NCBI GenBank assembly: GCA_040767085.1
Contig: JAXGPF010000003.1
Location: forward strand, 96,001 to 160,000
Length of the DNA stretch: 64,000 nucleotides
Direction: 5' to 3'
From: Kiritimatiellia bacterium
Lineage (GTDB): Bacteria > Verrucomicrobiota > Kiritimatiellia > JAAZAB01
Shown: positions 1 to 64,000 of the stretch, piece after piece
Numbering within the stretch: the first letter of the stretch is position 1
Layout: every line of letters starts with the position of its first letter
The notes under the pieces: generated by a model
What the model was told of the DNA's origin: nothing
The model's database searches: none
The model's input: the letters and a program-made list of their open reading frames with translations, nothing else
Position numbers and translations under genes: made by a program

Positions 1-1159
1 CCACTTCCACCGCCACCGTCAAATCCTTCAACGCGGACTCCGGTATCCCGATTGCCGCCGCCGCGACGGCCTGCTTCTCCGTCGTATAATAATTCCGGTC
101 CAGCCAGCCTTGCATCACCTTCAACACCGCCGGTGTCTCCACTAGGACCTGCCGCCAAATTTCCCCGCTGGCGGTATCCCGCGCTTCCACCGTAACCGAG
201 CGCTCCGCCGGCGCCGACACCGGCACGGACACCGTCAATTTAACCGGCCGCGTCCCCTGTAACTCCACCCGTTCCCGCACGATCGTTTCTTCGCCCGTTA
301 CCGGCCGGTCAATCACCGCCGCCTCCACTGCTCCCGTCGCGGAGTTCCCGCCCTTCAACTCCATCTCCACCCGGTAATAATTCGTCCCGCCTTCCGTGTA
401 ATACGGCCGGACATCCACCCGATCCAAAGACGCCAGAAACGGAAGCCGCAACTTCCCCGGCGCCAATGGCGCCAGCGCCCCAAAAGCCGCCGGCTCGTGG
501 AACGACCGCGTCACAGGACGCCACAGGCTGTGTTCCATATCCTCGTGCGTGATCACATTGCTCGCATCCACATACGGCTGCCGCCGGTTGCGCACGATGT
601 TCAGCCGGATATACTCCAGGTCGCCGTATTCCAGGAACAGGTACAGCGGCAACGCCGTTTCCGCCGACCAGCCTTCATCGGCAACCGCCACCGCCGACCG
701 CCAGGGCAGGTTCCAGGTCTGGCGCTCGCGGCTGCCGTTGATGATCCGCTGCTCGGCCTTGATGTTGAAGCAGCTCAGCATGAAGTGGTAATACGCCGCG
801 CCGGCGCCATCCGACGAGAAAAACAGTTCCACCGATTCGTCCTCCGAGACCGGCCCGTCATGCTCGCGCGTCTTCGGGTCCAGGACGTGTTTCTGCAGCG
901 GATTCCTGCACGTGATCCCCAGATACAGCCAGGCATCGTCATACGCCAGCCGGACTTCCGTGTCGTCCGCGCGCCGGCCGTTTGCATCCTTGAAAACATG
1001 GAAATTTCCCAACGGCACGGCCTCCCGCCAGCAAGCCTCGTCCAGCCGGCCGTCCAGCGCCGGCGGCGCTTCCAGTTTTAAGGCCGCCGGCGGTTTACCG
1101 GCGCTTGCCTGGCCGCAAATCACCGCCATGCTAAAAATAAAAATTAAAGTTTTATGCAT
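1..1159 (-). CDS. Secreted protein with N-terminal CBM9-like sugar-binding domain (runs off the window start)
   Basis: Not in the ORF track; translated by hand: MHKTLIFIFSMAVICGQASAG...LDGRLDEACW...DDTEVRLAYDDAWLYLGITC...DESVELFF...YYHFML. Paralogous to the N-terminus of 5276-8494 (shared SFHEP and LDRNYYT/FDRNYYT). Confidence 0.8.
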   Translation of the reverse strand, partial: MHKTLIFIFSMAVICGQASAGKPPAALKLEAPPALDGRLDEACWREAVPLGNFHVFKDANGRRADDTEVRLAYDDAWLYLGITCRNPLQKHVLDPKTREHDGPVSEDESVELFFSSDGAGAAYYHFMLSCFNIKAEQRIINGSRERQTWNLPWRSAVAVADEGWSAETALPLYLFLEYGDLEYIRLNIVRNRRQPYVDASNVITHEDMEHSLWRPVTRSFHEPAAFGALAPLAPGKLRLPFLASLDRVDVRPYYTEGGTNYYRVEMELKGGNSATGAVEAAVIDRPVTGEETIVRERVELQGTRPVKLTVSVPVSAPAERSVTVEARDTASGEIWRQVLVETPAVLKVMQGWLDRNYYTTEKQAVAAAAIGIPESALKDLTVAVEV

Positions 1160-1171
1160 TAGTCTTTTTCA

Positions 1172-1373
1172 GCAGCATCCCACAGGTAATAAAGAAAAAA
1201 TACATCGTCGGGGTCGAAATCGCTATCGCTATCGGGATCGATACCGATTTCGATACCGGTTCCGACCCCGCATAAAACCGGAACTTAACCCTGTTTTGCC
1301 GGGTACGCAATAGCTGAATTTATTAGTAAATACTGATGTTTTCTAGTTGAAAATTAGAACTATGGGATGACAG
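1172..1373. mobile_element. MITE-like element, family B, copy 1
   Basis: Ends GCAGCATCCCACAG and CTATGGGATGACAG; flanking direct repeats TTAGTCTTTTTCA (1159-1171) and TGAGTCTTTTTCA (1374-1386); same ends at 16388-16836. Confidence 0.65.
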
Positions 1374-1444
1374 TGAGTCTTTTTCAAAACTCGCTCGATA
1401 TTAATGATTGGCCTGCACGCGACTTGGCAGGCGGGCGTTTGGCG

Positions 1445-1579
1445 GCCGTAGCTTTAGCGAAGGCGGGCGGCCACCGCACTCCCTCCGATCATCCGGTTCC
1501 TTGATAAATAATCCGCATCTTCTTTGTGGCTTGGTGGCATTAGCTTGCCTGCCGTAGTCTTGACGAAGGAGGGTGAGAG
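1445..1579. repeat. REP-like motif GCCGTAG(C/T)(T/C)TT(AG/GA)CGAAGG, two copies
   Basis: Copies at 1445-1467 and 1543-1579; reverse copies at 16498-16528 and 36315-36351; variants at 34262-34290 and 47140-47166. Confidence 0.7.
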
Positions 1580-1603
1580 AATAAAACGGTTTTTCATGGA
1601 TTG

Positions 1604-3004
1604 CTAACGAATCGAAAACATCATCCCCTCGTACACATATTCATAACACCCCATGTCCACCAGGCGCGAGAACCGGTCCAGCCGCTGCCGGCCATCCAGA
1701 TCCACGCCGGCGGCCTCATTCATCCAGGGCTGGTTGGCGCCGGCATTGATGCAAAGCGACTCCTTACCCGGCCGGTATCCCACCAGCCCGGGATCCACCG
1801 AAAGATTATTAGTGGAATACTGGTTGATCATCGCGGCGGCGACCAGGGCGCCGCCGGCGGTGCAGCAATTCGAGAACGATACCGCGGTCGAACTGGCTTC
1901 AACCGACACATTGGAACCGCCGGCCGGTCCGGTATTTCCCCAGACGATGCAATTCTGCAAATAAGGATTGGCGCCCGCGATAATACTTACCCCGCCGCCA
2001 TGCGTGGCGTTGGTGTTGCCGATCACGGTGCAGTTCTGCAGCATCTTGTCGCCGGTGACGGCGCCGGACATGTAAACCCCGCCGCCCCGCCCCCCGGTAT
2101 TGCCGGAAAGCAGGCAATTGCGCACAGTCCCAACGCTCATGAAAACCCCGCCGCCATATTCCCCGGCGCCCGTGGCGTTGTCCCGGATGATGCAGTTGGC
2201 GATCACGCCGTTGGACAACAAGTAAGTGGTCCCATAACTGATCCCGCCGCCGCTCCGGGAACTGGTATTGGAGGCGATCAGGCAATCCGTCATCAGCGCA
2301 TAGCCGGAACTCGCCGGTCCAAATACAATCCCGCCGCCGGTACCGGATTGGGTGACATAGACATTGGTGATGGAAGCGTTGCCGACTATCTGGCAGTTGC
2401 TGATCAGGCAATACCCCTGGGGGGTATAGGAAGATATCCCCCCGCCGCCATTGGAGGTTACATTGCCGATGATCAAGGAATCCACCAAGGCGCCGTAAAC
2501 GGTCAATTCCAGCGCCACCCCGCCGCCGCCGTGGACGCCGACAGTATTGGTGGCAAACGCTCTGTTCCCGGAAATAATGCAGTTGGAGACCACGCCGGCT
2601 TGCATCCGCACCCCGCCACCGCCACCCGCGTACGCGCAGCCGTTGGTGATCGTAAAGGCCGAAATCACCGCGCCGGTGTGGTTGAGGTAAAAACAGCGGT
2701 TAGTGGTTAAGGGAAAATTGCCGTTGACGATCGTGTCGGCGGGATTGCCGCTGAACCCGCGGATATCCAACGCCTTGTTGACATAGATATACGCCGGGAC
2801 CGTATACGTGCCGTTGGACACCAGGATGGTGTCGTAATTCACCGCCTTGCCCACGGCGCTGCCGATGGTCAACAGGGCGTCACCCCAGCCGTTGGTGCCG
2901 GCGTTGGAGTCGGAACCATCCTCCGCCACGTAAAATGTCGCAGCCATGGCGCTGAACGCCAGCACCTGCATCGCTGCAACCAAACCCGCCAGGCGAATTT
3001 TCAT
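1604..3004 (-). CDS. Secreted right-handed beta-helix repeat protein with choice-of-anchor Q-like C-terminus
   Basis: Signal peptide, repeated NC-I-GN...GGG motifs, ends SLCINAG...DLDG..R...VDMGCYEY..GMMFSIR. Confidence 0.8.
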   Translation of the reverse strand: MKIRLAGLVAAMQVLAFSAMAATFYVAEDGSDSNAGTNGWGDALLTIGSAVGKAVNYDTILVSNGTYTVPAYIYVNKALDIRGFSGNPADTIVNGNFPLTTNRCFYLNHTGAVISAFTITNGCAYAGGGGGVRMQAGVVSNCIISGNRAFATNTVGVHGGGGVALELTVYGALVDSLIIGNVTSNGGGGISSYTPQGYCLISNCQIVGNASITNVYVTQSGTGGGIVFGPASSGYALMTDCLIASNTSSRSGGGISYGTTYLLSNGVIANCIIRDNATGAGEYGGGVFMSVGTVRNCLLSGNTGGRGGGVYMSGAVTGDKMLQNCTVIGNTNATHGGGVSIIAGANPYLQNCIVWGNTGPAGGSNVSVEASSTAVSFSNCCTAGGALVAAAMINQYSTNNLSVDPGLVGYRPGKESLCINAGANQPWMNEAAGVDLDGRQRLDRFSRLVDMGCYEYVYEGMMFSIR

Positions 3005-3087
3005 ACCCCCTCCTATCTTGATGTGTTCAGTATTCCGTGTTCGGCTGTAAAACCTTTAAAACTTGTAACATGTCCGCTGGCAAAGGG

Positions 3088-5100
3088 TCAAGCTCCGCCC
3101 GGTTTTCCGATTAACTCCTTGTACATCCCGATTTGCGTCTCAAGGACTTTCAGGCGTTTCTGGAAGGTGGCGTTTCCTACCAGGTTCAGACTCTGTCCGT
3201 AAGCGGTAATGCCTTCCATGTAATTGTCCCAGGCTTGGCTGATATCCGCTTTCATCTGCGCCAGTTCGCCCGACGCCGGCCGCGGCGCATCCGCTGCGCC
3301 CGGCATCCGCCGGGCATGCAATTCCAAAACCAGGCGCATGGCGGTCAAGTTGGCCTGGATCAGCCGGGTTTCATGAAGCGCCGCGGGCGCATCCGACGCT
3401 TCCGCCAGTTGCATGACAGCCGTACACTCCGCCCATTGCCGGTCAATCTCTGATCGCACCGGGCTGCCCGCCGGCAGCGGCTTACCATCCCCCGCCGCCG
3501 CCAGGATTTTTTCCCACCCGGGCGACCTTTCATACAGCCGGACCGCCTTGGCCAGCGGCTCAAAGGCGGCAAACCAATCGCCAAACTTTTCCGGACTGGC
3601 CAGACCGCGCCGGGTGGCCCAGGCGGCCGCCAGTTCCCGCGGGCCGCGCCCCCGGGCATTCCAGGTCCATTCCGCCAGAGTGTGATACTGGAAGTCGCCC
3701 CAGACTTGCGAAAACTCCGCATTATTCCGCGCGTCCAGGCAGACTACGCCGCTGTAATGTTTTGACAATAAATTGCTGATGGAATGGCGCATATCGGATC
3801 CCAGGTCAAAGCGCGACCAGGTCCGGTTCAAAAAAAGGCCGTCATAACTCGCCACCCAGCCGCCCTTGGCCGCATAATCCAAAATCGGCTGCTTGGGTGA
3901 GTAATGCGCTTCCACCCGGATGCCCTCCGGCGGAATCATGGCCAGGCATTCTTCGAGAGCCTTGACGTAATGGTCTTCCATCCGCAGGAATGTAAAACAT
4001 ATCCGCCCTGTAAAAGCCGGGTGTTTTTCCCGGGCCCGCATCAAGGCCGCCACGCTGGCCTGCGTTTCCAACTGGAATTGGCGTGGCCCATCGCGCAGGC
4101 ATTCGGCGCAGCCGCACTGCTGCGGGGTGAATTCGGACAGCCAGATGCTCAACTCCGGCACACCCTGCTCCGCTGCATCCTGCACCATTTCGTCCATCAC
4201 CCGGGCAAAGCCGGGATGCGACGCGCACGGGGCGCGGCATTGTTCGAATTGGTTCGGGCTGGGATACAGTTTGGCCATGTGGTGGAGCGCCGAATCGCCC
4301 TGGCCCACCAACTCCGGGTAGGCATTAGTGAATCCGAACTGCCAGAAATAATCCGGATGCGGCGTATGCGGCAGGAGCAGGAAAGCGCGCAGCGCGGCCG
4401 CCCGAATTTGATCCAACGGTATTTGCCCGGGGGGGAAAGACACCGGCATGTCTTTTTTAAAAGCGGGCCGGGGCCAGCAAATGGTCAGGTTCAACTTCAG
4501 GGCCGCCATCCAGGGGATGAAGCCCGGGGCGGCATATTCTATGTTCCACGGCCCGCGCTCGTCCATATCCGGCCAGTCGGTGATCTCCGCCAGGGGCACC
4601 ACCGCCGCCCCGGGCTCCGTCCGCGCCAGCAGCAATTGCGATAAGGTCTGCACCGCGTAAAACACGCCCTTATCATGCCACCCGGCCGCCAGCAACCCAT
4701 TCGTCCCGGCCGGACGGATCAGGTAAGCCTGGTCGGGGTACCGTGTCTGCTTCAGCCGGTCAGCCCCGGTCACGGCTTGGCCATTGAGCCGCCCTTGTGC
4801 ATCCAGGCGTCCGATCTGGATCACAAAATCCGCGCCGGTAGGCGCCTGACCGCTCCGGGCCTGGTAAGCCGCGCGCAATTCGTTGACCGCCTCCACAACC
4901 ATGGCGGAGGCGTCGGGCGCCGTGGCCAGGCCGAGTTGGCCTGGCGCCAGCCGGGCCTCCCCGGACACGGCCAGTTCCTGCGGCAGCGGAATGAGATAAT
5001 CCGACCAGCGGATACCGCCTACCGGTTGATCCTGCGCCAGGACAGGTATCATTCCGGCCAGCAAACCGGCGGCCGAAATCAAAATTCTTTTTGTATGCAT
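3088..5100 (-). CDS. Secreted protein with GH20 zincin-like (hexosaminidase domain 2) N-terminal domain
   Basis: Start MHTKRILISAA; motifs LIPLPQEL, GVFYAVQTLSQL, ITDWPDMDERG. The ORF-track extension to 5226 reads through a MITE. Confidence 0.7.
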   Translation of the reverse strand: MHTKRILISAAGLLAGMIPVLAQDQPVGGIRWSDYLIPLPQELAVSGEARLAPGQLGLATAPDASAMVVEAVNELRAAYQARSGQAPTGADFVIQIGRLDAQGRLNGQAVTGADRLKQTRYPDQAYLIRPAGTNGLLAAGWHDKGVFYAVQTLSQLLLARTEPGAAVVPLAEITDWPDMDERGPWNIEYAAPGFIPWMAALKLNLTICWPRPAFKKDMPVSFPPGQIPLDQIRAAALRAFLLLPHTPHPDYFWQFGFTNAYPELVGQGDSALHHMAKLYPSPNQFEQCRAPCASHPGFARVMDEMVQDAAEQGVPELSIWLSEFTPQQCGCAECLRDGPRQFQLETQASVAALMRAREKHPAFTGRICFTFLRMEDHYVKALEECLAMIPPEGIRVEAHYSPKQPILDYAAKGGWVASYDGLFLNRTWSRFDLGSDMRHSISNLLSKHYSGVVCLDARNNAEFSQVWGDFQYHTLAEWTWNARGRGPRELAAAWATRRGLASPEKFGDWFAAFEPLAKAVRLYERSPGWEKILAAAGDGKPLPAGSPVRSEIDRQWAECTAVMQLAEASDAPAALHETRLIQANLTAMRLVLELHARRMPGAADAPRPASGELAQMKADISQAWDNYMEGITAYGQSLNLVGNATFQKRLKVLETQIGMYKELIGKPGGA

Positions 5101-5153
5101 ATTCTGACTATTGACTACTGGGTGCTGAATTCTGCCTCGAAAAGTTTCCATTT

Positions 5154-5273
5154 GAGCCAATTGCAAAAGTCCTGACAAAAAGGTCGGGGTGAAACCCGAC
5201 CCTCCAAAAACGGGGTGATTTTGCATTTTGGAGGGACGACTTCCACTTCGTCCGAGACTTTTGAAACTGGCTC
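5154..5273. mobile_element. 120-bp MITE, family A, copy 1
   Basis: TIRs GAGCCAATTGCAAAAGTC / GACTTTTGAAACTGGCTC; ATTT on both flanks; two internal GGAG-type hairpins. Confidence 0.85.
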
Positions 5274-5275
5274 AT

Positions 5276-8200
5276 TTATGGCTCGAATTCCGTCGGCGCC
5301 GATCCTTTCTCCAACTGCATGGCGTCCACCCAGACGGTGCCGTGCCCCCGCAATTGAAATTCCAGCCCGCACTTCCGGTAGGCGTTGGCCGGAATCGGCC
5401 CGGTTACCGAATACCGCTGCCACTCCCTGGTAACCTTCACCGTTTTCCATGCCTTAATCCATTTGTTCCCATCCCATTCCTTCATCCAGTGGCTGCCGAA
5501 CAAGACCGGCAAACCGTCGGTGTCGCCTTTCATGTAAATTGACCAGGTATAGGTTTCGGGCTGGGGATTTTGCGGCGCGCTGGCTACCAGGAATCCCGTG
5601 TAAGTGAGGGGACCGTCATCTTTACGATTGATAAGCTGCAAACATACCCGGCCATGGTAGGGATCTTTTTCCACTAGCGTCATGTTCGAGTTTTCATAAC
5701 CGATGACCGCATTCCCCGCCGGGATGAGATAGTCCGGCAAGCCCGGCAGGGTCGCTTCTTCAAAACTGGGGTTGGGCGCGACATTCTTCATGCCCGTGCG
5801 CCCAAAATAATCCACGGTCGGCGAGCGGGCCGGCGGCGGCGGCGTGGTTTCGTCCGGCGCGCTCCGGACCAGGATTTTCACCGGGCCGTCCTGTTTCAAG
5901 CCCGCCCCCAGGTTGTAGGCCCGGACGCCGAACGGCTCCAGGCGGTCGCTGAACGTCCCGCCGGACACCGTGCAAGTCACATTCGTGAACATGCGCTGGA
6001 CCACGCCGGATGCCGGCAGGCCGGATATGGTAAAATCAACCTGCGCCTGCCGCTCCAGGGTATTCGCGGCCAACAGCACTGTCCCGCCGGCCGGGTAACG
6101 GAACAACGCCGCCTGCACTGCCGGGAAAAGGTCTTTCTCCGGAACGAATTCCAAGGGGCTGTAGGCGATTTCCTGGGGCACGGGCGGTGCCAGCAGCGCC
6201 GGCGTCAGCACATTCAATTGTTCGACAAACGTCCGGATGGCATCCACCAGCAATTTGTGCTGCGGATAGCGGTAATATCCCAGGCCGCGCGCGCCATGGA
6301 TAATGGCCAGATAACTCTGGCACATCTGTTCCGCCGGCGTCGGCAGCCGCCGGTGGGTGGCCGACCAGTTGCTGCCCATGAGCGTAATCCAGGTCATTTT
6401 CCGCGCGGCATCCGCGCGTTGCCGGGTTTGCCGGACGATTTTCGACACGAAATTGACCGTGTTGCGGTCTTTCAGCGTGCCGTCCGGAATCCAGTACGGG
6501 TCGGTGCATAAAATGTCACACCAATCCGTCGCCTCCGCTCCCGGTGGAATGTGCGAGGAATACAGCGCCATCGTCGGGTGGTAACCGTCGGCCTCGTTGG
6601 TTTTCTTGTACAAATCCCGCCCCTGGACGAACATGTCGAATCCCGCGAACCCGGGCTCATCGAATGTTTCATAGGCCAGCATGCGGGGATGGTCCATTAC
6701 CGCCCGGATGCCCGCCAGGTATTCCGGCAAACTCGCCTGGTAAAAACTTTCATAAATGGCGTTGCGCTGCGCGCGGGTCAATTTTTTAAACGCTGGCCGG
6801 CTGTAATAATTCAGAGTGCTTTGCAGATCGTTGGCTGTGTAAAGCTCATCCGCCTGTTTGAGTTCGTCTTCCTCCAGATATGCGGATAAACCCGTGATTT
6901 TTTTCCGGGTCTCGGTCGTTTCAATAATATGCATCAAATACAAATCCAGTTCCGCCGCCAGCGCCAAAAACTCCGGCAGGCGCTCCGCGGCATTCCATGC
7001 AGCATATACATTGATGCCGGCAGCCTTGGCGGCGCGCATAAGGTGGGGAGTGCATTCGGCATAAATCCCCACCGGGAAAAAAGGCTGCCCGTCTTTTAAG
7101 AGGATGCCGTTACGCTGGTCAATTTTCCATTCATGGCCGGGCTTGGGCGCGCGTTTGGTCAGCCGGAGCGCCTTTTGAAACAGCGCCTGCCGCCCGGTGC
7201 GATCTTCCAGGACCAGTTCCAGCGCGCTTTCTCCCGGCGGCAGCCTCCCGAGTTCCACCTGGAAAAGATTTTCACCGGCAATGCGCTCCGCCAGGAACAG
7301 TTCGTTGGAGGCAGCGTCCCGCACCACCGCCTGCAACCCCGCCAGCGTTGCCGCGGGCAGCGTCACCCGGCATGCCAGACCGGCATGTTCTTCGGCAGTG
7401 TAATAATTGCGGTCGAAATAAGCGTCCAGCGGCGTCAATTGCTCCAGCCCGGTCAAGGCTGCCTGTTCTACCGTGCCCTTGGTGAAAGAATCCCGCAAGA
7501 TCACAGCCGCATCCCGCCGGCCCATGGCCGCCACCGGCACCGAAAGCCTGACATTCGACTGCCGGCCCGGCGCGACTCCCTGGCGGGTCGCGGCGACTTC
7601 CACCGGCGCGCCTTCCGCCGGCAAGTCCCGCACCGCGACATCGGCATACTCGCCGTTGGTGCCGCCGCACGAGATTTTGGCGAAGACATCGTAAAAAGTC
7701 CCCTCATCGTTGACATAAAAACTCTCGACCTTGACGTCATCCAGCTTCAGCCGGCAGCCCGGCTGGACGGCCAACCCTTCCAATCCGCGCAGTTCGCCAA
7801 ACGCTTCCGGCTCGTGAAAGGAATCCCGCACCGGGAACAGAGTGCTGGATTCACGCTTCTCGCCCAAACGCACGCCCTGCGAGTCGAATTCCGGAATCAT
7901 TTTCGTCCGGGTGATGTTGAAACTGAGCTGGCCGACCTTGCCCTGCTCCGACAACAGCTCCAGCGGGATGGCGATTTCCGCCGTCCATCCCCGTTCATGC
8001 TTCACCGCCGATGACAGCCAGACCGGGTTCCAACTCCGCTCCCTTTGCGATGCCGACCCGCTCCCGGCTGCCTTCTGCTCGGCCTTGATATTGTCGCAGT
8101 TCAGCATGAAATGGCAGTAATGATGCCGGGCGGGATCGGACGAAATAAAGATTTCCACCGAATCGTCGTTGCACACCGCCCCGTCACGGGTCTTCACCGT

Positions 8201-8494
8201 ATTCCGGTCAAACCCCGATTCCAGGTTGACGCATTCCACGCCGAAATACAGCCACTTGTCGTCGAATGTGATCTTAACCCGCGTATCATCGGTGGTGCGG
8301 CCCGCCTCACCATGAACCGTAAACGCGCCCAGCGGCTCGATCCTACCCCAGAATGGATCCCCCAGTTTGCCGTCCATGTGCAGGGCGTTCCAATTCGGCT
8401 GCCGCTTGAAGCGCACCGCTTCCACCGCCGGCCCCGCCACCGCCACGCTCATCAATCCCGCCATCAACAAGATGCCCGCCAGAATTTTCTGCAT
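5276..8494 (-). CDS. Large secreted CBM9-like + glycoside-hydrolase-like barrel + C-terminal carbohydrate-binding domain protein
   Basis: RBS AGGAGG before MQKILAGILL; DGQPFFPVGIY and YETFDEP in the barrel region; NPSFE...VWVDAMQLE at the C-terminus. Confidence 0.75.
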   Translation of the reverse strand: MQKILAGILLMAGLMSVAVAGPAVEAVRFKRQPNWNALHMDGKLGDPFWGRIEPLGAFTVHGEAGRTTDDTRVKITFDDKWLYFGVECVNLESGFDRNTVKTRDGAVCNDDSVEIFISSDPARHHYCHFMLNCDNIKAEQKAAGSGSASQRERSWNPVWLSSAVKHERGWTAEIAIPLELLSEQGKVGQLSFNITRTKMIPEFDSQGVRLGEKRESSTLFPVRDSFHEPEAFGELRGLEGLAVQPGCRLKLDDVKVESFYVNDEGTFYDVFAKISCGGTNGEYADVAVRDLPAEGAPVEVAATRQGVAPGRQSNVRLSVPVAAMGRRDAAVILRDSFTKGTVEQAALTGLEQLTPLDAYFDRNYYTAEEHAGLACRVTLPAATLAGLQAVVRDAASNELFLAERIAGENLFQVELGRLPPGESALELVLEDRTGRQALFQKALRLTKRAPKPGHEWKIDQRNGILLKDGQPFFPVGIYAECTPHLMRAAKAAGINVYAAWNAAERLPEFLALAAELDLYLMHIIETTETRKKITGLSAYLEEDELKQADELYTANDLQSTLNYYSRPAFKKLTRAQRNAIYESFYQASLPEYLAGIRAVMDHPRMLAYETFDEPGFAGFDMFVQGRDLYKKTNEADGYHPTMALYSSHIPPGAEATDWCDILCTDPYWIPDGTLKDRNTVNFVSKIVRQTRQRADAARKMTWITLMGSNWSATHRRLPTPAEQMCQSYLAIIHGARGLGYYRYPQHKLLVDAIRTFVEQLNVLTPALLAPPVPQEIAYSPLEFVPEKDLFPAVQAALFRYPAGGTVLLAANTLERQAQVDFTISGLPASGVVQRMFTNVTCTVSGGTFSDRLEPFGVRAYNLGAGLKQDGPVKILVRSAPDETTPPPPARSPTVDYFGRTGMKNVAPNPSFEEATLPGLPDYLIPAGNAVIGYENSNMTLVEKDPYHGRVCLQLINRKDDGPLTYTGFLVASAPQNPQPETYTWSIYMKGDTDGLPVLFGSHWMKEWDGNKWIKAWKTVKVTREWQRYSVTGPIPANAYRKCGLEFQLRGHGTVWVDAMQLEKGSAPTEFEP

Positions 8495-8572
8495 GCGTTT
8501 TCTCCCTCCTGTCATCTGTCTGATTTCATCATGTGTTGCCTGCCGCGCCGGTCATCCCCTGCCCGTGTTAAT

Positions 8573-9370
8573 TCACCGCCAGGCCGTCGTGCCGTAGAAC
8601 CAATCGGTATAACTCTTGATCCATTGAATCTGTTCGCGGTGATCCTCCCGGTCAAACCAGCCGTTCTGCAGGATGACGCAACCCTGGACGGCGGTGGCCC
8701 TTAAAAGCTCCAGTCCCTTTTTCCACTGCGCCTGCGCGACCGCCATTGATATCGGCTCTTCCGTGGTGCGCCAGGTTTCGCCGTAGTTGTGCGCAAATAA
8801 CCCCAGCAGGACGGGTTTTTTGGCGGTCAGTTTCTTGAGCTTCACGATTTCGTAGTAGCACTGCGCCCGCCAGAAATCCTCGGTGGAAATCCAGGCCCAG
8901 AGATTGATGCCGTCAAAACAGTCCAGGTAGGGAACCAATTCCTGCTGATCCTGAAAAGTGTACCGCACCAGATACAGCTTTAAATCCGGATTGTAGCGCT
9001 GCAAGGCCGCCCGGGCTTTTTTAATTTCTTCCGGGCGGCTGGCATCGTCGCAATTGGCGCTGAGAAAATCGTCAATGATCGCGCCCCTGAGGTTCGGATG
9101 CCGGCGGGCGAATTCGGCGATTTTAGCGGCGGACCCGGCATACTCGCCATGCTTGCAGGCGCATAGCACATTCTCGTACCCGGCAATATGCTGGAACAAT
9201 CCATCGTCCAGCGCCGCCAGGTCATGCATGGAATTCATGTAAACCACGCTGCCGGCGTCCAGGTAATCGGCGGCGGTTTCCAGGCTGCAATAAGTCCGGC
9301 CGGGAACGAATGGCGCCTCCCCGGGAATCTTGTCAAGCACATACCCCCACACCCATAATCCTTTTTTCAT
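8573..9370 (-). CDS. Conserved hypothetical protein, probable TIM barrel; paralog of 10535-11368
   Basis: Motifs LWVWG, GAIIDDF, INLWAW, HNYGE. Confidence 0.7.
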   Translation of the reverse strand: MKKGLWVWGYVLDKIPGEAPFVPGRTYCSLETAADYLDAGSVVYMNSMHDLAALDDGLFQHIAGYENVLCACKHGEYAGSAAKIAEFARRHPNLRGAIIDDFLSANCDDASRPEEIKKARAALQRYNPDLKLYLVRYTFQDQQELVPYLDCFDGINLWAWISTEDFWRAQCYYEIVKLKKLTAKKPVLLGLFAHNYGETWRTTEEPISMAVAQAQWKKGLELLRATAVQGCVILQNGWFDREDHREQIQWIKSYTDWFYGTTAWR

Positions 9371-9436
9371 GTCAAGCATCCGTCTTCTTTGTGCCTTCGC
9401 GCCTTCGTGTGAAAATAAAACGGCTTTCCAAGGGAG

Positions 9437-10273
9437 CTATTGATTTTGGAATATTTCTTCTTGCCCGGCAGCGACATCTAATCCGATCAGGCGCGCGGCG
9501 GTGCCGCCCAGGATTTTGTCCCGGTCCGCCGCGGCGATCGGCAGCTGCCGGATGATTTCCAGGGCAAACCGCGCCTGCAGCGGACCCTGCAGCGGCATGT
9601 CCGTGCCGAAAACTATCCGGTCCGCCCCGGCCAACTCCACCATCCGCTCCATCACGCCCGGATAGACGTACATCAGGAAATGCGCCGTATCCACGTACAC
9701 GTTCGGCAATTGCATATCCATGACCCGTTCCAGTCCTTCCAGGTTCGGGAAATACGGGTATAATCCGTTCTGGTAAATCCCGGCCATGTGCGCCAGCACG
9801 AAATTCGTCCGCGGATGCCGCGCGGCGAACTCGGCCACTTTGACCGCGGCGGCGAATCCCGTGCCGGGCATGCAGGACACATGCGACAGGATCAGCGGCG
9901 TCTGCCCGGCGACTTCATCCAGAAATCCGCGGGCGCGGGCCGAGGCAATGTCATACCCGTGGTAATCGGGATGGATTTTCACCCCGATGAATTTTTTGCC
10001 CTCGTTGCCCCGGCGCAATAAATCCAAATCCCGGATGGAATCCGGGAAAACCGGATTGACGGTGACGTATCCCCGCAGTTTCTTGGCCGTCGGCAGGGCC
10101 GCCGCCAGGTCGGCATTGCCCTCGCGGGCGTCATACATGATGGATTTTGAAGAAGTAACGCAGAGGATGTCAACGCCGGCCTGTTCCAGGTAATCCTCCA
10201 GGGTCGCCGCGTCGGCCGCCCAGAATGGCGCCTGGTTGATATTGCCCAAATGGCCGTGTATGTCAATAATCAT
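9437..10273 (-). CDS. Amidohydrolase family protein (Amidohydro_2-like)
   Basis: IIDIHGH, GVKIHP, VLAHMA, FGTDMP. Confidence 0.9.
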   Translation of the reverse strand: MIIDIHGHLGNINQAPFWAADAATLEDYLEQAGVDILCVTSSKSIMYDAREGNADLAAALPTAKKLRGYVTVNPVFPDSIRDLDLLRRGNEGKKFIGVKIHPDYHGYDIASARARGFLDEVAGQTPLILSHVSCMPGTGFAAAVKVAEFAARHPRTNFVLAHMAGIYQNGLYPYFPNLEGLERVMDMQLPNVYVDTAHFLMYVYPGVMERMVELAGADRIVFGTDMPLQGPLQARFALEIIRQLPIAAADRDKILGGTAARLIGLDVAAGQEEIFQNQ

Positions 10274-10360
10274 ATTTTCTCCGCTTATTCCCCCTGAATC
10301 TCTTCCCCATGCTCACATCCGTGTCCTCGGTGTCATCCGTGGTAAATATTCTTTACCGTA

Positions 10361-10480
10361 GAGTCAGTTTCAAAAGTCTCGGACGACGTGGAAGTCGTCC
10401 CTCCAAAATGCAAAATCACTCCATTTTTGGAGGGTCGGGTTTCACCCCGACCTTTTTGTCAGGACTTTTGAAATTGGCTC
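10361..10480. mobile_element. 120-bp MITE, family A, copy 2 (inverted)
   Basis: Near-identical reverse complement of 5154-5273; CGTA on both flanks. Confidence 0.85.
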
Positions 10481-10534
10481 CGTAATATTACCAACCGCTG
10501 TGCCAGATGACACGGAGCAGCAGAATTTCAACTT

Positions 10535-11368
10535 TCAGATTTCCTCTTCCCCTACCCGGTCAATCCATTTCCGCGTCTGATCCACTGTTTCCAGGCCGAT
10601 ATCCGCAATGCAATTGGAACACAGCACAATGCCTTCCAGCGCGCCGCGCCTGATCCACTTTTCGTAACAGTCAAGCTGGTGCTGCATCTGCTCCGGGGTC
10701 AGCGGACAGCGCTCGCCGTAATTCCACATGTAACAGCCGGCCAGATGCCGTTTGCCCGGCGTTTTTTCGACGCACTTCCGGATGTTCTCGTCCAATTGCG
10801 CCAGGTCGCTGCCTTTCCAGGTCCAGAGCGTGATCACGTCGCACAGTTCCAGGTACTCGCTGACCTGGAAGTCCAACTGGTAGGAATACCATACCATCCA
10901 TAAATCCAGCCGCCGCCCGGGAAAACCATGCAGCTTGTCCCGGATGGACCGGATGCTGTCCACCGTGTGCCGGGCGATCGTGCCGCTGTTTTTGAAGCCT
11001 TCCACCGATTTGAAAAAGTCATCCAGCACCGCGCCGGTGACGTTCGGATATTTTCCCGCCTGGCGCAGGACTTCCTCGATGTCGCTCTTGTTTTCGCTGT
11101 TGCGTTTCACGCCGCCGGCGCCGACGGCGGACCAGACCACCTGCCGGCATTCCTTCAGCTTTTCCGATTCGGCATCGAACGGCGGCACCGGGCCCGCCAC
11201 CATCGCCACCCGGCAACAATTGGGAATGCCGAAGAATTTGCAGCCTTCGGCGGCATCCATCCGGTTGACGCCGGGCAGCCGGTAGCCGTTAACTCCGCCC
11301 TGCCCGACGCCATGATGGCTGCCGACATTCTGCCCCCACAACCAGAAATTATCCCGTCTTTTTTTCAT
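10535..11368 (-). CDS. Conserved hypothetical protein, probable TIM barrel; paralog of 8573-9370
   Basis: Motifs FWLWG, GAVLDDFF, ITLWTW, WNYGE. Confidence 0.7.
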   Translation of the reverse strand: MKKRRDNFWLWGQNVGSHHGVGQGGVNGYRLPGVNRMDAAEGCKFFGIPNCCRVAMVAGPVPPFDAESEKLKECRQVVWSAVGAGGVKRNSENKSDIEEVLRQAGKYPNVTGAVLDDFFKSVEGFKNSGTIARHTVDSIRSIRDKLHGFPGRRLDLWMVWYSYQLDFQVSEYLELCDVITLWTWKGSDLAQLDENIRKCVEKTPGKRHLAGCYMWNYGERCPLTPEQMQHQLDCYEKWIRRGALEGIVLCSNCIADIGLETVDQTRKWIDRVGEEEI

Positions 11369-11494
11369 ATTCTCCCGCCCTATTCAATCTTTTATGGCTA
11401 TTCAGATAATTCACCGCCAAAGAACGCAAGGAACACAAAGATGCTTCTTTTTTTTGCGTTTGAGTTTCTTTGAGGTTTTTGCGCTCTTTCGTGG

Positions 11495-12658
11495 TTAATT
11501 TAAGATGTTGATCTGCCGTTTGTAATTCGATAGTTCCTCCGCCGGCCCGTTTTTGATGATCACACCGTCTTCCCAGCGGAACCCCTGGCGCTTTTCCGCC
11601 AGGAACATGTCCACCATGAACACCATGTTTTCCGCCAGCGTGAAAGTCGAAGATGTTTCTAAAAACGGGTATTCGCATTCCATCTGGCCGCAACCGTGCG
11701 CCGGACCGTAAAGGATCGTATGGCCGTAACCCTGCGCCCGGATCCAGTCATGCACCCTGGTCGCCACCGACGCGGCCGGCGCGCCGGCGCGCATCAGGTC
11801 AATCGTCATGTTCATGGCGTCCAGCCCGACCTGCATGAATTTTTGCGTTTCAGGCGGACATTGCCCCAGGACCACCGGCCGGCCGATGCTGGCGCTGTAG
11901 CCGGCGACTTTGGCGCCGACACTGAAATGAATGATCTCGCCCGCCTGCACTTTGCGATGAGTCGGGCGGCTGATGGCCTGGATCGAGTTCGGCCCGCTGC
12001 AGCACCAGATCGGGTAGCCGGTGGCCTCCGCGCCGTTGGCCAGCATAGCCCCGGCGGCAATGCCGGCCAGCTGGACTTCCGTCATCCCCGTCTTGATGTT
12101 TTCCAGGATGGCCTTGAAACCCAGCTCGGAAATTTTGGCGGCCCGGCGCAGGCAATTGAGTTCGTTTTCCGTCTTGGACATGGCTACCGCGCGCACGACC
12201 TCGTCGGCATTGACGATATCCGTCTTGCCGGCCGCCGCCCGCAGATTTTCCATCATGGTATGCGGAAACATGTGCCAGCCGGCAATCCCGATCCGGCGCG
12301 GCTGGTACCCGGCAATGATATCGCGCCACTCCGGCAGCTTGGAGCCGGGATAGTCCGGCTGCGACGACTCCCGGAAGTCCTTGAGTTGCATGATATGCGG
12401 TATTTTCGAGCGCGCGGCGGCAAATGTCCGGCTTTCCGGACCGATCAGCAGGGCCGCCGGCTTTTCCAGGGGAATCAAAACCGCCGCGGTCTCAAAACTC
12501 GGCCAATAATCGGAATAATACCGGACATGGGCCGGTTCGGATTCCGTGGAAAAAGCCAGCAGTAAATCCAGCCCGGCGGATTGCATCGCCTGCCGCGTGC
12601 GGTCGGCGCGCTGTTGAAACTCCGCGTCTGGTATGCTTGGGATATGGGACATGTTCAT
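11495..12658 (-). CDS. M24 (Xaa-Pro peptidase/creatinase-fold) family hydrolase
   Basis: Creatinase-like N-domain, K..ELNCLRRA, GMTE, HGCG, RWED; RBS AAGGAG before 12658. Confidence 0.85.
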   Translation of the reverse strand: MNMSHIPSIPDAEFQQRADRTRQAMQSAGLDLLLAFSTESEPAHVRYYSDYWPSFETAAVLIPLEKPAALLIGPESRTFAAARSKIPHIMQLKDFRESSQPDYPGSKLPEWRDIIAGYQPRRIGIAGWHMFPHTMMENLRAAAGKTDIVNADEVVRAVAMSKTENELNCLRRAAKISELGFKAILENIKTGMTEVQLAGIAAGAMLANGAEATGYPIWCCSGPNSIQAISRPTHRKVQAGEIIHFSVGAKVAGYSASIGRPVVLGQCPPETQKFMQVGLDAMNMTIDLMRAGAPAASVATRVHDWIRAQGYGHTILYGPAHGCGQMECEYPFLETSSTFTLAENMVFMVDMFLAEKRQGFRWEDGVIIKNGPAEELSNYKRQINILN

Positions 12659-12771
12659 AGCTCCTTGTGCATTGTCTGAATCGGCGGCCGGCGTGATTCC
12701 TCCGCATGGGGAAAGCATAAGGCAAATCCGGATTTGACACAAACGGACAAAACAACTATTTTGTGTAAAAA

Positions 12772-13605
12772 ATGACAATCGCGCGCATAACTTCTTTTAA
12801 TGAATTTCATGTCCACCCGCTGGTGGCCAGCTATATCCGCCTCTCCGCCGCCACCAACCGCTGGAATTTCCCGAAGGCGGCCGCGCCCTACTGGCGGATT
12901 TACTGGAATAACCGGCCGGGCGCCCACATCAGCCAGGGCGGCCGGCGCATTGCCCTCCATCCCGGCATCCTGGCGATCATTCCGCCCGACGCGGTTTTCT
13001 CCACGCGCTGCGGCATTCCCGGCGCCATCCAGCATTTTTACCTGCACTTCCTCGTCCACCCGCTGCCGGCCGACGCCCGCGCCGGAATTGTTGCGCTCAG
13101 GCTGGAACAGCCGGAACACGCCATGCTGGAAAAAATCATCCATCTGCTGCGCGCCGACCCGGCGGGGGCCGGCGCCAGCCGGACGCAATTTTCCCTGGCG
13201 GTTAACTGTTTGATTGAATGGTCGCTGGCAAGCGCCGCCAAAGCCTGGCGCGCGGCGCCCGCCCTCGACGCGCGCATTCTGAAAGTCATGCGCTACATCG
13301 CCGACCGGTTAGGCTCGCCCCTGCCCCATCCAGACCTGGCGCGCCAGGCGGATATGAGCGTCACCGCCTTCCGGACATTGTTCAGGGAGCAAGCCGGGCA
13401 GACGCCGCACGCCTACATCCGCGCCAAGCGTGTGGAAAAAGCCGCGCAACTGCTGCACACGCGCGACTATTCCATTAAGCAAATCGCCGCCTTAACCGGC
13501 TTTTACGACACGCACCATTTCACCCGGGTCTTTCACCGCCTGCAGGGGATTACCCCGGCGGAATTCCGGCGCCATGGCGAAAATCCTTTCATCGCCGCCG
13601 GCTGA
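12772..13605 (+). CDS. AraC family transcriptional regulator
   Basis: C-terminal double HTH (SIKQIAALTGFYDTHHFTRVF..TPAEFR); divergent from the M24 gene cluster. Confidence 0.92.
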   Translation: MTIARITSFNEFHVHPLVASYIRLSAATNRWNFPKAAAPYWRIYWNNRPGAHISQGGRRIALHPGILAIIPPDAVFSTRCGIPGAIQHFYLHFLVHPLPADARAGIVALRLEQPEHAMLEKIIHLLRADPAGAGASRTQFSLAVNCLIEWSLASAAKAWRAAPALDARILKVMRYIADRLGSPLPHPDLARQADMSVTAFRTLFREQAGQTPHAYIRAKRVEKAAQLLHTRDYSIKQIAALTGFYDTHHFTRVFHRLQGITPAEFRRHGENPFIAAG

Positions 13606-13726
13606 TATAAGCGGACGTCCGGCATCCGGATTTTGGAAAAACCGCCTGAATCCGGCGTTATTTGGTTGACTTTCCTCCCCGTGTTTAGCAAATTTCCGCA
13701 CGGGCAACCCGGGAGGCGGCAAGACA

Positions 13727-15076
13727 ATGCATTCAACAGTATGTAAATTCGGCGGCACGTCGCTGGCGACGCGCGATCAGATCGAAAAATGCCTGGCCAT
13801 CATGCTGGCCGATCCGGCCCGGAAATACATGGTAGTATCCGCTCCGGGCAGCCGGCATAAGGGCGATATCAAAATCACCGACCTGCTGATCCGCGCGGCG
13901 GGCGAATTCCGGAACAGCCGGCGTTCCGAAGCCGCCGAAGCAGTGGTTTCCCGGTTCGCCGAAATCATTCCGGAAGACCCCGCCATGGTGGGCAACCTCG
14001 CCGAAAATCTGCGGCGGCGCCTGGAAAATACCGGCGCGGAAAATTACGTTGAATCGCTCAAGGCGTTCGGCGAGTATGCCTGCGCCCGCGCCGTGCAGGC
14101 CATCCTGGAACGCCAGGGCGTCCACGCCGTTTTCATGGACCCGCTTGATTTCGGCTTGCGCATCGCCCACAACGGCGTCAGCGCTCAGCCCGATCACCGC
14201 TGCTACAAGCAGATGGGCCGGAAATTGCACGCCGGCGCCGCCGGCGCGCTCGCAATCATTCCCGGCTTTTACGGCTGCGACAAAGACGGGCATCTGCGCA
14301 CCCTGCCCCGCGGCGGCAGCGACACCAGCGGCGCGGCCGTCGCCCGGGCTGTCGGCGCCGGGATTTATGAAAACTGGACCGACGAGGACGGCCTGCGGCG
14401 CGCCGATCCGCGCATTGTCGCCAACGCCGCCACGATTCCATCCATGACCTACGACGAGGCGCGGGAACTGGCTTACATGGGTTTCAAGCTGCAGGACGCC
14501 TGCTTCGGCCCGATCAAGGGCACGGGCATCGTCCTGAGCGTGCGCAACACCAACAACCCCAACCATCCCGGCACGCGCATCATGGACGTCCGGGAAGTGG
14601 ATCCGGAAGAGCGCATTGTCGGCGTCGCCCGCGAGGATGGTTTCGTCTCCATCGGTATGCGCAAGCTGTACATTGACAAGGAAGTCGGCTTCGGCCGGAA
14701 AATGCTGGGCGTGCCGGAAAAGCTCAAGCTGCCTTACGAGCATACCCCCGACGGCGTTGACAGCACCGCGCTGGTGCTGGCGAAAAAATACATGCAGACG
14801 CCCGAAGCGCTGAACACGGTGGTGGAAAAACTGAAACAAGCCTGCCGCCCCGATACGATGATGATCCGCGACATGGCGCTCGTTTCCATCGCCGGCCAGG
14901 GCATGAAGAATCACTACGACGTCCATGCCCGCGCTTTCGCCGCCCTGGCGCGGGAAAAGATTGCTGTCCTGATGATTGACGACGGCGCTGATGATTTGAG
15001 CTGCTTCATCGGCGTGGACCAGGACCGCTCAGCCGACGCCGTCCGCGCCATCTACACCGAGTTCTACCCGCCCTGA
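13727..15076 (+). CDS. lysC: Aspartate kinase
   Basis: KFGGTSLA, VVSAPG, RGGSDTSG, ADPRIV, C-terminal ACT domains. Confidence 0.92.
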   Translation: MHSTVCKFGGTSLATRDQIEKCLAIMLADPARKYMVVSAPGSRHKGDIKITDLLIRAAGEFRNSRRSEAAEAVVSRFAEIIPEDPAMVGNLAENLRRRLENTGAENYVESLKAFGEYACARAVQAILERQGVHAVFMDPLDFGLRIAHNGVSAQPDHRCYKQMGRKLHAGAAGALAIIPGFYGCDKDGHLRTLPRGGSDTSGAAVARAVGAGIYENWTDEDGLRRADPRIVANAATIPSMTYDEARELAYMGFKLQDACFGPIKGTGIVLSVRNTNNPNHPGTRIMDVREVDPEERIVGVAREDGFVSIGMRKLYIDKEVGFGRKMLGVPEKLKLPYEHTPDGVDSTALVLAKKYMQTPEALNTVVEKLKQACRPDTMMIRDMALVSIAGQGMKNHYDVHARAFAALAREKIAVLMIDDGADDLSCFIGVDQDRSADAVRAIYTEFYPP

Positions 15077-15338
15077 TTCCGCTGCGGCGGCTGCCTAATG
15101 CCGCATTTTACGCGGCATCAGTAACCGCGATTCCCCGGCCAGTCGCTTCCGGCCACGGCTGTGTCATTCTCGGAAAAGAAGGCTCGGCAGGGACGCCTCG
15201 CCTTACCATTTTGGCCATATCTGCCTGAGGTGGGGCGAACCGTCCCTGGTGAGCCGCAAACATGACGCAGCCGTGCTTCCGGCCCGCATCCGGCTGAAAA
15301 CGGGTGACGCCCGCTTTGAGTTATGATATGCTGCACGC

Positions 15339-16343
15339 ATGGAATCTTCGTCAACAGCCAAAACCCAGCCGGCTGCGCCGGATTTCGGCCGCCTGACGCC
15401 GGACGCCGTGATCAACGCCGTTGAAGATGCGCTGGGAATGCCCTGCACCAACCAATGCCGCCCCCTGAACAGCTACATCAACCGCGTTTATGAAGTCGGC
15501 CTGGCGGATGGCGGCAGCGTGATCGTCAAATTTTACCGCCCGGGCCGCTGGAGCCGCGCGGCGCTCCAGGACGAGCTGGATTTTATCGCGGAACTGCACG
15601 CGGCGGAAGTTTCGGTCGTGCCGCCGCTCCCGGGCCGCGATGCAACGCATTTGCACGATTTGGGCGGCACGGCTTTCGCCGTGTTCCCCAAAAAAGGCGG
15701 CCGGCCTCTGGACGAACCAGATCGCAACTGCTGGATTCAGCTCGGCCGTCTGATTGCCCGCATGCATGTCGTCGGCGCACAGCGCCTGCCGCGCGACCGC
15801 GTCCGGCTGCATCCGCGGCATTCCACCCTCGGCCACCTGCGTTATATTCTGGATTCCGGCACGCTCCCGGCCCAATACCGGGACCGCTACGAGCGGACGG
15901 TGATGGAATTGATCGAGCAAATTGCGCCGCTGTTTGAAGGCGTGGAAACGCTGCGCATTCACGGCGACTGCCATTGCGGCAATATCCTCCACCGGCCGGG
16001 CGAGGGTTATCACCTGCTGGACTTCGACGACATGGCGGTCGGCCCGGCCATCCAGGACATCTGGCTGATCCTCCCCAACCGACTGCCGGAGGCGCGGACT
16101 GAACTGGAATGGGTGCTGGAAGGCTACGAGACCTTCTGCGATTTTCCCCGCGCTACCCTGCGGCTGATCGAACCCCTGCGCGCCATGCGCTTCATCCATT
16201 ACACCGCCTGGTGCGCCCGGCAGAAAGCCGACGGCGGATTCGCCCGGCTGCTCCCGGAATGGGGCTCCGCCCAGTTCTGGCGCCAGGAAATCGCCGACCT
16301 TCAAAACCAGCAGCGCGAAATTATCGACGCGTTATCCGCCTGA
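15339..16343 (+). CDS. srkA: Stress response serine/threonine kinase (SrkA/RdoA/YihE)
   Basis: LNSYINRVY, VKFYRPGRWS, RIHGDCHCGNIL, LDFDD, LIEPLRAMR. Confidence 0.92.
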   Translation: MESSSTAKTQPAAPDFGRLTPDAVINAVEDALGMPCTNQCRPLNSYINRVYEVGLADGGSVIVKFYRPGRWSRAALQDELDFIAELHAAEVSVVPPLPGRDATHLHDLGGTAFAVFPKKGGRPLDEPDRNCWIQLGRLIARMHVVGAQRLPRDRVRLHPRHSTLGHLRYILDSGTLPAQYRDRYERTVMELIEQIAPLFEGVETLRIHGDCHCGNILHRPGEGYHLLDFDDMAVGPAIQDIWLILPNRLPEARTELEWVLEGYETFCDFPRATLRLIEPLRAMRFIHYTAWCARQKADGGFARLLPEWGSAQFWRQEIADLQNQQREIIDALSA

Positions 16344-16387
16344 CAATTTGAGCAAATTTCAAAACGTGAGTTTTTGAAACACGGATA

Positions 16388-16836
16388 GTAGCATCCCATA
16401 GAAAATCACTTTATGCTCTCACAAAGCCTCAAAGCCGCAAAGAAGATGCGGGATTTTTCACCACAGAGCCGGATGAGTGGAGGGAGTGCGGTAGAAACCC
16501 GCCTTCGCTAAAGCTACGGCGGGTAAGCACAGGCACAGAAAAGAGCATAGATGTAATGGAATTGAATGGGATGCCGCGCTGTCCGCCAGGCGGACAGTGA
16601 TCGGCGGACGCGCTGATACCCGAATTGATTCGCGTATCAGCGTGTCAACCGATCCGTCAGACCGGCAGATGCCGGTCGCCGCGGCAATTGGCAATACATC
16701 TGATCATTTTGTGTAAATCTTTGTGCCTTCGTGTCTTTGTGTGAGTATTTCTGGATCTGTTGATTTACGCCAAACTCAAATTTCCTTAAAGAATATTGCC
16801 GTTTTCAGGTGATAAATCATATCTATGGGATGATAG
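16388..16836. mobile_element. MITE-like element, family B, copy 2
   Basis: Ends GTAGCATCCCATAG / CTATGGGATGATAG; direct repeat TGAAACACGGAT at 16375-16386 and 16837-16848. Confidence 0.7.
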
Positions 16837-16853
16837 TGAAACACGGATGCAGG

Positions 16854-17717
16854 CTATAATTTCAGCAGACGCCGGGCATTCCCGCGGGCGATTTTCTCGA
16901 AGGCCGCGTCGCTGATCAAGCCGCGCGCGCGCAGGTCCTGCAGGAATCCGGGCAACGGCACCTGGGCGTCGGCCGCGCAGATATCCGTGCCGAACGCCAG
17001 GCGGTCCTGGAACTCGTTCAGAAACTTCACGGCATATTCCGGATCGCGCGCCAGGGCGTTATACCCGCTGCCGGCCGACAGGTCGCCCCAGAGATTCTGA
17101 TACTTGCGCATGAGTTTGGGCACCACACCCTCTTCCTGCACCAATCCCCGGGGATACCCGGCGCGCGACATGGGGGTTTCCAACCGCGCGATTTCCGCCC
17201 AGAACGGCGGACCATGCCCCAGGAACACCAGGTTGGGGAACAACTGCAGACAGCGTTCCAGTTGGGGCATGCCGGGCTCGTCGTACAGCCCGTACTTGCC
17301 GCCGATGGTTGGCGAACCGTCAAAAATCAGCGGAAACCCGACGGACTGGACATGTTTGAAAAGATTCAAGACCAGCGGGTGCAGGAATGGAAGGTTGGGC
17401 ATGACCTCGCCGATGCCGCGGCAGCCCCGGTCGCGGAAATAACGCAGCAGGTCGCCCAGCGGTGCATCGCAACTGTTCGTCAGCGCCCGGGGATCAATAT
17501 TGCAGAACGGGATGAACCGGTCCGGCCACTTATCCGCCATTTCCAGTATATCGTCGTTCGACTGCGGCAGGTATACTTCCGGGCTGACCAACGGCAGGAG
17601 CACCGCCTTTTCAATTCCCAGCCGGTCATGCAGCGGGAAAAGCTCCTCCGGCAAGGCAAACCGGTTGGGGAATGGGCACGGCTTGCGGTAGGCATGGGCG
17701 TGAATGTCAAGAAACAT
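16854..17717 (-). CDS. Amidohydrolase family protein
   Basis: MFLDIHAH, GIGE, WGDLSAGSG, FGTD. Confidence 0.88.
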   Translation of the reverse strand: MFLDIHAHAYRKPCPFPNRFALPEELFPLHDRLGIEKAVLLPLVSPEVYLPQSNDDILEMADKWPDRFIPFCNIDPRALTNSCDAPLGDLLRYFRDRGCRGIGEVMPNLPFLHPLVLNLFKHVQSVGFPLIFDGSPTIGGKYGLYDEPGMPQLERCLQLFPNLVFLGHGPPFWAEIARLETPMSRAGYPRGLVQEEGVVPKLMRKYQNLWGDLSAGSGYNALARDPEYAVKFLNEFQDRLAFGTDICAADAQVPLPGFLQDLRARGLISDAAFEKIARGNARRLLKL

Positions 17718-17999
17718 GATTGCTGGTCTCCAGGGTTCGGATGTTTTATAGCAGACTTCGCTGCAATAAAATGGTTTGCTTTCTCTTAAATCCCGCTCAT
17801 GGTCTAACGACGGCGAACACTTGGCAGGGCTGTCAGGCTCTGGCTGGCCCAGAGCGCAAGGCGCGGGCCGCGCTGGCGGCCTGTCTGCATGCATACACGC
17901 ACAGGCATGCGCCCCCTGTCTTTTGTCTTTATACAATTAATTGTTTTTAAAAGAGGCTAATGATGCTGGAGAGATTTTGCAAGGGAAAATCGGTGGGCC

Positions 18000-19082
18000 C
18001 TAACGATCCACAGACCACCTTTCGGCCTGCCGGAGCAATTCCTCGGCTTGAGCCTGATACTCCGTATTGGTCGCAATATACAAGCCCCTGGCCGACAGCA
18101 TTGAAAGCGCCTGCTCAACTTCTTCCGGGGGGATCGAGATGTGCAGGTTCTTGCCGGCGGCTTGCACCTTCTTCAGCACATCCACGAAGCGCAGAGGAGA
18201 CGGTTGCCCCGCGCCCGGCAGAATCTGCAGGGCCTGGAGCCGCGGCAACTCGCACAATACATCCACATGCCTGAACGCGCCGACGCCATCCACGTGGTAA
18301 ATCGAGTAATCCAAAAAGCGCGTCTGCCGCTCGATGGCCGGCAGAAACAAGTCGCAAAACATGGAGGTCGAAATATTGTATGAAAAATCGTTCGACACGG
18401 CGTAGGTTTTGCCTGGCGCCCAGATCCCTATCCAGCAGGCAGAGCCCTGCCGCGCGCCATTGACGGCCGCATATGTCCGGTCGTAAAAGTTAAACCACAT
18501 GTCCATCAGCCAGTCCTCCGCATCGCGGACTGCATCCGGACGTTCAACACAGTCAAGCAGCAATTGCTCCGTGCCCCGCAACGCCGCCAAAGTATCCCCG
18601 CCGTGATAAAAGGCGCCCATGGATGGGAACGACTTGCCCCTGGTTTCCACCATGGCCCGCGCCAGCACAGCAAAGTGATAACGGCAGGCGGGATGGTTTT
18701 CATCCAGGCGTAAAGAACGGATATCGAATCCCTCGGGATCCGTCAACAGCGGATCATGCCAGCCGGTTGCCATGTCAACTTGAAACGGGCACCCCAGGAT
18801 GGTGGGAATGGACGCGATGCCGGGGTAGCCGGCATGCCACATGGGAATCGCCTCCCCGCCATAGAAAGTCCGTGAAATGTTGTATTCTTTTCGCGCCGCG
18901 ATGGCATCCAGGTCGTACCACCGTTCCTGCAAGGTTTTCGGCGGCGGGGGTTCGGATCTGGCCGGCGGATTATCCCGCGGCGCCGTAACCGCCAGCGCGC
19001 AGCGTCCGAAATACTCATGGCGCCACCACTGCCGGAGCCGCTCCCGGACCGCTTCCCAGTCAGCTTTGTATGTCAAACCCAT
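18000..19082 (-). CDS. Uroporphyrinogen decarboxylase-like (URO-D/methylcobamide methyltransferase superfamily) protein
   Basis: [37 protein letters not shown]. Confidence 0.75.
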
Positions 19083-19194
19083 AGATTCACTCTCCCATTG
19101 CGCGCATGACGCCATCCTCCCGCAGCATCAGGCTGGGACCGCGCTCGGCGAACGAACGCAGGAGCGCCTCGGCGGCCTGCTCCGGGAAACAGGG

Positions 19195-19420
19195 CAAAGC
19201 CGGGACCGAGGTGAAGCAGCGCCGCGGCCGGCCGGCCCGTAATGCGAGCCCACCCGTCGGCGGCGCAAGTACAAACGCCCTCGAACAGCCCGAACTCGAC
19301 ACGCATTCCAGGCTCGAGGGCTGCCACAATCGGCATCTCGGTGGTGCCGGGGTTTGCAAAACAAATCTCTACACCTGCGTGCAGGGCGGTATGGACCAAA
19401 CTTAATGCACCGGTGTTCAT
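19195..19420 (-). pseudogene. N-terminal fragment of a thiamine-diphosphate enzyme (acetolactate synthase large-subunit-like)
   Basis: [14 protein letters not shown]...[29 protein letters not shown], after which similarity stops; about 75 aa only. Confidence 0.75.
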
Positions 19421-19458
19421 TCTCTCATCCGGCTTGCTGTGGTTACGTCCCACCGAAA

Positions 19459-20502
19459 TCACTTCTTGAGCGTGCAGCACGTGTCTAGGCATAGCTCCAT
19501 TCCCGCCCTTGGTGAGGCCCCACGGCAAAGGTAACCGGCGCCAAAGGCGTCCGGTTGACCGCCTTGTTCGATGTTTTTTTCCATAAGCTCAAAAGTTATG
19601 CCATGCCTCTTAAATACCGGGTGTTCGGGTGGGTCGCCCGGCGCTATTTGAAAGCCGAGTTTACGGAAAAAGCTAATTGATGTATTTCGTGCAATGGTAT
19701 GAATCCGATGGCACATTCTGTCTGAGGAGATACGACATAGTTCGGCAACGAGACTCCGACCGACACCTTTGCGTTGATGGTTTGGAGCGACTGCCAGATG
19801 TCTCAGTTCAATTTCATTCCCGTTTGTCCATACTGCGACCAAGGCCCCAATTATCTGTTTGTTTTCTTTGGCCGCTAACTCAATTTTTTCACCGTCAATA
19901 TTGAAGTTGTTCCGTATATCACGGGGAAGACCGAGAGGCTGCCATAGGACACTCCAGAGAAGTTCATCGATTTCTGCGACGTTGCACGCTGTTTTCACAA
20001 TTTCAACAGATGTCTTGTTCGCTTTCTGACTGTCTCGTGTATGTAATTTTTTCTTTCCAGACCAGTACTTCAAACACTCACCTTCGCCAACATCCAAAAC
20101 ACACTCATCAAATATTTTATATCCTAAATGCTCATAGAATTGCTTTGACGGCAAAGATATGCTCAGACTGATCTCTGGAATCCCCTTTTTCATCGCTATT
20201 TGTTCAAGATTAGTCATTACGGATTCGCCGTATCCTTGCCGCTGATGATTGGGACGCACAAATACGCCGAGTATTTCAGAGCCTTTCAACGATCCGGTTG
20301 CCAGAATTGAAGCATCCCGTTCGGATGTAAGAACCAATATGTCGCCAACTGCACTCCGCTCGATAATGTTCTTCTCGGAATGGTGTTCTTTAAAGAATGC
20401 CACCGCACGTGGTGGATACACACCTGAATACGAAGCGTCAATAGTTTCGCAGATCATGCGGTGAAGAGCATGCAAATCAGTCCTCTTGAATGGACGAATC
20501 AT
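19459..20502 (-). CDS. Tandem two-domain GNAT acetyltransferase (gene cassette)
   Basis: Two acetyl-CoA motifs ([25 protein letters not shown]) and two FY/FF..LG motifs; reads through attC at the 3' end. Confidence 0.85.
19517..19572 (-). repeat. attC site, last of the array (non-canonical R')
   Basis: Minus strand ATCGAAC AAGGCGGTCAACCGG-ACGCC-TTT-GGCG-CCGGTTACCTTTGCC GTGGGGC; hairpin with extrahelical bases. Confidence 0.7.
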
Positions 20503-20528
20503 AGTTTTGACTTCCTTCACTACTTCTT

Positions 20529-20586
20529 GTCGAACGTCACCGTTCTCGCGCGGCTGTAAGCCGTCGCCAGGAACGGCTTGTTCGAC
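20529..20586 (-). repeat. attC site
   Basis: Minus strand GTCGAAC AAGCCGTTC...GAACGGTGAC GTTCGAC; 58 bp, just after the stop of 20592-21362. Confidence 0.85.
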
Positions 20587-20591
20587 CGTTT

Positions 20592-21362
20592 CTATTCCAG
20601 GATAAACATCGGTTCTGCGTTCAAGTCGGCCAAGACCGAGCTGGCGGACGCCTCTTCCTCGACTGTTCCGGAAATCGCCAGCCATACAGAACCTTCTGCT
20701 CCGCACACTCCGCCTGCCGCAACCAGTTCTGCTCGTGCGCCAGTGAGAATCGTGCATGCCTCCAGTTCCGTTACAACTTCTCCTGAAACTGGAAGCATCC
20801 GTGCGCCGACCGCGTCAGGTGCATTCAGGCGTGCGGCGATGCTGCTCAATTCGGCAGAGACACGCTTTTCGAGTCCGACAGGCAGGATGAGGCGCACGCG
20901 CCTTCCAACAACGGCCTGCAGTGCCGCCACGATTGTGCCACCTTTCGGATGCCCGATCAGTATGCCAGCCTGTTTCCGCACAAGGTCAACGGCATTTGCG
21001 CCCTTCAGAATGACATCACCTTCCTTCAGGGCATCAACAACGTCGAATATGGTCTTGCCCTTCAACCAAGCGCCTTTCTGGATCACAACATCACCCGGGA
21101 ATTGGCTCTCGTCTGGCAACCGACCGGTATCCGTCGTCTTCTCGCATGGTGGCAACGTGATTCCGCGGAAGAATCGTTGACGTGAGAACCCCTCCGCATT
21201 CCCGCATGCCGACAGCAACTCCTCGGCCACATATCCATTGGTCGTTCCAGCGACAACAACGACTGTGCCAGACTGAAGGGCCGTTCTGATTGCCGGGTGA
21301 CCCGTAAGGGCCTTCGCGATCAGTCGCTTTCCAGCAGCAGGGGTTACTATGGTCTGTATCAT
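20592..21362 (-). CDS. Conserved hypothetical protein (gene cassette)
   Basis: [49 protein letters not shown]; bounded by attC sites. Confidence 0.75.
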
Positions 21363-21383
21363 TTCATTTCTCCTATCTGTCGA

Positions 21384-21779
21384 ATCGGGATAGGGGGGGC
21401 GCCTCGCGGCGCCGCCCCTCCCACACCACCCGGCATGCGGATCACGCACCAGGCGATTCCGTGCGGTAACATATGCAACAAAGGTAGCCCTATCTCAACG
21501 AAATGTCGAGTCGGCAGCGCAATGCCCAGCCCGTCGCAACCCGGAAGTATGCCAGCCGTACAGGTAAGCCGCCAGTGCGCCGATTATCCGGCACATGCGG
21601 CATCCGCGAGTGGCTCGTCATCTCCCGTATCCTCGCCCTGATTCTCTCTGACTTTCGTTCTGATGGGCTGCCTCCCCATCCCGCCTCGCGACGACACAGT
21701 TGCCCTTTCGCTTCCCTTCGGCTTCTCCTTCACCTGGCGTGGGTACTTGCACCCACAAGTTACGTGCCATCCCCGGCAC
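21384..21779 (-). ncRNA. Internally deleted, ORF-less group IIC intron inserted in an attC site
   Basis: 5' GTGCCGGGGATGGCACGTAAC; 3' domain V/VI GAATCGCCTGGTGCGTGATCCGCATGCCGGGTGGTGTGGGAGGGG...CCCCTATCCCGAT; residual IEP-like C-terminus [15 protein letters not shown]. Confidence 0.85.
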
Positions 21780-21831
21780 GGTCCGGTTCAGCGGCGCGCT
21801 TTGGCGCGTCCGTTGCGACCGATTGTTCGGC
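21778..21831 (-). repeat. attC site split by the intron (remaining TCGAC at 21379-21383)
   Basis: GCCGAAC AATCGGTCGCAACGGACGCGCC-AAA-GCGCGCCGCTGAACCGGACC GT | intron | TCGAC. Confidence 0.8.
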
Positions 21832-22108
21832 TGTCTGTTTCTACAAAACGTCCCGCGGCATACCGGTGAAGAATGCTAGCCATGAGCGTCTGATAGGGCA
21901 GGCCATCCTCAACGGCAATCGCCTGGATTTCCTCCAAATCCTTGGATGAGATGCGAATATTGACACGCCTATTTTTGGCCTGCGTGTTCCGGGCGTAACG
22001 CACATGCCGGGCAATTTCTCGCTCACGGTTTGCAACTGGTTTCCACTCTCCGCGCTCGAAGGAGTCAAGAATATCCTGTTCTTCCTTATCAAGTTTCATT
22101 TTCTGCAT
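21788..22108 (-). CDS. Antitoxin, RHH/BrnA-like
   Basis: RVNIRISSKDLEEIQAIAVEDGLPYQTLMASILHRY; overlaps the upstream toxin gene. Confidence 0.82.
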   Translation of the reverse strand: MQKMKLDKEEQDILDSFERGEWKPVANREREIARHVRYARNTQAKNRRVNIRISSKDLEEIQAIAVEDGLPYQTLMASILHRYAAGRFVETDSRTIGRNGRAKARR

Positions 22109-22382
22109 GGTGCCCTCCCAAATATTCACGTGTTGCTTTTCGGCTGGGTATGATGGTCTTTAGAAATCGCCCGTCGTCGGATTCCGCGAACGGAACCACA
22201 TAGGCATATTCTCCGATGCGAACGACCAGAATCTGTTGTCCTGGATACCGTTCCTGATTCGGATGTTGGTAGACATCCAGAAGATCACCATTCTCGATAT
22301 GCATCACAACCTGCTCGAAGCTGATGTCACGTTCAACCTTGAGTTGCTCGTTTTTCTCTATGCTCCAGCGGTAGTAAGGCAT
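22089..22382 (-). CDS. BrnT-like type II toxin (toxin-antitoxin cassette)
   Basis: WSIEKNEQLKVERDISFE...FLKTIIPSRKATREY; own promoter-like TTGCCG-17-TAGCAT just upstream. Confidence 0.82.
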   Translation of the reverse strand: MPYYRWSIEKNEQLKVERDISFEQVVMHIENGDLLDVYQHPNQERYPGQQILVVRIGEYAYVVPFAESDDGRFLKTIIPSRKATREYLGGHHAENET

Positions 22383-22431
22383 GATTGAATGCTATCACAT
22401 TGTGTGCCTTGCGGCAACACATTTCTTTTTT

Positions 22432-22491
22432 GGCGAACGTCGCAAATCTGCCTCGGAGCGAAGCGACGTAAAATGCAGGCGCTGGTTCGGC
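22432..22491 (-). repeat. attC site
   Basis: GCCGAAC CAGCGCCTGC...GCAGATTTGCGAC GTTCGCC; 60 bp. Confidence 0.75.
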
Positions 22492-22501
22492 ATTCCCGTG
22501 C

Positions 22502-22960
22502 TTAGGGGACATACCACAGGCCGTCTGTGATGTTCGAGCCCCCCAAGTTCCCAAGCTGCGAGTCGTCCTTCCCTTTTACGAAGCCGATGAACCCGACGCG
22601 CAGCGTCGGGTGTAGGGCCACATAGGTTCGATCAGGCGAGACCCTGATGCGATCTGGGTTCATGTTGCGGATTGCCGCAGGAACATCCTCCCCGAGTGGC
22701 TTCCGCTTGCGGTCCCACATGACATCGGATCCGAAGGCCGTTGACGGCTGTGCCCATGCGTCCCAGAAGTGACGGTAATTCTGCGCCATTGAGCGACAGG
22801 CAGCGAGCAATTCGACATGATCCGCATTCGTGATGCGTTCGCGCTGTGCTTCGCGATCCCGCACGGCGTTGTTGGCGGTCATGTAGCACCACAGCACGAG
22901 CAGGAGGGGGGCGGCGCAGATGCCAATCCCGACGAGCCATTTCTGGTATCGCTTCTTCAT
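22502..22960 (-). CDS. Hypothetical protein with N-terminal membrane anchor (gene cassette)
   Basis: Single ORF between two attC sites; hydrophobic N-terminus. Confidence 0.65.
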   Translation of the reverse strand: MKKRYQKWLVGIGICAAPLLLVLWCYMTANNAVRDREAQRERITNADHVELLAACRSMAQNYRHFWDAWAQPSTAFGSDVMWDRKRKPLGEDVPAAIRNMNPDRIRVSPDRTYVALHPTLRVGFIGFVKGKDDSQLGNLGGSNITDGLWYVP

Positions 22961-22966
22961 CTCAAT

Positions 22967-23037
22967 GCCGAACGTCACGCCTCAACGGACGGCGAACCCG
23001 CCGCGGGTGAGCCGTACGGTGGAGGCGCTGGTTCAGT
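22967..23037 (-). repeat. attC site
   Basis: ACTGAAC CAGCGCCTCCACCGTACGGC...GCCGTCCGTTGAGGCGTGAC GTTCGGC; 71 bp. Confidence 0.82.
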
Positions 23038-23406
23038 GAATTCATTGCTGTGTTTTGACAGGTAAAGCATGACGATGATTCCAAGTATTGTTCCGATGGG
23101 GATGCTGAACAGCCACAGGACGGCGAGTATCCACATGGCCGTCTTGAACCATGCGGCTCGGTATCTCGCGCCAAAGAGCGCAACGAGGAGTAATACGGCC
23201 CCGATGAGCGACAAGACCATGCCTCCTGCGGTCGTATAAAGCGCAAGACTGATGTCAGATGCCAGAGCTTCGGGCTGGGCTTCGCTGTTCTTAGATAATT
23301 CGGCAAAAGCCCGCAGCATTCCGACGACTGTTCCTGCGATTCCGATCAAGAACCCAAATTGCAGGATTACACCCCATAGAGCCAGTTGCTTTCCGTTCTC
23401 TTTCAT
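22975..23406 (-). CDS. Small membrane protein, MotA/TolQ/ExbB channel-like (first cassette of the array)
   Basis: GFLIGIAGTVVGMLRAF...LASDISLALYTTAGG; RBS GAGGAG. Confidence 0.7.
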   Translation of the reverse strand: MKENGKQLALWGVILQFGFLIGIAGTVVGMLRAFAELSKNSEAQPEALASDISLALYTTAGGMVLSLIGAVLLLVALFGARYRAAWFKTAMWILAVLWLFSIPIGTILGIIVMLYLSKHSNEFTEPAPPPYGSPAAGSPSVEA

Positions 23407-23415
23407 ACTCTCCTC

Positions 23416-23503
23416 ACCGAACAGTATTATTGAGCCTACTTCGCGAATACTGACGGGGCGCATGTGATTATGTATTTATAAATCACATGTGCGCTATTGT
23501 CAA
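23416..23503 (-). promoter_or_regulatory. attI-like site with cassette promoter, copy 1
   Basis: TTGACA(23503-23498)-17-TATAAA(23480-23475), then CGAAGTAGGCTCAATAATACT-GTTCGGT; 24 bp identical to 31964-31987. Confidence 0.7.
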
Positions 23504-26103
23504 ATGCTTAATCCAGCGCCGGATGGTACATTCTCAAATACCTTTAGCGCATCCCGCCGCGTTATGACCGTGTCGTAAAGACCGATGTCCTCGCCCTCGT
23601 GTTTGTTGATGCCGGTGTATCTCAGGCTGGAGTCTTCGTAACGCTTGAACTTGTAAACCGCGTCGTTCATCAGGGCGCTGTTGAACACGCCCAAGCTGAC
23701 CAGCAACTCGAAGTCCTTGACGGTGAGCCCCGTGACTTTCCTGAAGAGGCCGGGTTCAAGTTGTGTAATGACGTCCTTCAGGGTCCGCTCGCGGTAATCG
23801 GTCAGGTACATGAAGATGGGAATCCGCGTGGCGAATTTGATGAGCTTCTCCTGAATCTGTTTGCGCAGGCTCTTGTATTCCTTCTCCTCCTGCGAAAGCT
23901 CCTTCTTTTCTTCCGCGGAAAGCTTCTCGTCGTTGGCTTCCTTGCGCGCTTTCTTGACGGCCTCGGACTTGTTGATGATCGTCGCGATGTCTTGGTTCAG
24001 ATTGCGGAAACCCTCGATGTTCATCAGGGCGTCCATCGCCTTCTTATCAGCCATCAGGCGGCGCAAGGTGTCGTTATCCACATTGACCAGGAGGGCGCTT
24101 TCCCAGCGCCGCGCCAGCAATGTGGCCGTCGTACCGCTCATGGCCATGTCGAGAATCCCGGCGGCATCAATCTGTTTCATGGAACTGCCGTCGTAAGCCA
24201 GCACCGGCAGGAAACTGATGAACTCCTCGACCTTCTTTTCCGGGTTGACCTCATTCAAGTTCAACCGGCAACTGTAATCGGCAATCTGGCGCAATGCCCG
24301 ATCGGGGGCGAAGTCGAAGACGTAGCATTCTTCCTTGATGATCTGCTCGGTGTTCGGAGATGCGCCGTCCGGGTTGCGCACCGTCCAGGGGGATTGCACA
24401 CGGAACGCCGCTTGAAAATATGTTTCCGGGCTCGACGAGTTGCGCAAAATGAGAATACCCGTCCACGGTTTCACTGTCACTCCCGTGGTCAATTTGCCGC
24501 AGGAAAGCGTGATGGTCCTGGTGGCGAGCGGATCGTCCATCGCTTCCAGCACAGGCGGCAAGGCCGCGGCGCCGATCCCGGCGGCGCTTCCCGCCGCCAC
24601 GATGATCTTGTAGTCGTGATAGAAGCGGTTTTGCCTCTTCGCCAGCAGGTTTCGCATGGCATGACAGGCCGCCACGCTGGGCAAAAACCAGAAGGAATGC
24701 GAAAGCACTCCCAGGAGCCGGACATCCGAGAACGGCATCGGCGGCTTTTGCGCGCCCAGTTTCAGGTTGTCCACACTGGCCGGCATGAACGCGCCGCGAA
24801 TCAGGTCCAGCCATTTCTGCACTTCTTCCGCGTACCTGAATTTCGCCTTGTCCCCAATGCCCTCGGCGGAGAAGAACACATTCAAATCGAACTCATTGAA
24901 CTCACCCTGCATGGCGATATCCCGGATCGCGTCGGGCAGTTGGTATGTCAAAAGCACCATTCGGGGCAGCGGGGCATATGGGTTGTTTGGGCCGTTCCAA
25001 TACCGCTTGGCGCGCTGCTCGTCGGAATACGTCCAGTTGTAAATCTGCTCTTCAATGAACTCGCCCGACGCAATGGCCCGGAACGGCGTGCCGGACAGGT
25101 AAAGATACCCGTCCGTGGTGATCGGCATGATCGTTTCATCAAAATCCTCGATGCCTTCGCCCTCGGCGAATTTTCGTTCCTTTTCATCCTCCGACTCGAA
25201 AAGCTCCTTTGCGTTTTCGCGCCAGGCTCCGTAATGGTACTCGTCCAGAATCACGCAATCCCAATGCGTGGTGTGGACCCATTCGTTCTTGGTCTTGATG
25301 CCGCCGGTGCTGGGGTTGCGGCCCAGGTAGTCCTGGAATGAGCCGAAGCAAACAAAAGGCTTTTTCTTGTCCGCTTGCTCATAGGTCAGGCCGCCCGGCT
25401 TGATGAACTGCCAGCCCCGGAAGTCAACATGGCATTTCAAGTCTTCTTCCCAAGCGCTTTGAACGGCGGGCTTGAAGGTCAGAACCAGCACCTTTCGCCA
25501 GCCCATTTTTTTCGCCAACTGATACGCAGCAAAAGTCTTGCCGAAACGCATCTTGGCATTCCAGAGGAAATGCGGCGGCTTGTCCCGGTTGCTTTTGTCA
25601 TTGCGCCAACTGGCGAAATAGGCGGCCGTCTTCTCGACCGCCGCGACCTGTTCCGGGCGCATTTGGAAATCCAGCGACCGATTTTCCTCGTTCAATTGCC
25701 CGGTCCGGACTGCGATGATCGCCGACTTGACTTGGGCCACCGTGCAACGGAACCATTCTCCGTCGGGGTTCTTGATGCCGTTAACCCGCAGCATCCGGTG
25801 CACGTCGTGGTCTGTGAACACCGTCCCGTCATTCCGCATGGCGGATTCTTCGAGAACGATCCGGTACGGCGGCCGGCCGGGCTTCTTTGTCGGATACTGC
25901 TGGGCGACGCGGCCTTGGGCATTCACGGTTGTGTAGCCGATTTTGAGCAGCCCCGCATATTGTGGGTTCGTGTCCTCGTAGGCGTAGATTGTCGGCCTCG
26001 ATGCCGGGCGCGGAGGAAAGAACTCCGGTTCATCCGCAAATGAACGCGAATGAACGCCAATAAGGGAAGAGCCTTTCTTTGATTCGAGTCTAATCGCGCT
26101 CAT
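23500..26103 (-). CDS. T5orf172/GIY-YIG-like nuclease fused to SF2 helicase (restriction-like subunit)
   Basis: IYAY..LLKIGYT..RVAQQ..GEWF N-domain; Walker A AKMRFGKT, DEYH, LSGTP, YFQAAFRVQ. Confidence 0.85.
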   Translation of the reverse strand: MSAIRLESKKGSSLIGVHSRSFADEPEFFPPRPASRPTIYAYEDTNPQYAGLLKIGYTTVNAQGRVAQQYPTKKPGRPPYRIVLEESAMRNDGTVFTDHDVHRMLRVNGIKNPDGEWFRCTVAQVKSAIIAVRTGQLNEENRSLDFQMRPEQVAAVEKTAAYFASWRNDKSNRDKPPHFLWNAKMRFGKTFAAYQLAKKMGWRKVLVLTFKPAVQSAWEEDLKCHVDFRGWQFIKPGGLTYEQADKKKPFVCFGSFQDYLGRNPSTGGIKTKNEWVHTTHWDCVILDEYHYGAWRENAKELFESEDEKERKFAEGEGIEDFDETIMPITTDGYLYLSGTPFRAIASGEFIEEQIYNWTYSDEQRAKRYWNGPNNPYAPLPRMVLLTYQLPDAIRDIAMQGEFNEFDLNVFFSAEGIGDKAKFRYAEEVQKWLDLIRGAFMPASVDNLKLGAQKPPMPFSDVRLLGVLSHSFWFLPSVAACHAMRNLLAKRQNRFYHDYKIIVAAGSAAGIGAAALPPVLEAMDDPLATRTITLSCGKLTTGVTVKPWTGILILRNSSSPETYFQAAFRVQSPWTVRNPDGASPNTEQIIKEECYVFDFAPDRALRQIADYSCRLNLNEVNPEKKVEEFISFLPVLAYDGSSMKQIDAAGILDMAMSGTTATLLARRWESALLVNVDNDTLRRLMADKKAMDALMNIEGFRNLNQDIATIINKSEAVKKARKEANDEKLSAEEKKELSQEEKEYKSLRKQIQEKLIKFATRIPIFMYLTDYRERTLKDVITQLEPGLFRKVTGLTVKDFELLVSLGVFNSALMNDAVYKFKRYEDSSLRYTGINKHEGEDIGLYDTVITRRDALKVFENVPSGAGLSI

Positions 26104-26109
26104 TCGCGT
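26034..26109. repeat. Short-period palindromic repeat (CGCGAATGAA type) overlapping the helicase start
   Basis: CCGCAAATGAACGCGAATGAACGCCAAT ... ATTCGAGTCTAATCGCGCTCATTCGCGT. Confidence 0.7.
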
Positions 26110-26951
26110 TTCCCTATCCTCGACTGCTTTCCCGCCGGCGGCAGGAAGTTCTCGCCGGTCACTACCTTGCGCCCCGTCTTCTGCTCCAACTCCCGCCGCG
26201 CCCGTTTGGCGATGCGTCCGCCTTTCTTCCCGGCCTCGGCATTTTCGCCCATGCCGATCGCTTCCACGCTTTCGGCGATCTGGCGGGTGGACAATTCCGC
26301 CAGCGCGGTGAAGATCAGCTCCGCCTCGCTCATGTGATCACGCAGGTTCTGCGCCTTGAGCCCTTTAATAGCCTTATGCTTCTTGACCGAAACCCCGCTC
26401 CATTCCTGGTGGATGATATTGGTCAGGATGGAATATTCCTCCTCGCCTTTGATCTCGTGGTCCTGCCAATAATCGGTGAGCTTGTTGCGGGTTTCCTGCC
26501 CCATCATCCGCTGCTGAATCCATTTCTCGCTGCGGCCGTGCTTCTTCCAGTATTCCCGTGCCCGGTCCAGCGACCGCACCGGGTCGCTCATGTCCTGGAT
26601 GCGCTCATACCCTACCTTGGCCAGCCAGAGTTTGATCGGTTCTGCCCTGGGACTGGGGACGGATTGAATAATCCGCAGAAGTGTTTCAGGGTCAGCAACA
26701 TCCGTCAGATAGGATTTTCCGTCAGCCGCAGGCAGTTTCAGTCGGTTACATTTTGTAACCGACTCACTTCCCTCGCTTTTAAGCCGGTTTTTCAGGACTT
26801 TCCAGTAATTGCGGGCGGCCTGATAGTCCGGTTGCTGGATCAGCGCCGCGACGATGTCCACCACGGAGAAATACCAGGTCTCCGACTTCTTGTCGTAAAC
26901 GCGCCGGATTTTGAAATCCTCAAAGACAGCCAATGCTTTTTCGTTTGTCAT
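26100..26951 (-). CDS. Bro-N domain (antirepressor-like) protein
   Basis: IRRVYD...WYFSVVDIV...ARNYWKVLKNRL...LRIIQSVPSPRAEPIKLWLAKVG. Confidence 0.85.
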   Translation of the reverse strand: MTNEKALAVFEDFKIRRVYDKKSETWYFSVVDIVAALIQQPDYQAARNYWKVLKNRLKSEGSESVTKCNRLKLPAADGKSYLTDVADPETLLRIIQSVPSPRAEPIKLWLAKVGYERIQDMSDPVRSLDRAREYWKKHGRSEKWIQQRMMGQETRNKLTDYWQDHEIKGEEEYSILTNIIHQEWSGVSVKKHKAIKGLKAQNLRDHMSEAELIFTALAELSTRQIAESVEAIGMGENAEAGKKGGRIAKRARRELEQKTGRKVVTGENFLPPAGKQSRIGKRE

Positions 26952-26967
26952 GGTTGACCTGCCGAAT

Positions 26968-27150
26968 TATCCACAGATGACGCAGATTTTTGCAGATTAT
27001 TTTCGGTGGATCCGGTATCTGCGTTAATCCGTGGAATCAGCGAATTATTCATCTGCTTCATCCGGAATGATTATCCGCAGATGGCGCAGATTTTCGCAGA
27101 TTATTTTCGGCGGATTCCGGTATCTGCGTTAATCTGTGTAATCTGTGGAT
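26968..27150. repeat. Tandem palindromic units built from about 9-nt GCAGAT repeats
   Basis: CCRCAGATNRCGCAGATTTTYGCAGATT...ATCTGCGTTAATC twice; same unit at 33001-33130 and 34577-34750. Confidence 0.85.
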
Positions 27151-27152
27151 TA

Positions 27153-28758
27153 TTATGCCTGCTCATCGACCCCGCTTTCCGCCTTGTCATTATCCGCTGG
27201 CATTGGGCGGACAATGGAGGAAATAAAATCAATCTCAGCCTGCGTTAGCTTGAAATGCTTGTTAAGTTTGTCATCAGTCCATATTTCTGTCATTGGAAGT
27301 TGAGGAACGAAGGCGAACCGCTCCTTTGTGATATGTTGCGTGTTTTTCCGCAATCCAACCAAAAATCGGAAGAAGTGGGTTCGCATGTACGCAGCAAGGT
27401 GTTCTGCCTCGTCCTTTGTCTTGTATGACCCAATGACGATGTAAGTTTCCGTACAGGCACTGGGCGGGCTTGCCACAATAGGTTTGCCCATAATCATTCG
27501 AGGGTATTCCCGGGCTTCGCCGCCTTCGGACTTCCAGCGTGATCGTAACCCACATATGATGTCAATAACCTTCCAAAGATCAATCATATCGACGCCAACA
27601 GTAATGTCTGATTTCGGATCTTTTGGCCCTACTCGCCATTTCTGCCAACGCAAAATAATTTGATCACCTTGTCCTTCTGAGGCCGTCACGTAAGTTCTAA
27701 GTCCAAAATGGTTTTTGTCTAGCAGACACTTGCTCGCTCATGCGACAAAGAAGGATCTTTTCTTGACAAGGACCCTTCGTCCAAATGATTGGGAAACAGC
27801 CTTATTGAAGCGAGCAAACGTATGAAAGTCGGAAACTCGTTGAGAGGTAAGCGTAGTCGAAACAACGTCGTTCATCGTTATGCACGTTCGTGACTTCGAG
27901 CAAGGTCCACGAGTAATCACGCTCCCATAAGAAATAACATATTCCATCCGCTATAACCTTGACACCGGGAAATACGTCGGAAGCAATCGGATAATCAACA
28001 AGATGAGAGATACGTCGGTCGTGTAGCATTGCATCTCGGAACTCGTCAAGACCTTTGCCGCCAGCGAACCAGCGTGAGGGTATTATCATGGAAAGGAAAC
28101 GAGGGTTCAGCTTCTTGGCTTGCTCAACGAAGCGATTGTAGATGGGGGATGCCCCTGTGCTTTCGCCTGCATCACTCAATTGGTACGGTGGATTACCGAT
28201 AATTACATCAAATTTCATTTTGAAAATTCCCTCATGTTTGTCGGTGTGGATGAACTCATATGCATGGCTTTCATACTCTCGCCCGCGGTCGTACTCCTCC
28301 TTGCTGGCGCGACAAAACACACAACGGCCATTTACCCATGTGTGTTCCACTCGCCCGAAACGGATGTTGCCGGCGGGCTTGTCAAACAACTCACAGACGG
28401 AATATTTGCCGTTGGCGGTCTTGGAGCAATAGACGGAGCGGCGCGACAGCAGAGCGGTCAGTTCCGTAATTGCGAGCCCGTAGAGTTGATTTTTGAAGAT
28501 GTGGTTCATGCGCTGCAGGCGGTCAGGAATCTGGGCCTCCAGCCCCTTGTCCAGCCGCTTGGCGATCTCGCGCAGAAATACGCCCGACTTGCAACCGGGG
28601 TCAAGAAAGGTGGCTGTCTTGTCGCTCCAAAGTTCCTGCGGCAGCAGGTCCAGAATCCGGTTCACGAGTTGCGGCGGCGTGAACACCTCGTCACTACTCA
28701 AGTTGGCGATACAAGACAGCACATCCGGATTATAGTTGTCTGTGTTCATCTGCGTCAT
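27153..28758 (-). pseudogene. Eco57I-like adenine DNA methyltransferase, frameshifted (decay or indel errors)
   Basis: [29 protein letters not shown]-terminal CTETY...RFLV..RKNTQH in another ORF (27153-27689); breaks between about 27500 and 27950. Confidence 0.8.
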
Positions 28759-29194
28759 CCGCAGACCTCCTCTGTTTCAACCGCAGATAGCGCAGATGAA
28801 CGCAGATTGTAAACAAAGCGCTTGTACTCGAGTCGGATAGCGCCAAAGTTGATCAGCAGAGCTTTGTGCAGCCTGGATGCTTTCAGGTAGTTGATCACTT
28901 GTGCCTCCTCCGTCCCGAAAGCTGCTTCAGCGCCTTGAGTTCGACAATCACCGCTCCGGAGCAAACGTAATCGGCTTTGTAGAACGTGTTCAATGGCTTA
29001 CCGCGATAGAACACCGGCAGTTCCTTTTCGCGTTCGTAAGGGATGCCCCTGAACCGAAACTCGCGTTCCAGCGCTTCCTGATAGACTGCTTCCAGAAAGC
29101 CAGACCCAAGGTCTGAATGCACGGCCATAGCTGCTCCGATTATCGCGTATGTCTCCGCATCTTTATTACCGTTATCTGCGTCAATCTGCGTCAT
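28755..29194 (-). CDS. GxxExxY family protein (one frameshift near 28915)
   Basis: [25 protein letters not shown]...ADY...IVELKA, continuing as [11 protein letters not shown]...LLINFG in the next frame; the break is in a G run. Confidence 0.88.
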
Positions 29195-29852
29195 CTGCGG
29201 ATTCCTTTTTCCCCAACTCCAGGAAATGCATGGGCGGATATTCGCGGATTGGCGTTGGGATGAAGACGTCTTCCCCCAGATCGGAGAAAAGCGGCAGTTC
29301 CTTCATGCCCTCGTGCGTCAGCAGTCCGTGAAACGTGAAGTCCCTCCGTTTGAGCATGCTGCCGTTGACCGGCGACCATTCAGAAAATACGATATAATCC
29401 GGTTTTTTGCCGACTGTTTTCAAGGTCAGGGCGTCGCCCCAGATGATATTGCGCCCAAGGATGAAACGGACCGCCTCGCGGCATTTGTTCTTGGCGCGGT
29501 CCTCGAACAGCCGGGAATAAAAGTCACAATCGAACACGCCAAAAAGCCGGTGCCGGCACTGGTGGACATTGTCCTCCAGGATGTCAATGCCGTAGATCGA
29601 AGAGACGGCCAGGACGGCATAACGCTCGAAGTCCAGTTGCGACTTGCCGTAGCGCTTTTCCACCACGGCGAGTTTCCGTTCCAGAATGGCCGTCAGGAAA
29701 TTCCCATTGCCGCAAGCCGGTTCGAGGAAGCGGGAATCAATCCGGTCCGTTTCCTGTTTCACGAGGTCGAGCATGGCGTTGACCTCGCGTTTGCCGGTCA
29801 ACACCTCGCCATGCTCGGCGACCCGCTGTTTCGATATGACTTGCGATTCCAT
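29181..29852 (-). CDS. Short SAM-binding DNA-methyltransferase-like protein with no visible catalytic motif IV
   Basis: RVAEHGEVLT, FLEPACGNGNFL, IYGIDI, NIIWGDAL; no NPPY/DPPY. Confidence 0.8.
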   Translation of the reverse strand: MESQVISKQRVAEHGEVLTGKREVNAMLDLVKQETDRIDSRFLEPACGNGNFLTAILERKLAVVEKRYGKSQLDFERYAVLAVSSIYGIDILEDNVHQCRHRLFGVFDCDFYSRLFEDRAKNKCREAVRFILGRNIIWGDALTLKTVGKKPDYIVFSEWSPVNGSMLKRRDFTFHGLLTHEGMKELPLFSDLGEDVFIPTPIREYPPMHFLELGKKESADDAD

Positions 29853-29936
29853 CTGTGATTTATTTTCGTGGCCTGACTCACTCAGAAGCGCCATTTCACG
29901 TATCACCAGCAGGCTCGATGCTCTTGTTCGAGCGCT

Positions 29937-30107
29937 TTATACAAACGAGTCGCAATACTTCTGCCATTTCTGAGCCAAGAACTGCAACCTGCCTTGCTTG
30001 TAGACCGCCTTTTTGCTGTTCGTCTGTTGCGCCATATGAATGACATCGAGAAGAGTGTTTGCTTCTTTTTTAGAAATGTCGAGCTTGTAATATTTCTGTG
30101 ATGACAT
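29937..30107 (-). CDS. Small hypothetical protein
   Basis: MSSQKYYK... preceded by GAGGTGGG; no recognised motif. Confidence 0.35.
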   Translation of the reverse strand: MSSQKYYKLDISKKEANTLLDVIHMAQQTNSKKAVYKQGRLQFLAQKWQKYCDSFV

Positions 30108-30296
30108 ACCCACCTCTAACACCGGCTGCGGAATTGGGGCCTGTTTCAGTTTCGGCACAATAACTACGCGAGGTATTATGACTCTTTCGTTAAGGACGAT
30201 AAAACGATATCATCCAGCAAGTCCTCTGCGATCACGTTGGGTTGGGAAATCAGAGCTTCATATTCTTTTCTGGTCATCTTTTATCCTTTTGCTCGA

Positions 30297-30434
30297 ATCA
30301 GGATAGAGGGGCGACTCGCGACTGCCTCCCCACCCCGCCTCGTGACGACGCAGTTGCCCTTTCGCTTCCCTTCGGCTTCTCCTTCACCTGGCGTGGGTAC
30401 TTGCACACCACAAGTTACGTGCCATCCCCGGCAC
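30297..30434 (-). ncRNA. 138-nt group IIC intron remnant inserted in an attC site
   Basis: First about 110 nt nearly identical to the 5' end of 21384-21779, joined directly to CGCGAGTCGCCCCTCTATCCTGAT (domain VI end); domain V absent. Confidence 0.8.
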
Positions 30435-30498
30435 GCTCAGGCGCACCGGACGCCTGAAGCGACAGCGGAAGGCGGTACGGTGACGCCTGTTGTTCGGT
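30433..30498 (-). repeat. attC site split by the intron remnant (remaining TCGAG at 30292-30296)
   Basis: ACCGAAC AACAGGCGTCACCG...CGGTGCGCCTGAGC GT | intron | TCGAG. Confidence 0.8.
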
Positions 30499-30502
30499 TC
30501 GC

Positions 30503-31138
30503 TCATTCCATCAAGATTGCTGCAAGACCTTTTTCAGGATCCAGTATGAGTCCCGCCAGAGCGAGGAGCAATGCCAAACCCTGGCAGATGACGAGTTTGT
30601 TAGTCCAATAGCGCCGTTGCGCCTTCAGGTGCAGAATCCCGTGCTCGGTTTGCTTCACCATGCTGAAAAAGCTATGACTGGCAGTTCCAAGCAGGGCTAC
30701 CCTGCGAGCAGAGAGTTCGCGAGCTCTGTTTGCCCAATCAGTCGGCAGCGGTTGAACCAATTCGTCGGGCGGAGGCTGGCGGATTGAAGCGAGGAGAAGA
30801 CAAATTGCCTCAGTCATGCTTTCGAGATAAGCGTGTGCTGAGGCCGCTTCCATTTGGCGAACATCGGCGACGTCTTTGTCAGACTTGAGGACTTGGAGTA
30901 TCCGCTTCGCCTGTGCACTCGAAACGCTCTGCCAACTGACATCGGCTGCGCGAGCCACCGCCTGATTCGCCTCCGTATGGGCGATTCTCAGGTCAGCAAT
31001 CAGTTTTTCCTTCTTTTCGATTCTACTTTCAAATAATAGAGGCACGACTGAAAAGCCGACCGTGGCAACGAGCAAGAGCGCCGCGGACGCTACGAGGCAC
31101 AGAATGTGGATCAATGGGATTGCTTCGAGTGCTGTCAT
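30503..31138 (-). CDS. Hypothetical membrane protein (gene cassette)
   Basis: N- and C-terminal hydrophobic segments; bounded by attC sites. Confidence 0.65.
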   Translation of the reverse strand: MTALEAIPLIHILCLVASAALLLVATVGFSVVPLLFESRIEKKEKLIADLRIAHTEANQAVARAADVSWQSVSSAQAKRILQVLKSDKDVADVRQMEAASAHAYLESMTEAICLLLASIRQPPPDELVQPLPTDWANRARELSARRVALLGTASHSFFSMVKQTEHGILHLKAQRRYWTNKLVICQGLALLLALAGLILDPEKGLAAILME

Positions 31139-31157
31139 CCTTTCATCTTTCTCTTGA

Positions 31158-31217
31158 ACCGAACGTCGCAAATCAGCGGCGCGGTTTACCGCGTACGCTG
31201 GATTTGTCTTGTTGGGT
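31158..31217 (-). repeat. attC site
   Basis: ACCCAAC AAGACAAATCCAGCGTACGCGG-TAAA-CCGCGCCGCTGATTTGCGAC GTTCGGT; 60 bp. Confidence 0.85.
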
Positions 31218-31943
31218 TTCTCCATCTGTTGCGGTTGGAATGGCCTTGATTGCCTTCACACGTTGATCGTACTCGTACAGCGTGACCTTTATCTTCTGTC
31301 CTGTGTTGTCGCCTATGTATTGCGCGGCCGCGGCAAGCATGACGGGGAACACCTTTCTCAGGTCACCGGAAGAACCTGTGCTGAAGATGTCTGTCTTCCA
31401 AACCTGTTTCTCCTCTTCTGCCTTGCGGTACGCCGCAAGATCTAAAGCGTTGAGAGAAATGTAGCGGGTGAAGGTGACGTATGTTCCTGAGTATTGTCTG
31501 GAACCTACCACTCCATAGGTTGGGGTATGTGTTGTCGTCCCGGAATAGGTTGCGCTGTTTCCGTAGGAATACAGGGAACCGTATGTGTGCGACGAGGAGA
31601 CTCCAGTTTGCCCGTAAACGGGAGTCGAGTAGCTGTATTGATGTTGGGAAGGGTCAGAAATGTCGTAGTAGAGAAAGATGGCAATGTCAGCTTCGTCAAG
31701 ACCATCGGTCTTGATGAAGCCCTTCTGCTCAAGGGCACGATGGGTGTATGTTGCGAACTCCTGAAACTGGAGATCACCAGGGTTCACGCCCTTCTTTCCT
31801 GGAAACAAGAAGTACTTCCGGGCTGTGGGTTGGCCAGAACTGATGGAATCGATTCTTACATCGTAATGCGGCATCGTGGCGCAGCCAGAGCAAACCAGTA
31901 CAATCATCATTGGTACGATGGCCCATGACATGAAGTTCTTCAT
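31173..31943 (-). CDS. Lipoprotein, DUF4136-like (first cassette of the upstream array)
   Basis: Lipobox VCSGC; RBS GAGGAG; reads into attC. Confidence 0.75.
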   Translation of the reverse strand: MKNFMSWAIVPMMIVLVCSGCATMPHYDVRIDSISSGQPTARKYFLFPGKKGVNPGDLQFQEFATYTHRALEQKGFIKTDGLDEADIAIFLYYDISDPSQHQYSYSTPVYGQTGVSSSHTYGSLYSYGNSATYSGTTTHTPTYGVVGSRQYSGTYVTFTRYISLNALDLAAYRKAEEEKQVWKTDIFSTGSSGDLRKVFPVMLAAAAQYIGDNTGQKIKVTLYEYDQRVKAIKAIPTATDGETQQDKSSVRGKPRR

Positions 31944-31959
31944 TCTCTTGTCTCCTCAA

Positions 31960-32048
31960 ACCCAACAGTATTATTGAGCCTACTTCGTGAAATCTAACTG
32001 GCCGCATATAGCTGTGTCTTTTATAACCACAATGGTGGCCATTGTCAT
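31960..32048 (-). promoter_or_regulatory. attI-like site with cassette promoter, copy 2
   Basis: ATGACA(32048-32043)-17-TATAAA(32025-32020), then CGAAGTAGGCTCAATAATACT-GTTGGGT; the GTTGGGT is complementary to the cassette's own ACCCAAC. Confidence 0.72.
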
Positions 32049-32597
32049 ATATTTAATCTATTGACTATCAACTGATTATCCTGATCGCCTGCCTTCAAGA
32101 TCGGCTTTATGCATATCCATGAATTAGGCTTTATGCCGACAAACATCATAATCTGGATCAATGTAATTCATAAAGACTACCTGGAACGCTTTCTCGAAAA
32201 TATTTGATTATTTTAGGGATAGCTCCATTTTTTCAACACAGGCGCACACTGCTCGCAGTCAGATTACCTCAAAGCCATCCCCCATCTCAACGAAATGTCG
32301 AATCGGCAGCGCAAAACCAACGTTCATAACGCAATCCTGATTTATATCATTCGAACCGGATTATTAATTTATAGGACTGACCCCCTCTGTCTGACAAACG
32401 GTCATAGATGGGCTTGCCAGCGCGATAGTACGCCAAATGTTGGACAAAACTGACAACCAGTGGGTACTGGTTTCGGAATATGTCGGAATCGTATTTCATT
32501 CTTTGACACAACGTCGCGAGTCACCGGACAGTGTAAGACGCGCTCCGGCGTAGCGCACAGGGTCACAGGCGCACATGGTCAGACCTCAAATTAAAAC

Positions 32598-32828
32598 TTA
32601 ATATCTCATCCGCCGTGCCGCTCCAATGAGTTTATGTCTAACAATCGCCCGGCTGCCGCCACCCAACGCGCCCGTGTTTGATATTCCAATCTGGAACATC
32701 AAACGCGCAACATCTTGCTCGGGAATGGCGAACATATAATCTAGAGGGAACCGACCGCAGTTTCGTGCTACCGCTTTGTTGAGGTCTCCGTTGACTGCGT
32801 CGATTTCCTCTGTGGTTTCGATCTTCAT
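32598..32828 (-). pseudogene. ORF6N-domain fragment
   Basis: LNKAVARNCGRFPLDYMFAI...LMFQIGIS...GG. Confidence 0.6.
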
Positions 32829-32984
32829 CGCTCTGGCAGAACAACATTATCCAGCATTTTTTTAAATATAGATCAATCTCAGAAAATCGGCAATAAAATA
32901 ATTTTGATAAGTTCATGGATAACAAGTAATTATTACTAATTAGCATTGGGTGTTAATAACTTTACCCGGGCGCAGATGCACGGT

Positions 32985-33131
32985 CATCCACAGAAGATTT
33001 ATCCGCAGATTACGCAGATTTTCGCAGATTATTTTCTGAGGATCCGGCATCTGCGTTAATCTGCGTAATCTGTGGATTATTTCTCTGCTTCATCCGGAAT
33101 GATCATCCGCAGATTACGCAGATTTTCACAG
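32985..33131. repeat. GCAGAT palindromic repeat unit
   Basis: One full unit of about 104 bp plus the start of a second, matching 26968-27150. Confidence 0.85.
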
Positions 33132-33141
33132 GCACGTGTGA

Positions 33142-33726
33142 TCACCGCCGCGGTTTACCGCGTACGCCGGATTTGCTTTTTTGCGCTTTTAATTTCAGAC
33201 GTTCCCGAATTTGTTTGAATTGGTCGCGCATGCCTTCGGCGACAGACCATCTTTCGATTTCTTTGATGTCTATCTTATTATTGCAGGCTACGGCAACCGC
33301 TTGGTCAAGGCACTGTCGATCATGATCGTGATAGAACCAAGTGAGTCTGTCTTTGACACAGTCGGTGGGCGATATGATCAGGAGCATTCCAGTGGCTGTT
33401 TTAATCTTTAGAATGTCCTTAACAGGTTCTTCCCCGACGGCTGGGGGGCCTTGAGGAAACTCGATAAACAGGTCGGTATCCGGGTGTTTGAAATATCGTC
33501 CGTTTTCGGAAAATCCCAGTTCCTGCATTGCCGCGCGAAGCTCGCTGCGCTTGGGTGCCATTAGCGCAGTGTGTATCAGGTCCAAGTCCATTGACAGATA
33601 TTTCCCCCGGCTGTAGATTGAGACACAGGCCCCGCCGGACAGCACCACGTCTATGCCTCTGACGCGCAGGCGCTCCTGTATGAAAGCGGCAAGTTCCGCT
33701 CTGTCCATTTCGCTGATTGACTTCAC
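33142..33726 (-). CDS. Nucleotidyltransferase-fold protein (possible toxin of a TA pair)
   Basis: VVLSGGACVSIYS...SMDLD (GG..DxD); ends in an attC remnant. Confidence 0.7.
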   Translation of the reverse strand: MKSISEMDRAELAAFIQERLRVRGIDVVLSGGACVSIYSRGKYLSMDLDLIHTALMAPKRSELRAAMQELGFSENGRYFKHPDTDLFIEFPQGPPAVGEEPVKDILKIKTATGMLLIISPTDCVKDRLTWFYHDHDRQCLDQAVAVACNNKIDIKEIERWSVAEGMRDQFKQIRERLKLKAQKSKSGVRGKPRR

Positions 33727-34052
33727 AATGGTTTTCCAAGACGCCTGGGCCTGCGCCTGTTCATAATAAGTTTTTCTTTCAAGTCTTCAGGACAGAACGT
33801 CATCACCTTGACAAGAAGATTTTTAAGCTCCGCCAGGAACGGACAACGAGGATTGAATGAATACAACCTTGTCCGTCCGACAGACCGGCTGCGGAGAATG
33901 CCTCCGATCTCAAGTCGATCAAGCTGGTTTCGAATAGGCTTGTAATCAACGCCGAAAAAACGTGCTATTTCGCGTGGATAACCCTCTCCGCGGGCTGAAA
34001 TGAACAACAAGACTTGTTCGCAACTTCTTGAACCAACCAAATATTCCAGCAT
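33723..34052 (-). CDS. Winged-helix (ArsR-like) DNA-binding protein
   Basis: YPREIARFFG...IRNQLDRLE.GGIL.SR.VGRTRLY; 4-bp overlap with the downstream gene. Confidence 0.8.
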   Translation of the reverse strand: MLEYLVGSRSCEQVLLFISARGEGYPREIARFFGVDYKPIRNQLDRLEIGGILRSRSVGRTRLYSFNPRCPFLAELKNLLVKVMTFCPEDLKEKLIMNRRRPRRLGKPL

Positions 34053-34469
34053 TGGCCATACTCCTCAACCTTGCATTAATTGATGTCATGCATGCATCAC
34101 ATGATGCACTATTTACATCAATATACATCGGACATTTTTAACACGCAAGATTATTCTACCTGAATTTTGCACCGCGCAAGTTTGGCGCAGGGCGCGGCGC
34201 GAGGGGTGCCGCTGTATAAATATACCGCAAATCCCCGAGCAACAAAGCCCTGCACCAAAAACTTGTCCGCCATAGTCGGACGGCGGCGGATCGCGCGGCT
34301 GGCTGCCGGCGAATATTGGTGTTTCCGGAAAATTTACTTGTGTAACCATATGGGTGATAGCAAATAACTGTGCAAATATTAATTTGCACTCGCTATGATT
34401 GCTTTAAATCATTTCAACACCAATATTCGTGCAAAATTCAGGTTCTACAGAATTCCTGGTTCTGCCATT

Positions 34470-34544
34470 ATCCTGGTTTTTAACCAGCCGGTCGTTGATG
34501 TATTTATGCAGGACGCTCGACAACAGCGTTTGGTACGGCATCCC
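34470..34544 (-). pseudogene. C-terminal remnant of a second RHH antitoxin
   Basis: GMPYQTLLSSVLHKYINDRLV matches GLPYQTLMASILHRYAAGRFV of 21788-22108. Confidence 0.65.
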
Positions 34545-34576
34545 TTTACAGGCGCACAGGGCCAGACTTCAAATTA

Positions 34577-34750
34577 GGATTACGCAGATTTTCGCAGATT
34601 ATTATCAGAAGATCCGGCATCTGCGTTAATCTGTGAAATCTGCGGATTATTTCTCTGCTTCATCCGGAATGATCGTCCGCAGATTACGCCGATTTTCGCA
34701 GATTATTATCAGAAGATCCGGAATCTGCGTTAATCTGCGTAATCTGCGGA
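34577..34750. repeat. GCAGAT palindromic repeat, nearly two tandem units
   Basis: Same unit and same linker TTCTCTGCTTCATCCGGAATGAT as 33001-33130. Confidence 0.85.
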
Positions 34751-34893
34751 TTATTTCTTCCCATTGGACGCGTGGCGGTCAAGAGCCTGACCGTTCTACC
34801 AAATTCAGGACAATTACGAAAATATTAATAAGTCGGAACAGACGGCTCACGGCACGTTCGCCCTCCAGCGGAAGCAGAGCGGGACGGGGGCCG

Positions 34894-34976
34894 GTCCTGA
34901 GCTTGTCGAATGGGCGTCCCGGCTCCAACGGGAACAGAGTGCGAAGAGGGCTTGTCCTGAGCTTGCCGAATGGGCG
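34894..34976. repeat. REP-like GTCCTGAGCTTG(T/C)CGAATGGGCG, two direct copies
   Basis: Copies near 34894 and 34954; related reverse copy CCCTCGACAAGCTCGGG near 41124-41141. Confidence 0.65.
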
Positions 34977-36212
34977 TTACCGGTCCAGCCAGCGGCCGTC
35001 GAAGAGCAGATTGATGTCGCGCTGGATTTCCGCGCGCGTTACAAGCCAGCCGGCGCGGGCCAGGTCGAGGTATTTCTGGCTCAGGACGTCGCCGATGATG
35101 CCCCGGGAATGCCGCCATTTATAGATGAGCTGGTCGAGCACGCGGGCGTCGGAATGCTGGGGAATGAACGACAAACCGAGCATTTCCAGGCGCATGGCGG
35201 TAATCTCCCGGATGAGCGACGGGTTGTTCAGGAACCACCAGCAGCCGAATGGCAGCAGATTCTTGAACTTGCGCGCGGCCACGCAGAGCGCGTGCATGTT
35301 CTCGCGCGCCAGCATGGTCACCATGAACCGGACGTCGCCGAAATCCCGCGCCAGGTATTCCACCGTCTCCATCAGGGCGCAGCCCACGGAGTCGCCGGCA
35401 AGGACCAGGTCGGGGTTGACCAGTTTCCGGACGCCGATCATCATCGCCACGGGAATCCCGCGCTCGCGCGCGACGGGAATGGCCGCTTTGACCATGAGGT
35501 TTGTGATGCTGGATTCCACGTCGGGATAGCGGAAATCCGGCGGCAGACTGATGGCCAGGTAGCGCGCGTCCATTTTGTCGCACCACTCCATCAGGTACCG
35601 GCGCACTTCGGCCAGGGTCGGACCGGAAAGCGAGGTATCCGTCCGGTACCCCATCTGGCGCAGCCGCCCTGCCCCGGCCGGCCAGTTCATCAGGGCGCTG
35701 TCCAGGCGCAATACCGCCAGGAACCGGGAATCGCGCTGAAAGCCCCGCAGCCACACCGGCTGCTCCGCCGGATCCAGCGGATCGTTGGTCATGTAAACCT
35801 TGCGGATACCGGCCAAATCCAATACGCGGTCGGTATAGTCCCGGACATTCTGCCCGGCGAAATACTCGCGGTAGGTTTTCAGCGACCGCGCCGCGACATC
35901 CAGGCCCAGGGCGTCCAGCACCGTCAGCACCCCCCGGCAGGCTTCGGATACCGGCGAGCGTTTGACGAACAGTTCCTCCCAGACCAGTTCTGCCTGCCGG
36001 GCCTTGGGTTCCGCCAGGAAGTTCCGGCATTCCCAGTCCGGCCGGGCGCGCATGACTTCCGCCAGCAGGTAGTGATATGTCAGCAGTTCGTCAATCCCCC
36101 AGAGCAGCAACGGCCCCATGGCGGGATCGAAGGTATGGGTATGGATGTCGGTGATGGGCGTGGATGCCATTAATTCACTGACTGCCGCGCGTATTTCCGT
36201 TTCCTGGTTCAT
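34977..36212 (-). CDS. uxaC: Glucuronate isomerase-like amidohydrolase-fold protein
   Basis: ITDIHTH, WGIDELLTYHYL, GCWWFLNNP, QHSDARVLDQLIYKW. Confidence 0.82.
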   Translation of the reverse strand: MNQETEIRAAVSELMASTPITDIHTHTFDPAMGPLLLWGIDELLTYHYLLAEVMRARPDWECRNFLAEPKARQAELVWEELFVKRSPVSEACRGVLTVLDALGLDVAARSLKTYREYFAGQNVRDYTDRVLDLAGIRKVYMTNDPLDPAEQPVWLRGFQRDSRFLAVLRLDSALMNWPAGAGRLRQMGYRTDTSLSGPTLAEVRRYLMEWCDKMDARYLAISLPPDFRYPDVESSITNLMVKAAIPVARERGIPVAMMIGVRKLVNPDLVLAGDSVGCALMETVEYLARDFGDVRFMVTMLARENMHALCVAARKFKNLLPFGCWWFLNNPSLIREITAMRLEMLGLSFIPQHSDARVLDQLIYKWRHSRGIIGDVLSQKYLDLARAGWLVTRAEIQRDINLLFDGRWLDR

Positions 36213-36227
36213 ATATCACGCCCTCTC

Positions 36228-36285
36228 GTCTGTGTCATCCGCGGATTATTTTTTATCCACAGATTACGCAGATTTTCGCAGATTA
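36228..36285. repeat. GCAGAT repeat arms, partial unit
   Basis: TCTGTGTCATCCGCGG...CCACAGATTACGCAGATTTTCGCAGATT. Confidence 0.7.
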
Positions 36286-36483
36286 TTTTACCTGAATACG
36301 GCAAACGGAAAATCCTCTCACCCGCCTTCGTCAAGACTACGGTGGGCAAGCCCAAGCCACCAAGAAAGCACCAGCAGGAACTGCCGCATAGCAGCATGTT
36401 TTCCTTCACCGCTCGTCCTTCGTGGCTTAGTGTCTTTGTGAGATAATAAAGCGGGTTTCCACGGGAAGTTACTGAACCTGAAT

Positions 36484-37860
36484 TTATTTCTTCCCGCCCA
36501 ATACTTCGTCAATCGCCTCTTCAAAGACCCGGATGGACTCGCGCAGCGCATCCCGGGTGATCGTCAGGGGCGGCGCGATCTTCAGGCATTCCCCGCCGAT
36601 GCCGACAGGCGCAAACATCAGCAAGCCTTTCTGGAAGCAGGCGACGTTGATCCGCTGCGCCAGTTCGGGATTAGGCTCCTTGGTGCCGGGTTTGACCACC
36701 TGGATGCCGGCCACCAGGCCCTTGCCCTGAGTGCAGCCCAGCACGTCCGGGTACTTCTGCTGGATGCGGCGCAATTCGGGTATCAGGATTTCGCCCATGG
36801 CGGCGGCATTGGCCGTCAGGTTATCGCGCAACAGCACCTGCAGGTTGGCCAGGGCGGCGGCCACCGGCAGGGGCGAACCGGAATGGGTGGAAGTCATCGA
36901 GCCGGGGGCGTACAATCCCTGGATATCGCGGCGGCCAATCACCGCCGCGATGGGCAGCGAGGAGGAAATGCCCTTGCCGCAGGCAATCAGGTCCGGCGTG
37001 ACGCCATAATGCTGATAACAGAACATTTTCCCGGTGCGGCCGAACCCGGCCTGGACTTCATCAAAGCACAGGACGATGTCATGTTCCCGGCAGAATGCCT
37101 CCAGTTTTTTGGCGTATTCCACCGGCAGGAAGTCCGGCCCGATGCCCTGGTAGCTTTCCGTCATCACCCCCGCGACTTCTTCGGGCTTGATGTTCCGGTC
37201 GCGCAGGGTTTGCAGGAACTGGTCAAACGACTGGTTGGTGTTCTTATAGCCGTCGGGGAACGGGGTCTGGATGAAAGTCTGGTCGCTTTCCCCAAGCCAT
37301 TTTTTCAGCTTGGCCATGCCGCCGGCCAGTTGGGCGCCCATGGTGCGGCCGTGGAAGGCATTGTTAAAGGAAATGAAGTAACGTTTCCGCGGGCCATGCT
37401 TTTCCATGGCGTAGGTCTTGGCAAGCTTGATGCAGTTTTCCGTGGCCTCGCTGCCGGAACTCAACAGGAAAACCGTGTAATCGGGGGGTTTCGGCGCCAG
37501 CGACTGCAGGAGGGCGGTCAGTTCCGCGCGCTGCTCATGCACGAAAACATAAGTGGAAAGCAGTCCCTGGTTGATGATCCGGAGCAGGGCTTCGCGGATT
37601 TCAGGGTGGTTATGCCCGACATTCGTGATCAGCACGCCGGAGGACCAGTCCAGCCAGCGGTTGCCCCAGCGGTCGCTGACGGTGATATCCTCGGCCTTAT
37701 GCCAGACGATCGGCGGCTGACCCATCATGGATTGCGGCTCGGTCTGGCGCAGTTTTTCGAAAATCGGCAGGGATTCAGGCACCGGTAGCTTGGTTTTGAT
37801 GGTGCGGTACTTCGTATTGACATGCGGAACATCCACCGGGGTAAGATCGTAAACAGCCAT
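36484..37860 (-). CDS. Class III PLP-dependent aminotransferase
   Basis: SGSEATE, AFHGRT, FDEVQAGFGRTG, PDLIACGKG. Confidence 0.93.
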   Translation of the reverse strand: MAVYDLTPVDVPHVNTKYRTIKTKLPVPESLPIFEKLRQTEPQSMMGQPPIVWHKAEDITVSDRWGNRWLDWSSGVLITNVGHNHPEIREALLRIINQGLLSTYVFVHEQRAELTALLQSLAPKPPDYTVFLLSSGSEATENCIKLAKTYAMEKHGPRKRYFISFNNAFHGRTMGAQLAGGMAKLKKWLGESDQTFIQTPFPDGYKNTNQSFDQFLQTLRDRNIKPEEVAGVMTESYQGIGPDFLPVEYAKKLEAFCREHDIVLCFDEVQAGFGRTGKMFCYQHYGVTPDLIACGKGISSSLPIAAVIGRRDIQGLYAPGSMTSTHSGSPLPVAAALANLQVLLRDNLTANAAAMGEILIPELRRIQQKYPDVLGCTQGKGLVAGIQVVKPGTKEPNPELAQRINVACFQKGLLMFAPVGIGGECLKIAPPLTITRDALRESIRVFEEAIDEVLGGKK

Positions 37861-38051
37861 GGCAAAACCTCCTATGATAGCATGATTGCCTCATTCCCGA
37901 GCGGAAAAGAGGTAATATTTCTTATAGCAAACTGCCCTGCTATGTCAAGCAATAACCGCCAATCTGTCGTAAACAAATGACTTGGCCGCATAATTAACAA
38001 ATGATTTGTCCGCTTAAAGCTGTCAGGATGGTGCATTCAAAGGGGGGTTAT

Positions 38052-39236
38052 ATGGATGAATATCCGAAGGCAGCACTGGAGCGGGCAATGAAGGTACAGG
38101 AAGTGATCTTGCGTGCGATTGAAGGGCGGTTAATGTGGTGGGAGGCGGCGGAGATACTAGGTGTGAGCTACCGGACCATGCGGCGCTGGAAAGGGCGCTA
38201 CGAGCGGTATGGTTACGACGGGCTGCTGGATCGTCGGCGGAAGATACCGGGGCCGCGGCGCGTGCCCCTTGCGACGGTGAAGCAGGTGCTGAGGTTGTAC
38301 CGAGAAGAATACATGGATTTCAATGTGAGGCATTTTCACGAGAAGCTGCAGGCGGAGCATGGGATCGAGCTCAGTTATCAGTGGGTCAAGAGCGCCTTGC
38401 AGACGGCCGGGTTGGTGGCGAAGGCCCGGAAACGAGGGCCGCATCGGCAGCAGCGGGAACGGCGACCAATGGCGGGGATGATGTTGATGGTGGATGGCAG
38501 CACCCATGCCTGGTTGCCCCTGCTGGCGGGCCAGAAGCAGGATCTGATCCTGGTGATGGACGATGCCACCAGCGAAGTCTACACGGCCTATCTTGTGCCC
38601 CAGGAAGGGACATTAACGGTGATGAAGGGGTTGAAAGAAGTCATTATTAAACATGGGGTTTTCTGCAGTCTGTACACGGATCGTGGCAGTCATTTCTTTT
38701 ATACGCCCAAAGAAGGCGGGGCGGTGGACCGGCGTCAATTGACGCAAATTGGACGGGCGTTGCAACAGTTGGGGATCGAACATATTCCGAGCTATAGCCC
38801 CCAGGGACGTGGGCGAATAGAGCGGATGTTTAAGACCTGGCAAGGGCGCCTGCCGCAGGAATTAAGGCAGGCGGGAATCCGGACGATGGCCGAGGCCAAC
38901 GTCTATATTCAACAACAGTTTCTGCCTTCCTTCAATCGCAACATGAAGGTGAAGGCGCGGGAAACAGGAACGTGTTTCGTGCCTTGCGGTGAGCAGGATT
39001 TGGACAGCATTTTCTGTGTGCAGCATGCGCGAGAGGTTCAAAATGACAATACCGTGGCTGTCGGGAGTCGCCGCTTGCAGATTGGACCATCAAAATGGCG
39101 TTTCAGCTTCGCCAAGTGCCGGGTTAAAGTCTGCGAGCACCTCGATGGCACGGTGTCCATCCGTTATGGCCCGCATGTGGTTGGCCGCTACCAAGGACCG
39201 TTGAACATTTCGGCGTCGCTGGAGGACGTCGCATAA
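38052..39236 (+). CDS. DDE transposase (HTH + integrase core)
   Basis: DGSTHAW, MDDATS, LYTDRGSHF, SPQGRGRIERMFKTWQGRL. Confidence 0.92.
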   Translation: MDEYPKAALERAMKVQEVILRAIEGRLMWWEAAEILGVSYRTMRRWKGRYERYGYDGLLDRRRKIPGPRRVPLATVKQVLRLYREEYMDFNVRHFHEKLQAEHGIELSYQWVKSALQTAGLVAKARKRGPHRQQRERRPMAGMMLMVDGSTHAWLPLLAGQKQDLILVMDDATSEVYTAYLVPQEGTLTVMKGLKEVIIKHGVFCSLYTDRGSHFFYTPKEGGAVDRRQLTQIGRALQQLGIEHIPSYSPQGRGRIERMFKTWQGRLPQELRQAGIRTMAEANVYIQQQFLPSFNRNMKVKARETGTCFVPCGEQDLDSIFCVQHAREVQNDNTVAVGSRRLQIGPSKWRFSFAKCRVKVCEHLDGTVSIRYGPHVVGRYQGPLNISASLEDVA

Positions 39237-39237
39237 A

Positions 39238-39266
39238 CTTTTTCCTCCCCCGCGGGGGAGGAAAAT
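39238..39266 (+). terminator. Hairpin after the transposase stop
   Basis: TTTTCCTCCCCC-GC-GGGGGAGGAAAA perfect inverted repeat. Confidence 0.55.
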
Positions 39267-39380
39267 CCTCACCCCAGGAGCAACAACACACAATAACAAA
39301 TCGGACAGATCACTTGTTACAAAAAGCGGACACTTGACTTGTTACGAACAGCAATAACCGCCAATCCGGTGATGCTTGGT

Positions 39381-39515
39381 GTAGTAGTCCGGCTTTGCCG
39401 GACATCCCAGATTCCTGATGCGCCACGCAGTGGCGCTGCTACAACCGGAGCCGGATGCGCCACGCAGTGGCGTTGCTACAACCGGAGCCGGATGCGCCAC
39501 GCAGTGGCACCGCTA
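39381..39515. repeat. GTAG-type REP cluster (37-bp tandem units)
   Basis: GATGCGCCACGCAGTGGCGYTGCTACAACCGGAGCCG at 39417, 39454 and partial at 39491, plus opposing GTAGTAGTCCGGCTTTGCCGGACATC at 39381. Confidence 0.8.
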
Positions 39516-39550
39516 ATAACCGCCAATTCGGTGATGCAGCATACTGGCGC

Positions 39551-39997
39551 TCATGGGGCAATGCCGTTGCGGCGGTCAGACGCGCGCAAGCGTTGGAAAA
39601 AATTCTGGAGCAGGGCGGCGCACTCGCCGGCCAGCACCCCGGCGCGCACTTCTACTCCCGGCGCGGCAAAATGGGTCTGCGGGTCGCTGGCGCCGAAAAC
39701 CACGCGGGAAATGCGCGCCAGCACGATGGCGCCGCCGCACATCGGACACGGCTCCTTGGTGACGTAAAGCGTGGTTTCGTTCAGCCGCCAGTCGCCCAAA
39801 GCCGAAGCCGCCTGGGTGATGGCGATCATTTCCGCGTGCGCGGTCGGGTCTTTCAGCAACTCCACCTGGTTATGCGCGCGGCCGATCACTTCCGCGCCGC
39901 GGACTATCACCGCACCCACCGGCACATCGCCCGCCTCGGCCGCCAGGGCGGCCTGCTGCAGCGCCAGGCGCATATAATTTTCATCCTGATCGGGCAT
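39551..39997 (-). CDS. tadA: tRNA-specific adenosine deaminase
   Basis: DVPVGAVIV, DPTAHAE, TKEPCPMC. Confidence 0.9.
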   Translation of the reverse strand: MPDQDENYMRLALQQAALAAEAGDVPVGAVIVRGAEVIGRAHNQVELLKDPTAHAEMIAITQAASALGDWRLNETTLYVTKEPCPMCGGAIVLARISRVVFGASDPQTHFAAPGVEVRAGVLAGECAALLQNFFQRLRASDRRNGIAP

Positions 39998-40088
39998 ATT
40001 TGTTGCGGAATCCATGCAGTTAAGGCATAATATCCGGAGCGGGAATCAACCGCAATTGTATTTTCCGCAAACCACGGGAGGAAACGCC

Positions 40089-40274
40089 ATGCGCTTTGGA
40101 TTCTGGGAAATTGTCGCCGTCGTCGCGGTCATTATCCTGCTGTTCGGCGCCCGGCGTCTGCCGGATTTGGCGCGCGCCCTCGGCCGCAGTTTGAGCGAAT
40201 TCAAAAAAGGGCGGGCGGAAGGCATGGCTCCGGACAAACACGAAGAGCAACCGGACGATAAATCCTCGTCATAG
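40089..40274 (+). CDS. tatA: Twin-arginine translocase subunit TatA/E
   Basis: RBS GGAGG; LLFGARRLPDLARALGRSLSEFKKG. Confidence 0.92.
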   Translation: MRFGFWEIVAVVAVIILLFGARRLPDLARALGRSLSEFKKGRAEGMAPDKHEEQPDDKSSS

Positions 40275-40353
40275 GCCGGCATCGGAACACGTCAGCGCGC
40301 CCGAATATGCCCCGCCGCGCCGGGGCGTGATAGCTTCCGCATCATCGCCCCGG

Positions 40354-40731
40354 TCAATCAACTTCCTCGGCATCGCTTGCAGCGTCAGGGGTAGATGTTT
40401 CCGCCGGCGGCTCATCCGTATCGGCGACAGCCGGCGCGTCCGCGGTTTCCGCCGCGGGAGAAGCCGGAGCGGCCGGCGCGCTGGATGGCAAAACGGAAGT
40501 TGTCGCGGGCGGCAAGGACAGGTTATGGGACACCGCGGGCGCCGCGGGCGTGCCGCTTGCCGGCGCGCCAGCCCAAACGGAAGGCGAAGCCTGGTAATAG
40601 CTGTGCTCGGCGTATTGCATGTACAGCACCGTACCCAACATCGCCAGGGCCAGCACGGCAAGACTGACAGTCAGCATTGCCTGTGCGCTCCCGGCGCGGG
40701 CGGCGTTTTTACTTTCGTTGATCTTTTCCAT
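40354..40731 (-). CDS. Hypothetical single-pass membrane protein with Ala/Pro/acidic tail
   Basis: RBS GGAG, one hydrophobic helix. Confidence 0.55.
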   Translation of the reverse strand: MEKINESKNAARAGSAQAMLTVSLAVLALAMLGTVLYMQYAEHSYYQASPSVWAGAPASGTPAAPAVSHNLSLPPATTSVLPSSAPAAPASPAAETADAPAVADTDEPPAETSTPDAASDAEEVD

Positions 40732-41719
40732 GGCGAAAACTCCGGTAACTGACCTCCAGCCGGCCGCCGGTGCAAGGCGGCATTCATAGCCCCGGAGTAT
40801 ATGCTCTTGCCTCGCGGCGGTCAATGGATTTCGTCATAAATTCCGCCTGGCGTTATCATTCTTGGGAGAGACGAACCGTCCCTGGCAAACCGCAAGAATG
40901 ATACCGTTCGCCCGCCGCAGCCAGGTATAAGACAAATTAGTTGGAGTAGTACGGCAGCAGGGATGCGTAGCGAATTCCGTTCGAAAAGAACGGCGGCCAT
41001 TTTGGGGCGTCTGTCCGCTGCGCGGACCCTGCGGGCGTGGTTGCAGGCGATGGCGCAATCAAGAGATTAGCGCCATCGCCTGCGCCCACGCATCCACCCC
41101 AAACTTGCCTTGTTTTTTCGAACCCCTCGACAAGCTCGGGGAGCGGAATTCGCAACGCGGTGGCCCAATTTCGGCCAGGATGGTGTAACCTGGCCGAAAT
41201 TACCGGAATTTACATGTTGTATCTATAACGGACTCATAAATCACACTGAAATCCACCGTGAATTTAAAGTTTATACAAATCACCAATAAAATTGTCTTAT
41301 ACCCGCCGCGGCCAACACCTCAGGGCTGCGTTATGCTCAGAACAGACGGCTCGGTACGGAGACCTCGCCCTACCGTTTCATAAGCATTTGTCGTGGGTAG
41401 GGCGAGACCCCGCTTGAAGCGGGGTAAACCGCCGGTCCCGCTTGGCGCGGGAGCGAGCCGCCGAGAATGACGCAGCCGTGCCCAACGCCTGCAACGTCGG
41501 TATTTTAAGCTTGCATGGCCGGGCATTTGTGCTAATAATTCATACAGTGGATGCAGAATTTGGAGGGGGCAGCCAAATAGGCCTATATTCTGAATTCTTT
41601 CACAACGAGAGTTTTGAAATCTGTTCCGGCGTAAAACCTTAACACTCTAACACCTTAAAACTTTAAAACACCTTAAAACTTTGAAAATGTTCGAATTTTT
41701 TGCCAAATTCTGCCATTGC

Positions 41720-42013
41720 ATGAGAACTGCCGCCGCGGCGGTAAAAAGCGTTCCGGCAGCCGGCGTTGCCCGACGCGCGCAAGCCGGCAAAAACCGCCCC
41801 GGTGAAGCCCTGCTGTACAGCGAGCGCCTGCAGATTGAGCGCAAGCAATTTTACTTCGAATTGAAGGAAAACGCCAGCGGCCAGTTCCTGCGGATGACCG
41901 AAGATGTCGGCGGCCGGCGCGACACGATCATTGTGCCCGCCACGGGTTTGACGGAGTTCCGCGAGGCAGTCGCGCGGGCCGATGCCGCCCTCGGCCACGG
42001 CGACGCGCCTTGA
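41720..42013 (+). CDS. PUR-repeat (Pur-alpha-like) ssDNA/RNA-binding protein; start uncertain
   Basis: SERLQIERKQFYFELKENASGQFLRMTEDVGGRRDTIIVPATGL. Confidence 0.8.
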   Translation: MRTAAAAVKSVPAAGVARRAQAGKNRPGEALLYSERLQIERKQFYFELKENASGQFLRMTEDVGGRRDTIIVPATGLTEFREAVARADAALGHGDAP

Positions 42014-42065
42014 CCGACCTTAAAGCATCGCCGGCAGCCAGGGCGGCGGGCCGCCGCCCGCCGCA

Positions 42066-43748
42066 TCAGGGCAAGGGAAATTCCGCCGTCATGTCCAGCA
42101 CCTCGCTCCGGATGCTTTGCAGGAGCTGGGCATTCTTGTGATCGCGCACCACTGCGCCGATCCACGCGGCGATCCGGCGCATTTCAGGCTCTTTCATGCC
42201 GCGCGTGGTGACGGCCGGGGAGCCGACCCGGATGCCGGAAGTGACAAAGGGCGTTTTGGTGTCGAACGGGATCATATTCTTGTTCACGGTAATGCAGGCC
42301 GCGTCCAAGGCGGTGGCGATATCCTTGCCGCTTACCCCGGCGGGCGTCAGGTCCACCAGCATCAGGTGGTTATCCGTGCCCCCGGAAACAATCCGCAGTC
42401 CTTCAGCTTTCAGGCCTTCCGCCAGGGTCTGGGCATTGCGCACGACCTGTTCCTGGTAGGTCTTGAATTCCGACTGCAACGCCTGGTGGAAACAGACGGC
42501 CTTGGCGGCGATGATATGCATCAAGGGGCCGCCCTGCATGCCCGGGAAGATCTGCCGGTCAATATCCTGCGCAAATTGTTCGCGGCACATGATGATGCCG
42601 GCGCGCGGGCCGCGCAGGGTTTTATGCGTGGTGGAGGTGACAAAATGAGCGTGCGGCACCGGGTTGGGATGGTAGCCGGCCGCCACCAGTCCGGCGATGT
42701 GGGCCATGTCGACCATCAAATACGCCGAAACGCTGTCGGCAATCTGGCGGAACCGCTTGAAATCCAGGATGCGGGAATAGGCGCTGGCGCCCGCGACGAC
42801 GAGCTTGGGCTTGTACGCCTCGGCCAACCGGGCCAATTCGTCATAATCAATCTGCTCGGTCTCGCGGTTGACGCCGTAATGCATGACATTGTAATACTTG
42901 CCGGAAAAATTCACTTTCATCCCGTGGGTCAGATGCCCGCCATGCGCCGGATCCATGGCCAGCATGCGGTCGCCGGGCTTCAGCACCGCCAGGTAAACCG
43001 CCAGGTTGGCGGAGCTGCCGCAATGGGGTTGCACGTTGACGTGTTCGGCGCCGAACAATTCCCGGGCCCGGTCAATCGCCAGTCTTTCGGCATCGTCCAC
43101 GTAAGCGCACCCGTTATACCAGCGCTTGCCCGGGTAGCCCTCGGCGTATTTATTGGTCAAGAGCGAGCCGGCGGCCTCGCGCACGGCGCGGCTGACGTAA
43201 TTTTCCGAAGCGATCAGCTCCAGGTTTTCGCGCTGGCGCCGCGCCTCGTTGCGCAAGGCGGCGTAAATTTCCGGGTCCGTCTCGCCGATTTCCACCGGGT
43301 CAACCATGTTGCAGGTGTAAGCGTGGATTTTGTTCACCCGCCGCTGGTGCCGCTCGCTTTTGTCGAAATCCTCGTCCAGCCAGGCGGTCAGCACCGCGCG
43401 GGCCTCCTCGATGCTAATCAATTCGCCGCCCAACACCAGCACGTTGGCGTTGTTGTGCGCGCGGGCCATCTTGGCCATGCGCGGCGTCAGGCACAGCGCC
43501 GCGCGCACGCGCGGAAACTTGTTGGCGGTAATGCTCATGCCGATGCCGGTGGTGCAGATCAGCAAGCCCTGGTCCACCGCGCCCTGCGAAACCCGGTCCG
43601 CCACCAGCGCGGCGTAATCCGGGTAATCCACCGACGTCCGGTTGAAACAGCCCAGGTCTTCCGTCTGCATGCCGCGGGCCGCCAGCGATTCCAGCAGCGC
43701 CGTTTTCATTTCAAATCCGCCATGATCGCAACCTACCGCTATTTTCAT
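42066..43748 (-). CDS. glyA: Fusion of ribose-5-phosphate isomerase B and serine hydroxymethyltransferase
   Basis: N-terminal GCDHGG, DYPDY, CTTGIGM, HNNAN (RpiB); then [26 protein letters not shown] (SHMT). Confidence 0.95.
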
Positions 43749-44227
43749 TTGGACCCCTTTTGTAGAAATAAAATCATATCCAGCAAGGCGGCGTCAATCT
43801 CGTCCCGGATTTCCCGGTAAACGGCCGCCGAACATCCGATCGGGTCGGCAATATCGCGGCCCGCGGCCGCCTTCCGCCCGAAACCGGCAAGCAGCCGCGC
43901 TTTACCGCCGGCGGCGGGAAACCACATCCGGATTTCCCGGATGTGCCCGTCCGTCATGGCCGCAATCAACTCCGCCCCGTCTGCCAGTTCCTGTGTCAGA
44001 AGCCGGCTGCGGTGCGGGGTCAAATCAATGCCTTTTTCCCGTAAAACTTCGATCGCCGCCGGGCTGGCCATCAGGCCCGGCACGGCATGCAATCCCGCGG
44101 AACTGACGGTATAATCCGCGCTGCCGCGCAGGTAATGGCGCAAAAGGTATTCCGCCATGGGGCTGCGGCAGACATTGCCGGTACAGACAAAAACGATACG
44201 CTTGGGTTCCTTCCCCCTCAAAATCAC
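43745..44227 (-). CDS. Low-molecular-weight protein tyrosine/arginine phosphatase
   Basis: [19 protein letters not shown]. Confidence 0.92.
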
Positions 44228-44230
44228 CTC

Positions 44231-45091
44231 TTATTGAACGGTGTTAACCTGCCGTCCCAGTTTTTCCACCGTCACTTCCACGGTGTCGCCGGGATGCAGG
44301 GTCAGCGGCGGCCGGTGCGCCGAACCGATGCCCGCCGGTGTGCCGGTGGCAATGACATCCCCCGGCAGCAAGGTGATCGTAGCGCTGATATAAGCTATCA
44401 GAAAGGGAATTTTGAAAATCATGTCCGCGGTGTTGGCGTTTTGCAGCACCACGCCGTTAATCCTGGATTCCAGCCGCAGGTTGCCCGGATCCCCGACCTC
44501 GTCCGGCGTCACCAGCCACGGCCCCATGGGGCAAAACGTGTCTGGACTTTTACCGCGGAACCATTGTCCATCCGCGCGCTGCGCGACGCGGTCGGTCACA
44601 TCATTCAAAACCATGTAGCCGGCAACGTATTCCAGCGCGCGCTCTTCCGCCACCCGGCTGGCCGGTCGGCCGATCACCACGGCCAATTCCGCTTCCAAAT
44701 CCACCACCTTGGCGCCGGGCGGCAGGCAAATCGGATCGCACGGCCCGGTCGCGGCAGTGGCGGCCTTGTCGAACAAAATGGGCAACCGGGGGACCTCGGC
44801 GTCGAATTCCCGGGCATGGTCGGCGTAATTCTTGCCCAGGCAGATGATTTTACCAGGGCGCGCCACCGGGGGGCCCAGGCGGACGCCGGCGGCCGGCACG
44901 AGCTTGCGGCCGCTTTCCGACAGCAGCCCCGGCAGCCGGGCCATGCCGAAACGGCGGAAGAAATCCTCGTTGTAATCTTCCAGGTCGTAGGCCATGCCGC
45001 GCACGTCCAAAATCATCGGCGCGGCGCCGGATTCCTCCACCAGGACCCCCGGCCTTTCACGGCCGGGCTCTCCAAAACGCACGAGTTTCAT
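44231..45091 (-). CDS. Fumarylacetoacetate hydrolase family protein
   Basis: ICLGKNYADHARE, DLEAEL, NDVTDR, PGDVIATGTPAG. Confidence 0.92.
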   Translation of the reverse strand: MKLVRFGEPGRERPGVLVEESGAAPMILDVRGMAYDLEDYNEDFFRRFGMARLPGLLSESGRKLVPAAGVRLGPPVARPGKIICLGKNYADHAREFDAEVPRLPILFDKAATAATGPCDPICLPPGAKVVDLEAELAVVIGRPASRVAEERALEYVAGYMVLNDVTDRVAQRADGQWFRGKSPDTFCPMGPWLVTPDEVGDPGNLRLESRINGVVLQNANTADMIFKIPFLIAYISATITLLPGDVIATGTPAGIGSAHRPPLTLHPGDTVEVTVEKLGRQVNTVQ

Positions 45092-45156
45092 TATTCACCA
45101 AACGCTTTCATGGCAAATGGAAGCGGTATTATCATTAATCCAGCCAAAAACACAAG

Positions 45157-47043
45157 CTAATCCGGAACTATATGCGCCGCCAGCGGACGCTCTTCCACAC
45201 GCCACTCGGTCAAAACCAGATTTTGCCGATACGCAACCGCGCACAGGCGCCGCAAAACATCCGGCTTCAGCCCGGCCACCACCACCACCTCCTTGACGCC
45301 ATGCCGCTTGGCCAGCCCCTCCAACCGATCAATCCCGCCGCGCACCGGATAACCGTACACCCAGCGTCCATGCAGGTTGGTGTCGTCGTCCAAAATCCCC
45401 ACAATCCGGCGGCAGTCGCCCGCGCCGGGATACCGGGCGCTGCGCTGCCGCAGAAAAAGCATCCCGCGCACCCCCGCCCCGTACACCAGGGTATTATGGC
45501 AATCCCGGTAAATCGCCAGGGACGGATGCCGGGCGCTTAAGGCCATGATATCCTGCAGGGTGCGCGAAACTATGCGCACGCCTGCCACCAGGGGCAGCCC
45601 CATGCCAAAATACAGCAGCGCCTGCAGGATTAAAGCGCGGTCCAGCAGATCGCCGCGCAGCACAGTAATTGCCACGCTGGCCAGGACGCCCATGAACATG
45701 GCGGCGCCCAGCAGCAGGATTTCCCCGATCCGCGCCCGGCTCCACACCCGCTGGTAGGTCCGCGCGAGAAACATGGCGATGAACGACACCCCCACCCAGA
45801 TCGGCGCCGCATGCAGCCAGGCGTATTTGAAGGTGGTCGGCGGAGTCTCCGGCCAGGTCAGCCAGAGCGCCGCCGCCAGGCAGCCCGCCAGGATCGCCGC
45901 GTCAAGCACCGGATACAGGATCACCGCCGCCACCTTGCCCGGGGGGCGGCGCAAGCCGTACAGCAAGGCCGATCCGCTGTCCCACAATTCCACCCGCGCC
46001 AGATGCCGCACCACCACGTAAGCCCCGGCGACAAACGCCGCCAGGTAGATGCCCACCGCGTGGGCCTGGTAAACCAATCCCAGCAAAGCCACGCCCACCA
46101 GGAAAGTCCCCAGGACATACAATACCGTCGCCACCCGCCGCTGCGACATCCCGGACTTGGACAGCCGGTGGTGCAGGTGTTCCATGTCCGCCTGCATGAT
46201 CGCCGCCTTGCCGCCGCCGGCCAGCAATCCCCGCACAAACCGCCGCCAGATCGCCAGCAGGGTGTCGAAAAGCGGCACGCCCACCGCCAGCAATGGCACG
46301 CCGATCGAGGCCATGGCGGCGCCCTTGGAACTGCTGCTGAGCGCGATCACCGCCAGGCTGAATCCCAGGAACATACTGCCGGAGTCGCCCAGAAATATGC
46401 TGGCCGGGTGAAAGTTATAACGCAAAAAACCCGCGCAGGCGCCCATCAGCCCCAGCAGCACCAGCACATCCGCCGGCATGTGCCGCAACAGCAACCCGCC
46501 GGCCATGCCCAGCGCGGCGATCAATGCCAGCCCCGCCGCTAAGCCGTCCATGCCGTCAATCAGGTTAAAGGCATTGGTGATGGCCAGAATCCAGAAAACC
46601 GTCATCGCCAAATCCAGCGCCGCCGGCAAGGGCACCCCCAGGGCAATGCCAAACCGCATGTTGCAGAAATACGCCAACACCGCGGCGGCAACCTGCCCCG
46701 CCAGCTTGATCCAGGGCCGGATGCCGCGCACATCGTCCAGCACTCCCACCCCGGTAATCCAAGAAGACAGCGCGAGAAATTTCAGCCACCAGGCCAGGTC
46801 CAGGTTGCCGGTGAATTCTTTCCAGGCCGGCAAAAACACCACCGCCGCCGCCGCATGGAACCCGGCAAAAACCGCCAGGCCGCCCAGGCGCGGCACCGGG
46901 CGGGTATGCACCCGGCGTTGATCGGGCAAGTCCACCAATCCCCGTGCCAGCGCCAGCCGGCGCACCAGCGGGGTCAACACCAGGGTTACCAGGGCCGCTG
47001 TGCTAAACGCCGCCAGATATTTTAGAATAAAATCGTAACTCAT
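45157..47043 (-). CDS. WecA/TagO-type (MraY-like) polyprenyl-phosphate sugar transferase with C-terminal PglF/CapD N-domain-like extension
   Basis: PRLGGLA, LDD, NAFNLIDGMDGLA, FLGDSGS, HLHHRL; C-terminal VYGAG...GILDDD. Confidence 0.85.
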   Translation of the reverse strand: MSYDFILKYLAAFSTAALVTLVLTPLVRRLALARGLVDLPDQRRVHTRPVPRLGGLAVFAGFHAAAAVVFLPAWKEFTGNLDLAWWLKFLALSSWITGVGVLDDVRGIRPWIKLAGQVAAAVLAYFCNMRFGIALGVPLPAALDLAMTVFWILAITNAFNLIDGMDGLAAGLALIAALGMAGGLLLRHMPADVLVLLGLMGACAGFLRYNFHPASIFLGDSGSMFLGFSLAVIALSSSSKGAAMASIGVPLLAVGVPLFDTLLAIWRRFVRGLLAGGGKAAIMQADMEHLHHRLSKSGMSQRRVATVLYVLGTFLVGVALLGLVYQAHAVGIYLAAFVAGAYVVVRHLARVELWDSGSALLYGLRRPPGKVAAVILYPVLDAAILAGCLAAALWLTWPETPPTTFKYAWLHAAPIWVGVSFIAMFLARTYQRVWSRARIGEILLLGAAMFMGVLASVAITVLRGDLLDRALILQALLYFGMGLPLVAGVRIVSRTLQDIMALSARHPSLAIYRDCHNTLVYGAGVRGMLFLRQRSARYPGAGDCRRIVGILDDDTNLHGRWVYGYPVRGGIDRLEGLAKRHGVKEVVVVAGLKPDVLRRLCAVAYRQNLVLTEWRVEERPLAAHIVPD

Positions 47044-47241
47044 TGAGGTATCCACAGAAAAACATATCCTTATTCTGCCGTAACTGCCGTAAAAAACAAG
47101 CAAATCCGGTGAAAATCCAGGCTGCATGCGCTACTGCGTGTCCCGCCGTAGTCCGACGGAGCGGGAATCCTGAACCGGCGATGAGATCAAAATGACGTAA
47201 CCCTGGCGGGGCACCGCGCAAGAACCGCCACACCCGGCAAC

Positions 47242-48696
47242 TCAGCCCAGCAGAATCTCCACCTGCTGGCCCCCCCGGGCATCCGCCGGCAGCCAGGGCT
47301 GGCCGCCAGTCCGGCCATTAATGCTGAATCGGACGATCCGGCCGCCATGGCCCGCGATGGAAATGCTGAGCGATGCTTGCCGATAGGCCAGTTGGGTGCA
47401 GTTTGCCGCGTCGAGTTCGGCCGGCAGCCAGGGATGAAAGCCTATGCCGTCAGGCTGAAAATCCATGCCCAGCAGCCCGCGCAATACCAGGCGGATGAAA
47501 CCGGTGGCGCACCAGGTCTGGCGCGGCTTGGAAGTATAGTTTACCTCCTGAACCCCGCCATAAATCTCGCCGGTCTCCGGGTGCAGCGTTTCCGCAAAAT
47601 GCCCGTCGCGCTCGGCATGTTGCGCCATCAACATGAATTCGCGCCAGAACAAATCCGGCCGGCCATTGCGCAAAGCGGCCTCGGCCCAGAAAACCTGCGC
47701 ATGCGGCCAGACCGGGCCGGATCCCCGGCCGTACTGATTGATGCCATACTTGGGGTCGCGGTACCGCGGGAAAGTCGGCCAGAGATACGGCAGCCCCGCC
47801 GGCGCCAGGTACTGATTGGCCATGACTTGTTGTTTCTGGGCGGCATCGGCAATGTCAAACAGCATCGCAAATCCATGGCCCAAAGCTTCCTGGTGGTCGC
47901 AGTGGCCCGGACCGAGGGGAATGCCGGCAAGGTAACGGTAATATTTTTTGTCATCCATCCAGAAATGCCGGTTGATGGCGGCTTTCAACGCTGCCGCCCG
48001 GGCCGGCCAATCCGGCGCCGGATTTACACCAAGCGGGCGGGCCATGTCCGTCAGGAGGCGGTAAGCCTGGTAATAAAGGCAATTGGTGGACAGGGCCTTG
48101 AAGGGAATCCCATCGCTGCCTGCTCCCTGCTGCTCGGGGGTGAACAGGCGTTTGCAGCCGCGGGCGCCGGCATAATCGCTCCGATCATGAATCGGATAGG
48201 CCAGTTCGTCCGGGTAAGCGGAGATGCAATCCATGCAGCAAGCCAGGCCGCGGAACAGCCCGTCGGCGGGATCGAATTCGGTTTCTTCGAAATACCCCAT
48301 GGTATTGCGCGCGGCATCGTAAGCCAATGCGAGAAATTCGCGATCGCCGGTGTAAAGGTAATGCTGCCAGAAGCCGATGACGGAAATAATGGCATCCCAG
48401 TAATGATCGCTCTTGTAGCCTACGCACCGGCCGATGGGCGTTGCTTCGATATTGGCCAGCAAGGTGTTCCGGGCGGCTTCCGGCGCCAGCAGGGACGCCC
48501 CGTTCCAGACGTTGAACGCCGCGTCGCGAATCCATGGTTCGATATAATGGATGCCGGCATAAATCACCGGGGCGGCTTCAGTCAACAAACCTTTCCGGAT
48601 AGGATGGATGTTGCCAAGCAAGTCGCCAACGGCCGTGCGGAAGGCCTTGTCAACTGTGCGGCTGCCGGTTTGCAGGAAAGGAAGGTTGATACGCAT
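47242..48696 (-). CDS. Six-hairpin glycosidase (amylo-alpha-1,6-glucosidase/MGH1-like)
   Basis: WIRDAA, ALSTNCLYY, INRHFW, GPVWP, QTWCA. Confidence 0.8.
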   Translation of the reverse strand: MRINLPFLQTGSRTVDKAFRTAVGDLLGNIHPIRKGLLTEAAPVIYAGIHYIEPWIRDAAFNVWNGASLLAPEAARNTLLANIEATPIGRCVGYKSDHYWDAIISVIGFWQHYLYTGDREFLALAYDAARNTMGYFEETEFDPADGLFRGLACCMDCISAYPDELAYPIHDRSDYAGARGCKRLFTPEQQGAGSDGIPFKALSTNCLYYQAYRLLTDMARPLGVNPAPDWPARAAALKAAINRHFWMDDKKYYRYLAGIPLGPGHCDHQEALGHGFAMLFDIADAAQKQQVMANQYLAPAGLPYLWPTFPRYRDPKYGINQYGRGSGPVWPHAQVFWAEAALRNGRPDLFWREFMLMAQHAERDGHFAETLHPETGEIYGGVQEVNYTSKPRQTWCATGFIRLVLRGLLGMDFQPDGIGFHPWLPAELDAANCTQLAYRQASLSISIAGHGGRIVRFSINGRTGGQPWLPADARGGQQVEILLG

Positions 48697-48728
48697 GGCG
48701 ATTGCCTTGTTTGAGCCGGACCGGCCGG

Positions 48729-51700
48729 TTACTTCTCGCCGGACGTGATCAGGGCCTCCGCGGGCGGCGCGGATGCCGCGCCCGTCAGAATGGACAGATC
48801 GCCGTTAAAGCGGCACAGCGCGCGGGTATGTTCGTCCAACTCCCATTCGCCGGCGCGCGGCGCGGGCGTGAAGGCGCCTTGATAGCGTTGCACATCCGAT
48901 ATGCGTAATTCATCCACTACCCCGTCCAGCGGGCCCAGCGCCAGATGGCTTGGCGCGCCCTTCGGCAAAACGCCGTCATGCCCGTTGGCAAACACGGTTT
49001 TGCGCACACTGCGCCCATTGCAAAAGATTTCCAGGTTCAGCAGGGATAGCGGTTCGCCATGCGGGCCGCGCGCCGGCCTTAAGCCCCAGACATACGCCAG
49101 GTGCACCCATTCTTCGCGTTCCATCAGCGTCTGCAACATCCAACAGCGCACCCAATACGGCTGACTGTTGGGCGTATCGGCGTAAATCCAGCCAAAGAGC
49201 GCATGCGACGCCGATATTGGCCCGCCCAGGATGGCGGTGCCGGCCGGGTCCACACGGTAGGTCAATCCCCAATCCAGGCCGCGGCCAGGCCCGGGCGACA
49301 GCCGCAGCAGGCACCGCTCCACGGCGCCCGTGCCCAGGTCGAATGTGCCCCACGCCGGCCGGAAGTAGAATTCGATCGTGCCGGCGCGTTGCGGCAGAAA
49401 CAGTCCGCCGTCGCCGCCGGGATGCGGCGGGCCGGCATCCAAAACCAGTTGTTCGTTGCCGCGCAGGACCGCCGCGCGATTGCCCGGCGCCGCTGCCAGC
49501 CGTCCTGGGGCAAAGCGCTCCCCCGCTGGCGCAAGGGCCGCGGCCGCGGACGGCGCCGACGGCAGCTCAGTCCGCCAGTCAATCGGCGGCTCGAAATAAA
49601 ATTCCGGCTCATGCATGGCGAAAAACGGCGGAAAGCCCTCCGCCCGGATCAAACGATTTTCCAGGGGCTCCAGCCGCCATAACCCCGGGCGATCGCCCGG
49701 CAATGACACCCAGCCCTGCGCGCCTTCCGCGCTGCCGAACAATTTTCCGGCCGGATCGTACAGGCGCCCCCGCCCTTCCAGGAAAATCCGGGCGCTTGCC
49801 GATTGCTGCGGCAGTTTGAAATACACATTCGCGGCCGGGACGATGTCCGGCAATTGCCAATATTCCGGCGCATACAACACCAGCGGCACGCGCTGGCGCG
49901 CCATGACAAACCAGCCGGTGAACTCGCGGCTGCCGGACCGGGGCGCATAACGCAAAGCATAGGCCCCGCCCGGCGCATCCCTGGGAATCCGGACCTGCGC
50001 GCGGGCAATTTCCCGCTCAGCGACCTGGTTCAAGTCCAAGCCCCAAGGCAATGCATGCCCCAAAGGCTGCACCGCGATGACGCCGCCAACCGTGCCAATC
50101 TGCTGGCCATCCCACGGCATTTGCACTTCCAGGTCAAGCTGCTGAAGATTTTCCTTCTGCGCCACGATGCGCGTCGGAAAGCCGTAATCCTGGAAGGCGA
50201 GCCAGGATGCGGGCCGCTGCCGCAAGGCGCCGGCGCGCGCCACCACGCTCATGGCGTACGGGAGCCCTTCAAAAAACGCCGCCACGGAGGAAGCGCCGCT
50301 GTCGCCGCTGTATGTGCCGGCCGCCGGGTTGTAGGCCGTCCCGGCGCGCCGGATGGCATATTCCATCGCCGCGGCCACGGACGGATCGCCCGTGGTCCGG
50401 TAGATATAGTCGCCGAGGTAGCCGAACGGATTCATGTAGCTCAGCGGCCAGGCAACGCCGGGCAGGCTGTCCCGCGCCCAGCTTAGGGATTCATGATAAA
50501 TCGGCGTGCCATAAATGCGCTCGGCCTCAATCAACCCGCGCACATCCACGCCCAGTTTGTAAGTGCTGCTTTTGTAGGGACGGTTGTCCTTGGTCAGGCT
50601 GACGGCGCTTTGCGGATCGTAAAAAGTTTGATACGTGGCATCCGCCAGCGCGCGCAATTCCGGGTCCCAGGTGAATCCGTAAGCCTGGGTCAGCACACGG
50701 AATACCATGAGCTTGCGCCAGGCATGCATCGCCGGCCGCCAGCCTTGTTTCAAGCCTGCGGCAAACTGTTCCAGCACATCGCCGGCGCGCCGGTACCCGG
50801 TCAACTGGTACATCCAGAGGAACTGGTTTAAATCCGTCGAGGAATCAATCTGAAAGGCCGTCTCCCCGCCCCAGAACAGCGGATACGACTCCAACTCGCC
50901 GCCATGCCGCAGGTAGACCCCGCGGACTTTCCCGGGCGCCTCCCAATGCGTCAGCCAGTTGTCCATGAAAGACCGGTTGATGCCGGCGGCAAACTCGCGG
51001 GCGGCGCGGCCGCCGGACCGCGCATAGACCAGCCAGGCTCCGGAACGCGTCCCGTAGGTGGAGCGGTAGCGCTTGCTGTAATTGGCCGGGCCGCTGTAGG
51101 TGGGGCCGGCGAAATAATTCACAAAGCCGTAATGACCCGGCGTCAGCGCCAGGTCCCCCCAGAACCGCAGACAGGCGTCAATAAGTTGCTCGGCGCGCGC
51201 GAAATTTTCCGGATCGCGGGGATGCAGCGGCCCCAGCGCGCCGGACCGGCAAATCCAGTCGGGCGCCGCTGCGGCGTAAACCGGCCGGGAATGCGCCGCC
51301 GCCAGCGCGGGCGCCAGCGCGGCGGCCCGGGGCGGCGGCAAGGGCGCGAACAGCAACTCGTGGGTCTTCGCCCATCCCGCCGCATTGCCGGGCGCCGCCT
51401 GCAATGCCAGCGCTTTTTTTGCGTCTAAATGCCATTTCTTTGCCAGGGTGGCCGGCCGGAAGTCCAACTCGTCCCCCGCGCGATGGCTGAACAATTTCAG
51501 CGAAAAACGGCCGGCACTGATTTCAAATTCCTTGGGATGCTGCCGGGCGACCTCCCGGCACACCGCCAGCCAGCCGCCGCGCGCGCCATGCAACATGGCC
51601 CAATCGCCGCATTCCTCGCCCTGGTGCAGCACCCGGTTGCCGGCCGCGATGGAAAAATGGTTGGTGCCGGCGCCCAGTTGAAAATGGGCATCCTGCAACA

Positions 51701-53096
51701 TGGAGGCCGCCGTGTCCGGCGCCAGCTCCTGCGCCACGACCTGCGCGGAATCAGCGCGCGCGGCATTGAAAACCGCCCGGACGCCGGCGCCGGCATCCAC
51801 GGCGAACTCCCAGCCGATTTCCCGGAACCAGACCTTTTGGGTATCTTCCGACAGCACCAGCGTGTGCGTGATCTTGGCCTGCGGCAGCCCGGCAAACGCC
51901 TCTACGCGGACGATGTAACGCGCCAGCGGCGTCCCATCCGCCGCGCGGTAAAAGCCCTCGCAGCGCACGCAGGCCGCCACCGGGCCGCGCGCTTCCACCC
52001 GCAGGCTGTTTTCATCCAATACCGCGGACGCCTCCCGCCCGGTCTGATCCACCACGTATAGCCCGCGCGCGCCGGCGGTGGTTGCCAGCCGGCGCTCCCC
52101 GAGCCAGACTTCGGCAATCGGCGAGTTGGCCCCGCCCAGCACATAACGCGCCGCGCCGGTATCCAGGATGATTTGCCCGTTTTGTTCGCTGACGGACACT
52201 CCCGCCGCCGGCGCCGCAGCGGACGGCGCCATTTCCAGATAATATTGCAGCGCCGGATCGACCAGGGCATCCACCCGCACCCACTGCACCGCGCCATCCC
52301 GGGCCCAGCGGCCGGTGATTTCGGTCTGCATGGCCGCCTCACCCCCGCCGTCATCCACCAGGCGCATCGCAAACCCGTCCCAGGCTGCGCCGGCCGGGAA
52401 CGGCACGCCGAAGGTTACGGGCACAATGCCGGCGCGCGACGATGCCGGCGGCACATCCAGCACCACCGGAATCCGCGTGTCGGGCGGCAGCGGCGCCGGG
52501 GGGTCCTCCGCCCGCAGGAATACCTCAAACACATCCGTGGTTTGCCCGTTTTCGATTAAATTCAGCGCCAACCGCCCGCGCCGCAGTCCATGCCGGCGCA
52601 AGTCCACCGACAGCCGGCCCCGGCAATGCTCCGGGACCGTCTCCAGCGCCGCCGCCGGCTTGGCCGCGCCCAAATCAATCAGCCGGGCCGCCAGGCGCGA
52701 CTTGGCCAAATCCACTTCCGGGCTGATGTGAAAACCGACTTCAATCCAGCGTTCCCATGGCCGCGCATCATCACGTTCAAGCTGGACCTGCCAGCGAGCG
52801 GACGCGGAGGCCGGCGCCGGGGGCGGCGCATTCGTGCCCTCCCGCCATGGGTAATGATCAAACGCAAATTCCAATCCGGCATCCGCCCGCGCCATGCCCG
52901 CCGCCAGGAGCAGCGCGCACAGCGAATGGCCGGCGCAACCGTGCATTCTGCGAGCCTGTTTCAAAAGTCCTGCCAGGAATGGTCGGGGTGGAACCCGCCC
53001 CTCCATAAAAGGGCGATATCTCAGATTTGGGATGAACAACTTCCACATCGTCCACGGCGTTTGAAACCGGCTCAGCCAATTCGTTTTTGCGCGCAT
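48729..53096 (-). CDS. Very large secreted protein: exo-rhamnogalacturonan-lyase/YetA-like core with LamG-like C-terminus
   Basis: PVTFGVPFPAG...RWARDGAVQW; AGTIEFYFRP...WVHLA...GVVDELRIS; RBS AAGGA before 53096 (alternative start 52946). Confidence 0.7.
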   Translation of the reverse strand: MRAKTNWLSRFQTPWTMWKLFIPNLRYRPFMEGRVPPRPFLAGLLKQARRMHGCAGHSLCALLLAAGMARADAGLEFAFDHYPWREGTNAPPPAPASASARWQVQLERDDARPWERWIEVGFHISPEVDLAKSRLAARLIDLGAAKPAAALETVPEHCRGRLSVDLRRHGLRRGRLALNLIENGQTTDVFEVFLRAEDPPAPLPPDTRIPVVLDVPPASSRAGIVPVTFGVPFPAGAAWDGFAMRLVDDGGGEAAMQTEITGRWARDGAVQWVRVDALVDPALQYYLEMAPSAAAPAAGVSVSEQNGQIILDTGAARYVLGGANSPIAEVWLGERRLATTAGARGLYVVDQTGREASAVLDENSLRVEARGPVAACVRCEGFYRAADGTPLARYIVRVEAFAGLPQAKITHTLVLSEDTQKVWFREIGWEFAVDAGAGVRAVFNAARADSAQVVAQELAPDTAASMLQDAHFQLGAGTNHFSIAAGNRVLHQGEECGDWAMLHGARGGWLAVCREVARQHPKEFEISAGRFSLKLFSHRAGDELDFRPATLAKKWHLDAKKALALQAAPGNAAGWAKTHELLFAPLPPPRAAALAPALAAAHSRPVYAAAAPDWICRSGALGPLHPRDPENFARAEQLIDACLRFWGDLALTPGHYGFVNYFAGPTYSGPANYSKRYRSTYGTRSGAWLVYARSGGRAAREFAAGINRSFMDNWLTHWEAPGKVRGVYLRHGGELESYPLFWGGETAFQIDSSTDLNQFLWMYQLTGYRRAGDVLEQFAAGLKQGWRPAMHAWRKLMVFRVLTQAYGFTWDPELRALADATYQTFYDPQSAVSLTKDNRPYKSSTYKLGVDVRGLIEAERIYGTPIYHESLSWARDSLPGVAWPLSYMNPFGYLGDYIYRTTGDPSVAAAMEYAIRRAGTAYNPAAGTYSGDSGASSVAAFFEGLPYAMSVVARAGALRQRPASWLAFQDYGFPTRIVAQKENLQQLDLEVQMPWDGQQIGTVGGVIAVQPLGHALPWGLDLNQVAEREIARAQVRIPRDAPGGAYALRYAPRSGSREFTGWFVMARQRVPLVLYAPEYWQLPDIVPAANVYFKLPQQSASARIFLEGRGRLYDPAGKLFGSAEGAQGWVSLPGDRPGLWRLEPLENRLIRAEGFPPFFAMHEPEFYFEPPIDWRTELPSAPSAAAALAPAGERFAPGRLAAAPGNRAAVLRGNEQLVLDAGPPHPGGDGGLFLPQRAGTIEFYFRPAWGTFDLGTGAVERCLLRLSPGPGRGLDWGLTYRVDPAGTAILGGPISASHALFGWIYADTPNSQPYWVRCWMLQTLMEREEWVHLAYVWGLRPARGPHGEPLSLLNLEIFCNGRSVRKTVFANGHDGVLPKGAPSHLALGPLDGVVDELRISDVQRYQGAFTPAPRAGEWELDEHTRALCRFNGDLSILTGAASAPPAEALITSGEK
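52952..53073. mobile_element. MITE family A, diverged copy 3
   Basis: GAGCCTGTTTCAAAAGTC...TTTGAAACCGGCTC; collinear with 5154-5273; no target duplication visible. Confidence 0.75.
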
Positions 53097-53124
53097 CTTG
53101 TTCCTTGGATTGAGGCACATACGG

Positions 53125-54480
53125 CTATTGGAAACGAAACATGGTTCCGCGCAATTGGTATTCGTAACATCCCATGTCCGGCTTGCCGCCGAAATGGTCC
53201 ACCCGGCGGAATCCATCCAAATCCTGCGCCCCGGGCATCCAGGACAGGCTGAGCCCGGCATTAAGGCAGGGCGAGTCCGCCTGCAAATGATAATCGCCCC
53301 CGCCGGCAAACAGCGGCGGCCCCTCGATATTGCCGGCATCGGGAGTCGGCAATCCCGCAACCGGCGTGGTGCAGGTGTTGGAGACTACCGAGTTAGGGCT
53401 CGCAAAATTGTAATTTGCCGGGCTGTTGCTGTAAATTATACAGTTAAAAAAGTCGGCGGGATTGGCGTCCGCTCTGATATTAAACCCAGCCCCCGAACCG
53501 GCAGTATTCCCGGCAATAGTGCAATTAAAAACACTGATGCCGTAATAACCATAAACGCCTCCATACGAACCGCTGGCGTTATCAGCCACCAAGGTGTTGC
53601 GCAACACGCCGTAGTTGACTACCCAAATGCCACCAGCGCCATTGGTGGAAACGTTCCCCTGCACCCGGCAACGGTCCACCAGCGTAGCGGCCTGAATATA
53701 CATGCCGCCGCCCCGGTAGGCCGACGTGTTGGATTGCACGAGGCAGTCATAAAGTTCCACCGTCCCCTGGCTCCAGATGCCGCCGGCGGATGAACAAGAA
53801 TCGTTGCCGCTGAATTCCGTGTTATAAACTTTCGTGTTTTGCAGCCAGGCGCCGCCGGCAACGGCAGTGTTGGTGTTATACAGCGCCGCCCGATTGCCGC
53901 GCACAAAGCAATTGGAAACCGCAACCTGGAATCCGAGGGTGGCCAAGACATACGCTCCGCCTCCGCCGGCGGGGGAGATATTATTGATATTTTCGGCGGT
54001 GTTGCCGTCAATCGCGCACCGGTGAAGCTCCGCCGTGCCGGCGCCGGAAGCCACGACATACAGACCGCCGCCGCGCAAATAACTGTAACCGTTGGTCATG
54101 ATCAACCCATCCACCACAACCCGTAAAGACGCCACGCGGTTCACGCCCAGGCAGCGGTTGGATCCGCCGCCGTCAATCACCACTGTGCCGGGCCCGTTCC
54201 AGGCGCGCAGCGTCAATGAATTGGTGATATAAATCACATTCGTGCCATTCCAATCCACCGCCTGGGCATCCGCTTTGTAAACGCCGTTGGAAATCCAGAT
54301 GGTGGACCCGGTGGGCGCAATGCCGATGACGCCCTGGATGCTGCTGGCCGCATTCGCCCAACTACCCGCGCCATCACCCGTCCCATTGGTCGCCACGAAA
54401 TAATCGGCGCGGGCCGGCCCGCTCAACATCCACATGCCGGCCGCCAGCCACCCGATCACTACATACTTGAATGCCTTCAT
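53125..54480 (-). CDS. Secreted beta-helix repeat protein with choice-of-anchor Q-like C-terminus
   Basis: RBS GGAGG; paralog of 1604-3004; ends DYHLQADSPCLNAG...PDMGCYEY..GTMFRFQ. Confidence 0.8.
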   Translation of the reverse strand: MKAFKYVVIGWLAAGMWMLSGPARADYFVATNGTGDGAGSWANAASSIQGVIGIAPTGSTIWISNGVYKADAQAVDWNGTNVIYITNSLTLRAWNGPGTVVIDGGGSNRCLGVNRVASLRVVVDGLIMTNGYSYLRGGGLYVVASGAGTAELHRCAIDGNTAENINNISPAGGGGAYVLATLGFQVAVSNCFVRGNRAALYNTNTAVAGGAWLQNTKVYNTEFSGNDSCSSAGGIWSQGTVELYDCLVQSNTSAYRGGGMYIQAATLVDRCRVQGNVSTNGAGGIWVVNYGVLRNTLVADNASGSYGGVYGYYGISVFNCTIAGNTAGSGAGFNIRADANPADFFNCIIYSNSPANYNFASPNSVVSNTCTTPVAGLPTPDAGNIEGPPLFAGGGDYHLQADSPCLNAGLSLSWMPGAQDLDGFRRVDHFGGKPDMGCYEYQLRGTMFRFQ

Positions 54481-54513
54481 ATCAACCTCCTGTTGTTCCA
54501 CCGCACAATCGCC

Positions 54514-55632
54514 TCAACTTGCGCCCCCGCCGCCTATGTTGGCAATGGCCTGCGCCAGCGCTGGTGTATGACCCATCTTCAATTCGCCATGCTGCTCACC
54601 GCCGGCCTTGCCGGAAGCCAGGGCGGCGGACGATCCGCAAGATTCCCGCACGACCAATTCCGTCGGCACCAGCAGCCGGCGCCGCGGCGGTGTGCCGCCA
54701 TGAATCAGCGTATCCAACATTTCAACGGCCGCCCGGCCCAGTTCAGCGGGATTCTGCCGCACCGTCGTCAAGGCCGGGCGGATGCGGTCAAACAGGGGGA
54801 TATCGTCATAACTGACGACCGCCATGTCCCGGGGCACGCTGATGCCGCGCGCAGCCAGATGATCCAGCAATAAAAGCGTATAGCGGAATTCCGAGCAAAA
54901 CAGAGCGGTGGGCGGATTTTCCAGCGCCAGCATCGCGTCGCATAAATCCGCCGCCGTGCGCTTTACCAGGCTGCCGACCAGGGCCCGGTCGCGCGGAATG
55001 CCCAGCGAGCGCAAGGCGCTGTGATAACCCCGCAAACGCTCCCGGCCGGCATCGTAAGAATCCCGGACAATGGCCCCGATGCGCCGATGCCCCAGGGTTG
55101 CCAGGTGTTCGATCAAGCGCCGGCATCCGTTGTGATTATCTGAACATACCGCGTAAATGTCGTCCCGCTTGCCGCGGCAATCGAAAAACACCACCGGCCA
55201 TGCATGCTGCCTGGCCAGGTCCGCCATCCCGGCGGATACCGCGCCGGCTATGACAATCAAGCCGTCCGCCAGTCGTTGCCGGAGGGCATGCTCCAGGACG
55301 CGTTCCAGCGGCTCACCGGAATAGGTATAAAACAGCAGAGAATATTTCCGGCCCTCCGCTGCCCGCCCGATCCCGGCCAGGTTCTGAGCCACCACCACAT
55401 TGCTGATAAACCCAAAGGACGGCACAATCAATCCAATGCAGCCGGTTTTCCCCAGTACCAGCGACCGCGCAACATGATGCGGATGATATTTTAATTCATC
55501 CGCCACGCGCGCGACAGCCGCGCGGGTCCCCGGCGGAATCTGGCGGCTGTAATTCAGGGCGCGGGACACCGTCGAGTGATGCAGGCCAAGCCGGCGGGCA
55601 ATATCCTTGATCGTGGCCGGGGCGTTTGCCAT
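54514..55632 (-). CDS. LacI family transcriptional regulator
   Basis: TIKDIARRLGLHHSTVSRALN; SVPRDMAVVSYDD; LTTVRQ; LVVRES. Confidence 0.93.
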   Translation of the reverse strand: MANAPATIKDIARRLGLHHSTVSRALNYSRQIPPGTRAAVARVADELKYHPHHVARSLVLGKTGCIGLIVPSFGFISNVVVAQNLAGIGRAAEGRKYSLLFYTYSGEPLERVLEHALRQRLADGLIVIAGAVSAGMADLARQHAWPVVFFDCRGKRDDIYAVCSDNHNGCRRLIEHLATLGHRRIGAIVRDSYDAGRERLRGYHSALRSLGIPRDRALVGSLVKRTAADLCDAMLALENPPTALFCSEFRYTLLLLDHLAARGISVPRDMAVVSYDDIPLFDRIRPALTTVRQNPAELGRAAVEMLDTLIHGGTPPRRRLLVPTELVVRESCGSSAALASGKAGGEQHGELKMGHTPALAQAIANIGGGGAS

Positions 55633-55646
55633 GGCGGAAACTCTTT

Positions 55647-55664
55647 TGCGCACACGTTTGCGAA
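55647..55664. promoter_or_regulatory. Probable LacI-family operator
   Basis: CGCACACGTTTGCG, 12/14 palindrome with central CG, just upstream of the LacI start. Confidence 0.6.
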
Positions 55665-55717
55665 ACTGACAGTTTTGTAGCAGCCGCGCGCGCCGGAGGC
55701 AAGCAAAATAATGGGGG

Positions 55718-55802
55718 GATGCCCGGCGCGGACCGCCTGGATGGCCGCCACGGCGCCGGCGGTGCCGCCGCCGGCCACGATCACGTCATATGCCTGTTTC
55801 AT
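55718..55802 (-). pseudogene. N-terminal stub of an FAD-dependent oxidoreductase
   Basis: MKQAYDVIVAGGGTAGAVAAIQAVRAG, after which similarity stops. Confidence 0.65.
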
Positions 55803-55874
55803 CCGCGATTTTCCTTTTGATGGGCGACGATTTGAGTGGAAGCTATACCATCAGCTGGAATATTTTGGATTCTT

Positions 55875-56468
55875 TTATTTGTCTGCTGCCGCCGCCTTAA
55901 CAATTTGAATGCCGCCGCTCAGCACAACCGCCACGATGGCGAGCCCTATAACCAGGTCGGGATAACGGCTGCCCGACAACCAGACTAATGCTCCGGAAAT
56001 TATGACCCCCAGGTTGGCAATCACGTCATTCCTGGAGAAGATCGTTGACGCGCGCATATGTATGCCGCCTTGACGGTGCTTCGAAATAAGCCAGAGACAG
56101 ACAGAATTAGCCATCAATGCAACTATGCCGACGCCCATCATGAGACTGCTGACAGGTTCGCTGCCCATGACAAACCGCCGCAACACATCGCCAAGCACCA
56201 GTCCGGCCAGCAGGATTTGAGTGATGCCGCTCAATTTCGCGGCTTTGCATTTCAAGGCATGGCTTCCCCCGACAGCATATAGACTGATTGAGTACACGGA
56301 TGCATCCGCAAACATGTCCAGCGAATCGGCCAGCAACCCGGTTGATTCCGCCAGCAGGCCAAGCGCCAGTTCGAAAACAAACATGAAGGCGTTGATGCCA
56401 AGGACCACCAGAAGCGTTTTGCGCTCCTGCCTGGTCCGCGCTTCCATTTCACATCCGCATCCAGACAT
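55875..56468 (-). CDS. Cation diffusion facilitator family transporter (short form)
   Basis: STGLLADSLDMFADA, SRNDVIAN, YPDL. Confidence 0.88.
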   Translation of the reverse strand: MSGCGCEMEARTRQERKTLLVVLGINAFMFVFELALGLLAESTGLLADSLDMFADASVYSISLYAVGGSHALKCKAAKLSGITQILLAGLVLGDVLRRFVMGSEPVSSLMMGVGIVALMANSVCLWLISKHRQGGIHMRASTIFSRNDVIANLGVIISGALVWLSGSRYPDLVIGLAIVAVVLSGGIQIVKAAAADK

Positions 56469-56482
56469 AAGCAATCACACAG

Positions 56483-57142
56483 TCAGGCGATTCCGCTTGA
56501 CTCCAAACAGCCGGCTAGGTCGGCAAGCGACTGAAAAATCAAATCCGGACCGGCGCTTTCGATTTCCGCGCGGCTGCCATAACCATGCATCACGGCGGCG
56601 GTCGCAACGCCATTCTGTTTGCCCCCGATAATATCGCAATACCGGTCGCCCACCATGAGCGATGCCGCGGGATTCAAATCCTCGGCCTTGAGAATACAGG
56701 CCACCAGGTCGGTTTTATCCGTCAAACGTCCGTCGAGTTCGCTGCCATAAATGCCGTGGAAAAACGACCGCAGTTCGAAATGGTCGAGGATACGGCTGGC
56801 AAAGACCGTTGGCTTCGCCGTGGCGAGAAACACCCGGCAGCCGCCCGCGCCAATCCTGGCGAGCGCGGCGGCCGTCCCCGGATAGACGGCATTCTCATAA
56901 ATCCCGGTCGCGGCGAACCGCTCCCGGTAGTATTGCAGGGCTGTATCCATCAGCGCCTGGTCGTCGGAGCCCAGCAAACGGGCAAAAGACTGTTTCAGCG
57001 GCGGCCCGATACACCAGAGCAGTTCGTCGGCCGGCGGCGCCTCTCTGCCCAGCCGGCCGAGCGCGAATTGGATGCAGCGCGTTATCCCGTCCTTGGGATC
57101 GGTGAGCGTGCCGTCCAGATCCATTAAAACGTTGCGAATCAT
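56483..57142 (-). CDS. HAD family phosphatase
   Basis: DLDGTLTD, ATAK, MVGDRYCD. Confidence 0.92.
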   Translation of the reverse strand: MIRNVLMDLDGTLTDPKDGITRCIQFALGRLGREAPPADELLWCIGPPLKQSFARLLGSDDQALMDTALQYYRERFAATGIYENAVYPGTAAALARIGAGGCRVFLATAKPTVFASRILDHFELRSFFHGIYGSELDGRLTDKTDLVACILKAEDLNPAASLMVGDRYCDIIGGKQNGVATAAVMHGYGSRAEIESAGPDLIFQSLADLAGCLESSGIA

Positions 57143-57184
57143 GGCTGACCCATCACGCCCCGGTTCTTACGCGGGCCAGTCTCA

Positions 57185-57967
57185 TCAGGCGCTTTTATCC
57201 GCCGGCAATGCGCCATGCGCGCCTTTTTTGAACACATAAATCGCCCAGCCCAACGTTTCCCGCCCCCACCGCAGGTACGCGGCCTTGCCTTTCCGCACCC
57301 GTTGCAGAACGGCCTCCACATCCGGGTCGTCCTGATGGTTAGCGGCCCAGCTTTCCACAGCATGCCACTGTAATCCTTCATAACGATCCCAGTCATCCTG
57401 GTTGCTTACGAGCGTATAAACTGCCTCCAAGCCCTGCTCGCGCCCGATCTCTACATTCTGGTAATGCGTTCCAAAGTCGGCCCGGGCCAGCCCGATTGCT
57501 TCCAAGTACTCTCGTTCCGGCTCATGCCGCCAGTACGGCTCTCCCACGACGATCAAACTTTCCGGGGCGGCCATCTTCCGCAGCGCGTTCAACGTCCCGC
57601 CATGCCCGCCATAAATCCAGCTCGCCCCGATGCAGGCTGCCAGGTTAAAGCTCTCCCAGGTCTCCGGGACATACTTCGCGCCGTCCATCTCCAGAAATTG
57701 GAGTTGGGCATCCGGAACACGTTCTTGATGCTTCTTGCGGACATCCGCAATGCAGTAAGGAGAGAAATCGACTCCTGTCCCGGTTATATCACGGTACCGT
57801 TCGGCAAGCCTGATGAGAAACTCGCCCTTGCCGCAGGCAATATCCAGCACGCGCGCCCCGGGTTGCAGGTAGAAAAGCGCGACCAGTTGTTCCAGTTTCT
57901 CTGGGCTCATCGGATTGCAAAGAACGTGTTCCCGATGCGTAATGTTAAAGAATTTCCACATGTCCAT
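57185..57967 (-). CDS. Class I SAM-dependent methyltransferase
   Basis: RVLDIACGKGE, ACIGASWI, VGEPYW. Confidence 0.9.
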   Translation of the reverse strand: MDMWKFFNITHREHVLCNPMSPEKLEQLVALFYLQPGARVLDIACGKGEFLIRLAERYRDITGTGVDFSPYCIADVRKKHQERVPDAQLQFLEMDGAKYVPETWESFNLAACIGASWIYGGHGGTLNALRKMAAPESLIVVGEPYWRHEPEREYLEAIGLARADFGTHYQNVEIGREQGLEAVYTLVSNQDDWDRYEGLQWHAVESWAANHQDDPDVEAVLQRVRKGKAAYLRWGRETLGWAIYVFKKGAHGALPADKSA

Positions 57968-57986
57968 GTTTCCATCTCCGGAAATT

Positions 57987-59098
57987 GGGGTCAGTCCCGT
58001 ATTCTAGTAATTTCATCCAGTTGCCTGCGCTTTTTTATGATCTGCCGATCCTGATTCATTTCAATCATACGCGGGTAACGCGAGAAGCAATCCACCCGCC
58101 CCATGATCAGCTTTTGACAAATCCATTGATTTGGCACCGCGGTCCGGCGGCGTATCAGCCAGGCGATCAAACATTTTTCGGCGTCAATGTGTTTTCTTGC
58201 CTGCATTTGAGCAAGTGGCACCCCAAAATGCTCTAATGCCCGCTTGAGCAGAATTTCCGCTTCCTGTTCGTCATGCTTGCGTGCAGCTTCCCCAGAGTAA
58301 GATTCGCGCTTCCCTGGAAGTCTTTCCATACGTTGCGCTAAAATACGCCGGAATGTTTCATTGCCATAATACCAACCCCGGCGGACCGCTTCCCATTCAG
58401 AAGCATCCTTTTGGGCGCCTTTTCTCGTGGATATTTCCGTAACACGCCTGTTTATATATATCTGGTAATCCAACCGCCCCCGTGGCGTCGCACTAAAACC
58501 CGAAGCGCTTAAAACACGTTTCGTTTCAAGCCAAGCCGGATGCTGGTGCTGGATATAAAACCGATAGCTGCTCCAGGGAAAAGCTTCCAACCCATTTTTC
58601 ATTACTTCCCGCAATCGGGCGCGTACGGGATTAAGGTGAATATACAAGCTTAACGCGGCAAAATAATGGCTGTCCACGCTAACCGGAATGGCCTTATAGC
58701 GCCCCTGGAATAAATGCCCGCAGGTGCCATTACGCAAATGGAAGCGTTGGGTATATGTTCCTTGGAGCCACTTCATCCCGGCCACCAGGTTGGCTTCCGG
58801 CGTTTCAAACAGCAGATGGTAATGATTGGGCATCAGCACGTAGGCATGGATTCGCCAACCGGTGCGCTCGCATGCCTCACCCAAAGCCGCAAGAAAGGCG
58901 TGCCTGTCACGGTCATTCAGAAAAATGAGATTGCGCCCGTTGCCACGGCTCATCACATGGTATACGGCGCCCTCATATTGAATGCGCAACTTTCTTGGCA
59001 TAGAACACTATTTATCAAAAAACAAAATGGACAACAAGATTTAAAAGCGGTTTCTGCACCAGAACGATGCAAATATACTATTATACGGGACTGACCCC
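57987..59098 (-). mobile_element. RAYT-like Y1 transposase element bounded by inverted repeats
   Basis: GGGGTCAGTCCCGTA (57987-58001) and TACGGGACTGACCCC (59084-59098); visibly more AT-rich than its flanks. Confidence 0.8.
57991..59001 (-). CDS. REP-associated tyrosine (HUH/Y1) transposase with C-terminal extension
   Basis: YHVMSRGN, YVLMPNHYHL, GHLFQGRYK, YIHLNPVRA, WSSY. Confidence 0.92.
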   Translation of the reverse strand: MPRKLRIQYEGAVYHVMSRGNGRNLIFLNDRDRHAFLAALGEACERTGWRIHAYVLMPNHYHLLFETPEANLVAGMKWLQGTYTQRFHLRNGTCGHLFQGRYKAIPVSVDSHYFAALSLYIHLNPVRARLREVMKNGLEAFPWSSYRFYIQHQHPAWLETKRVLSASGFSATPRGRLDYQIYINRRVTEISTRKGAQKDASEWEAVRRGWYYGNETFRRILAQRMERLPGKRESYSGEAARKHDEQEAEILLKRALEHFGVPLAQMQARKHIDAEKCLIAWLIRRRTAVPNQWICQKLIMGRVDCFSRYPRMIEMNQDRQIIKKRRQLDEITRIRD

Positions 59099-59113
59099 TT
59101 TTTCTTTCTTTTC

Positions 59114-60424
59114 CTAAAACAACCCGGCGGCGGGGTGTCTTGATTCCAAAATTTCCCCGGCCAGGAAGAGCGAACCGGCGGCGCAGACGGCGCCCCGGCA
59201 CCCGGCCGCCCAGGCCCTCGCCTCGGCCAATGCCTCGGCGATGGAGGCCGCGGCGGCGGCTTCCCACCCCAGCGCGGCGGCGGCGGCGGCGATTTCCGCG
59301 GGCGGCCGGCCGCGCGGATTGCGCAACGGCACGGCCCAGCATCGTCGGACCAGGCCGTTGAATGGCCGGAGGAATCCCTGTAAATCCTTGTCATCGCATT
59401 GGCCGGCAACCAACCCCAGCGGTGTGCGCGCCGGCAGCAGTTCCTGCAGGGCGCGCGCGCAGGTGGCGGCGCCGGCAGGATTATGGGCGCCATCCAGGAT
59501 CAGCGGCGGCTTCTGTTCCAGCACTTGCAGCCGCGCCGGCCACCGTACCTGCTCCAAGCCCTCCCGCAACGCCGATTCCGGCAAATTCCCGCCGAATACC
59601 CGCTCCAAGACGGCGATGGCTACAGCGGCATTGCTCAGTTGATGGCGGCCGAGGAGCGGCAGACGCAGGCTGGTCTGCCAGCCGCCGGCGGTTTCCACAT
59701 GTATCCGCTGGCCTTCCAGCGACTGGCTCCGGCGCGCCACGCGCGCGATGGACGCCGCTTCGATCAGCGGCGCGCCCCGGCAACGGGCCGCGTCCCGCGC
59801 CACAACCTGGGCCTCCGGCGGCAGTTCGCCGATAACAACCGGCCGGCCAGGCTTGATGATGCCGCATTTTTCTCCCGCAATCTCCGCCAGGGTGCGGCCC
59901 AGGTAGGCGGTATGCTCAAGGCTGATATCGGTAATCACCGCAGCCAGAGGCATAACCACATTCGTGGCATCCAGCCGGCCGCCCATGCCAGTTTCAAGGA
60001 TCACCACGTCCGGCCGGGTGGATTCAAAATACTTGAAGGCCAGGGCCGTGACGATTTCAAAAAAGGTGGCGGCCCGGCCACCCGGCCCGGATTCCAGCCG
60101 CCGGCCCGCCTGCATGATTTCCGGCAGCAGGCCGGCCAGGATCTCATCGGGAATGCATTGGCCGGCGCAGCGGATGCGCTCGTTAAAGCGCACCAGATGC
60201 GGAGAAGTGTACAGACCGGTCTTCAGGCCGGCGGCGCGCAGGACGGATTCCAGCATAGCGCAGACCGAGCCCTTGCCGTTGGTGCCGGCAACGTGTATGC
60301 AAGGCAGGCGCTTTTCCGGGTTGCCCAGTTCCGCCAGCAGCGCCCGTTCGACTTCCAGGCCGGGCTTGATGCCCAACCTGGCCAGCGCATACAATTCATC
60401 CAGCAGCGGTTTGATCGGTCGCAT
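59114..60424 (-). CDS. folC: Folylpolyglutamate synthase/dihydrofolate synthase
   Basis: HVAGTNGKGS, YTSPHL, ETGMGGRLDATN, DGAHN. Confidence 0.95.
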   Translation of the reverse strand: MRPIKPLLDELYALARLGIKPGLEVERALLAELGNPEKRLPCIHVAGTNGKGSVCAMLESVLRAAGLKTGLYTSPHLVRFNERIRCAGQCIPDEILAGLLPEIMQAGRRLESGPGGRAATFFEIVTALAFKYFESTRPDVVILETGMGGRLDATNVVMPLAAVITDISLEHTAYLGRTLAEIAGEKCGIIKPGRPVVIGELPPEAQVVARDAARCRGAPLIEAASIARVARRSQSLEGQRIHVETAGGWQTSLRLPLLGRHQLSNAAVAIAVLERVFGGNLPESALREGLEQVRWPARLQVLEQKPPLILDGAHNPAGAATCARALQELLPARTPLGLVAGQCDDKDLQGFLRPFNGLVRRCWAVPLRNPRGRPPAEIAAAAAALGWEAAAAASIAEALAEARAWAAGCRGAVCAAGSLFLAGEILESRHPAAGLF

Positions 60425-61262
60425 CGGGCAACATGTATTCCAGCAGGAGGATGATGGTGTTTTTTAACTCGGAACGCGTGACGATCATGTCGATTAACCC
60501 ATGCTTGAGAACGAATTCCGAACGTTGGAACCCGGGAGGTATGTCCTGCTGGGTGGTTTCCTTGATGACGCGCGGGCCGGCGAATCCGATCAAGGCGCCG
60601 GGCTCGGCGATGATCACGTCGCCCAGGGTGGCGAAACTGGCCATGACCCCGGCGGTGGAGGGATGGGTCAACACGGAAATATACGGCAAACCAGCGGCGG
60701 CATGCCGGGCCAGCGCCGCGCTGGTCTTGGCCATCTGCATCAGGCTGAACATGCCTTCATACATGCGGGCGCCGCCGGAAGCGCACACCATCAGCGCCGG
60801 CAATCCAGCGGCGGTGCTGCGTTCAATCATGCGGGTGACTTTTTCTCCGACCACCGACCCCATGCTGCCGCCGAGAAAATTGAAATCCATGATGCCCAGC
60901 CCGGCGGCGTAAGGTCCGATACGGGCCTGCCCGCAGATAATGGCTTCGTTCAGCCCGGTTTTTTTGCGGTTTTCTTCCAGCTTGGAGGTGTAAGACAGTT
61001 TGCCTTCAAAGCGTAAGGGGTTGTCGCTGAGCATATTGGCATCCCACTCAACAAAGGAATCCGGCTCGGTCAACATCTGCAGACGCTCGCGGGAATTAAG
61101 CGGGAAATGCGCGTTGCACTTGGGACATACCCGGCAACTGGCTTCAATTTCATGCTTGTAGATTATCTCGTTGCATTCCGGGCACTTGAGCCATAGCCCG
61201 GCCGGCAAATCTTTTTTCCGAACCTTGATTGAAGTATATTGCCGTTGTCCAAATAATCTCAT
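60396..61262 (-). CDS. accD: Acetyl-CoA carboxylase carboxyltransferase beta subunit
   Basis: WLKCPEC..CPKC, GGSMGSVVGEK, SGGARM, GFAGPRVI. Confidence 0.95.
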   Translation of the reverse strand: MRLFGQRQYTSIKVRKKDLPAGLWLKCPECNEIIYKHEIEASCRVCPKCNAHFPLNSRERLQMLTEPDSFVEWDANMLSDNPLRFEGKLSYTSKLEENRKKTGLNEAIICGQARIGPYAAGLGIMDFNFLGGSMGSVVGEKVTRMIERSTAAGLPALMVCASGGARMYEGMFSLMQMAKTSAALARHAAAGLPYISVLTHPSTAGVMASFATLGDVIIAEPGALIGFAGPRVIKETTQQDIPPGFQRSEFVLKHGLIDMIVTRSELKNTIILLLEYMLPDATDQTAAG

Positions 61263-61279
61263 CAGCAGCCCTTCCCATT

Positions 61280-62038
61280 TCAGCCGCGGGCCAAGGTCAG
61301 CACGTAAACCCGTGCCGCACCGGCTTGTTTCAGCGCCCGGGCGCATTCGTTAACCGTAGCACCGGTGGTCATAACATCATCCAGCAACAGCAAACTCAAT
61401 CCCTGCACATTCACACGCGGCCTGATTTGAAAAACACCCTTAACATTAGCGATTCGCCCGGCGGCTGTCAAATGCGTTTGCGTCCCAGTCGGCCGCTTGC
61501 GCCGCAGTGCGCCGATCACGGGCAACGGGGGCGAGCGGCGCGCCAGCCCCGCGCCAAGCACCTGCGCCTGGTTGAACGACCGGCGGCGCTCCCGGAAGGC
61601 ATGCAACGGCACAAACACAATGGCATCAATATGTTGCGCAGAGTAGTGCGCCGCCAATCCAGCCCGCAGCAGCAAGTGAAAATCGCGCCGCAACCACAAA
61701 GCCGAGTGGTACTTGAATTCCCGCACCAACTGTCCCATCGTGCCCTGGTAGCGGCAGATCGAACGGGCGCGATCGAATGCCGGCGGACATTCCCGGCAAT
61801 GGCTGCAAACGAAATCGCCAGTGCCGGCTGCCGCCGGTTGTCCGCAGATATCGCAAAAAGGCGGGGTGATCAATGGCAGGCGCGCCCGGCAGTTCCAGCA
61901 TAAATACAGGTATTCTTGAGCGGCCGGCGCGCCGCAGATGGCGCAAGCGCGGGGATAGACCAGGTCCAGCGCCAGGCTGGCGACTTGTCCGAGCCACCGG
62001 GCTGAACTCAAGGCTGGTATGGATACGGCATGGTTCAT
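61280..62038 (-). CDS. comF: ComF family protein
   Basis: Double zinc-ribbon CxxC motifs; LLDDVMTTGAT. Confidence 0.9.
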   Translation of the reverse strand: MNHAVSIPALSSARWLGQVASLALDLVYPRACAICGAPAAQEYLYLCWNCRARLPLITPPFCDICGQPAAAGTGDFVCSHCRECPPAFDRARSICRYQGTMGQLVREFKYHSALWLRRDFHLLLRAGLAAHYSAQHIDAIVFVPLHAFRERRRSFNQAQVLGAGLARRSPPLPVIGALRRKRPTGTQTHLTAAGRIANVKGVFQIRPRVNVQGLSLLLLDDVMTTGATVNECARALKQAGAARVYVLTLARG

Positions 62039-62184
62039 GACTGATTACCCGGCGCTCCCGCCCCACCCCGTCATCCGCGTCAGTTGCCCCGGTCGGCGCC
62101 CGGAAGAAAAGGCAGGATAAATCACCTTGCCATTTATTCCGCATAAAGTATATACTGTCCGGGCTTAACCAATAAAGGCATTTT

Positions 62185-63240
62185 ATGTTATCTGACGACG
62201 AGATCAAGGAAAACCTGCTCAATCCCCGGCCTTCGCGCCGGGTTTTCTGGTGGAATATCGGGCTCCTGGTATTGGGTGTTATGGTCGCGGTTGTAATTTA
62301 CAATGGCGTCATGAAGCGCCGTCGCGCCCGGGAGCGGGATATTTTCCCGCGGGAAACCGCTGCCATGCAGGCAAAGCCTGCACCGGCTGCAGCGGCGGCC
62401 CCGCAGCCGGCGCCAATACCGGCGCTGGTCCCGCGGAAAACCGTGGACGCTCCCCCGTCTCCGACTCCCACGGCCCCAGCCGCGTCATCGGTATCCGCCC
62501 CGGCACTTGCGCCCGGAGCAGCCCAGGATATTTTAAAGCAAGTCCGCGATTTGCGCGATGCCGGGCAAAAACAAAAAGCCCGCGAGCAATGTTACGCATA
62601 TCTGGGCAAGTTGAAAGACCCGGCGGCCATCCGCGCCATGGAAGACCTGCTGGGTGAAATCAATCTCGACCTGCTCCTGACGCCGGCGGCGATGCCCGAG
62701 AAAACCGATTACGTGGTCAAGTCAGGCGATTCGCTGGCGCGCATTGCCAAGCAATTCGGCACCACGGTGGAACTGGTGCAGATGAGCAACCAGGTGCGCG
62801 GGCACATGATCCGGCCCGGCGACCGCATGCGGATTTTCAACACGCCTTTCTCACTGCGCATCAATAAGTCCCGCAACGAGTTGGAGGTTTACGCGGGCGA
62901 CCGATTTTTCAAGCGTTACAAGGTCGGCACCGGCAAACACGGCACAACGCCGGCAGGCATCTTCGTAATTAACGATAAAATTCCCGAGCCGCCCTGGTGG
63001 CGTCCGGATGGCCAGGTTGTGCCATTCGGCGACAAGGAAAACGTTCTCGGCACGCGCTGGCTCTCGCTCAAGCCCGTGGAAGGCACCGATCCGGTGCGCG
63101 GCTACGGCATCCATGGCACCTGGGAGCCGGAGACCATCGGCCAACAAGCCAGCGCCGGCTGCGTGCGCCTGTTGAACGAAGATGTCGAACAGTTGTACGT
63201 CCTGCTACCGCTGGGCACGCGCGTAGTTATCGAAGAGTGA
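62185..63240 (+). CDS. LysM-containing L,D-transpeptidase (YkuD family)
   Basis: [19 protein letters not shown]...SAGCVRL. Confidence 0.92.
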
Positions 63241-63253
63241 TCGCAAACCGCTT

Positions 63254-64000
63254 ATGGCGCTGAAATACATTTTGCCTTTTGAAAAGCCGGTGGCCGAGTT
63301 GGAAGCCAAGCTCGAGGAATTGCGCGCGTTCAGCGAGTCGCACGACATTGATCTGACCCGCGAATTGCAGGAAATGGAGCGCAAGATCAAGGAAACCCGC
63401 CGGCGGGTTTTCGAAAACCTGTCGCCTTGGGACGAAGTGCAACTCGCCAGGCACCCCCAACGCCCGTACACTCTCGATTATATCCAGGCGATGTGCACGG
63501 ATTTCATCGAACTGCATGGCGACCGCCATTACGCCGACGACCGGGCAATCGTCGGCGGGTTTGCCCGCCTGGACGGCCGGAAGATCATGGTCATCGGCCT
63601 GCAAAAGGGGCGCGACGTTAGAAGCAATGTCGAGCGCAATTTCGGGATGGCCTACCCGGAGGGATATCGCAAGGCCTTGCGACTGATGAAGTTGGCTGCC
63701 CGCTTCCGCCGTCCGATCGTCACCTTGATCGATACCGCCGGCGCCTACCCCGGCATCGGAGGCGAGGAACGCCATGTGGCCGAAGCCATCGCCGTGAACC
63801 TGCGGGAATCCATCCTGCTGCCGGTGCCGATAGTGGTGGCGGTCATCGGCGAAGGCGGCAGCGGCGGGGCCCTGGGCATTGGCGTCGGGGATCGGATACT
63901 GGTGATGGAACACGCGTACTATTCCGTGATTTCCCCGGAAGGCTGCGCCGCCATTCTCTGGAAAGACCGCGCCTACGCCAGCCAGGCGGCGGAAGTGCTG
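63254..64000 (+). CDS. accA: Acetyl-CoA carboxylase carboxyltransferase alpha subunit (runs off the window end)
   Basis: Translated by hand: [53 protein letters not shown]. Confidence 0.95.

Follow-up and report, generated by a model that had tools for sequence, protein, structure and literature searches.

What interrupts the R' core of an attC site in a chromosomal cassette cluster of a Kiritimatiellia-like bacterium, and can the insert still act as an intron? An earlier reading of the locus, made from the sequence alone (the sequence-only reading), had described an ORF-less group IIC intron co-oriented with the cassettes and had proposed a different mode of attC targeting. We followed up this proposal in the window, by which we mean the whole 64-kb stretch of DNA that was analyzed. 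The explanation that we consider highly probable is that the locus carries two decayed remnants left by group IIC introns whose lineage inserts in the top strand of attC sites.

All genes between about 20 and 34 kb of the window are encoded on the minus strand. On this strand, five intergenic sites (A–E), which did not derive from an exhaustive attC search, showed the anatomy of attC sites: an R'' with an AAC end just past a stop codon, an imperfect hairpin of 58–70 nt, a short spacer, and an R' beginning with GTT. Such repeated attCs are those of a cassette array or CALIN. The sites and the cassettes around the insert are located as follows.

20529..20586, minus strand: attC A, 58 nt, uninterrupted; closes the downstream cassette
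20592..21362, minus strand: ORF of the downstream cassette, 256 aa, no Pfam match
21379..21383, minus strand: rest of the R' core of attC B, TCGAC; first bases of the downstream cassette
21778..21831, minus strand: left part of attC B, with R'' GCCGAAC (21831-21825), stem-loop, 5-nt spacer, and G-T of the R' core (21779-21778)
21841..22382, minus strand: upstream cassette, with a 97-aa ORF and an 83-aa partner ORF
22431..22491, minus strand: attC C, uninterrupted; weak fold
30292..30296, minus strand: rest of the R' core of attC D, TCGAG
30433..30497, minus strand: left part of attC D, ending at G-T of R'
31158..31217, minus strand: attC E, 60 nt, uninterrupted

The cassette ORFs all lie on the minus strand, each with an attC downstream. 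A hand count in attCs A, B, and D made the minus-strand 5' arm 1 nt longer than the 3' arm; attC E did not fold into one hairpin, and counting by hand along its sequence gave a 5' arm 2 nt longer. The extra extrahelical bases of an attC belong to the R''-L'' arm. The same asymmetry as in A, B, and D was seen in an aadA1 attC of which the orientation is known from the gene; this attC is the site of a related intron, L001, on the Escherichia coli plasmid pEC732_IMP14. The order of ORFs and attCs and the asymmetry of the arms therefore identify the minus strand as the attC top strand, and the strand assignment made in the sequence-only reading is not reversed. No tyrosine-recombinase domain was detected in the 63 window ORFs scanned, so that, within the window, the sites form an attC cluster without an integrase; IntI may lie outside the window. 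Nor was a promoter-like site found on the cassette strand between 20400 and 22600. The 256-aa ORF has a ribosome-binding site and a start codon about 20 nt past the insert in attC B, and the 97-aa ORF gave weak matches to DUF4258 (E = 2.7e-5) and BrnT_toxin (E = 7.2e-5), both under the curated cut-offs.

attC B has the central GCGC..GCGC hairpin and the layout of spacer and GTT that are common to the uninterrupted attCs A, C, and E. Its R' core is split as GT^TCGAC (...GGACC-GT / insert / TCGAC). Direct reading of the sequence confirmed that the insert lies inside GTTCGAC and that its excision restores a core exactly complementary to the R'' GTCGAAC of attC A in the next cassette (20586-20580). 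Removal of the insert in silico also let attC B fold into a 59-nt attC-like hairpin. The earlier placement on the top strand, co-oriented with the cassettes and at or one base from the G/TT crossover, was likewise upheld, the insertion point being one base 3' of that crossover. The insert and the parts recognized in it are given below, where IEP stands for intron-encoded protein.

21384..21777, minus strand: group IIC intron remnant copy 1, 394 nt, at GT^T of the R' of attC B; 5' and 3' homology, RF00029, and maturase remnants
21664..21777, minus strand: domain I stub, canonical intron nt 5 to about 118; nucleotide identity to relatives
21552..21663, minus strand: frameshifted IEP remnant, start of the X/maturase domain, about aa 252–289 in L041 numbering; tblastn
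21470..21583, minus strand: remnant of the IEP C-terminus (end ...ALPxRxF..GLP.L), with an internal deletion; tblastn
21384..21458, minus strand: domains V and VI; RF00029 and a 22-sequence alignment

The intron origin of copy 1 was examined at both ends. A scan with Rfam group II models, which the sequence-only reading had suggested, was negative at the larger scales: gathering thresholds gave no match in the whole window, and a 1.2-kb search at E ≤ 10 returned no group II family and only chance matches of snoRNA or lncRNA type. When 416 nt were searched, RF00029 (Intron_gpII) matched 21384-21458 on the minus strand over its full model (positions 1–77) with 27.1 bits (E = 0.002), which is below its gathering score of 40; two ltrA-carrying introns used as controls scored 38.1 bits (L001) and 25.4 bits (L002). 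The 3' 76–80 nt of copy 1 matched 163 plasmid records (70 from Sinorhizobium and 36 from Escherichia); in both of the records that were opened (n = 2) the match lay directly downstream of ltrA and in its orientation, and identity to this ltrA-adjacent DNA of plasmid introns was 82–88%. A miniature element of the IS200/IS605 or IS1111-attC type and a carrier of a bridge RNA, which the terminal hairpins had suggested, were dropped on account of this ltrA-adjacent homology.

Domain V in copy 1 carries a CGC triad with a G-U pair and a 2-nt bulge; in the domain VI that follows, an A is bulged at a distance of 8 nt from the 3' end, which reads ...GAU. CGC is the class C form of the domain V triad. 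Alignment of 22 sequences gave 27 predicted pairs, 9 of them with compensatory changes, and the helix, the triad including the G-U pair, and the bulged A are all retained in the window copy. This succession of domains V and VI was found in copy 1 only.

The 5' 240 nt of copy 1 matched nothing in the plasmid collection at E ≤ 1e-3. The first 112 nt or so were 86–94% identical to intron 5' ends from genomes of Verrucomicrobiota, Kiritimatiellia, and Lentisphaerae, with the query starting at the exon GT (21779). Over query nt 1–116, identity was 91.5% to L076 (Kiritimatiellia), 88.9% to L060/L050 (Lentisphaerae), and 86.3% to L057; L014 (Verrucomicrobia) matched at 93.8% over nt 1–63 and 84.4% over the last 147 nt, and L028 at 85.2% over nt 1–162. 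L001 was 73.5% identical over 117 nt at the 5' end and 82.5% over 80 nt at the 3' end. The closest relatives of copy 1 belong to the PVC group, in agreement with the Kiritimatiellia-like host, in which an RpiB-SHMT fusion protein showed 94% and 83% identity to proteins named 'Kiritimatiellia bacterium'.

These homologies trace copy 1 to a group IIC intron, and the class proposed in the sequence-only reading stands. We also considered that the insert might not derive from an intron at all, being instead a long-variant attC, a miniature inverted-repeat element, or a structured RNA with a hairpin resembling domains V and VI. The lack of any Rfam family at gathering score would fit such an origin, as would the weak, unremarkable single-sequence fold z-scores (copy 1, −2.5 and −2.75 on its two strands; copy 2, described below, −1.6 and −1.0). 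Three independent homologies to RT-bearing introns, namely the 5' end of domain I, the maturase, and domains V–VI, are nevertheless arranged in the expected order and lie on the expected strand, and the junctions agree with those of all 20 relatives in which both were mapped. We regard a non-intron origin as extremely improbable.

Next, we determined the 5' boundary. The sequence-only reading had left open whether the GT at the junction was exon or intron. Relatives were collected by scanning species-representative genomes with one 20-mer from the 5' hairpin, which yielded 101 loci, mostly from Beta- and Gammaproteobacteria and from metagenome-assembled genomes of the PVC group; 100 had enough flank. 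The junction CGT|GTGTGCC (exon CGT, intron GUGUGCC) was present in 88 of these 100, GUGU was kept in 90, and CGT directly before GCC occurred in none. Both window copies read CGT|GCCGGGG; they have no GUGYG 5' terminus, and GUGU is missing from 2/2. The three uninterrupted window attCs have the spacer followed by GTT at the equivalent position. Because of the relatives' junctions and these uninterrupted attCs, the GT is attributed to the attC and the element is 394 nt long without GUGU, which settles the ambiguity. On this alignment, the apparent "GUGCC" start is a chimera of the exon GT and intron positions 5–7, and what is missing from both copies is the first four intron bases, including the 5' splice site. 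Of the element described earlier as 396 nt long with an intron-like 5' end and domains V/VI, the two domains are borne out by RF00029, while the length has to be corrected and the 5' end proved chimeric.

The interior of copy 1 was compared by tblastn with the IEPs of 21 relatives, which mapped colinearly and in shifting frames onto nt 117–310. The colinear pieces in two frames had E-values of 0.003–0.03 against a target of 0.8–2.7 kb; individual E-values in this mapping were modest (0.003–0.07) apart from that of the C-terminal piece. With the whole window as target, the IEP of L013 matched 21407-21583 (E = 4.6e-6), the sole match at E ≤ 1e-3 in 64 kb, and the window therefore holds no intact IEP gene. 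Frameshifted pieces are all that remains of the RT/maturase ORF of a mobile intron. DNA homologous to 21552-21663 is also present in L014 and L028. A MAFFT alignment that placed nt 117–165 on canonical domain I was judged to be forced, because these nucleotides map colinearly to the maturase.

Neither RF02001 nor RF01998 matched copy 1 at E ≤ 10 in the 416-nt and 1.2-kb searches, while the two models scored 117–140 and 36–60 bits, respectively, in the control intron L001 and the relatives L013, L041, L044, and L052; over all controls, the first range was 109–140 bits. The length of copy 1 is taken up by domain I (about 112 nt), maturase debris (about 195 nt), and domains V–VI (75 nt), so that neither distal domain I nor domains II and III can be accommodated. 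A full domain I carrying EBS1 was not found, nor were domain II, J2/3, and domain III; the absence of distal domain I and domains II–III rests on the negative model searches together with the maturase mapping. The loop GGGCACGUGACC was found in six of eight aligned relatives, with its ACGU core kept in a seventh (L057), and lies in the part that copy 1 has lost. We took it as the candidate EBS1 because ACGU pairs with the exon ACGU or GCGU.

These data bear on the possibility that copy 1 is intact: an ORF-less group IIC intron, transcribed together with the array and still able to splice, perhaps aided by a maturase in trans, that represents a new mode of attC targeting. Its domains V/VI are intact and show lineage-specific compensatory changes, its length of 394–396 nt is near the size of minimal IIC ribozymes, and ribozyme-complete ORF-less members do exist in the family: L044 (670 nt) and L052 (734 nt) each contain RF02001, RF01998, and RF00029. 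Copy 1 itself, however, gives no RF02001 or RF01998 signal, is filled with maturase debris, and has lost both GUGU and the part that bears the candidate EBS1 loop; the second copy has no domain V, and insertion in the top strand has already been reported. An intact intron is accordingly most unlikely. The description as an ORF-less intron has to be abandoned: judged by its content, copy 1 is an internal-deletion remnant rather than an ORF-less intron with a working ribozyme.

The second insert interrupts attC D, which is split in the same manner as attC B (...GAGC-GT / insert / TCGAG).

30297..30432, minus strand: intron remnant copy 2, 136 nt, in attC D

Copy 2 is a domain I stub fused directly to the 3' half of domain VI, and domain V is absent from it. 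It is 93% identical to copy 1 over 128 nt, without an equivalent of 21423-21667 of copy 1. The flanks of the two copies differ on both sides, and the copy 2 breakpoint differs from that of copy 1, whereas several lineage-specific substitutions and the loss of GUGU are common to both. The earlier claim of two intron copies therefore holds in that a second attC is split, although what splits it is only 136 nt long and without domain V.

To place these insertions, we compared the target sites of the relatives. All 20 relatives with both junctions mapped are inserted at CGT^T in GTT-RRR-like cores, with GTT followed mostly by purines (GTTAGGC in four, GTTGGGC in three). Eight of the 20 sites passed a strict attC test requiring a complementary R'' and a hairpin; some of the 12 failing sites may be terminators, or attCs with an R' tail from the next cassette. 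A test based on AC..GT pairing, which was too strict, accepted 1/87 relative sites and 16/661 control sites. Among the 73 loci with at least 600 nt upstream, the longest upstream frame was co-oriented with the intron in 64 and opposite in 9. RT-bearing relatives, the mapping of which the sequence-only reading had proposed as a check, thus proved to occupy GT^T in cores resembling R' and to run in the direction of the upstream gene; they are not R''-targeting introns. The window copies share the position at GT^T of R', the co-orientation, and the homology at the 5' end of domain I and in domains V–VI. To judge from these sites, top-strand attC insertion looks like the normal habit of the whole lineage.

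Based on the relatives, and by analogy with the use of terminator hairpins by class C introns, the intron RNP would recognize the top-strand attC hairpin together with CGT/T. Reverse splicing would then take place just 3' of this hairpin, between the GT and the T of GTTRRRY, and insertion at the top-strand GT^T would leave the intron co-oriented with the cassettes. Later internal deletions would have stripped the ribozyme core and most of the IEP gene. The window copies, as far as their retained parts tell, can neither splice nor move on their own; a full-length helper may be present elsewhere in the genome, of which the window covers 64 kb only.

The point at which domain I meets the maturase suggested a further possibility. 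This breakpoint is common to copy 1 and L028, although the two lie in different attCs and different genomes; L028 occupies an attC of aadA type, and its contig is binned as Verrucomicrobiota. The breakpoint falls in the heptamer (G/A)CGAAAG, which is at the junction in copy 1 and L028 and is also found in the intact domain I of L057, L060, and L076. The deleted form itself may therefore have spread: both window copies and L028 would stem from one already-deleted element that multiplied as a non-autonomous derivative, possibly through RT template switching by a full-length helper, gene conversion of new full-length copies, or integrase exchange at G^T. The GUGU loss and the lineage-specific substitutions in both window copies, despite their differing flanks, would agree with such a history, and L028 keeps GUGUG. 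The G^TT crossover lies one base upstream of the insertion, so that an exchange at this point would replace the upstream attC arm without altering the junction. Such exchange, however, cannot account for the differing downstream flanks, and the breakpoint of copy 2 is a different one. Recurrent microhomology-mediated deletion would also give the same junction in copy 1 and L028 if the maturase gene of the lineage carries the heptamer, the loci recovered having included no full-length copy from the PVC group; L028 is seen for only 171 nt before the contig edge, and a remnant would have to multiply without the ribozyme core needed for reverse splicing. We consider this derivation unlikely, if less so than an intact intron.

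The loss of GUGU deserves separate consideration, as simple independent decay does not readily explain why it is identical in two copies whose flanks are unrelated. One hypothesis is slippage in the (GT)3 run. Two others would gain weight if the deleted form is a multiplying non-autonomous element and the loss records a regular process rather than decay, a view to which we give little credence. The first candidate invokes a cryptic 5' splice site that lies four bases inside the intron: pairing of GUGU to the ACGU loop taken as EBS1 is possible with two wobbles, and GUGU could mimic the exon's pairing partner. PMC1702495 describes IIC introns as using alternative 5' sites and as splicing as linear molecules. 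[quoted passage not shown]

Returning to the favored explanation, two decayed remnants of a top-strand-inserting lineage, we conclude that a sense-oriented group IIC intron in all likelihood entered the attC cluster on at least two occasions, and that its copies then decayed at their insertion sites. Since the R' core is cut one base past the IntI G^TT crossover, attCs B and D are probably unusable by IntI, which would lock the flanking cassettes in pairs; neighboring cassettes are thus probably fused by the remnants. If the array is transcribed, the remnants would add 394 or 136 nt of 5' leader to the downstream gene.

Finally, we compared the window copies with known systems. Classical IIC-attC introns are described in PMC3001079 and PMC7923331 as antisense to the cassettes, inserting at the R'' end of the bottom strand with TTGT/T as IBS1/IBS3, and in PMC4424553 as lacking an endonuclease domain. 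Our Kl.pn.I3 control (NZ_KX711879) agreed with this description, on which the sequence-only reading had relied: its ltrA is antisense to blaIMP-4, its gene-proximal junction reads TTTGT^T, and the intron begins with GUACG. The window copies resemble S.ma.I2 and Kl.pn.I3 in belonging to class C and in lying at GT^T after an attC hairpin, but they are their mirror image, inserted within the attC in the top strand at the R' end and in the sense orientation. The exon motif also differs, being CCGT/T and GCGT/T in the window and (A/G)CGT/T in the relatives instead of TTGT/T. The IEP debris in copy 1, about 60 aa, is too little for a tree.

The proposed difference from classical IIC-attC introns is therefore real, but the mode is not new. 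Top-strand attC insertion is a known mode that is rarely discussed: the review PMC7923331 cites one case in Enterobacter cloacae, and L001 has the same layout, being inserted at GT^TAGAT of the aadA1 attC with blaOXA-10, aadA1, ltrA, and qacEdelta1 all co-oriented. L001 and copy 1 share the position at GT^T of R', the co-orientation with the cassettes, and the 3' end ...CCCGAU. Unlike the window copies, L001 is a complete retroelement, with GUGUG, full domains I–III (RF02001, 117 bits; RF01998, 54 bits), and a 444-aa ltrA. The literature covered by full-text search described neither deleted sense-oriented copies nor a lineage-wide top-strand habit. What appears in reviews as a single odd case looks here like the habit of a lineage.

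Fragmented group II introns in cassette arrays or CALINs have been described (UHB.F1 and H.ha.F1/F2; PMC7923331). Like the window copies, these are degenerate through truncations, frameshifts, or internal deletions and lie among cassettes that include toxin–antitoxin cassettes, some of them in attC clusters without an integrase. According to the same review, UHB.F1 is a 5'-truncated antisense IIC-attC intron and the H.ha fragments are of class E (IIB), whereas the window copies are sense-oriented, of class C, and internally deleted with both ends kept. Bacterial ORF-less group II introns (Simon et al. 2008, in the summary given in PMC4424553) share with the window copies the lack of an intact IEP gene and the presence in the lineage of relatives that could supply the IEP; as summarized there, the described ORF-less introns keep a complete ribozyme, as do L044 and L052, and the window copies do not. 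Recognition of terminator hairpins by class C introns is described in PMC4424553 and PMC1702495. The attC-like RNA motif of PMC5737381 is a different motif and has no bearing on the window element.

The sense orientation sets the lineage apart in its potential effects as well. Sense introns, unlike antisense IIC-attC introns, can be spliced from cassette transcripts, so that their influence on IntI recombination and on the expression of cassettes should be unlike that of the classical IIC-attC introns.

Beyond the two intron remnants located in attC sites, a third short piece was found at window positions 32280–32314 (−), matching the C-terminal maturase remnant in copy 1 (the group IIC intron remnant in attC B) at 94% identity across 35 nt. 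In the flanking region viewed (32200–32340), the next stretch, with the end ...GCTATCCC, resembled a decayed domain VI end. This piece is probably a further intron remnant, possibly originating from a separate insertion. Other features of the window are listed next.

Repeats, attC-like site, and other genes in the window
23500–29906: block of defence-type genes, comprising an 867-aa protein with T5orf172 and ResIII helicase, a Bro-N protein, an Eco57I-type N6 methylase, a PD-(D/E)XK protein, and an MmeI-like methylase fragment
26966–27160, 32998–33153, 34568–34760, 36229–36303: ~104-nt unit family composed of palindromic words AATCTGCG/CGCAGATT
32238–32266, 32565–32593, 34548–34576: a 29-nt repeat, ACAGGCGCAC..., present three times at 69–90% identity
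33140–33188 (−): degenerate attC-like site, its centre GCGGTAAACCGCG common to attC E
42066–43748 (−): fused RpiB-serine hydroxymethyltransferase gene, 560 aa
57991–59001 (−): 336-aa ORF with an IS200-like Y1 transposase domain

The degenerate attC-like site carried GTGCC at the R' position, the same five letters as the intron-remnant junctions, and continued directly into a ~104-nt repeat unit. These units lay between cassette-like genes, frequently as tandem pairs, and were immediately adjoined by two of the three copies of the 29-nt repeat. The ~104-nt units do not qualify as classical attC sites; they are candidate REP- or MITE-like repeats. The block of defence-type genes, lying between attC C and attC D, contained no attC.

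The Y1 transposase domain was confined to the first ~120 residues of the 336-aa ORF, the length of which is unusually great for TnpA. The RpiB-serine hydroxymethyltransferase fusion was common to the Kiritimatiellia/Lentisphaerae matches, some of which included an extra low-molecular-weight phosphatase domain; in the window, this phosphatase was encoded by its own gene (43745–44227), not fused to the RpiB-serine hydroxymethyltransferase.

Among the relatives of the intron, five loci (L044, L052, L045, L023, and L054) contained introns of the same family as the window copies, 670–784 nt in length and without a gene for an intron-encoded protein. All three Rfam group II models (RF02001, RF01998, and RF00029) were present in L044 and L052, the two of these five loci that were scanned. 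They appear to be genuine bacterial ORF-less introns with a complete ribozyme, a kind described as rare in reviews. At another locus, on a contig binned as uncultured Verrucomicrobiota (L028), the attC hosting the intron was near-identical to the attC that accompanies aadA1/aadA2 in clinical class 1 integrons, a likeness due either to sharing of a cassette or to mis-binning of the contig.

Follow-up and report, generated by a model that had tools for sequence, protein, structure and literature searches.

Two copies of a promoter-like and attI-like module head separate cassette arrays without an adjacent integrase in a Kiritimatiellia bacterium

The window analysed here is a 64,000-nucleotide stretch of DNA from a Kiritimatiellia bacterium. 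It contains two short arrays of gene cassettes, each behind a copy of the same 24-nt sequence. The two copies, together with the sites upstream of them, are called head 1 (array A) and head 2 (array B); they lie ~8.5 kb apart on one strand. The features are listed below in the direction of reading.

32098-32182, minus strand: accessory repeat boxes of head 2, one direct and two inverted
32168-32182, minus strand: direct box AGGTAGTCTTTATGA of head 2
32122-32136 and 32098-32112, minus strand: inverted boxes GCATAAAGCC(TA) of head 2
32020-32048, minus strand: promoter-like site of head 2 (putative Pc), with -35 ATGACA (32043-32048), 17 nt and -10 TATAAA (32020-32025)
31964-31987, minus strand: core of head 2, putative left half of an attI-type site; crossover point 31966 (G) | 31965 (T)
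31164-31965, minus strand: cassette B1, 256-aa lipoprotein-like ORF (31173-31943), attC 31158-31217
30434-31163, minus strand: cassette B2, membrane-protein-like ORF (30503 to ATG 31138), attC 30428-30498
30322-30435, minus strand: flank ending array B, 114 nt, beginning at the last attC crossover (CG|TGCCGGGGATGGCACG...)
23504-30321, minus strand: segment from flank B to head 1, defence-type genes
29181-29906 and 27802-28758, minus strand: MTase pieces, split by a PDDEXK_3 ORF (28895-29194)
27153-27689, minus strand: 178-aa ORF of this segment
26100-26951, minus strand: Bro-N/PDC-S13 protein of this segment
23500-26103, minus strand: T5orf172-helicase of this segment, 867 aa
23475-23503, minus strand: promoter-like site of head 1, with -35 TTGACA (23498-23503), 17 nt and -10 TATAAA (23475-23480)
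23420-23443, minus strand: core of head 1; crossover point 23422 (G) | 23421 (T)
22973-23421, minus strand: cassette A1, 143-aa MotA/ExbB-like ORF (22975-23406), attC 22967-23037
22438-22972, minus strand: cassette A2, ORF of unknown function (22502 to ATG 22960), attC 22432-22491
21779-22437, minus strand: cassette A3, BrnT-like toxin (22089-22382) and CopG/BrnA-like antitoxin (21788-22129), attC 21773-21831
21668-21780, minus strand: flank ending array A, the same element as 30322-30435
19514-20589, minus strand: headless third array, with attC 20526-20589 after a 285-aa ORF (20592-21449), then a double-GNAT cassette
19514-19575, minus strand: attC of the double-GNAT cassette, whose ORF (19459-20502) encodes GNAT domains

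The 24-mer CGAAGTAGGCTCAATAATACTGTT has two exact copies in the window, as the preliminary description had stated, both on the minus strand and with 0 mismatches; no third copy exists there even when up to 3 mismatches are allowed, and 0 matches are expected by chance (100 shuffles). The likeness of the copies had also been said to run upstream through a -35/17/-10 promoter and to halt at a GTT, and these limits were borne out. From GATTAA, 8 nt before the -35, through the core, 47/71 columns are identical (24/24 in the core alone), and outside the module the identity is at background level (18/53 columns before and 22/60 after, in the minus-strand reading). After the GTT, copy 1 continues as TTCGGTGAGGAG...ATG and copy 2 as TTGGGTTTGAGGAG...ATG, which belong to different genes, and each copy lies directly upstream of a ribosome-binding site and its gene. 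An assembly artefact, which had been considered as a source of the duplication, is unlikely, since only 24-28 nt are identical and the flanks differ.

In both copies, the core lies ~31 nt downstream of the promoter-like site. The stop codon of the helicase ORF (T5orf172/ResIII; TGA, 23500-23502) does lie inside the -35 of head 1, an overlap that had been noticed before. A simple promoter/terminator scan listed neither of the two sites, because it demands a T at position 6 of the -10, which is TATAAA here. Upstream of the head 2 promoter-like site, GCATAAAGCC has its only exact matches in the window at the two inverted boxes. Compared by eye, 11/15 positions of the box AAGTAGGCTTTATGC agree with AAGTAGGCTCAATAA, the left half of the core.

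It was found that both arrays consist of cassettes bounded by attC sites. Five attC sites lie behind the two heads and two more in the third array, with the same array orientation. B1 begins with GTTGGGT, B2 with GTTCGGT, and A2 with GTTCGGC, the exact complements of their own R'' boxes (ACCCAAC, ACCGAAC, and GCCGAAC, respectively), while the start of A1 (GTTCGGT) agrees with the complement of its R'' box (ACTGAAC) at 6/7 positions and that of A3 also at 6/7. The CM scores are 62.3 bits for B1, 60.8 for B2, 65.6 for A1, 48.5 for A2, and 54.3 for A3, and the two attC sites of the third array, which were outside the CM training set, were found with 43.2 bits (E 4e-10) and 26.6 bits (E 2e-5). The attC sites of B2 and A3 share the right junction G|TGCCGG. 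Among the cassette genes, the A1 ORF matches Pfam PF01618 (E=5e-14), the 256-aa ORF of B1 has no Pfam or NCBIfam match, the B2 ORF is in frame with a listed ORF at 30503-31225, and the A3 pair scores below the curated cut-offs (PF04365, 23.5 bits; PF12441, 25.3 bits).

The attC consensus comprises two stems, of the R box and of the L box, the latter with one bulged column, and unpaired spacers. Its pairing is kept in 86.7% of cells, versus 69.3% in shuffled alignments (0/500 as good) and 27-43% when the pairing is slid, and 8/9 L-box pairs contain a compensatory change. The bottom-strand DNA folds of six attC sites gave z values of -4.0 (B1; 0/200 shuffles as good), -3.05 (A1), -1.7 to -1.9 (three sites), and -0.18, the last for a degenerate attC at ~33141-33190 that no longer folds.

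Is the module present in other genomes? One exact-match scan with a single 20-mer over 185,579 species genomes gave 7 loci, of which 3 are related to the window: L002, L003, and L006, from BRC1, Lentisphaerales, and Verrucomicrobiota MAGs. They have the same layout as the window (-35, ~57-61 nt, core, ribosome-binding site, and ATG), and in all three the core heads the first cassette, so the motif does mark array starts elsewhere, a check that had been proposed. The others were rejected as chance matches: L005 and L007 fall within the reading frame of an 873-aa oxidoreductase, L004 within that of an ABC ATPase, and L001 is intergenic with no GTT after the motif. Across the five heads from four genomes, 26 columns of C.CGAAGTAGGCTCAATAATACTGTT.G are invariant and end at the GTT, a TTGAC-type -35 begins 59-63 nt upstream of the 20-mer, and the 28 nt at head 1 (23418-23445) are identical in L003 and L006. 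Boxes like those of head 2 were found in L003 and L006 at similar offsets (about -200, -155, and -130 from the core) and are absent at head 1 and in L002. The L002 attC is 92.6% identical to that of B1 over 54 nt, which suggests that L002 and the window may share a cassette pool. An nhmmer search with the five-head alignment gave no further head in the window, and BLAST searches with the 36-nt core region were at chance level for plasmids and phages alike: the 6 plasmid records reached E=0.3 at best and all covered less than 80% of the query, and the 2 phage records had E=5.

The position of the crossover was deduced from the cassettes. The first 7 bases are the exact reverse complement of the cassette's own R'' box in 8/11 cassettes, versus 7/110 perfect mismatched pairs, and the observed total was reached by 0/100000 permutations; these counts leave out an L002 sequence that by eye might be a second attC (R'' GACGAAC), which the attC model did not detect. 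For the five cassettes next to a head, the G and the first 6 nt are complementary to the own R'' box at 34/35 positions, a score matched by 1/120 permutations, namely the identity. Since the cassette starts are complementary to their own R'' boxes, the crossover is placed at ...AATACTG|TT. Thus, the join is fixed at G|TT, with a conserved left side, a right side owned by the cassette, and a following attC array in the same orientation, as expected of an integron platform.

Another mark of such a platform, an insertion site immediately beside intI, is absent from the window and present in L006. The Verrucomicrobiota locus encodes an integron integrase in divergent orientation, with a TIGR02249 score of 358.7 bits (cut-off 265) and Pfam matches to PF00589 and PF13495; 428 nt separate the core from the start of the longest integrase ORF. 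With this integrase as a query, tblastn gave a best E of 3.6 in the window and no match up to 2 kb from the L002 and L003 cores. To the earlier question whether the motif lies beside intI in relatives, the answer is positive for L006. No tyrosine recombinase was found at E<=1e-5 among the 47 window ORFs scanned, which were drawn from 52 non-overlapping ORFs of at least 110 aa, five being omitted as antisense to or overlapping longer ORFs. The claimed lack of a tyrosine recombinase beside either copy therefore extends, by the ORF scan and tblastn, to the whole 64 kb. Altogether, one of the five heads has an adjacent intI, and the other four have none within the DNA examined. The arrays are 19.5 kb and 32 kb from the nearest window ends.

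Both arrays end in the same element: flanks A and B are 96.5% identical over 114 nt. It may represent the right half of the original attI-type site with its flank, which is a conjecture because no empty (uninserted) site was seen. This putative right half bears GTG, versus the canonical GTT. A native GTG may be tolerable in principle, since Frumerie et al. 2010 (PMC2811028), in the part concerned, report near wild-type recombination with the second or third nucleotide altered in one partner. The third-array end and the degenerate attC at 33141 were also aligned with the 114-nt flank and showed no real similarity. The attC model had no match within the segment between flank B and head 1 (23504-30321). 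Gene fragments and REP-like repeats abound around the heads, which fits the picture of an island in decay.

It is probable that each copy is an integron head, composed of a putative outward Pc and the left half of an attI-type site with the core CGAAGTAGGCTCAATAATACTG|TT. The earlier idea of an attI-like module heading an array at each copy is supported by the attC-bounded cassettes, the crossover, and the relatives. That they are stand-alone platforms now served in trans, as had also been proposed, is more tentative: head 1 lacks the upstream boxes of head 2, L003, and L006, and relics of integrons that lost intI are a serious alternative. The window would then hold two complete integrase-less platform-plus-array units in tandem and a third, headless array. 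An integron integrase that is or was encoded outside the window would bind the double-stranded core, and probably also the related AAGTAGGCTTTATGC boxes upstream, and would recombine the core with the folded bottom strand of the attC of a circular cassette at G|TT. The inserted cassette, which carries a ribosome-binding site, would land directly downstream of the predicted promoter, and a transcript begun ~25 nt ahead of the core would extend across it into the cassette. Array A (three cassettes: MotA/ExbB-like, unknown, and BrnT/BrnA) and array B (two cassettes) may have grown by successive insertions, which would have displaced the original right half (TGCCGGGG..., the 114-nt flank common to both) to their distal ends. 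Several observations count against this explanation. Adjacency to intI, the usual sign of an attI, is seen at one of the five heads; the flanks are 96.5% identical and the promoter parts 66%, which simple duplication does not explain; two heads lack the boxes; the promoter scan was silent at the TATAAA sites; the right half is conjectural and bears GTG; the surroundings have the look of a decaying island; and the relatives stem from a single exact-match scan of one collection.

The heads may instead be fossils, left by one or two ordinary integrons after their intI was lost by deletion or parted from them by rearrangement, with arrays filled earlier and now inert. This is plausible, although on balance I consider it somewhat improbable. 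The section of Cury et al. 2016 (PMC4889954) on CALINs describes their origin from rearrangement or integrase loss. Head 1 is trimmed to ~95 nt, abuts the helicase gene, and has no boxes, the island contains methylase genes in pieces, REP-like repeats, and what by eye is an ORF6N-like fragment, and the headless third array and the non-folding attC at ~33141-33190 also fit decay. However, the core is kept at 24/24 despite a promoter part that has drifted to 47/71, a sign of persisting constraint or of gene conversion. The -35/-10 pair of each head is intact, as are all cassette ORFs and their ribosome-binding sites. Arrays A and B have no common cassette although they lie between the same left and right halves, indicating that insertions continued after the heads separated, and four of five heads without an adjacent intI are many for accidents.

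A second alternative is that a mobile attI-bearing segment with defence genes (23422-30433, ~7 kb) was inserted into an array that already existed, through co-integration by the integrase (attI x attC or attI x attI), so that one array was split and the module and the flank are the segment ends. Without the cassettes, the order is head 2, flank, 7 kb, head 1, and flank, in which directly repeated sites bound the segment, and the far greater divergence of the heads than of the flanks looks as if the heads were of different origins. Recombination between two attI sites is discussed in part of the literature. Nevertheless, this history is rather unlikely; its end structure is the same as that of tandem platforms, between which sequence cannot distinguish, the segment carries neither a recombinase nor genes for replication or transfer, and no circular or empty form was seen.

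Two further explanations are very improbable. Cassettes might have been dropped at ordinary genomic GTT sites (attG) that happen to follow promoters, as the relevant part of Loot et al. (bioRxiv 10.1101/2022.09.11.507474) shows insertion outside att sites with expression near a promoter; however, such sites are described there as sharing only GWT and short motifs (~18 nt), while here 24-28 nt are identical at five sites in four genomes, with a conserved promoter distance, related boxes upstream, and one copy adjoining intI. Equally improbable is that the motif has nothing to do with attI function and is a conserved 5′ leader, a regulatory RNA, or a promoter cassette that has an attC and no ORF: it does lie in the predicted 5′ UTR, 4-16 nt before a GAGGAG-type ribosome-binding site, but the leader RNAs of both heads fold no better than shuffles (z=0.04 and 1.0), Rfam gave 0 matches at the gathering score in the whole window and none over the heads at E<=1 (20500-36500), the attC model is silent at both heads at E<=5 with filters off, the conservation ends exactly at the recombination crossover, and the related boxes lie upstream of the promoter, beyond any transcript. 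The Rfam search at E<=1 also gave five weak matches, which lie on the REP-like palindromes or are unrelated, all far below gathering.

The putative heads share several traits with attI1 and its Pc in class 1 integrons. Transcription from a promoter ahead of the insertion site would continue into the first cassette, the crossover falls at G|TT, the left side is the conserved one and the right side comes with the cassette, and head 2 has extra repeats upstream of the core; the attI1 repeats DR1 and DR2 are integrase-binding, according to the portion of Ghaly et al. on attI sites (bioRxiv 10.1101/2022.02.06.479319). Unlike attI1, the window has no adjacent intI, two heads 8.5 kb apart, a predicted promoter outside any integrase gene, and a putative native right half that seems to bear GTG. 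With 2-3 attC sites on one strand and no integrase nearby, the window arrays are CALINs as delimited in the definition of Cury et al. (at least two attC). That definition uses attC alone, whereas the arrays behind the heads each keep their own promoter-like site and insertion site. The same account holds that CALIN arrays may still be served by an integrase elsewhere and that Pc cannot drive their cassettes. The putative archaeal attI sites, as presented in part of Ghaly et al., are likewise semi-conserved across phyla with a canonical insertion point, but are reported immediately beside intI, while four of the five heads here have no integrase in the DNA examined. The attG sites of Loot et al., as far as that account goes, also place cassettes away from the integrase, where a nearby promoter expresses them; they are diverse and minimal, in contrast to the long, specific core conserved across genomes.

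In the literature searched, no description of integrase-less attI heads or of this core was found. On the account of Cury et al., most integrons have an attI of unknown sequence that is not a possible search target, so the window type of head would have escaped notice. Insertion sites are established in few integron classes, and cassette clusters that lack an integrase are accordingly regarded as headless and silent. The present case supplies a defined core of 24-28 nt with accessory boxes and a putative promoter, common to three phylum-level lineages, and suggests that cassette clusters lacking an integrase can retain a capture and expression head of their own, here two at a single locus.

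A broader view can be offered only tentatively and is itself somewhat unlikely: the head (promoter, boxes, and core) may be a module unlinked from the integrase, one integrase serving several heads per genome, each expressing its own short array. Co-integration by the integrase (attI x attC or attI x attI) would have moved and multiplied the heads, with kilobases of defence genes in tow. The 28-nt core shared with the BRC1, Lentisphaerales, and Verrucomicrobiota MAGs would then be the mark of a cross-phylum multi-headed system whose heads outnumber integrases, four of the five heads having no adjacent intI. If the heads are used in trans, the unit of integron function would be a genome-wide set of docking sites rather than an intI-attI pair, with consequences for the detection, counting, and interpretation of cassette arrays. 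The core provides a direct handle for surveys and for work on a non-proteobacterial integrase.

As the preliminary description had pointed out, a 24-nt motif (the core, a putative left half of an attI-type site) is present at 23420-23443 and again at 31964-31987. Both copies lie on the minus strand; they match exactly, and each has an upstream promoter-like site with the same -35/17-nt spacer/-10 arrangement. A third copy at up to three mismatches was not found in the window, where none is expected by chance. Each promoter-like site (putative Pc) and its core are termed a head, and arrays A and B are the cassettes behind head 1 and head 2, respectively.

Boxes of the two heads and genes behind them
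23498-23503, minus strand: -35 of head 1, TTGACA
23475-23480, minus strand: -10 of head 1, TATAAA, 17-nt spacer from the -35
32043-32048, minus strand: -35 of head 2, ATGACA
32020-32025, minus strand: -10 of head 2, TATAAA, 17-nt spacer from the -35
Behind copy 1: MotA/ExbB-like protein; ORF of unknown function; BrnT/CopG-type toxin-antitoxin pair
Behind copy 2: lipoprotein-like ORF; membrane-protein-like ORF

In both heads, the -10 lies 31-32 nt from the core, which is followed after 4-16 nt by GAGGAG and then by ATG (23406 for copy 1 and 31943 for copy 2). The two heads share 47 of 71 columns in the promoter part and 24 of 24 in the core, while the sequences outside the module are identical at 18/53 positions before it and 22/60 after it. 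The -35 of head 1 is indeed overlapped by the stop codon of an 867-aa T5orf172/ResIII ORF. Neither promoter-like site was reported by a promoter scan of the window, since the -10 rule of the scan demands a final T. Both heads may contain active promoters, and an integrase would bind and recombine there. The cassettes behind the two copies differ, as had been claimed, and their genes are not related.

Each gene or gene pair is closed by an imperfect palindrome of 60-70 nt, starting with ..CGAAC and ending with ..ACG/TTCG.. (a slash marks the crossover). Ten such sites were aligned, half of them from the window and half from the related loci described below. The alignment has the classical attC shape, with unpaired spacers and two stems, formed by the R box and, with one bulged column, by the L box. 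Paired cells amount to 86.7%, versus 69.3% in column shuffles (0/500 as high), and pairing falls to 27-43% once the partners are slid. Compensatory changes were found in eight of the nine L-box pairs. When the bottom strands were folded as single-stranded DNA, the two best sites gave z-scores of -4.0 and -3.05 and three others -1.7 to -1.9; a degenerate sixth attC (33135-33200) gave -0.18. The covariance model built on the ten sites recovers all ten and detects two attCs outside the training set (20526-20589, 43.2 bits; 19514-19575, 26.6 bits), with no match at either head. A third array, without a head, occupies 19514-21522 of the window and has a 285-aa ORF and a double-GNAT ORF, with an attC after each.

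The degenerate attC has 27 nt that are 96% identical to attC B1, the site of cassette B1; it is joined to TGCC, and REP-like repeats come next. It follows a 194-aa ORF and an HTH protein gene (PADLOC PDC-M05A, E=9e-10) at 33141-34052, which may be what is left of another array lying upstream of head 2. A 31-nt repeat (97%) is present at 21492-21522 and at 32284-32314, the latter copy upstream of the boxes of head 2; the repeat resembles the tail of an attC joined to the first bases (TTCGAC) of the 285-aa cassette.

On cassette integration, the target G becomes joined to TTNNNN, which comes from the R' box of the incoming cassette. Thus, the reverse complement of a cassette's own R'' should read as G followed by the first six bases of that cassette. 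The match is exact in 8 of 11 cassettes and covers six of seven positions in the other three, while an exact match is seen in 7 of 110 mismatched pairs, and none of 100000 random re-pairings matched the observed total. For the five head-adjacent cassettes, 34 of 35 positions fit, and among the 120 permutations the true pairing alone reaches 34. Therefore, the conservation of the heads stops precisely at an integron-type crossover, ...AATACTG/TT.

Relatives were sought by one exact-match scan of a species-representative genome collection with a core-derived 20-mer, which gave seven loci. Four are chance matches: the 20-mer lies inside an oxidoreductase ORF (L005 and L007), inside an ABC ATPase ORF (L004), or in an intergenic region without a GTT after the motif (L001). 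The other three are related heads, with taxa as given in the records of the MAGs.

Related heads in other genomes
L002, BRC1 MAG: full head layout
L003, Lentisphaerales MAG: full head layout
L006, Verrucomicrobiota MAG: full head layout

In these loci, a TTGAC-type -35 begins 59-63 nt upstream of the 20-mer; the block C.CGAAGTAGGCTCAATAATACTGTT.G is invariant, and an RBS and a gene follow. In all three, attC sites obeying the same cassette rule come next, so the motif marks array starts elsewhere, too. The proposed check, whether it lies beside intI in relatives, came out positive for L006; in L002 and L003, no integrase was found within the 2-kb flanks. The opposite-strand ORF 345-1571 of L006 encodes an integron integrase (TIGR02249, 358.7 bits, cut-off 265; PF00589; PF13495). 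The gene points away from the head, and its start, if the longest ORF is taken, is 428 nt from the core. Thus, the core of L006 occupies the position relative to the integrase where attI is expected. Since the integrase domains do not cover the first 98 residues of the longest ORF, the true start may be internal. A 64-aa ORF without a family match (1593-1787, minus strand) lies between the integrase and the head, and the second cassette (2541-2981, plus strand) encodes a weakly GIY-YIG-like protein (E=5e-4). The gene upstream of the head encodes a DUF2397 protein in L003 and a DUF1294 protein in L002. Beyond the heads, only attC sequence is common to the window and the related loci; a shared pool of cassettes is suggested by the 92.6% identity, over 54 nt, between the L002 attC and attC B1.

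Short AAGTAGGCTTTATGC-type boxes precede the promoter in head 2, L003, and L006, with direct orientation near -200 and inverted orientation near -155 and -130; head 1 and L002 have none. Within the window, the boxes are confined to 32098-32182. By eye, 11 of their 15 positions agree with the left half of the core. Since attI1 has accessory integrase-binding repeats according to a figure legend of Ghaly et al. (bioRxiv 10.1101/2022.02.06.479319), I read the boxes, by analogy, as putative extra integrase-binding sites; they may equally be sites for a regulator.

A 114-nt flank lies at the far ends of both arrays (21668-21780 and 30322-30435, 96.5% identical); in each case, the crossover of the last attC, CG/TGCCGGGG, is precisely where it begins. 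The simplest reading of the sequence is that the flank represents the right half that the site had originally, displaced outward by insertions, although no uninserted (empty) site was seen. Each unit would then consist of a head, cassettes, and a right half, a whole platform minus the integrase. The native triplet would be GTG, and the final attC of the third array also ends with G/TG. A GTG triplet does not disqualify the flank, since Frumerie et al. 2010 (PMC2811028) report near wild-type recombination when one partner carries a change at the second or third base. Once the cassettes are taken out, head 2 and a flank come first, then a 7-kb stretch of defence-type genes, and then head 1 and the second flank. 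The stretch carries type IIG restriction-modification pieces along with genes for a PDC-S13/Bro-N protein and for the T5orf172-helicase. The two units could have arisen by platform duplication, or equally by co-integration of an attI-bearing segment into an older array; the sequence is compatible with both alike. The divergence between the heads far exceeds that between the flanks, which favours separate origins for head 1 and head 2.

Other repeats are dispersed between the genes of the island. Palindromic units of about 104 nt, composed of ATCTGCG heptads and often in tandem pairs, look like REP or MITE elements; as attC sites they were rejected, the attC model giving no match.

ATCTGCG palindromes of the window
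26966-27161: palindromic units
32998-33153: palindromic units
34568-34762: palindromic units
36229-36303: palindromic units
28733-28777: half unit
29169-29213: half unit

Two sets flank a 411-aa ORF (34977-36212) without a family match. A DNA methyltransferase gene is apparently split into an N-terminal piece (29181-29906) and an Eco57I-type catalytic piece (27802-28758), separated by a 99-aa PDDEXK_3 ORF (28895-29194). Since half units border this ORF, a small mobile insertion is suggested. At 57981-59104, a 336-aa ORF with a below-cut-off match to REP-associated tyrosine transposases (RAYT, E=8e-16) is bordered by 29-nt inverted repeats (57981-58009 and 59076-59104) unlike the ATCTGCG palindromes. 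Inverted repeats of 120 nt (5154-5273 and 10361-10480), 96% complementary and 5 kb apart, enclose four ORFs without family matches, one of 1079 aa and three of about 270 aa. An ISNCY-family transposase gene (352 bits) and then three tandem 37-nt repeats (39414-39524) lie at 38001-39524.

It is likely that each head is a promoter plus an attI-type site where an integron integrase inserted these cassettes. That the heads are now served in trans is a tentative proposal, and that they are plain fossils is a reading of about the same, limited probability. In favour of activity, conservation of the core is perfect next to a promoter that has drifted, no damage is seen in the hexamers, RBSs, and ORFs, and arrays A and B have no cassette in common. 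On the side of decay, head 1 is truncated, the third array has no head, a degenerate attC is found in the vicinity together with numerous gene fragments and REP-like repeats, and the integrase, already noted to be missing beside either copy, is absent from the whole window.

The heads do not fit the definition of an attG site given by Loot et al. (bioRxiv 10.1101/2022.09.11.507474). In the literature searched, no description of integrase-less attI heads or of the core was found. Archaeal integrons provide a precedent for attI conservation across phyla, but there the site adjoined intI, as described by Ghaly et al. (bioRxiv 10.1101/2022.02.06.479319). According to passages of Cury et al. 2016 (PMC4889954), the attI of most integrons is unknown and not searchable, and the cassettes of CALINs, attC clusters without an integron integrase, cannot be driven by Pc. 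The present locus fits the definition of a CALIN, yet it keeps what CALINs supposedly lack.

Follow-up and report, generated by a model that had tools for sequence, protein, structure and literature searches.

The operon and its palindromic junctions

The window, i.e. the whole 64-kb stretch of DNA that was analysed, contains on its minus strand a restriction-modification-like operon (split Type IIG-like) with palindromic repeats at all four internal gene junctions. The operon and the related repeats of the window comprise the following features:

29181..29906, minus: MTase1, small N6-adenine methyltransferase-like, 241 aa (ORF; PADLOC MTase_II, 2.5e-11)
29174..29202: arm A, with CGCAGAT three times on the minus strand, encoding the MTase1 end ESADDAD-stop and the GxxExxY start MTQIDAD in two frames
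28895..29194, minus: the first 99 codons of GxxExxY (PDDEXK_3), cut short by a frameshift (Pfam PF13366, 2.7e-26, profile positions 3-83 of 117; NCBIfam TIGR04256)
28758..28997, minus: C-terminal part of GxxExxY, read in a different frame and terminating within arm B (hmmsearch, E 7.1e-21, profile positions 97-146)
28739..28807: hairpin of arm B (28781-28807) and arm A' (28739-28762) (inverted repeats, fold)
27802..28758, minus: MTase2, Eco57I-type methyltransferase, N-terminal fragment, 318 aa (Pfam Eco57I, 1.1e-37)
27153..27737, minus: MTase2, C-terminal fragment in another frame, past an in-frame stop (tblastn); its TAA stop lies inside the edge of the following repeat
26965..27154: tandem pair of CGCAGAT-family hairpins, 104 nt per unit, at the MTase2/Bro-N junction (repeats, alignment, folds)
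26100..26951, minus: second passenger, a gene of 283 aa with a Bro-N domain (Pfam Bro-N; PADLOC candidate PDC-S13, 2.5e-118, positions 1-274 of 286)
26034..26110: variant palindrome, CGCGAAT-type, in frame within the helicase gene and holding the ATGA stop/start overlap
23500..26103, minus: helicase, T5orf172 (GIY-YIG-like) plus ResIII, 867 aa, third ancestral operon gene (Pfam; PADLOC REase_MTase_IIG, 3.7e-26)
32971..33133: hairpin cluster of about 1.5 CGCAGAT-family units beyond the operon (fold -49.7 kcal/mol, z -9.5)
34583..34755: two tandem CGCAGAT-family hairpin units outside the operon (heptamer scan, alignment, fold)
36240..36290: single CGCAGAT-family arm and a remnant outside the operon (heptamer scan, alignment)

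As the original prediction had held, every internal junction carries repeat arms, which form palindromes composed of heptamers (CGCAGAT/ATCTGCG; CGCGAAT at 26034) spaced by 9-10 nt. A typical arm consists of three CGCAGAT heptamers, with a spacing corresponding to about one helical turn. The protein ends read from these arms are likewise correct, namely those of MTase1 and GxxExxY given above, MTQMNTD for MTase2 and the helicase N-terminus, which starts MSAIRLESKKGSSLIGVHSRSFA. The further claim that the repeats supply gene ends and overlaps holds where the final six codons and stop of MTase1 lie in the arm, with a MTase1/GxxExxY overlap of 14 nt (29181-29194), where arm A' provides the ATG and first residues of MTase2, and where the last three codons and stop of Bro-N lie within the 26034-26110 palindrome and share ATGA (26100-26103) with the helicase start. 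It needs qualifying at the MTase2/Bro-N junction, whose repeat contains the MTase2 stop codon as its sole gene end.

Two of the genes are broken. The GxxExxY profile match is divided by a frameshift between 29302-28898 and 28997-28758, and the 99-aa fragment still scores above the curated cut-offs of TIGR04256 (94.4 bits, cut-off 35) and PF13366 (92.7 bits, cut-off 22). MTase2 is disrupted by a change of frame and an in-frame stop; plasmid orthologues align to this region by tblastn with residues 13-326 in frame -3 and residues 371-538 in frame -1. The frameshifts could be assembly errors. With MTase2 and GxxExxY in this state, the proposal that passengers are inserted without polarity is not supported.

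To quantify the repeats, we counted the heptamer ATCTGCG on both strands of the window and found it 42 times, as compared to 11.4 ± 3.3 times in 100 shuffles, none of which reached 42 (maximum 18). Of the 42 copies, 13 fall within 26981-29199 and 19 within 32971-36283, beyond the operon; the other 10 are dispersed. A two-heptamer pattern gave 26 matches against 8.7 expected. The inverted repeats at the junctions are 33 nt (26965-26997/27122-27154, 82% complementary), 24 nt (28739-28762/28783-28806, 83%, 20 nt apart) and 20 nt long (26043-26062/26091-26110, 85%); an additional pair of 27 nt (28781-28807/29174-29200, 85%, 366 nt apart) brackets the GxxExxY ORF. Arm B can hence pair with either arm A' or, across this ORF, with arm A, and the predicted fold of the whole 491-nt GxxExxY stretch pairs the outer arms. 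The tandem units in 26965-27154 share 91% over a 46-nt repeat pair (D5). On the operon strand, hairpins are predicted at 28730-28815 (-36.5 kcal/mol, z -5.8), 27062-27160 (-31.5 kcal/mol, z -4.9) and 26960-27060 (-30.5 kcal/mol, z -3.7). The fold at 26025-26120 (-32.0 kcal/mol) reaches a z of only -2.5, with 2 of 200 shuffles folding as well. The palindrome at 26034-26110 is a variant and not a typical copy, with heptamers CGCAAAT/CGCGAAT/CGCCAAT at a spacing of 10/10.

The repeats are specific neither to this operon nor to defence genes, given the three further clusters in the window and the copies beside housekeeping genes elsewhere (see below). A second gene pair (33142-34052) lies between two of the hairpin clusters, and its HTH gene matches PADLOC PDC-M05A (9.3e-10).

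Two insertions relative to orthologous operons

Orthologous operons were identified on Acuticoccus plasmid p3 (L129) and Rhizobium phaseoli plasmid pRphaN671a (L130), in the same order of small MTase, Eco57I-type MTase and GIY-YIG-helicase and at 42-60% identity. Both are compact, with stop/start overlaps of 4 nt and 8 nt, and contain neither a GxxExxY nor a Bro-N gene, nor any heptamer arrays. Since both lack either gene and the repeats, GxxExxY and Bro-N are insertions at two junctions, bounded by repeats. MTase1 is 42-45% identical to the small MTases of the plasmid operons and conserved up to YPPM..L, beyond which the tails diverge. The helicase is 60% identical to its orthologues, with a 22-residue insert directly after M1. 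In these alignments, the extra DNA of the window starts and stops in repeat arms, within about 10 codons. The outcome that would have spoken against the first reading, passenger breakpoints away from the repeats, was thus not seen.

These insertions speak for the first reading of the locus, in which a dedicated system, independent of integrons, recombines at the repeats to slot passengers into operons while preserving the translation of neighbours: both passengers are repeat-bounded and absent from the orthologues, start/stop overlaps are rebuilt inside arms, and the pair at 33142-34052 likewise sits between two hairpin clusters. However, the Bro-N gene fits poorly as a repeat-slotted passenger. 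Its relatives elsewhere are embedded without such repeats, e.g. inside a cas operon between cas4 and cas1 in Arcobacter cloacae pACLO, and its two flanking palindromes are different heptamer variants. The broken state of MTase2 and GxxExxY also argues against such a system.

Most close GxxExxY homologues carry the arms as their own ends

The GxxExxY gene recurs between inverted arms in Ca. Thiosymbion oneisti (L076), a Planctomycetota MAG (L087) and Pontiella (L053). Among the 119 closest homologues (69-87% identity), the arm peptide is found at the N-terminus in 105, at the C-terminus in 93 and at both in 81, with translated ends such as PQITQMDAD... and ...NLRESAKSAD; full-length homologues mostly comprise about 140-150 aa. 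The arms are therefore the gene's own ends, which counts against recombination boundaries of an operon cassette system. Their conservation could also reflect a role of the terminal peptides in the protein. In the wider family, a rough pattern finds arm-like tails in 44 of the best 150 cluster representatives (50% identity), and many GxxExxY genes have none. Other repeat units follow the same principle: P0297 carries ITPITPI and GVIGVIG at its two ends, and P0317 TQMSQMT and SVTSVTSV. At the protein level, the two ends of each could derive from both strands of a single repeat.

The source names of homologues at 72-81% identity include Pirellulales, Hydrogenedentes, Marinimicrobia, Desulfarculus baarsii, Nitrococcus and Methylohalobius, while the aspartokinase of the window falls to about 40% identity beyond its own group. 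We take this difference in sequence identity to indicate horizontal spread. A survey lists GxxExxY/PDDEXK_3, in the part that concerns this family, as of unknown function with multiple transfers (PMC3424549). The GxxExxY/PDDEXK_3 profile matches 25,293 clusters at 50% identity (E <= 1e-3), and neither sequence nor profile searches found a relative of solved structure.

One further locus (L068) holds a remnant between arms in which profile positions 17-29 are fused to 102-139 (E 1.7e-14), which by its sequence is probably a deletion intermediate. Among the matches listed, the gene is present at 4 of 124 distinct arm places, plus this one remnant; the majority of hairpins would hence have to be mobilised in trans, or may spread by another route.

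The arm is found in at least 15 phyla

In a collection of species-representative genomes, the exact three-heptamer arm (21 specified bases) matches at least 127 stretches, where by our own estimate about 0.3 would be expected by chance in 596 Gb. The record titles name at least 15 phyla and include the isolates Geothrix fuzhouensis, Draconibacterium sediminis and Oligosphaera ethanolica. The copies are for the most part hairpins without an ORF, adjoining housekeeping genes. For their surroundings, a Pfam scan of 176 ORFs from 77 loci was carried out, excluding L017, L051 and L054 as overlapping duplicates. The matches belong to unrelated housekeeping families, with no transposase, integrase or other recombinase family among the 176 flanking ORFs. 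By gene context, 29 loci are tandem, 20 convergent, 3 divergent and 19 one-sided, and 6 lie inside a long ORF; at one (L016), the gene between two hairpins encodes an ordinary ABC-transporter ATPase. The prevalence of gene-less copies, the L016 arrangement and the lack of a recombinase near the arms all weigh against repeats that slot genes into operons, and together with the points above make that reading unlikely. What stands of it is that both passengers are inserted and repeat-bounded; the repeats themselves do not form an operon cassette system.

Partner arms of a hairpin also agree outside the heptamers, at 143 of 265 spacer positions, as compared to 108.5 ± 7.5 for shuffled partners (maximum 134 in 1000 shuffles). 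The inner 3-nt spacer is often non-complementary between arms (30, 22 and 17 of 53 at its three positions), which is unexpected if hairpin structure alone mattered.

The hairpins might instead be kept as host RNA elements of polycistronic transcripts, i.e. RNase III sites, 3'-end stabilisers or insulators. Stable stems of 24-33 bp are predicted on the transcribed strand, and the preference for gene 3' ends (20 convergent versus 3 divergent loci) agrees with such a role, as does an architecture that parallels the Coxiella 23S rRNA intervening sequence as outlined in part of PMC4990558. The idea of RNA-processing boundaries has a known counterpart there, in a heptamer stem cut by RNase III. However, no terminator-like sites occur at the hairpins on the operon strand, no Rfam family matches (best E 0.12, far below the gathering score), and a stem does not need heptamers conserved in sequence across phyla. 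We therefore regard a host RNA role, which is compatible with a selfish origin, as doubtful.

A proposed selfish hairpin element with a GxxExxY cassette

We favour, with a probability of roughly 60%, that the junction repeats belong to a selfish palindromic DNA family, consisting of a GxxExxY cassette with translated inverted ends and MITE-like hairpin derivatives, which invaded a decaying restriction-type operon. The ORF-bearing form would be a GxxExxY (PD-(D/E)XK, PDDEXK_3) gene of roughly 450 bp whose inverted arms are its own first and last codons, and the ORF-less hairpins would be shortened, MITE-like derivatives. In this PVC-group host, the element may have invaded both junctions of a three-gene operon (small MTase, Eco57I-type MTase, GIY-YIG-helicase), leaving the GxxExxY cassette plus one extra arm at the first and, at the second, hairpins to either side of a Bro-N (PDC-S13) gene that was inserted independently. 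Because ATG occurs in the arms and some of their frames are open, neighbouring genes start or stop inside them, and the helicase reads through 22 in-frame codons.

We infer that the elements move. The putative nuclease may recognise the heptamer arrays or their hairpin or cruciform, and the transcribed 24-33 bp stems would be substrates of RNase III, as in 23S rRNA intervening sequences. A published description of a hairpin/GxxExxY element was not found in our search.

More tentatively, GxxExxY proteins may be the nucleases of an unrecognised minimal class of mobile DNA: a gene of ~450 bp with inverted phased-heptamer arrays translated as termini, ORF-less derivatives ranking among the widest MITE-like families (at least 15 phyla), and ORF-bearing 23S rRNA intervening sequences as relatives in architecture. 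Such an element would live in operons by inserting where stop and start codons overlap and restoring the reading frames with its arms.

Linking one GxxExxY subfamily to a cross-phylum palindromic repeat suggests a testable function, that of a putative nuclease acting on its own ends. Such a link would account for many of the small 'hypothetical' ORFs and unusual gene ends in annotation, and the unexplained rRNA intervening sequences have a parallel in the element. For annotation, care is needed where starts or stops fall inside CGCAGAT arms; for defence islands, repeat-bounded insertion at junctions need not imply a cassette system.

Comparison with known systems

Like integron cassettes and their attC sites, the locus combines promoterless genes, imperfect-palindrome bounds and one orientation in a transcribed array. 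Unlike integron cassettes, most CGCAGAT copies carry no gene. No integrase family (IntI) was found among the 53 window ORFs scanned, and no attI. Identity with attC is rejected, as the arms are phased heptamers without the R''-L''/L'-R' cores.

Mobilisation of the repeats as REP/BIME elements by a REP-associated tyrosine transposase (RAYT) would agree with intergenic palindromes in tandem alternating arrays and with a RAYT-like gene in the window (57991-59001; Pfam Y1_Tnp 5.2e-12; NCBIfam REP_Tyr_transpos 8.4e-16, below cut-off). However, the inverted repeat on either side of this gene is another one, GGGGTCAGTCCCGTA (about 57989-58003 and 59085-59100), and no Y1 transposase is present among the 176 flanking ORFs of the 77 loci, on which grounds we rejected REP/BIME membership. 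REP families are generally lineage-specific, whereas the arm is common to at least 15 phyla. This origin is highly improbable.

RNase III processes transcripts of Correia elements. MITEs with RNA hairpins (Correia/NEMIS, BOX, RUP, ERIC) and REP/BIME are described in the relevant part of PMC10969869 as short, multicopy, inverted-repeat, ORF-less and intergenic, with tandem clusters and possible effects on mRNA, and the CGCAGAT hairpins share the traits of a short, multicopy, ORF-less intergenic palindrome that clusters in tandem. Their units of about 66-104 nt with arms of 24-33 nt agree with MITEs in size and inverted repeats, and at least 8 units at 7 sites of the window, with the places elsewhere, make them multicopy. 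By eye, the flanks of the elements show no consistent target-site duplication. GxxExxY genes carry the hairpins' ends, with the L068 remnant between the two forms, and could be the mobilising parent. The family differs from MITEs and REP in that this putative parent is a PD-(D/E)XK gene of 140-150 aa and not one encoding a transposase of a known IS family, and in its arms of phased heptamers and cross-phylum distribution.

Rickettsia palindromic elements insert in frame into protein genes and are translated (PMC10969869, section on these elements), and the 22-codon insert at the helicase N-terminus behaves alike. As portrayed there, they are about 150 bp, confined to Rickettsia and without a linked nuclease ORF, whereas the CGCAGAT family spans multiple phyla and lies mostly at gene ends.

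A similar architecture is that of 23S rRNA intervening sequences (Coxiella, Leptospira, Salmonella), where a small ORF encoding the four-helix-bundle protein S23p lies in the loop of a roughly 28-bp terminal-inverted-repeat stem. According to the portion of PMC4990558 on Coxiella, the ORF sits in the loop above a 28-bp terminal stem with three GACAGAT heptamers, RNase III cuts at the first repeat, and these sequences are regarded as selfish, with an often decaying ORF. GACAGAT, at the 5' end of the Coxiella sequence, and CGCAGAT share CAGAT. Differences from the same account are their location in 23S rRNA helices 25/45, whereas the hairpin elements lie between or in protein genes (an Rfam scan of 25500-37000 found no rRNA), and an S23p ORF in place of GxxExxY/PDDEXK_3. 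The Coxiella heptamers are described as tandem, while those of CGCAGAT have a period of 9-10 nt, and in the GxxExxY element the arms are translated as the ends of the ORF itself.

The operon and its junction palindromes

The genes of the operon region lie on the minus strand throughout.

Genes of the operon region
29181-29906, minus: MTase1, a small MTase-like gene
28895-29194, minus: GxxExxY/PDDEXK_3 gene (profile matches)
27802-28758 and 27153-27737, minus: MTase2, an Eco57I-type MTase in two pieces
26100-26951, minus: Bro-N domain gene (PADLOC candidate PDC-S13, 2.5e-118)
23500-26103, minus: T5orf172 + ResIII helicase gene (profile matches)

Palindromes lie at their junctions, built from the heptamer CGCAGAT, or ATCTGCG when read on the opposite strand, at a spacing of 9-10 nt. 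In the window we counted 42 such heptamers compared to an expected 11.4 ± 3.3, and none of 100 shuffles contained 42 or more. An inverted-repeat search yielded four pairs of arms, an arm being three phased heptamers and two inverted arms forming a hairpin.

Arm pairs in the operon
26043-26062 / 26091-26110
26965-26997 / 27122-27154
28739-28762 / 28783-28806
28781-28807 / 29174-29200

Judging from this heptamer excess and the arm pairs, the junction palindromes of the original prediction are present, and the protein ends that it quoted match the translations exactly. On the operon strand, the hairpins have predicted folds of -30 to -36 kcal/mol (z -3.7 to -5.8), except the one at 26025-26120, with a z of only -2.5. 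The palindrome at 26034-26110 is a variant, because its heptamers are CGCGAAT-like with a 10/10 spacing. A terminator scan of the operon strand found no terminator-like site at the hairpins. Rfam holds no family for the CGCAGAT repeat; over 25500-37000 at E <= 1, it returned chance-level microRNA hairpin models only (best E 0.12, far under gathering scores).

Both passenger genes are insertions at ancestral junctions

A tblastn search of plasmids with MTase1 revealed the same operon on Acuticoccus p3 (L129; genes of 193, 524 and 852 aa) and Rhizobium phaseoli pRphaN671a (L130; 215, 538 and 847 aa). Both operons show stop/start overlaps of 4 nt and 8 nt, and both lack GxxExxY, Bro-N and heptamer arrays. 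Thus, both passengers, GxxExxY between MTase1 and MTase2 and Bro-N between MTase2 and the helicase, are insertions at two ancestral junctions. MTase1 is conserved with its plasmid orthologues as far as YPPM..L., after which its tail differs at similar length. In MTase2, MTQMNTD replaces ~10 native residues and the alignment resumes at NPDVL, while the helicase, 60% identical to its orthologues, carries a 22-residue insert (SAIRLESKKGSSLIGVHSRSFA) directly after Met1; this insert is the in-frame translation of the 26034-26103 palindrome. As judged from these alignments, the inserted DNA at both junctions is bounded by repeat arms. The passenger breakpoints coincide with the repeats at the resolution of 42-60% orthologues (L129 and L130), as would be expected if the repeats were boundaries of an integron-independent system slotting passenger genes into operons, the reading put forward originally. 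GATGA(G/A)C, seen by eye at both edges of the Bro-N insert, is too weak to claim as a duplication.

MTase2 is encoded partly in frame -3 and partly in frame -1, with an in-frame stop, and the GxxExxY gene is frameshifted. The locus gives the impression of invasion and decay, not of neat construction; alternatively, the broken frames may be assembly errors.

On L129 and on a further plasmid, L128, a tyrosine recombinase gene directly precedes the homologue of the small MTase. It heads the full three-gene MTase/MTase/helicase operon in L129; the L128 record ends ~0.9 kb after the small MTase, and its observed part comprises the recombinase gene and the small MTase. This suggests that the MTase/MTase/helicase locus is itself mobile and moves as a module.

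The arms are the translated ends of the GxxExxY gene

The GxxExxY ORF of the window is bracketed by the arms at 29174-29200 and 28781-28807, which pair in the predicted fold of the whole 491-nt stretch. Ca. Thiosymbion oneisti (L076), a Planctomycetota MAG (L087) and Pontiella (L053, identical to L054) show the same arrangement; the ORFs there take their first codons (MTQMYADKD) or their last ones (NLRESA*, HLRTSASSAD) from an arm. Of 1717 protein matches at E <= 1e-5, we took the 119 closest, leaving out the window's own protein. These are 69-87% identical to it and mostly 131-163 aa long, compared to 99 aa in the window. The arm-encoded N-terminal peptide M(NPQI)TQ[MI][DN]AD is present in 105 of the 119 and the C-terminal peptide NLR.SA.SAD in 93; 81 carry both, and most others have partial versions. 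Thus, the arms are the GxxExxY gene's own translated ends, which explains the conservation of the heptamer.

The named sources of near-identical GxxExxY proteins span several phyla, which fits horizontal spread; the part of Steczkiewicz et al. that treats PDDEXK_3 mentions ‘multiple transfers’ and an unknown function (PMC3424549). A Deltaproteobacteria MAG (L068:2001-2200) retains, between arms, a 56-residue GxxExxY remnant in which profile positions 17-29 are fused to 102-139 (MAYQRTYKIIGAALKV fused to QLINYLKA..., 11 protein letters not shown), an apparent intermediate between ORF-bearing and ORF-less hairpins. Among the best 150 representatives of the family at large (25,293 clusters, E <= 1e-3), a rough pattern detected arm-like tails in 44 (N-terminal in 22, C-terminal in 30, both in 8), and many GxxExxY proteins lack them. 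A few representatives, such as P0297 and P0317, have other repeat units, with end peptides compatible at the protein level with one repeat on both strands. Searches of the PDB by sequence and by profile gave no match to GxxExxY, and the ESM Atlas, queried with the homologue P0070, returned GxxExxY clusters only (sequence level).

A cross-phylum family of hairpins

We scanned both strands of a species-representative genome collection (596 Gb) for the exact arm, CGCAGAT-NN-CGCAGAT-NNN-CGCAGAT, and found at least 127 stretches, where we estimate ~0.3 chance matches. The arm family is cross-phylum: record titles among the matches listed name Verrucomicrobiota, Planctomycetota, Chloroflexota, Acidobacteriota, Bacteroidota, Nitrospirota, alpha-, beta- and gamma-Pseudomonadota, Desulfobacterota, Myxococcota, Cyanobacteriota, Armatimonadota, Sumerlaeota, Hydrogenedentota, Kiritimatiellota and Lentisphaerota, cultured isolates included. 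The window's own genome is absent among those listed; for its aspartokinase, the nearest entries are from Kiritimatiellia/Lentisphaerota (75%) and Verrucomicrobiota (69%). Most loci have an inverted partner arm close by. Partner spacers agree at 143 of 265 positions, compared to 108.5 ± 7.5 when partners are shuffled (at most 134 in 1000 shuffles). The 2-nt outer spacer agrees well and the 3-nt inner one poorly.

We surveyed 176 ORFs flanking arms at 77 loci, leaving out the overlapping duplicates L017, L051 and L054. Pfam assigned unrelated housekeeping families (HSP90, citrate synthase, ABC transporters, thiolase, IF3, aminotransferases and others) and no transposase or integrase among these 176; many small ORFs had no Pfam match. 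The elements lie between tandem (29), convergent (20) or divergent (3) genes, beside a gene on one side only (19), or within a long ORF (6 of 77, some of these ORFs possibly spurious). At five loci (L009, L016, L031, L058 and L064) both neighbours are a few bases away or neighbouring ORFs end inside the arms; therefore, siting at operon junctions and lending of codons are a general habit of the family.

On a gammaproteobacterial chromosome (OZ242265.1, L016), complete hairpins at 2001-2142 and 3785-3945 flank an ordinary oligopeptide ABC-transporter ATPase gene, and both neighbouring ORFs terminate 19 nt inside the first hairpin. By eye, other phased short repeats adjoin CGCAGAT arms at eight loci (L012, L015, L039, L044, L080, L083, L098 and L114), with units such as CACAGAG, CACGGAT/CACGAAT, TCGGAAC and CGCGAAT/CGCCAAT; L080 and L083 carry CGCGAAT-type arrays. 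These may be sister families; in our detector for other phased heptamers, CGCAGAT dominates by construction.

With this survey at hand, a dedicated passenger-slotting system is not supported. The arms bounding GxxExxY belong to the gene itself. Bro-N relatives stand alone, one lying between cas4 and cas1 on Arcobacter cloacae pACLO, and no examined relative has heptamer arrays beside it. The window's Bro-N is flanked by two different heptamer variants. Ordinary genes elsewhere are also hairpin-flanked (L016), no recombinase is tied to the arms among the flanking ORFs scanned, and the split MTase2 and frameshifted GxxExxY argue against neat construction.

Further copies in the window

Outside the operon, 19 of the 42 heptamers fall into three clusters (32971-33133, 34583-34755 and 36240-36290). 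In alignment, these clusters and the operon copies make up a single family, whose 104-nt unit consists of an arm, a ~19-nt loop, an arm and a ~27-nt linker; the best-folding copy reaches -49.7 kcal/mol (z -9.5).

Between the first two clusters lies a second repeat-flanked gene set, a minus-strand pair (33142-34052) of a 109-aa HTH protein (PADLOC candidate PDC-M05A, 9.3e-10) and a 194-aa ORF without family match. A ~45-nt stretch (…GCGGTTTACCGCGTACGC.GGATTTG) common to 31165-31215 and 33140-33190 sits at the 3' ends of the unrelated ORFs 31173-31943 and 33142-33726 and gives both the C-terminus VRGKPRR; it is another repeat lending codons to gene ends. An ISNCY-family transposase gene (38001-39236, plus strand; NCBIfam 2.9e-105) lies ~2 kb from the last hairpin remnant. 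G+C drops to 0.44-0.50 at 27000-28000 and 32000-35000, compared to ~0.55-0.65 elsewhere in the window; the low values, near the broken MTase2 and in the hairpin-rich stretch, are consistent with DNA that is foreign or decaying.

Possible mechanism and relation to known systems

Our analysis establishes the anatomy of the elements, their range, translated ends and insertions, and one deletion intermediate. The CGCAGAT hairpin and GxxExxY elements are probably mobile. A possible recognition target of the PD-(D/E)XK protein is the array of phased heptamers, with roughly one helical turn from each to the next, or alternatively a hairpin or cruciform formed by them; RNase III would be expected to act on the 24-33 bp stems once these are transcribed.

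In the literature searched, with subscription journals and curators' family texts outside its scope, the CGCAGAT repeat and its GxxExxY link are undescribed: GxxExxY/PDDEXK_3/PF13366/TIGR04256 returned a family table entry and unrelated mentions only, and the heptamers as strings only primer noise. The window does encode a RAYT-like protein (57991-59001, minus strand; 336 aa) with an IS200-like Y1 transposase domain and a below-cut-off match to the REP-associated tyrosine transposase model, so that the repeats might be read as REP elements with their RAYT. We disfavour this, because the inverted repeat that flanks the gene at 57989-58003 and 59085-59100, GGGGTCAGTCCCGTA, is a different one with no relation to the CGCAGAT family. 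Instead, we rate the CGCAGAT elements as MITE/IVS-like selfish palindromes. In-frame translated palindromes are known from the Rickettsia RPEs, as an excerpt of PMC10969869 describes. The closest described architecture is the 23S rRNA intervening sequence: according to the sections consulted of PMC4990558, that of Coxiella is selfish, measures 428 nt and has an S23p ORF in its loop, a 28-bp terminal stem and three GACAGAT heptamers ahead of the ORF, cut by RNase III at the first repeat.

Follow-up and report, generated by a model that had tools for sequence, protein, structure and literature searches.

Within the 64,000-nt window analysed here, a stretch of a Kiritimatiellia bacterium contig, a small GxxExxY gene lies between inverted periodic repeats, which raises the question of what gene and repeats are to each other. 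An earlier note, made from the letters alone, had taken them for a candidate minimal mobile element, whose protein acts on its own flanking repeats or whose paired arms form an RNA stem with the gene looped out. On balance, we think it somewhat probable that the 420-bp unit represents a compact element of wide distribution, in a copy that is probably decaying. It would consist of a gene for a PD-(D/E)XK nuclease of ~125 residues with terminal inverted repeats of ~30 bp, and would be a selfish cassette with MITE-like derivatives, the nuclease presumably recognising the heptamers within the repeats.

A repeat search placed 27-nt inverted arms at positions 28781-28807 and 29174-29200, with the minus-strand GxxExxY gene between them. 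The plus strand reads CCGCAGATAGCGCAGATGAACGCAGAT at the former and ATCTGCGTCAATCTGCGTCATCTGCGG at the latter position; the arm strings quoted in the earlier note are the reverse complements of these. The two arms are 85% complementary and 366 nt apart, and each contains three CGCAGAT heptamers spaced 9-10 nt apart. The window has 42 copies of CGCAGAT, whereas shuffles have 11.6 +/- 3.9, none of 100 reaching 42, and the phased pair GCAGATNNNGCAGAT (with at most 1 mismatch) was found 12 times against 0.28 expected. A detector of three-heptamer arms gave no match in 290 kb of shuffled sequence. The conserved unit spans 28779-29202, with 3 nt past each arm (RTC/GAY); the outer end of the 3' arm reads AAC on the plus strand where relatives have RTC. 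The limits of gene and arms have to be corrected slightly. The ATG (29194) lies inside the right, 5' arm, while at the other end the left, 3' arm is translated as part of the second frame, which runs on to a stop at 28755, so that the arms overlap the reading frame. The upstream gene likewise ends within the 5' arm, its stop codon being at 29181-29183.

Table. Positions of the unit, its host genes and related repeats in the window.
Feature	Position	Strand	Remark
Upstream host gene, methyltransferase-like N-terminal domain	29181..29906	-	Stop inside arm; overlaps GxxExxY start
Gene-proximal 5' arm	29174..29202	-	Three CGCAGAT, separated by GA and TGA (gene sense), and GAY/RTC end
GxxExxY / PDDEXK_3 gene, first frame, 99 aa	28895..29194	-	GFLEAVY and D...ELK; profile positions 2-82
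GxxExxY gene, second frame	28755..28916	-	Profile positions 83-116, then arm-encoded tail, stop at 28755
3' arm	28779..28807	-	Three heptamers, ATCTGCG in gene sense
Remnant of further 5' arm	28738..28763	-	20 nt past 3' arm; supplies start of Eco57I-type methyltransferase gene
Downstream host gene, Eco57I-family methyltransferase	27802..28758	-	Start supplied by remnant arm
Probable C-terminal piece of Eco57I-family methyltransferase gene	27689..27153		
Two gene-less hairpin units in tandem	26972..27147	+	Arm, 19-20-nt loop, arm, 33-nt gap between detector-called arms, arm, loop, arm
One gene-less hairpin unit and solo arm	33004..33133	+	Loop and linker as at 26972
Two gene-less hairpin units in tandem, first arm truncated	34583..34748	+	Loop and linker as at 26972
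Solo arm	36258..36283	+	Arm detector

The first frame (29194..28895) matches profile positions 2-82 of TIGR04256 with 94.4 bits (cutoff 35) and PF13366 (PDDEXK_3) with 92.7 bits (cutoff 22). The remainder of the profile, positions 83-116, is found in the second frame (within 28964..28755; 33.4 bits for TIGR04256 and 29.7 bits for PF13366). A frameshift thus separates profile positions 82 and 83, and the window gene is not one uninterrupted frame. Compared with the intact copies at loci L002, L004 and L005, one base is missing between 28914 and 28913, beside a G run, and the gene appears to be broken by either a 1-nt deletion or an assembly error in that run. In the window copy the GxxExxY motif is present as GFLEAVY, and the PD-(D/E)XK-like motif that had been read from the letters as D-x9-ELK. 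D-x(8-11)-[ED]-x-K was found in all 80 loci of a survey of relatives (the best-scoring 80 of at least 593), with no internal stops, and D74 and K86 are invariant. A structure search with a model (mean pLDDT 84, below 50 in the arm-encoded tails) returned the PD-(D/E)XK fold, with Cas4 (4ic1) as the best match, Hjc next and exonuclease folds also present; a sequence search of solved structures gave no match up to E = 1. A row of a survey table in PMC3424549 gives the function of PF13366 as 'Unknown', in agreement with the view that the family lacks an established function. Literature searched under the family names yielded no description of an association between GxxExxY genes and phased arms, the mentions of GxxExxY among the matches listed being incidental.

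The unit is co-directional within a restriction-modification operon, the upstream and downstream genes lying on the same strand, and these neighbours match the PADLOC 2.0 models MTase, type IIG and PDC-S13. The remnant arm at 28738..28763 can form a hairpin with 28783-28806 whose loop holds the GGAGG of the methyltransferase gene and whose stem holds its ATG. The unit occupies operon gaps co-directionally, and here it overlaps the stop of the upstream gene and gives the downstream gene its start. This bears on annotation, as arms supply start and stop codons of host genes, in this case for two methyltransferase genes. At L005 and L037 a unit sits at the identical place in the same operon, with a divergence about that of its neighbours, indicating that part of the spread is hitch-hiking.

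How general the layout is was addressed by collecting GxxExxY loci, a check that had been proposed with the original observation. Of 601 candidate stretches 593 were confirmed, and the best-scoring 80 of these at least 593 loci, which are not a random sample, were analysed. Within these 80, flanking periodic repeats proved to be the rule: in 78 loci, from some 18 phyla, the gene has a neighbouring arm (upstream in 66, downstream in 75), and 46 have the canonical inverted arm-gene-arm layout in fixed register. The canonical rate is even along the ranking (22/40 in the upper and 24/40 in the lower half). The other 34 loci comprise the arrangements R..F (7), F..F (5) and R..R (5), single arms (15) and no arm (2). 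Across phyla, arms lie at -5..+20 of the match start and at -28..-3 or -31..-6 of the match end, and an arm-encoded peptide begins 112 and ends 96 of 119 close protein homologues. Narrow and broader profiles, run on six-frame translations of the window and of the L001-L080 flanks (L081-L089 lay outside this search), turned up no additional GxxExxY gene, not even a remote one.

The terminal repeat consensus is RTC followed by CGCAGAT-N2-CGCAGAT-N3-CGCAGAT. Conservation ends abruptly 3 nt outside the outer heptamer: at both ends, the three positions next to the first heptamer carry ~2, 1.6-1.9 and 1 bit of information, and those beyond carry less than 0.4 bit. Among 47 full elements, 11 have a 5' arm that is not translatable with the gene, and in 18 all or part of the 3' arm follows the stop; each of the three possible phases between arm and gene frame is represented. 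Together with the low pLDDT of the arm-encoded tails, these results show the arms to be a nucleic-acid feature rather than a protein feature. A scan for target-site duplications in the 47 elements (k = 2-8, offsets 0-5) gave a count not above that of shuffled pairing, making classical cut-and-paste with staggered cuts unlikely. A consensus scan revealed no convincing promoter or terminator of the element's own.

In the mechanism that we favour, the nuclease, probably a multimer, would bind the heptamers, whose spacing of one helical turn brings them to the same face of the DNA, and would then cut at or near its own arms or hairpins. Such cutting might copy or retain the element in a homing-like or REP/RAYT-like manner that leaves no target duplication, and intact copies could serve gene-less hairpins in trans. 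On comparison of loci, the link between protein and arms appears as an association.

An alternative placed at the RNA level, which we consider unlikely, is that the unit is an intervening sequence, comparable to those of 23S rRNA genes in which inverted repeats flank an ORF. It would be co-transcribed with its host operon, the arms would pair and loop the gene out, and an RNase III-type or the encoded nuclease would cut the stem, thereby separating or regulating the flanking messages. Location within operons is in keeping with it, as is the strong co-orientation of units and neighbours: among the 72 loci for which a crude longest-ORF call gave a gene on either side, the two share the strand of the unit in 47 and lie opposite to it in 5, and annotated plasmid loci are co-directional in 6/6 cases. 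The arms also close the fold of a 440-nt transcript in both minimum-energy and centroid structures (z = -3.99), and the junction hairpin described above contains the ribosome-binding site and ATG of the next gene. The stem proposed in the earlier note is hence thermodynamically possible, but covariation, spacers and mismatch types lend it no specific support. A G/A variant is correlated across all six heptamers of an element (r 0.40-0.76), paired heptamers covary no more than unpaired ones, and no pair-specific covariation was found, a pattern that points to an iterated site more than to a plain stem. Spacers are barely complementary (0.59 versus 0.44 and 0.40 versus 0.32 in full units, with no excess in short units), and G.U-type mismatches equal A.C-type ones (12 versus 11). 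Furthermore, clades preserve the phasing of a short word and not merely any stem. The LepA proteins of CPR bacteria bear on the same issue. PDDEXK_3 and arm peptides lie in frame inside the LepA GTPase domain in P0162-P0164, and protein-level comparison places a second short insert in P0163 and P0164 that is absent from P0162. In these three diverged proteins the whole unit is kept open and in frame, for which there would be no need if the RNA lost it.

The selfish-cassette reading has to accommodate long residence of many copies at their sites. Clades of the tree match fixed sites, namely gltB-X-gltD (6/7 loci there), sdhA-X-sdhB (5) and V-ATPase B-X-D (2); L020 groups in the V-ATPase clade and has no V-ATPase domain in its flanks. 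At the same time, protein identity across phyla is 70-86%, and the tree requires 38 changes of phylum label, the minimum being 17. Cumulatively, the element can persist at one operon site, move with an operon between phyla and sit in frame in a universal gene, and many copies give the impression of having been inherited vertically for a long time, not of moving actively. Persistence at the same site throughout a family or order, with intact catalytic residues, could also be expected of a domesticated host gene, a housekeeping or defence nuclease that has ceased to move and whose phased repeats act as operators or, like REPs, as hairpins that stabilise or terminate. It also fits that the window unit and some 20 of the 80 loci (best 80 of at least 593), arranged as hsdM-X-hsdS/RhuM or beside ResIII genes, lie in restriction-modification operons. 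We regard domestication as quite unlikely, however. The host operons are functionally unrelated (glt, sdh, his, ATPases, fab, R-M), and tandem copies, fragments, internal-deletion derivatives and broken copies such as that of the window exist. The in-frame unit of LepA also argues against it, and no PADLOC 2.0 family matches either P0012 or the window ORF.

Hairpins of two arms around a ~20-nt loop, lacking the gene, recur at several window positions and in other genomes, and one 187-nt two-hairpin unit, loop and linker included, is common to three of the window sites. Arm-to-arm gaps are bimodal, 30 of 113 being shorter than 30 nt and 48 of 113 falling at 361-423 nt; two long gaps (window 33108-34644 and L012 794-2620) look like unrelated neighbouring arms. 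The short forms at L022, L002 and L005 share 86-94% identity with both ends of the adjacent full copy and, in these alignments, prove to be internal deletions of the full unit. The unit thus yields internally deleted and gene-less hairpin derivatives, tandemly amplified, at several sites. Existing palindromic repeats might instead have come first and served as a target, their loop receiving a gene cassette that has no ends itself. REPs are targeted in this way by some insertion sequences, and both the gene-less hairpins and the 17/80 loci with non-canonical arm orientations agree with this order of events. We hold it to be highly improbable, since the register of arm and gene is fixed across phyla and the short forms retain both gene ends between their arms, which marks them as deletion products and not empty targets. 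That the arms are complementary by chance, or simply encode conserved terminal peptides (N and C) and match each other by accident, has a negligible probability: annotated reading frames do include most arms, but shuffles never match the observed counts, arms are retained when untranslated and in all three phases, and copies without the gene exist, results that already contradict it.

The derivatives, the generality and sharp boundaries of the arms and the different phased repeats of distant GxxExxY genes support the idea of a candidate minimal mobile element; the absence of a target-site duplication and the many old vertical residents speak against it. The inter-gene hairpins were also considered as attC-like sites. 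This integron-cassette reading was rejected because the cargo always belongs to one gene family, no other cargo gene being found between arms in the window and survey loci. A search of window positions 26000-37000 with Rfam 15 gave nothing at gathering score; the sub-threshold matches were to miRNA-precursor hairpins and reached no more than 25 bits, where 70-100 are required.

Among known systems, REPIN/RAYT, the subject of PMC3116915, PMC3337134 and bioRxiv 10.1101/2021.07.10.451892, offers several likenesses. There too, inverted copies of a short repeat flank a small gene and also form gene-less hairpin doublets dispersed in intergenic DNA, and inheritance is mainly vertical and long-term. 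GxxExxY differs from it in being a PD-(D/E)XK nuclease, where RAYT is an HUH/Y1 (IS200-like) transposase, and in lying inside the hairpin, with short forms that are internal deletions of the full unit. Its arms are three phased heptamers as opposed to the single palindrome of a REP, and its gene is present in many copies and phyla with 70-86% cross-phylum identity. Like an insertion sequence with its MITEs (the latter reviewed in PMC10969869), the unit has sharp-ended terminal inverted repeats around a single enzyme gene. Its short derivatives likewise retain both ends and occur at several sites. In contrast to such elements, it shows no target-site duplication, and its sole ORF is PDDEXK_3 and not a recombinase of the DDE, HUH or serine/tyrosine kind; it is merely ~420 bp long, and its units are strongly co-oriented with host genes.

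Other resemblances are more partial. The intervening sequences of 23S rRNA (Leptospira type) carry an ORF known as the 'four helix bundle / 23S rRNA IVS protein', and their spread between species has been proposed. They share with the GxxExxY unit a small ORF bracketed by inverted repeats within a transcribed unit. The host of GxxExxY is, however, a protein-coding operon or ORF and not an rRNA gene, the protein belongs to another fold family, and excision from the RNA, as in an IVS, would be a hypothetical step for the unit. Literature on the 23S IVS protein held nothing relevant to GxxExxY units, as judged by titles and the beginnings of abstracts. Rickettsia palindromic elements insert in frame into protein-coding genes; to our knowledge, they are confined to a single genus and have no known cognate gene. 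Palindromic repeats are thus tolerated in frame there as in the LepA units, but a cognate gene and a range of many phyla are known for the GxxExxY arms only. Free-standing homing endonuclease genes are small nuclease genes between conserved genes that persist at their site and are occasionally transferred. The GxxExxY gene resembles them in being a nuclease gene wedged between conserved genes, persistent at its site and now and then transferred. Homing genes differ in that they are not known to be defined by phased terminal repeats or to spawn hairpin derivatives.

Whether the layout extends to distant members of the family was approached through plasmids; a tblastn search of phages with P0012 gave no match. 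Three queries led to the same 10 places in 8 plasmid records; a small sample of 9 of these places was included, the third Gemmatirosa place being left out. Phased arrays were present in 7 of these 9 loci, the false rate of the array detector being 5-20% per region, and an inverted pair scored above every shuffle in 3 of the first 8. The repeats differ from CGCAGAT: CACAGAGG, CACAGAGA, CGCGAAG, CGCGGAT and CGCAGAGG were found. Co-variation of protein and repeat, which the earlier note had named as a check, is accordingly seen at the level of the family, distant GxxExxY genes having different phased repeats. In line with this, tails with a periodicity of 3 residues were found in 20 of 150 diverged representatives, against 0.4 in shuffles.

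A profile search (E up to 0.001) puts the family at 25,227 clusters at 50% identity. It is a tentative and somewhat doubtful proposition that all these GxxExxY genes are autonomous members of an unrecognised class of bacterial mobile elements. The sole enzyme of this class would be a minimal PD-(D/E)XK nuclease, every clade of which would recognise a particular array of phased heptamers at the ends of its element. Members of the class would enter transcribed DNA in the direction of its genes and leave no target duplication, would do so even within the reading frame of essential genes, and would be the source of short periodic palindromic intergenic repeats in many phyla. With a defined DNA partner, what has been an annotation label becomes a testable system of a ~125-residue protein, a 30-bp site with three phased heptamers and natural short derivatives. 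If the nuclease mobilises or retains the unit, it would represent a new enzymatic route for mobile DNA and a compact sequence-programmable DNA-binding module. It would also account for a class of intergenic palindromes with periodic structure, and for numerous puzzling database entries, namely 'fusion' proteins and proteins with periodic tails at the N or C terminus.

Both arms of the GxxExxY unit were built from three CGCAGAT heptamers with start-to-start distances of 9 and 10 nucleotides. A repeat search paired them over 27 nucleotides at 85% complementarity, with 366 nucleotides in between, and the strings that the earlier note had quoted for the unit ends proved to be the reverse complements of the plus-strand arm sequences. 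The window held 42 CGCAGAT heptamers against 11.6 ± 3.9 in shuffled sequences (0 of 100 shuffles got to 42), and 12 occurrences of GCAGATNNNGCAGAT (at most 1 mismatch) against 0.28 expected. A detector of three C[GA]CAGAT heptamers at 9-10-nucleotide spacing, allowing at most 3 mismatches per 21 positions, found 14 arms in the window and none in 290 kb of shuffled sequence. The pattern in the window is not due to chance.

A search of the window found no GxxExxY gene beyond the one in the unit. This gene is complete but frameshifted, since its two frames together cover both parts of the family profile. By comparison with three intact relatives, one base next to a run of G is absent between positions 28914 and 28913, reflecting either a genuine mutation or an error in the assembly; the motifs GFLEAVY and D-x9-ELK are both kept. 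The ATG lies within the right arm, so that translation starts MTQIDAD, and the second frame continues through the left arm.

Coordinates of features in the window and in loci of relatives (L numbers)
Feature	Position	Strand	Remarks
Left (3') arm	28781-28807	+	CCGCAGATAGCGCAGATGAACGCAGAT
Right (5') arm	29174-29200	+	ATCTGCGTCAATCTGCGTCATCTGCGG
GxxExxY gene, first frame	29194..28895	-	99 residues; TIGR04256 94.4 bits (cutoff 35), profile positions 2-82; PF13366 PDDEXK_3
GxxExxY gene, second frame	within 28964..28755	-	profile positions 83-116
Methyltransferase-like gene, upstream	29906..29181	-	stop inside arm; 14-nt overlap with GxxExxY start
Eco57I-family methyltransferase, downstream	28758..27802	-	probable C-terminal piece 27689..27153
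Bro-N / PDC-S13 gene	26951..26100	-	PADLOC candidate model PDC-S13, E 2.5e-118
T5orf172 + ResIII gene	26103..23500	-	after Bro-N gene
Arm clusters (arm detector)	26972-27147, 28738-28807, 29174-29199, 33004-33133, 34619-34748, 36258-36283		
ORF	38001-39236	+	HTH and IS481-type leucine-zipper transposase domains
Kin of window operon, L005 (Thermodesulfobacteriota)	3810-8262		neighbours 60-81% identical to window, unit 71-73%
Kin of window operon, L037 (Puniceicoccaceae)	858-6154		50-79% identity to window
ResIII gene adjoining a unit, L004	1-1536		85-88% identity to window
Intermediate form, L022	10691-10838		two copies
Intermediate form, L002	3772-3909		two copies
Intermediate form, L005	5656-5735		arm and last ~30 nt of gene kept
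Tandem units, L009	9992-11306		6.5-Mb chromosome
GxxExxY paralogues with phased words, Gemmatirosa	L083 1884-1954; L089 1347-1374, 1884-1961		each word forms a hairpin unit directly downstream of its own gene
GxxExxY loci scored armless	L030 149-847; L031 9821-10519		Oligosphaera ethanolica

Next, we examined relatives. A protein search gave 1721 matches; among the 120 matches listed, identities were 69-86% and sources included Pirellulales, Hydrogenedentes, Marinimicrobia, Desulfarculus, Nitrococcus and Methylohalobius. Leaving aside the window's own protein, 112 of the 119 listed homologues had an arm-encoded start peptide of the type (MN)PQITQMDAD and 96 an end peptide of the type NLRESAKSAD, and a few carried the direct-orientation peptide at the C-terminal end. 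Of the listed homologues, 50 were aligned. A genome scan yielded at least 601 candidate stretches, at least 593 of them confirmed, from which the 80 best-scoring loci (not a random sample; 18 phylum-level groups by record title) were kept with up to 10 kb of flank on each side. Taking the nearest arm within -100 to +70 of the match start and -80 to +140 of the match end, and writing F for CGCAGAT and R for ATCTGCG with the gene on the plus strand, we found the canonical F..R layout in 46 of these loci; the others were none..R (9), R..F (7), F..F (5), R..R (5), none..F (3), F..none (2), R..none (1) and none..none (2). The earlier note had proposed testing GxxExxY loci for flanking inverted periodic repeats; among these best loci, 78 of 80 had an arm beside the gene (66 upstream, 75 downstream). 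Overall arm density was 304 in 1.135 Mb. In most canonical loci F lay at -5 to +20 of the match start and R at -28 to -3 or -31 to -6 of the end. The canonical rate did not drop with rank (22/40 and 24/40 in the two halves), which answers the worry that tblastn with arm-encoded tails favours armed loci. The two loci without arms encode identical proteins on two Lentisphaerota records, and were scored so because their nearest arms, 647 nucleotides apart, lie far from the gene.

The arms are a feature of the nucleic acid. Among 47 full elements, the window left out, 36 had a gene frame open through the 5' arm; a stop blocked it between the arm and the domain in 9 elements and within the arm itself in 2. 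The 3' arm preceded the stop codon of the gene in 29 elements, contained it in 9 and followed it in 9. Arms were seen in each of the three phases of the gene frame (5' arm 33/9/5, 3' arm 33/13/1), and the arm-encoded tails of an AlphaFold model built from the 50-homologue alignment (residues 1-8 and 132-144) had pLDDT below 50 against a mean of 84.3. Outside the first heptamer of the full elements, three adjoining positions with consensus RTC carried about 2, 1.6-1.9 and 1 bit, and beyond them less than 0.4 bit remained at either end. Flanking direct repeats of 2-8 nucleotides at offsets 0-5 were no commoner than under shuffled pairing.

We then asked whether the arms are kept as a stem or as an iterated site. 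CACAGAT replaced CGCAGAT throughout both arms in L028, L052, L063 and L065, and, with one deviating unit each, in L064 and L073. Among 46 distinct elements, G/A at heptamer position 2 was correlated among all six heptamers (r 0.40-0.76), and paired heptamers (0.57, 0.40, 0.64) did not exceed unpaired ones (e.g. 0.76, 0.69, 0.67). The two mismatch types were equal (12 and 11 of 138 unit pairs), and spacers were slightly more alike between cognate than non-cognate arms (0.59 vs 0.44, 0.40 vs 0.32), an excess absent in short units. Conservation extends to a 7-nucleotide word, to its occurring three times about one helical turn apart and to the mirror layout, but not to single base pairs. Processing at the RNA level would find a stem still thermodynamically available, as the arms pair in the minimum-energy and centroid folds of a 440-nucleotide transcript of the window unit (z = -3.99), but with paired heptamers correlating no more than unpaired ones and spacers barely matched, six putative binding sites fit better than a selected stem.

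Short forms of the unit also occurred. A census of 113 gaps from an F arm to the next R arm, in the 80 loci and the window, gave 30 below 30 nucleotides, 26 of 34-256, 48 of 361-423 and 9 longer, with a GxxExxY match inside all 48 of the third class. The intermediate forms in L022, L002 and L005 are internal deletions of the adjoining full copy: in L022, nucleotides 1-73 match the first 73 of the full unit at 92% and nucleotides 80-148 its last 69 at 94%, and in L002 either end matches at 86-87%. Gene fragments adjoin full copies in L005, L022, L060, L076 and L077. Three full units of about 443 nucleotides stand head to tail in L009, with 21 nucleotides between detector-called arms and 17 between the extended GGAT...TC ends, and the protein homologue P0121 consists of two unit copies read through. 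In the window, sites 26972, 33004 and 34583 have arms opposed across a loop of 19-20 nucleotides, as tandem hairpins within a common 187-nucleotide unit (arm, loop, arm, linker, arm, loop, arm) that includes loop and linker sequences. Folded as single-stranded DNA, the window hairpins gave -22.5 to -27.8 kcal/mol (z -7.6 to -9.0); none matched an Rfam family at the gathering score.

The unit occupied diverse sites, as judged from Pfam on 125 flanking ORF pieces: gltB-X-gltD (L027, L029, L038, L047, L053, L054, L056), sdhA-X-sdhB (L041, L045, L076; L033 upstream only, L061 downstream only), V-ATPase B-X-D (L025, L026), F-ATPase gamma-X-beta (L065), hisG-X-hisB (L052, L064), and about 20 restriction-modification operons with hsdM upstream and RhuM, hsdS, HsdR or ResIII downstream. 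By a crude longest-ORF call, both neighbours were on the gene's strand in 47 of 72 loci and both opposite in 5; all six annotated plasmid loci were co-directional, the gene lying between fabD and fabG (Sphingomonas), after radA (Bacteroides) or after ade (Bernardetia). Phyla were mixed in the protein tree (38 label changes; minimum 17, shuffles 54.8), and same-site loci formed clades (sdh, support 100; the V-ATPase pair with L020, 99; six of seven glt loci, 86, with L047 unresolved outside), which indicates long vertical residence plus occasional transfer. L054, labelled Bifidobacteriaceae, has a Verrucomicrobiota-type gltB-X-gltD context and a protein within a Verrucomicrobiota clade, and looks like a binning or labelling problem.

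On the minus strand of the window, the methyltransferase-like gene, the unit, the Eco57I-family methyltransferase (probably split in two), Bro-N and T5orf172 + ResIII genes follow one another. This operon (23500-29906) recurs in L005, where the Eco57I-type gene is missing, and in L037, where the Bro-N gene is, with the unit at the same place; together with L004 these kin span three other phyla at 50-88% amino-acid identity, indicating that at least part of the spread is hitch-hiking on a mobile defence operon. The start of the Eco57I-type gene (28722-28765) is a 5' arm remnant plus about five codons of the GxxExxY 5' end, and the L037 homologue has its own, different start. In the hairpin of the 3' arm and this remnant, GGAGG lies in the loop and ATG in the stem.

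Longer proteins with the GxxExxY domain numbered 45 (domain N-terminal in 23, C-terminal in 18, duplicated in 1, internal in 3). Their varied partners, among them Fic, HsdM, HsdS and cytidylyltransferase, fit read-through where co-directional genes are tightly packed. The proteins with an internal domain (P0162, P0164 and, from a candidate-phylum bacterium, P0163) are LepA: residues 90-203 are PDDEXK_3, with the arm-type peptide ...PAQMVADDTQISAD on one side and NLRSSASYPRSSAQIE... on the other, and this stretch separates the G1 motif AHIDHGKST from DTPGH and splits the GTP_EFTU match in two. At the protein level, a whole arm-gene-arm unit thus stands in frame within the GTPase domain. A short arm-like in-frame insert before RALIFDSLYDD, present in P0163 and P0164 and absent from P0162, appears to be the nearest thing to an insertion polymorphism, at the protein level only.

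Searched with a profile, 1.84 billion representatives yielded 25,227 family members at E ≤ 0.001, and tblastn with three queries located 10 places on 8 records of a plasmid collection, 28-57% identical to the protein P0012. The earlier note had proposed a test of co-variation between protein and repeat; at family level it was seen among the 9 of these 10 places compared, where several members carry other phased words. Flanking inverted pairs exceeded all 200 shuffles at three plasmid loci: Bacteroides finegoldii, with CACAGAGGA three times on either side (score 21, shuffle maximum 11), Bernardetia, with CACAGAGA (16 vs 13), and Sphingomonas, with CGCGAAG (15 vs 11). Plasmid 1 of Gemmatirosa kalamazoonensis has two GxxExxY paralogues (L083 and the itself frameshifted L089) with two different words, CGCGGAT and CGCAGAGG, each forming a hairpin unit. 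Phased arrays adjoined 7 of the 9 genes by a generic 6-mer detector with a false rate of 5-20% per region; L085 instead had a 25-nucleotide direct repeat on both sides, and L081 only an 11-nucleotide inverted pair equal to the best shuffle. Of the best 150 members, 20 had strictly 3-residue-periodic tails; shuffled tails gave 0.4 and cores 1. One, P0216, has PITPITPI at its start and IGVIGVIG at its end, which we read, from protein sequence alone, as possibly another word translated on both strands.

In the 50-homologue alignment D74 and K86 never vary, and conservation of E84 is 90% or higher; D-x(8-11)-[ED]-x-K was kept in 80 and GxxExxY in 78 of the 80 best loci, with no internal stops. A sequence search matched no solved structure, and the best fold match of the model was Cas4 SSO0001 (4ic1; E 1.7e-4, TM 0.53), followed by Hjc resolvases, lambda exonuclease and a splicing endonuclease; the predicted fold is a generic PD-(D/E)XK core. 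The protein matched no PADLOC model and, by tblastn, no phage. PMC3424549 lists the function of PF13366 as 'Unknown' and records multiple transfers; our literature search turned up no publication that connects GxxExxY/PF13366 with flanking repeats, and NCBIfam/TIGRFAM curators' comments might mention context.

Cumulatively, these results show a discrete unit, bounded by terminal inverted repeats, that behaves in evolution as an element: its ends are defined, it has deletion derivatives as well as short forms both in tandem and dispersed, it is inserted in operons and in an ORF, it has spread across phyla, and its repeat words are specific to clades. It is like a terminal-inverted-repeat element with MITE-like derivatives and resembles REPIN/RAYT, and there is a real chance that it is a new class of element. 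We infer that the nuclease may recognise the phased heptamers and thereby copy or retain the unit, given the association of the two, the triple sites arranged as mirror images and the parallels with REP/RAYT, IS/MITE and homing systems. Alternatively, the unit may be processed at the RNA level, GxxExxY may serve a domesticated function, or the hairpins may be targets. Ordinary cut-and-paste is disfavoured by the lack of a target duplication and by the strong co-orientation; the route may instead be single-strand, homing-like or recombination-based.

All 14 window arms lie inside one 10-kb stretch of lower G+C (26000-37000; 0.47-0.56 against 0.58-0.65 elsewhere), which carries a run of minus-strand genes. 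The ORF with transposase domains lies just beyond this repeat-rich stretch.
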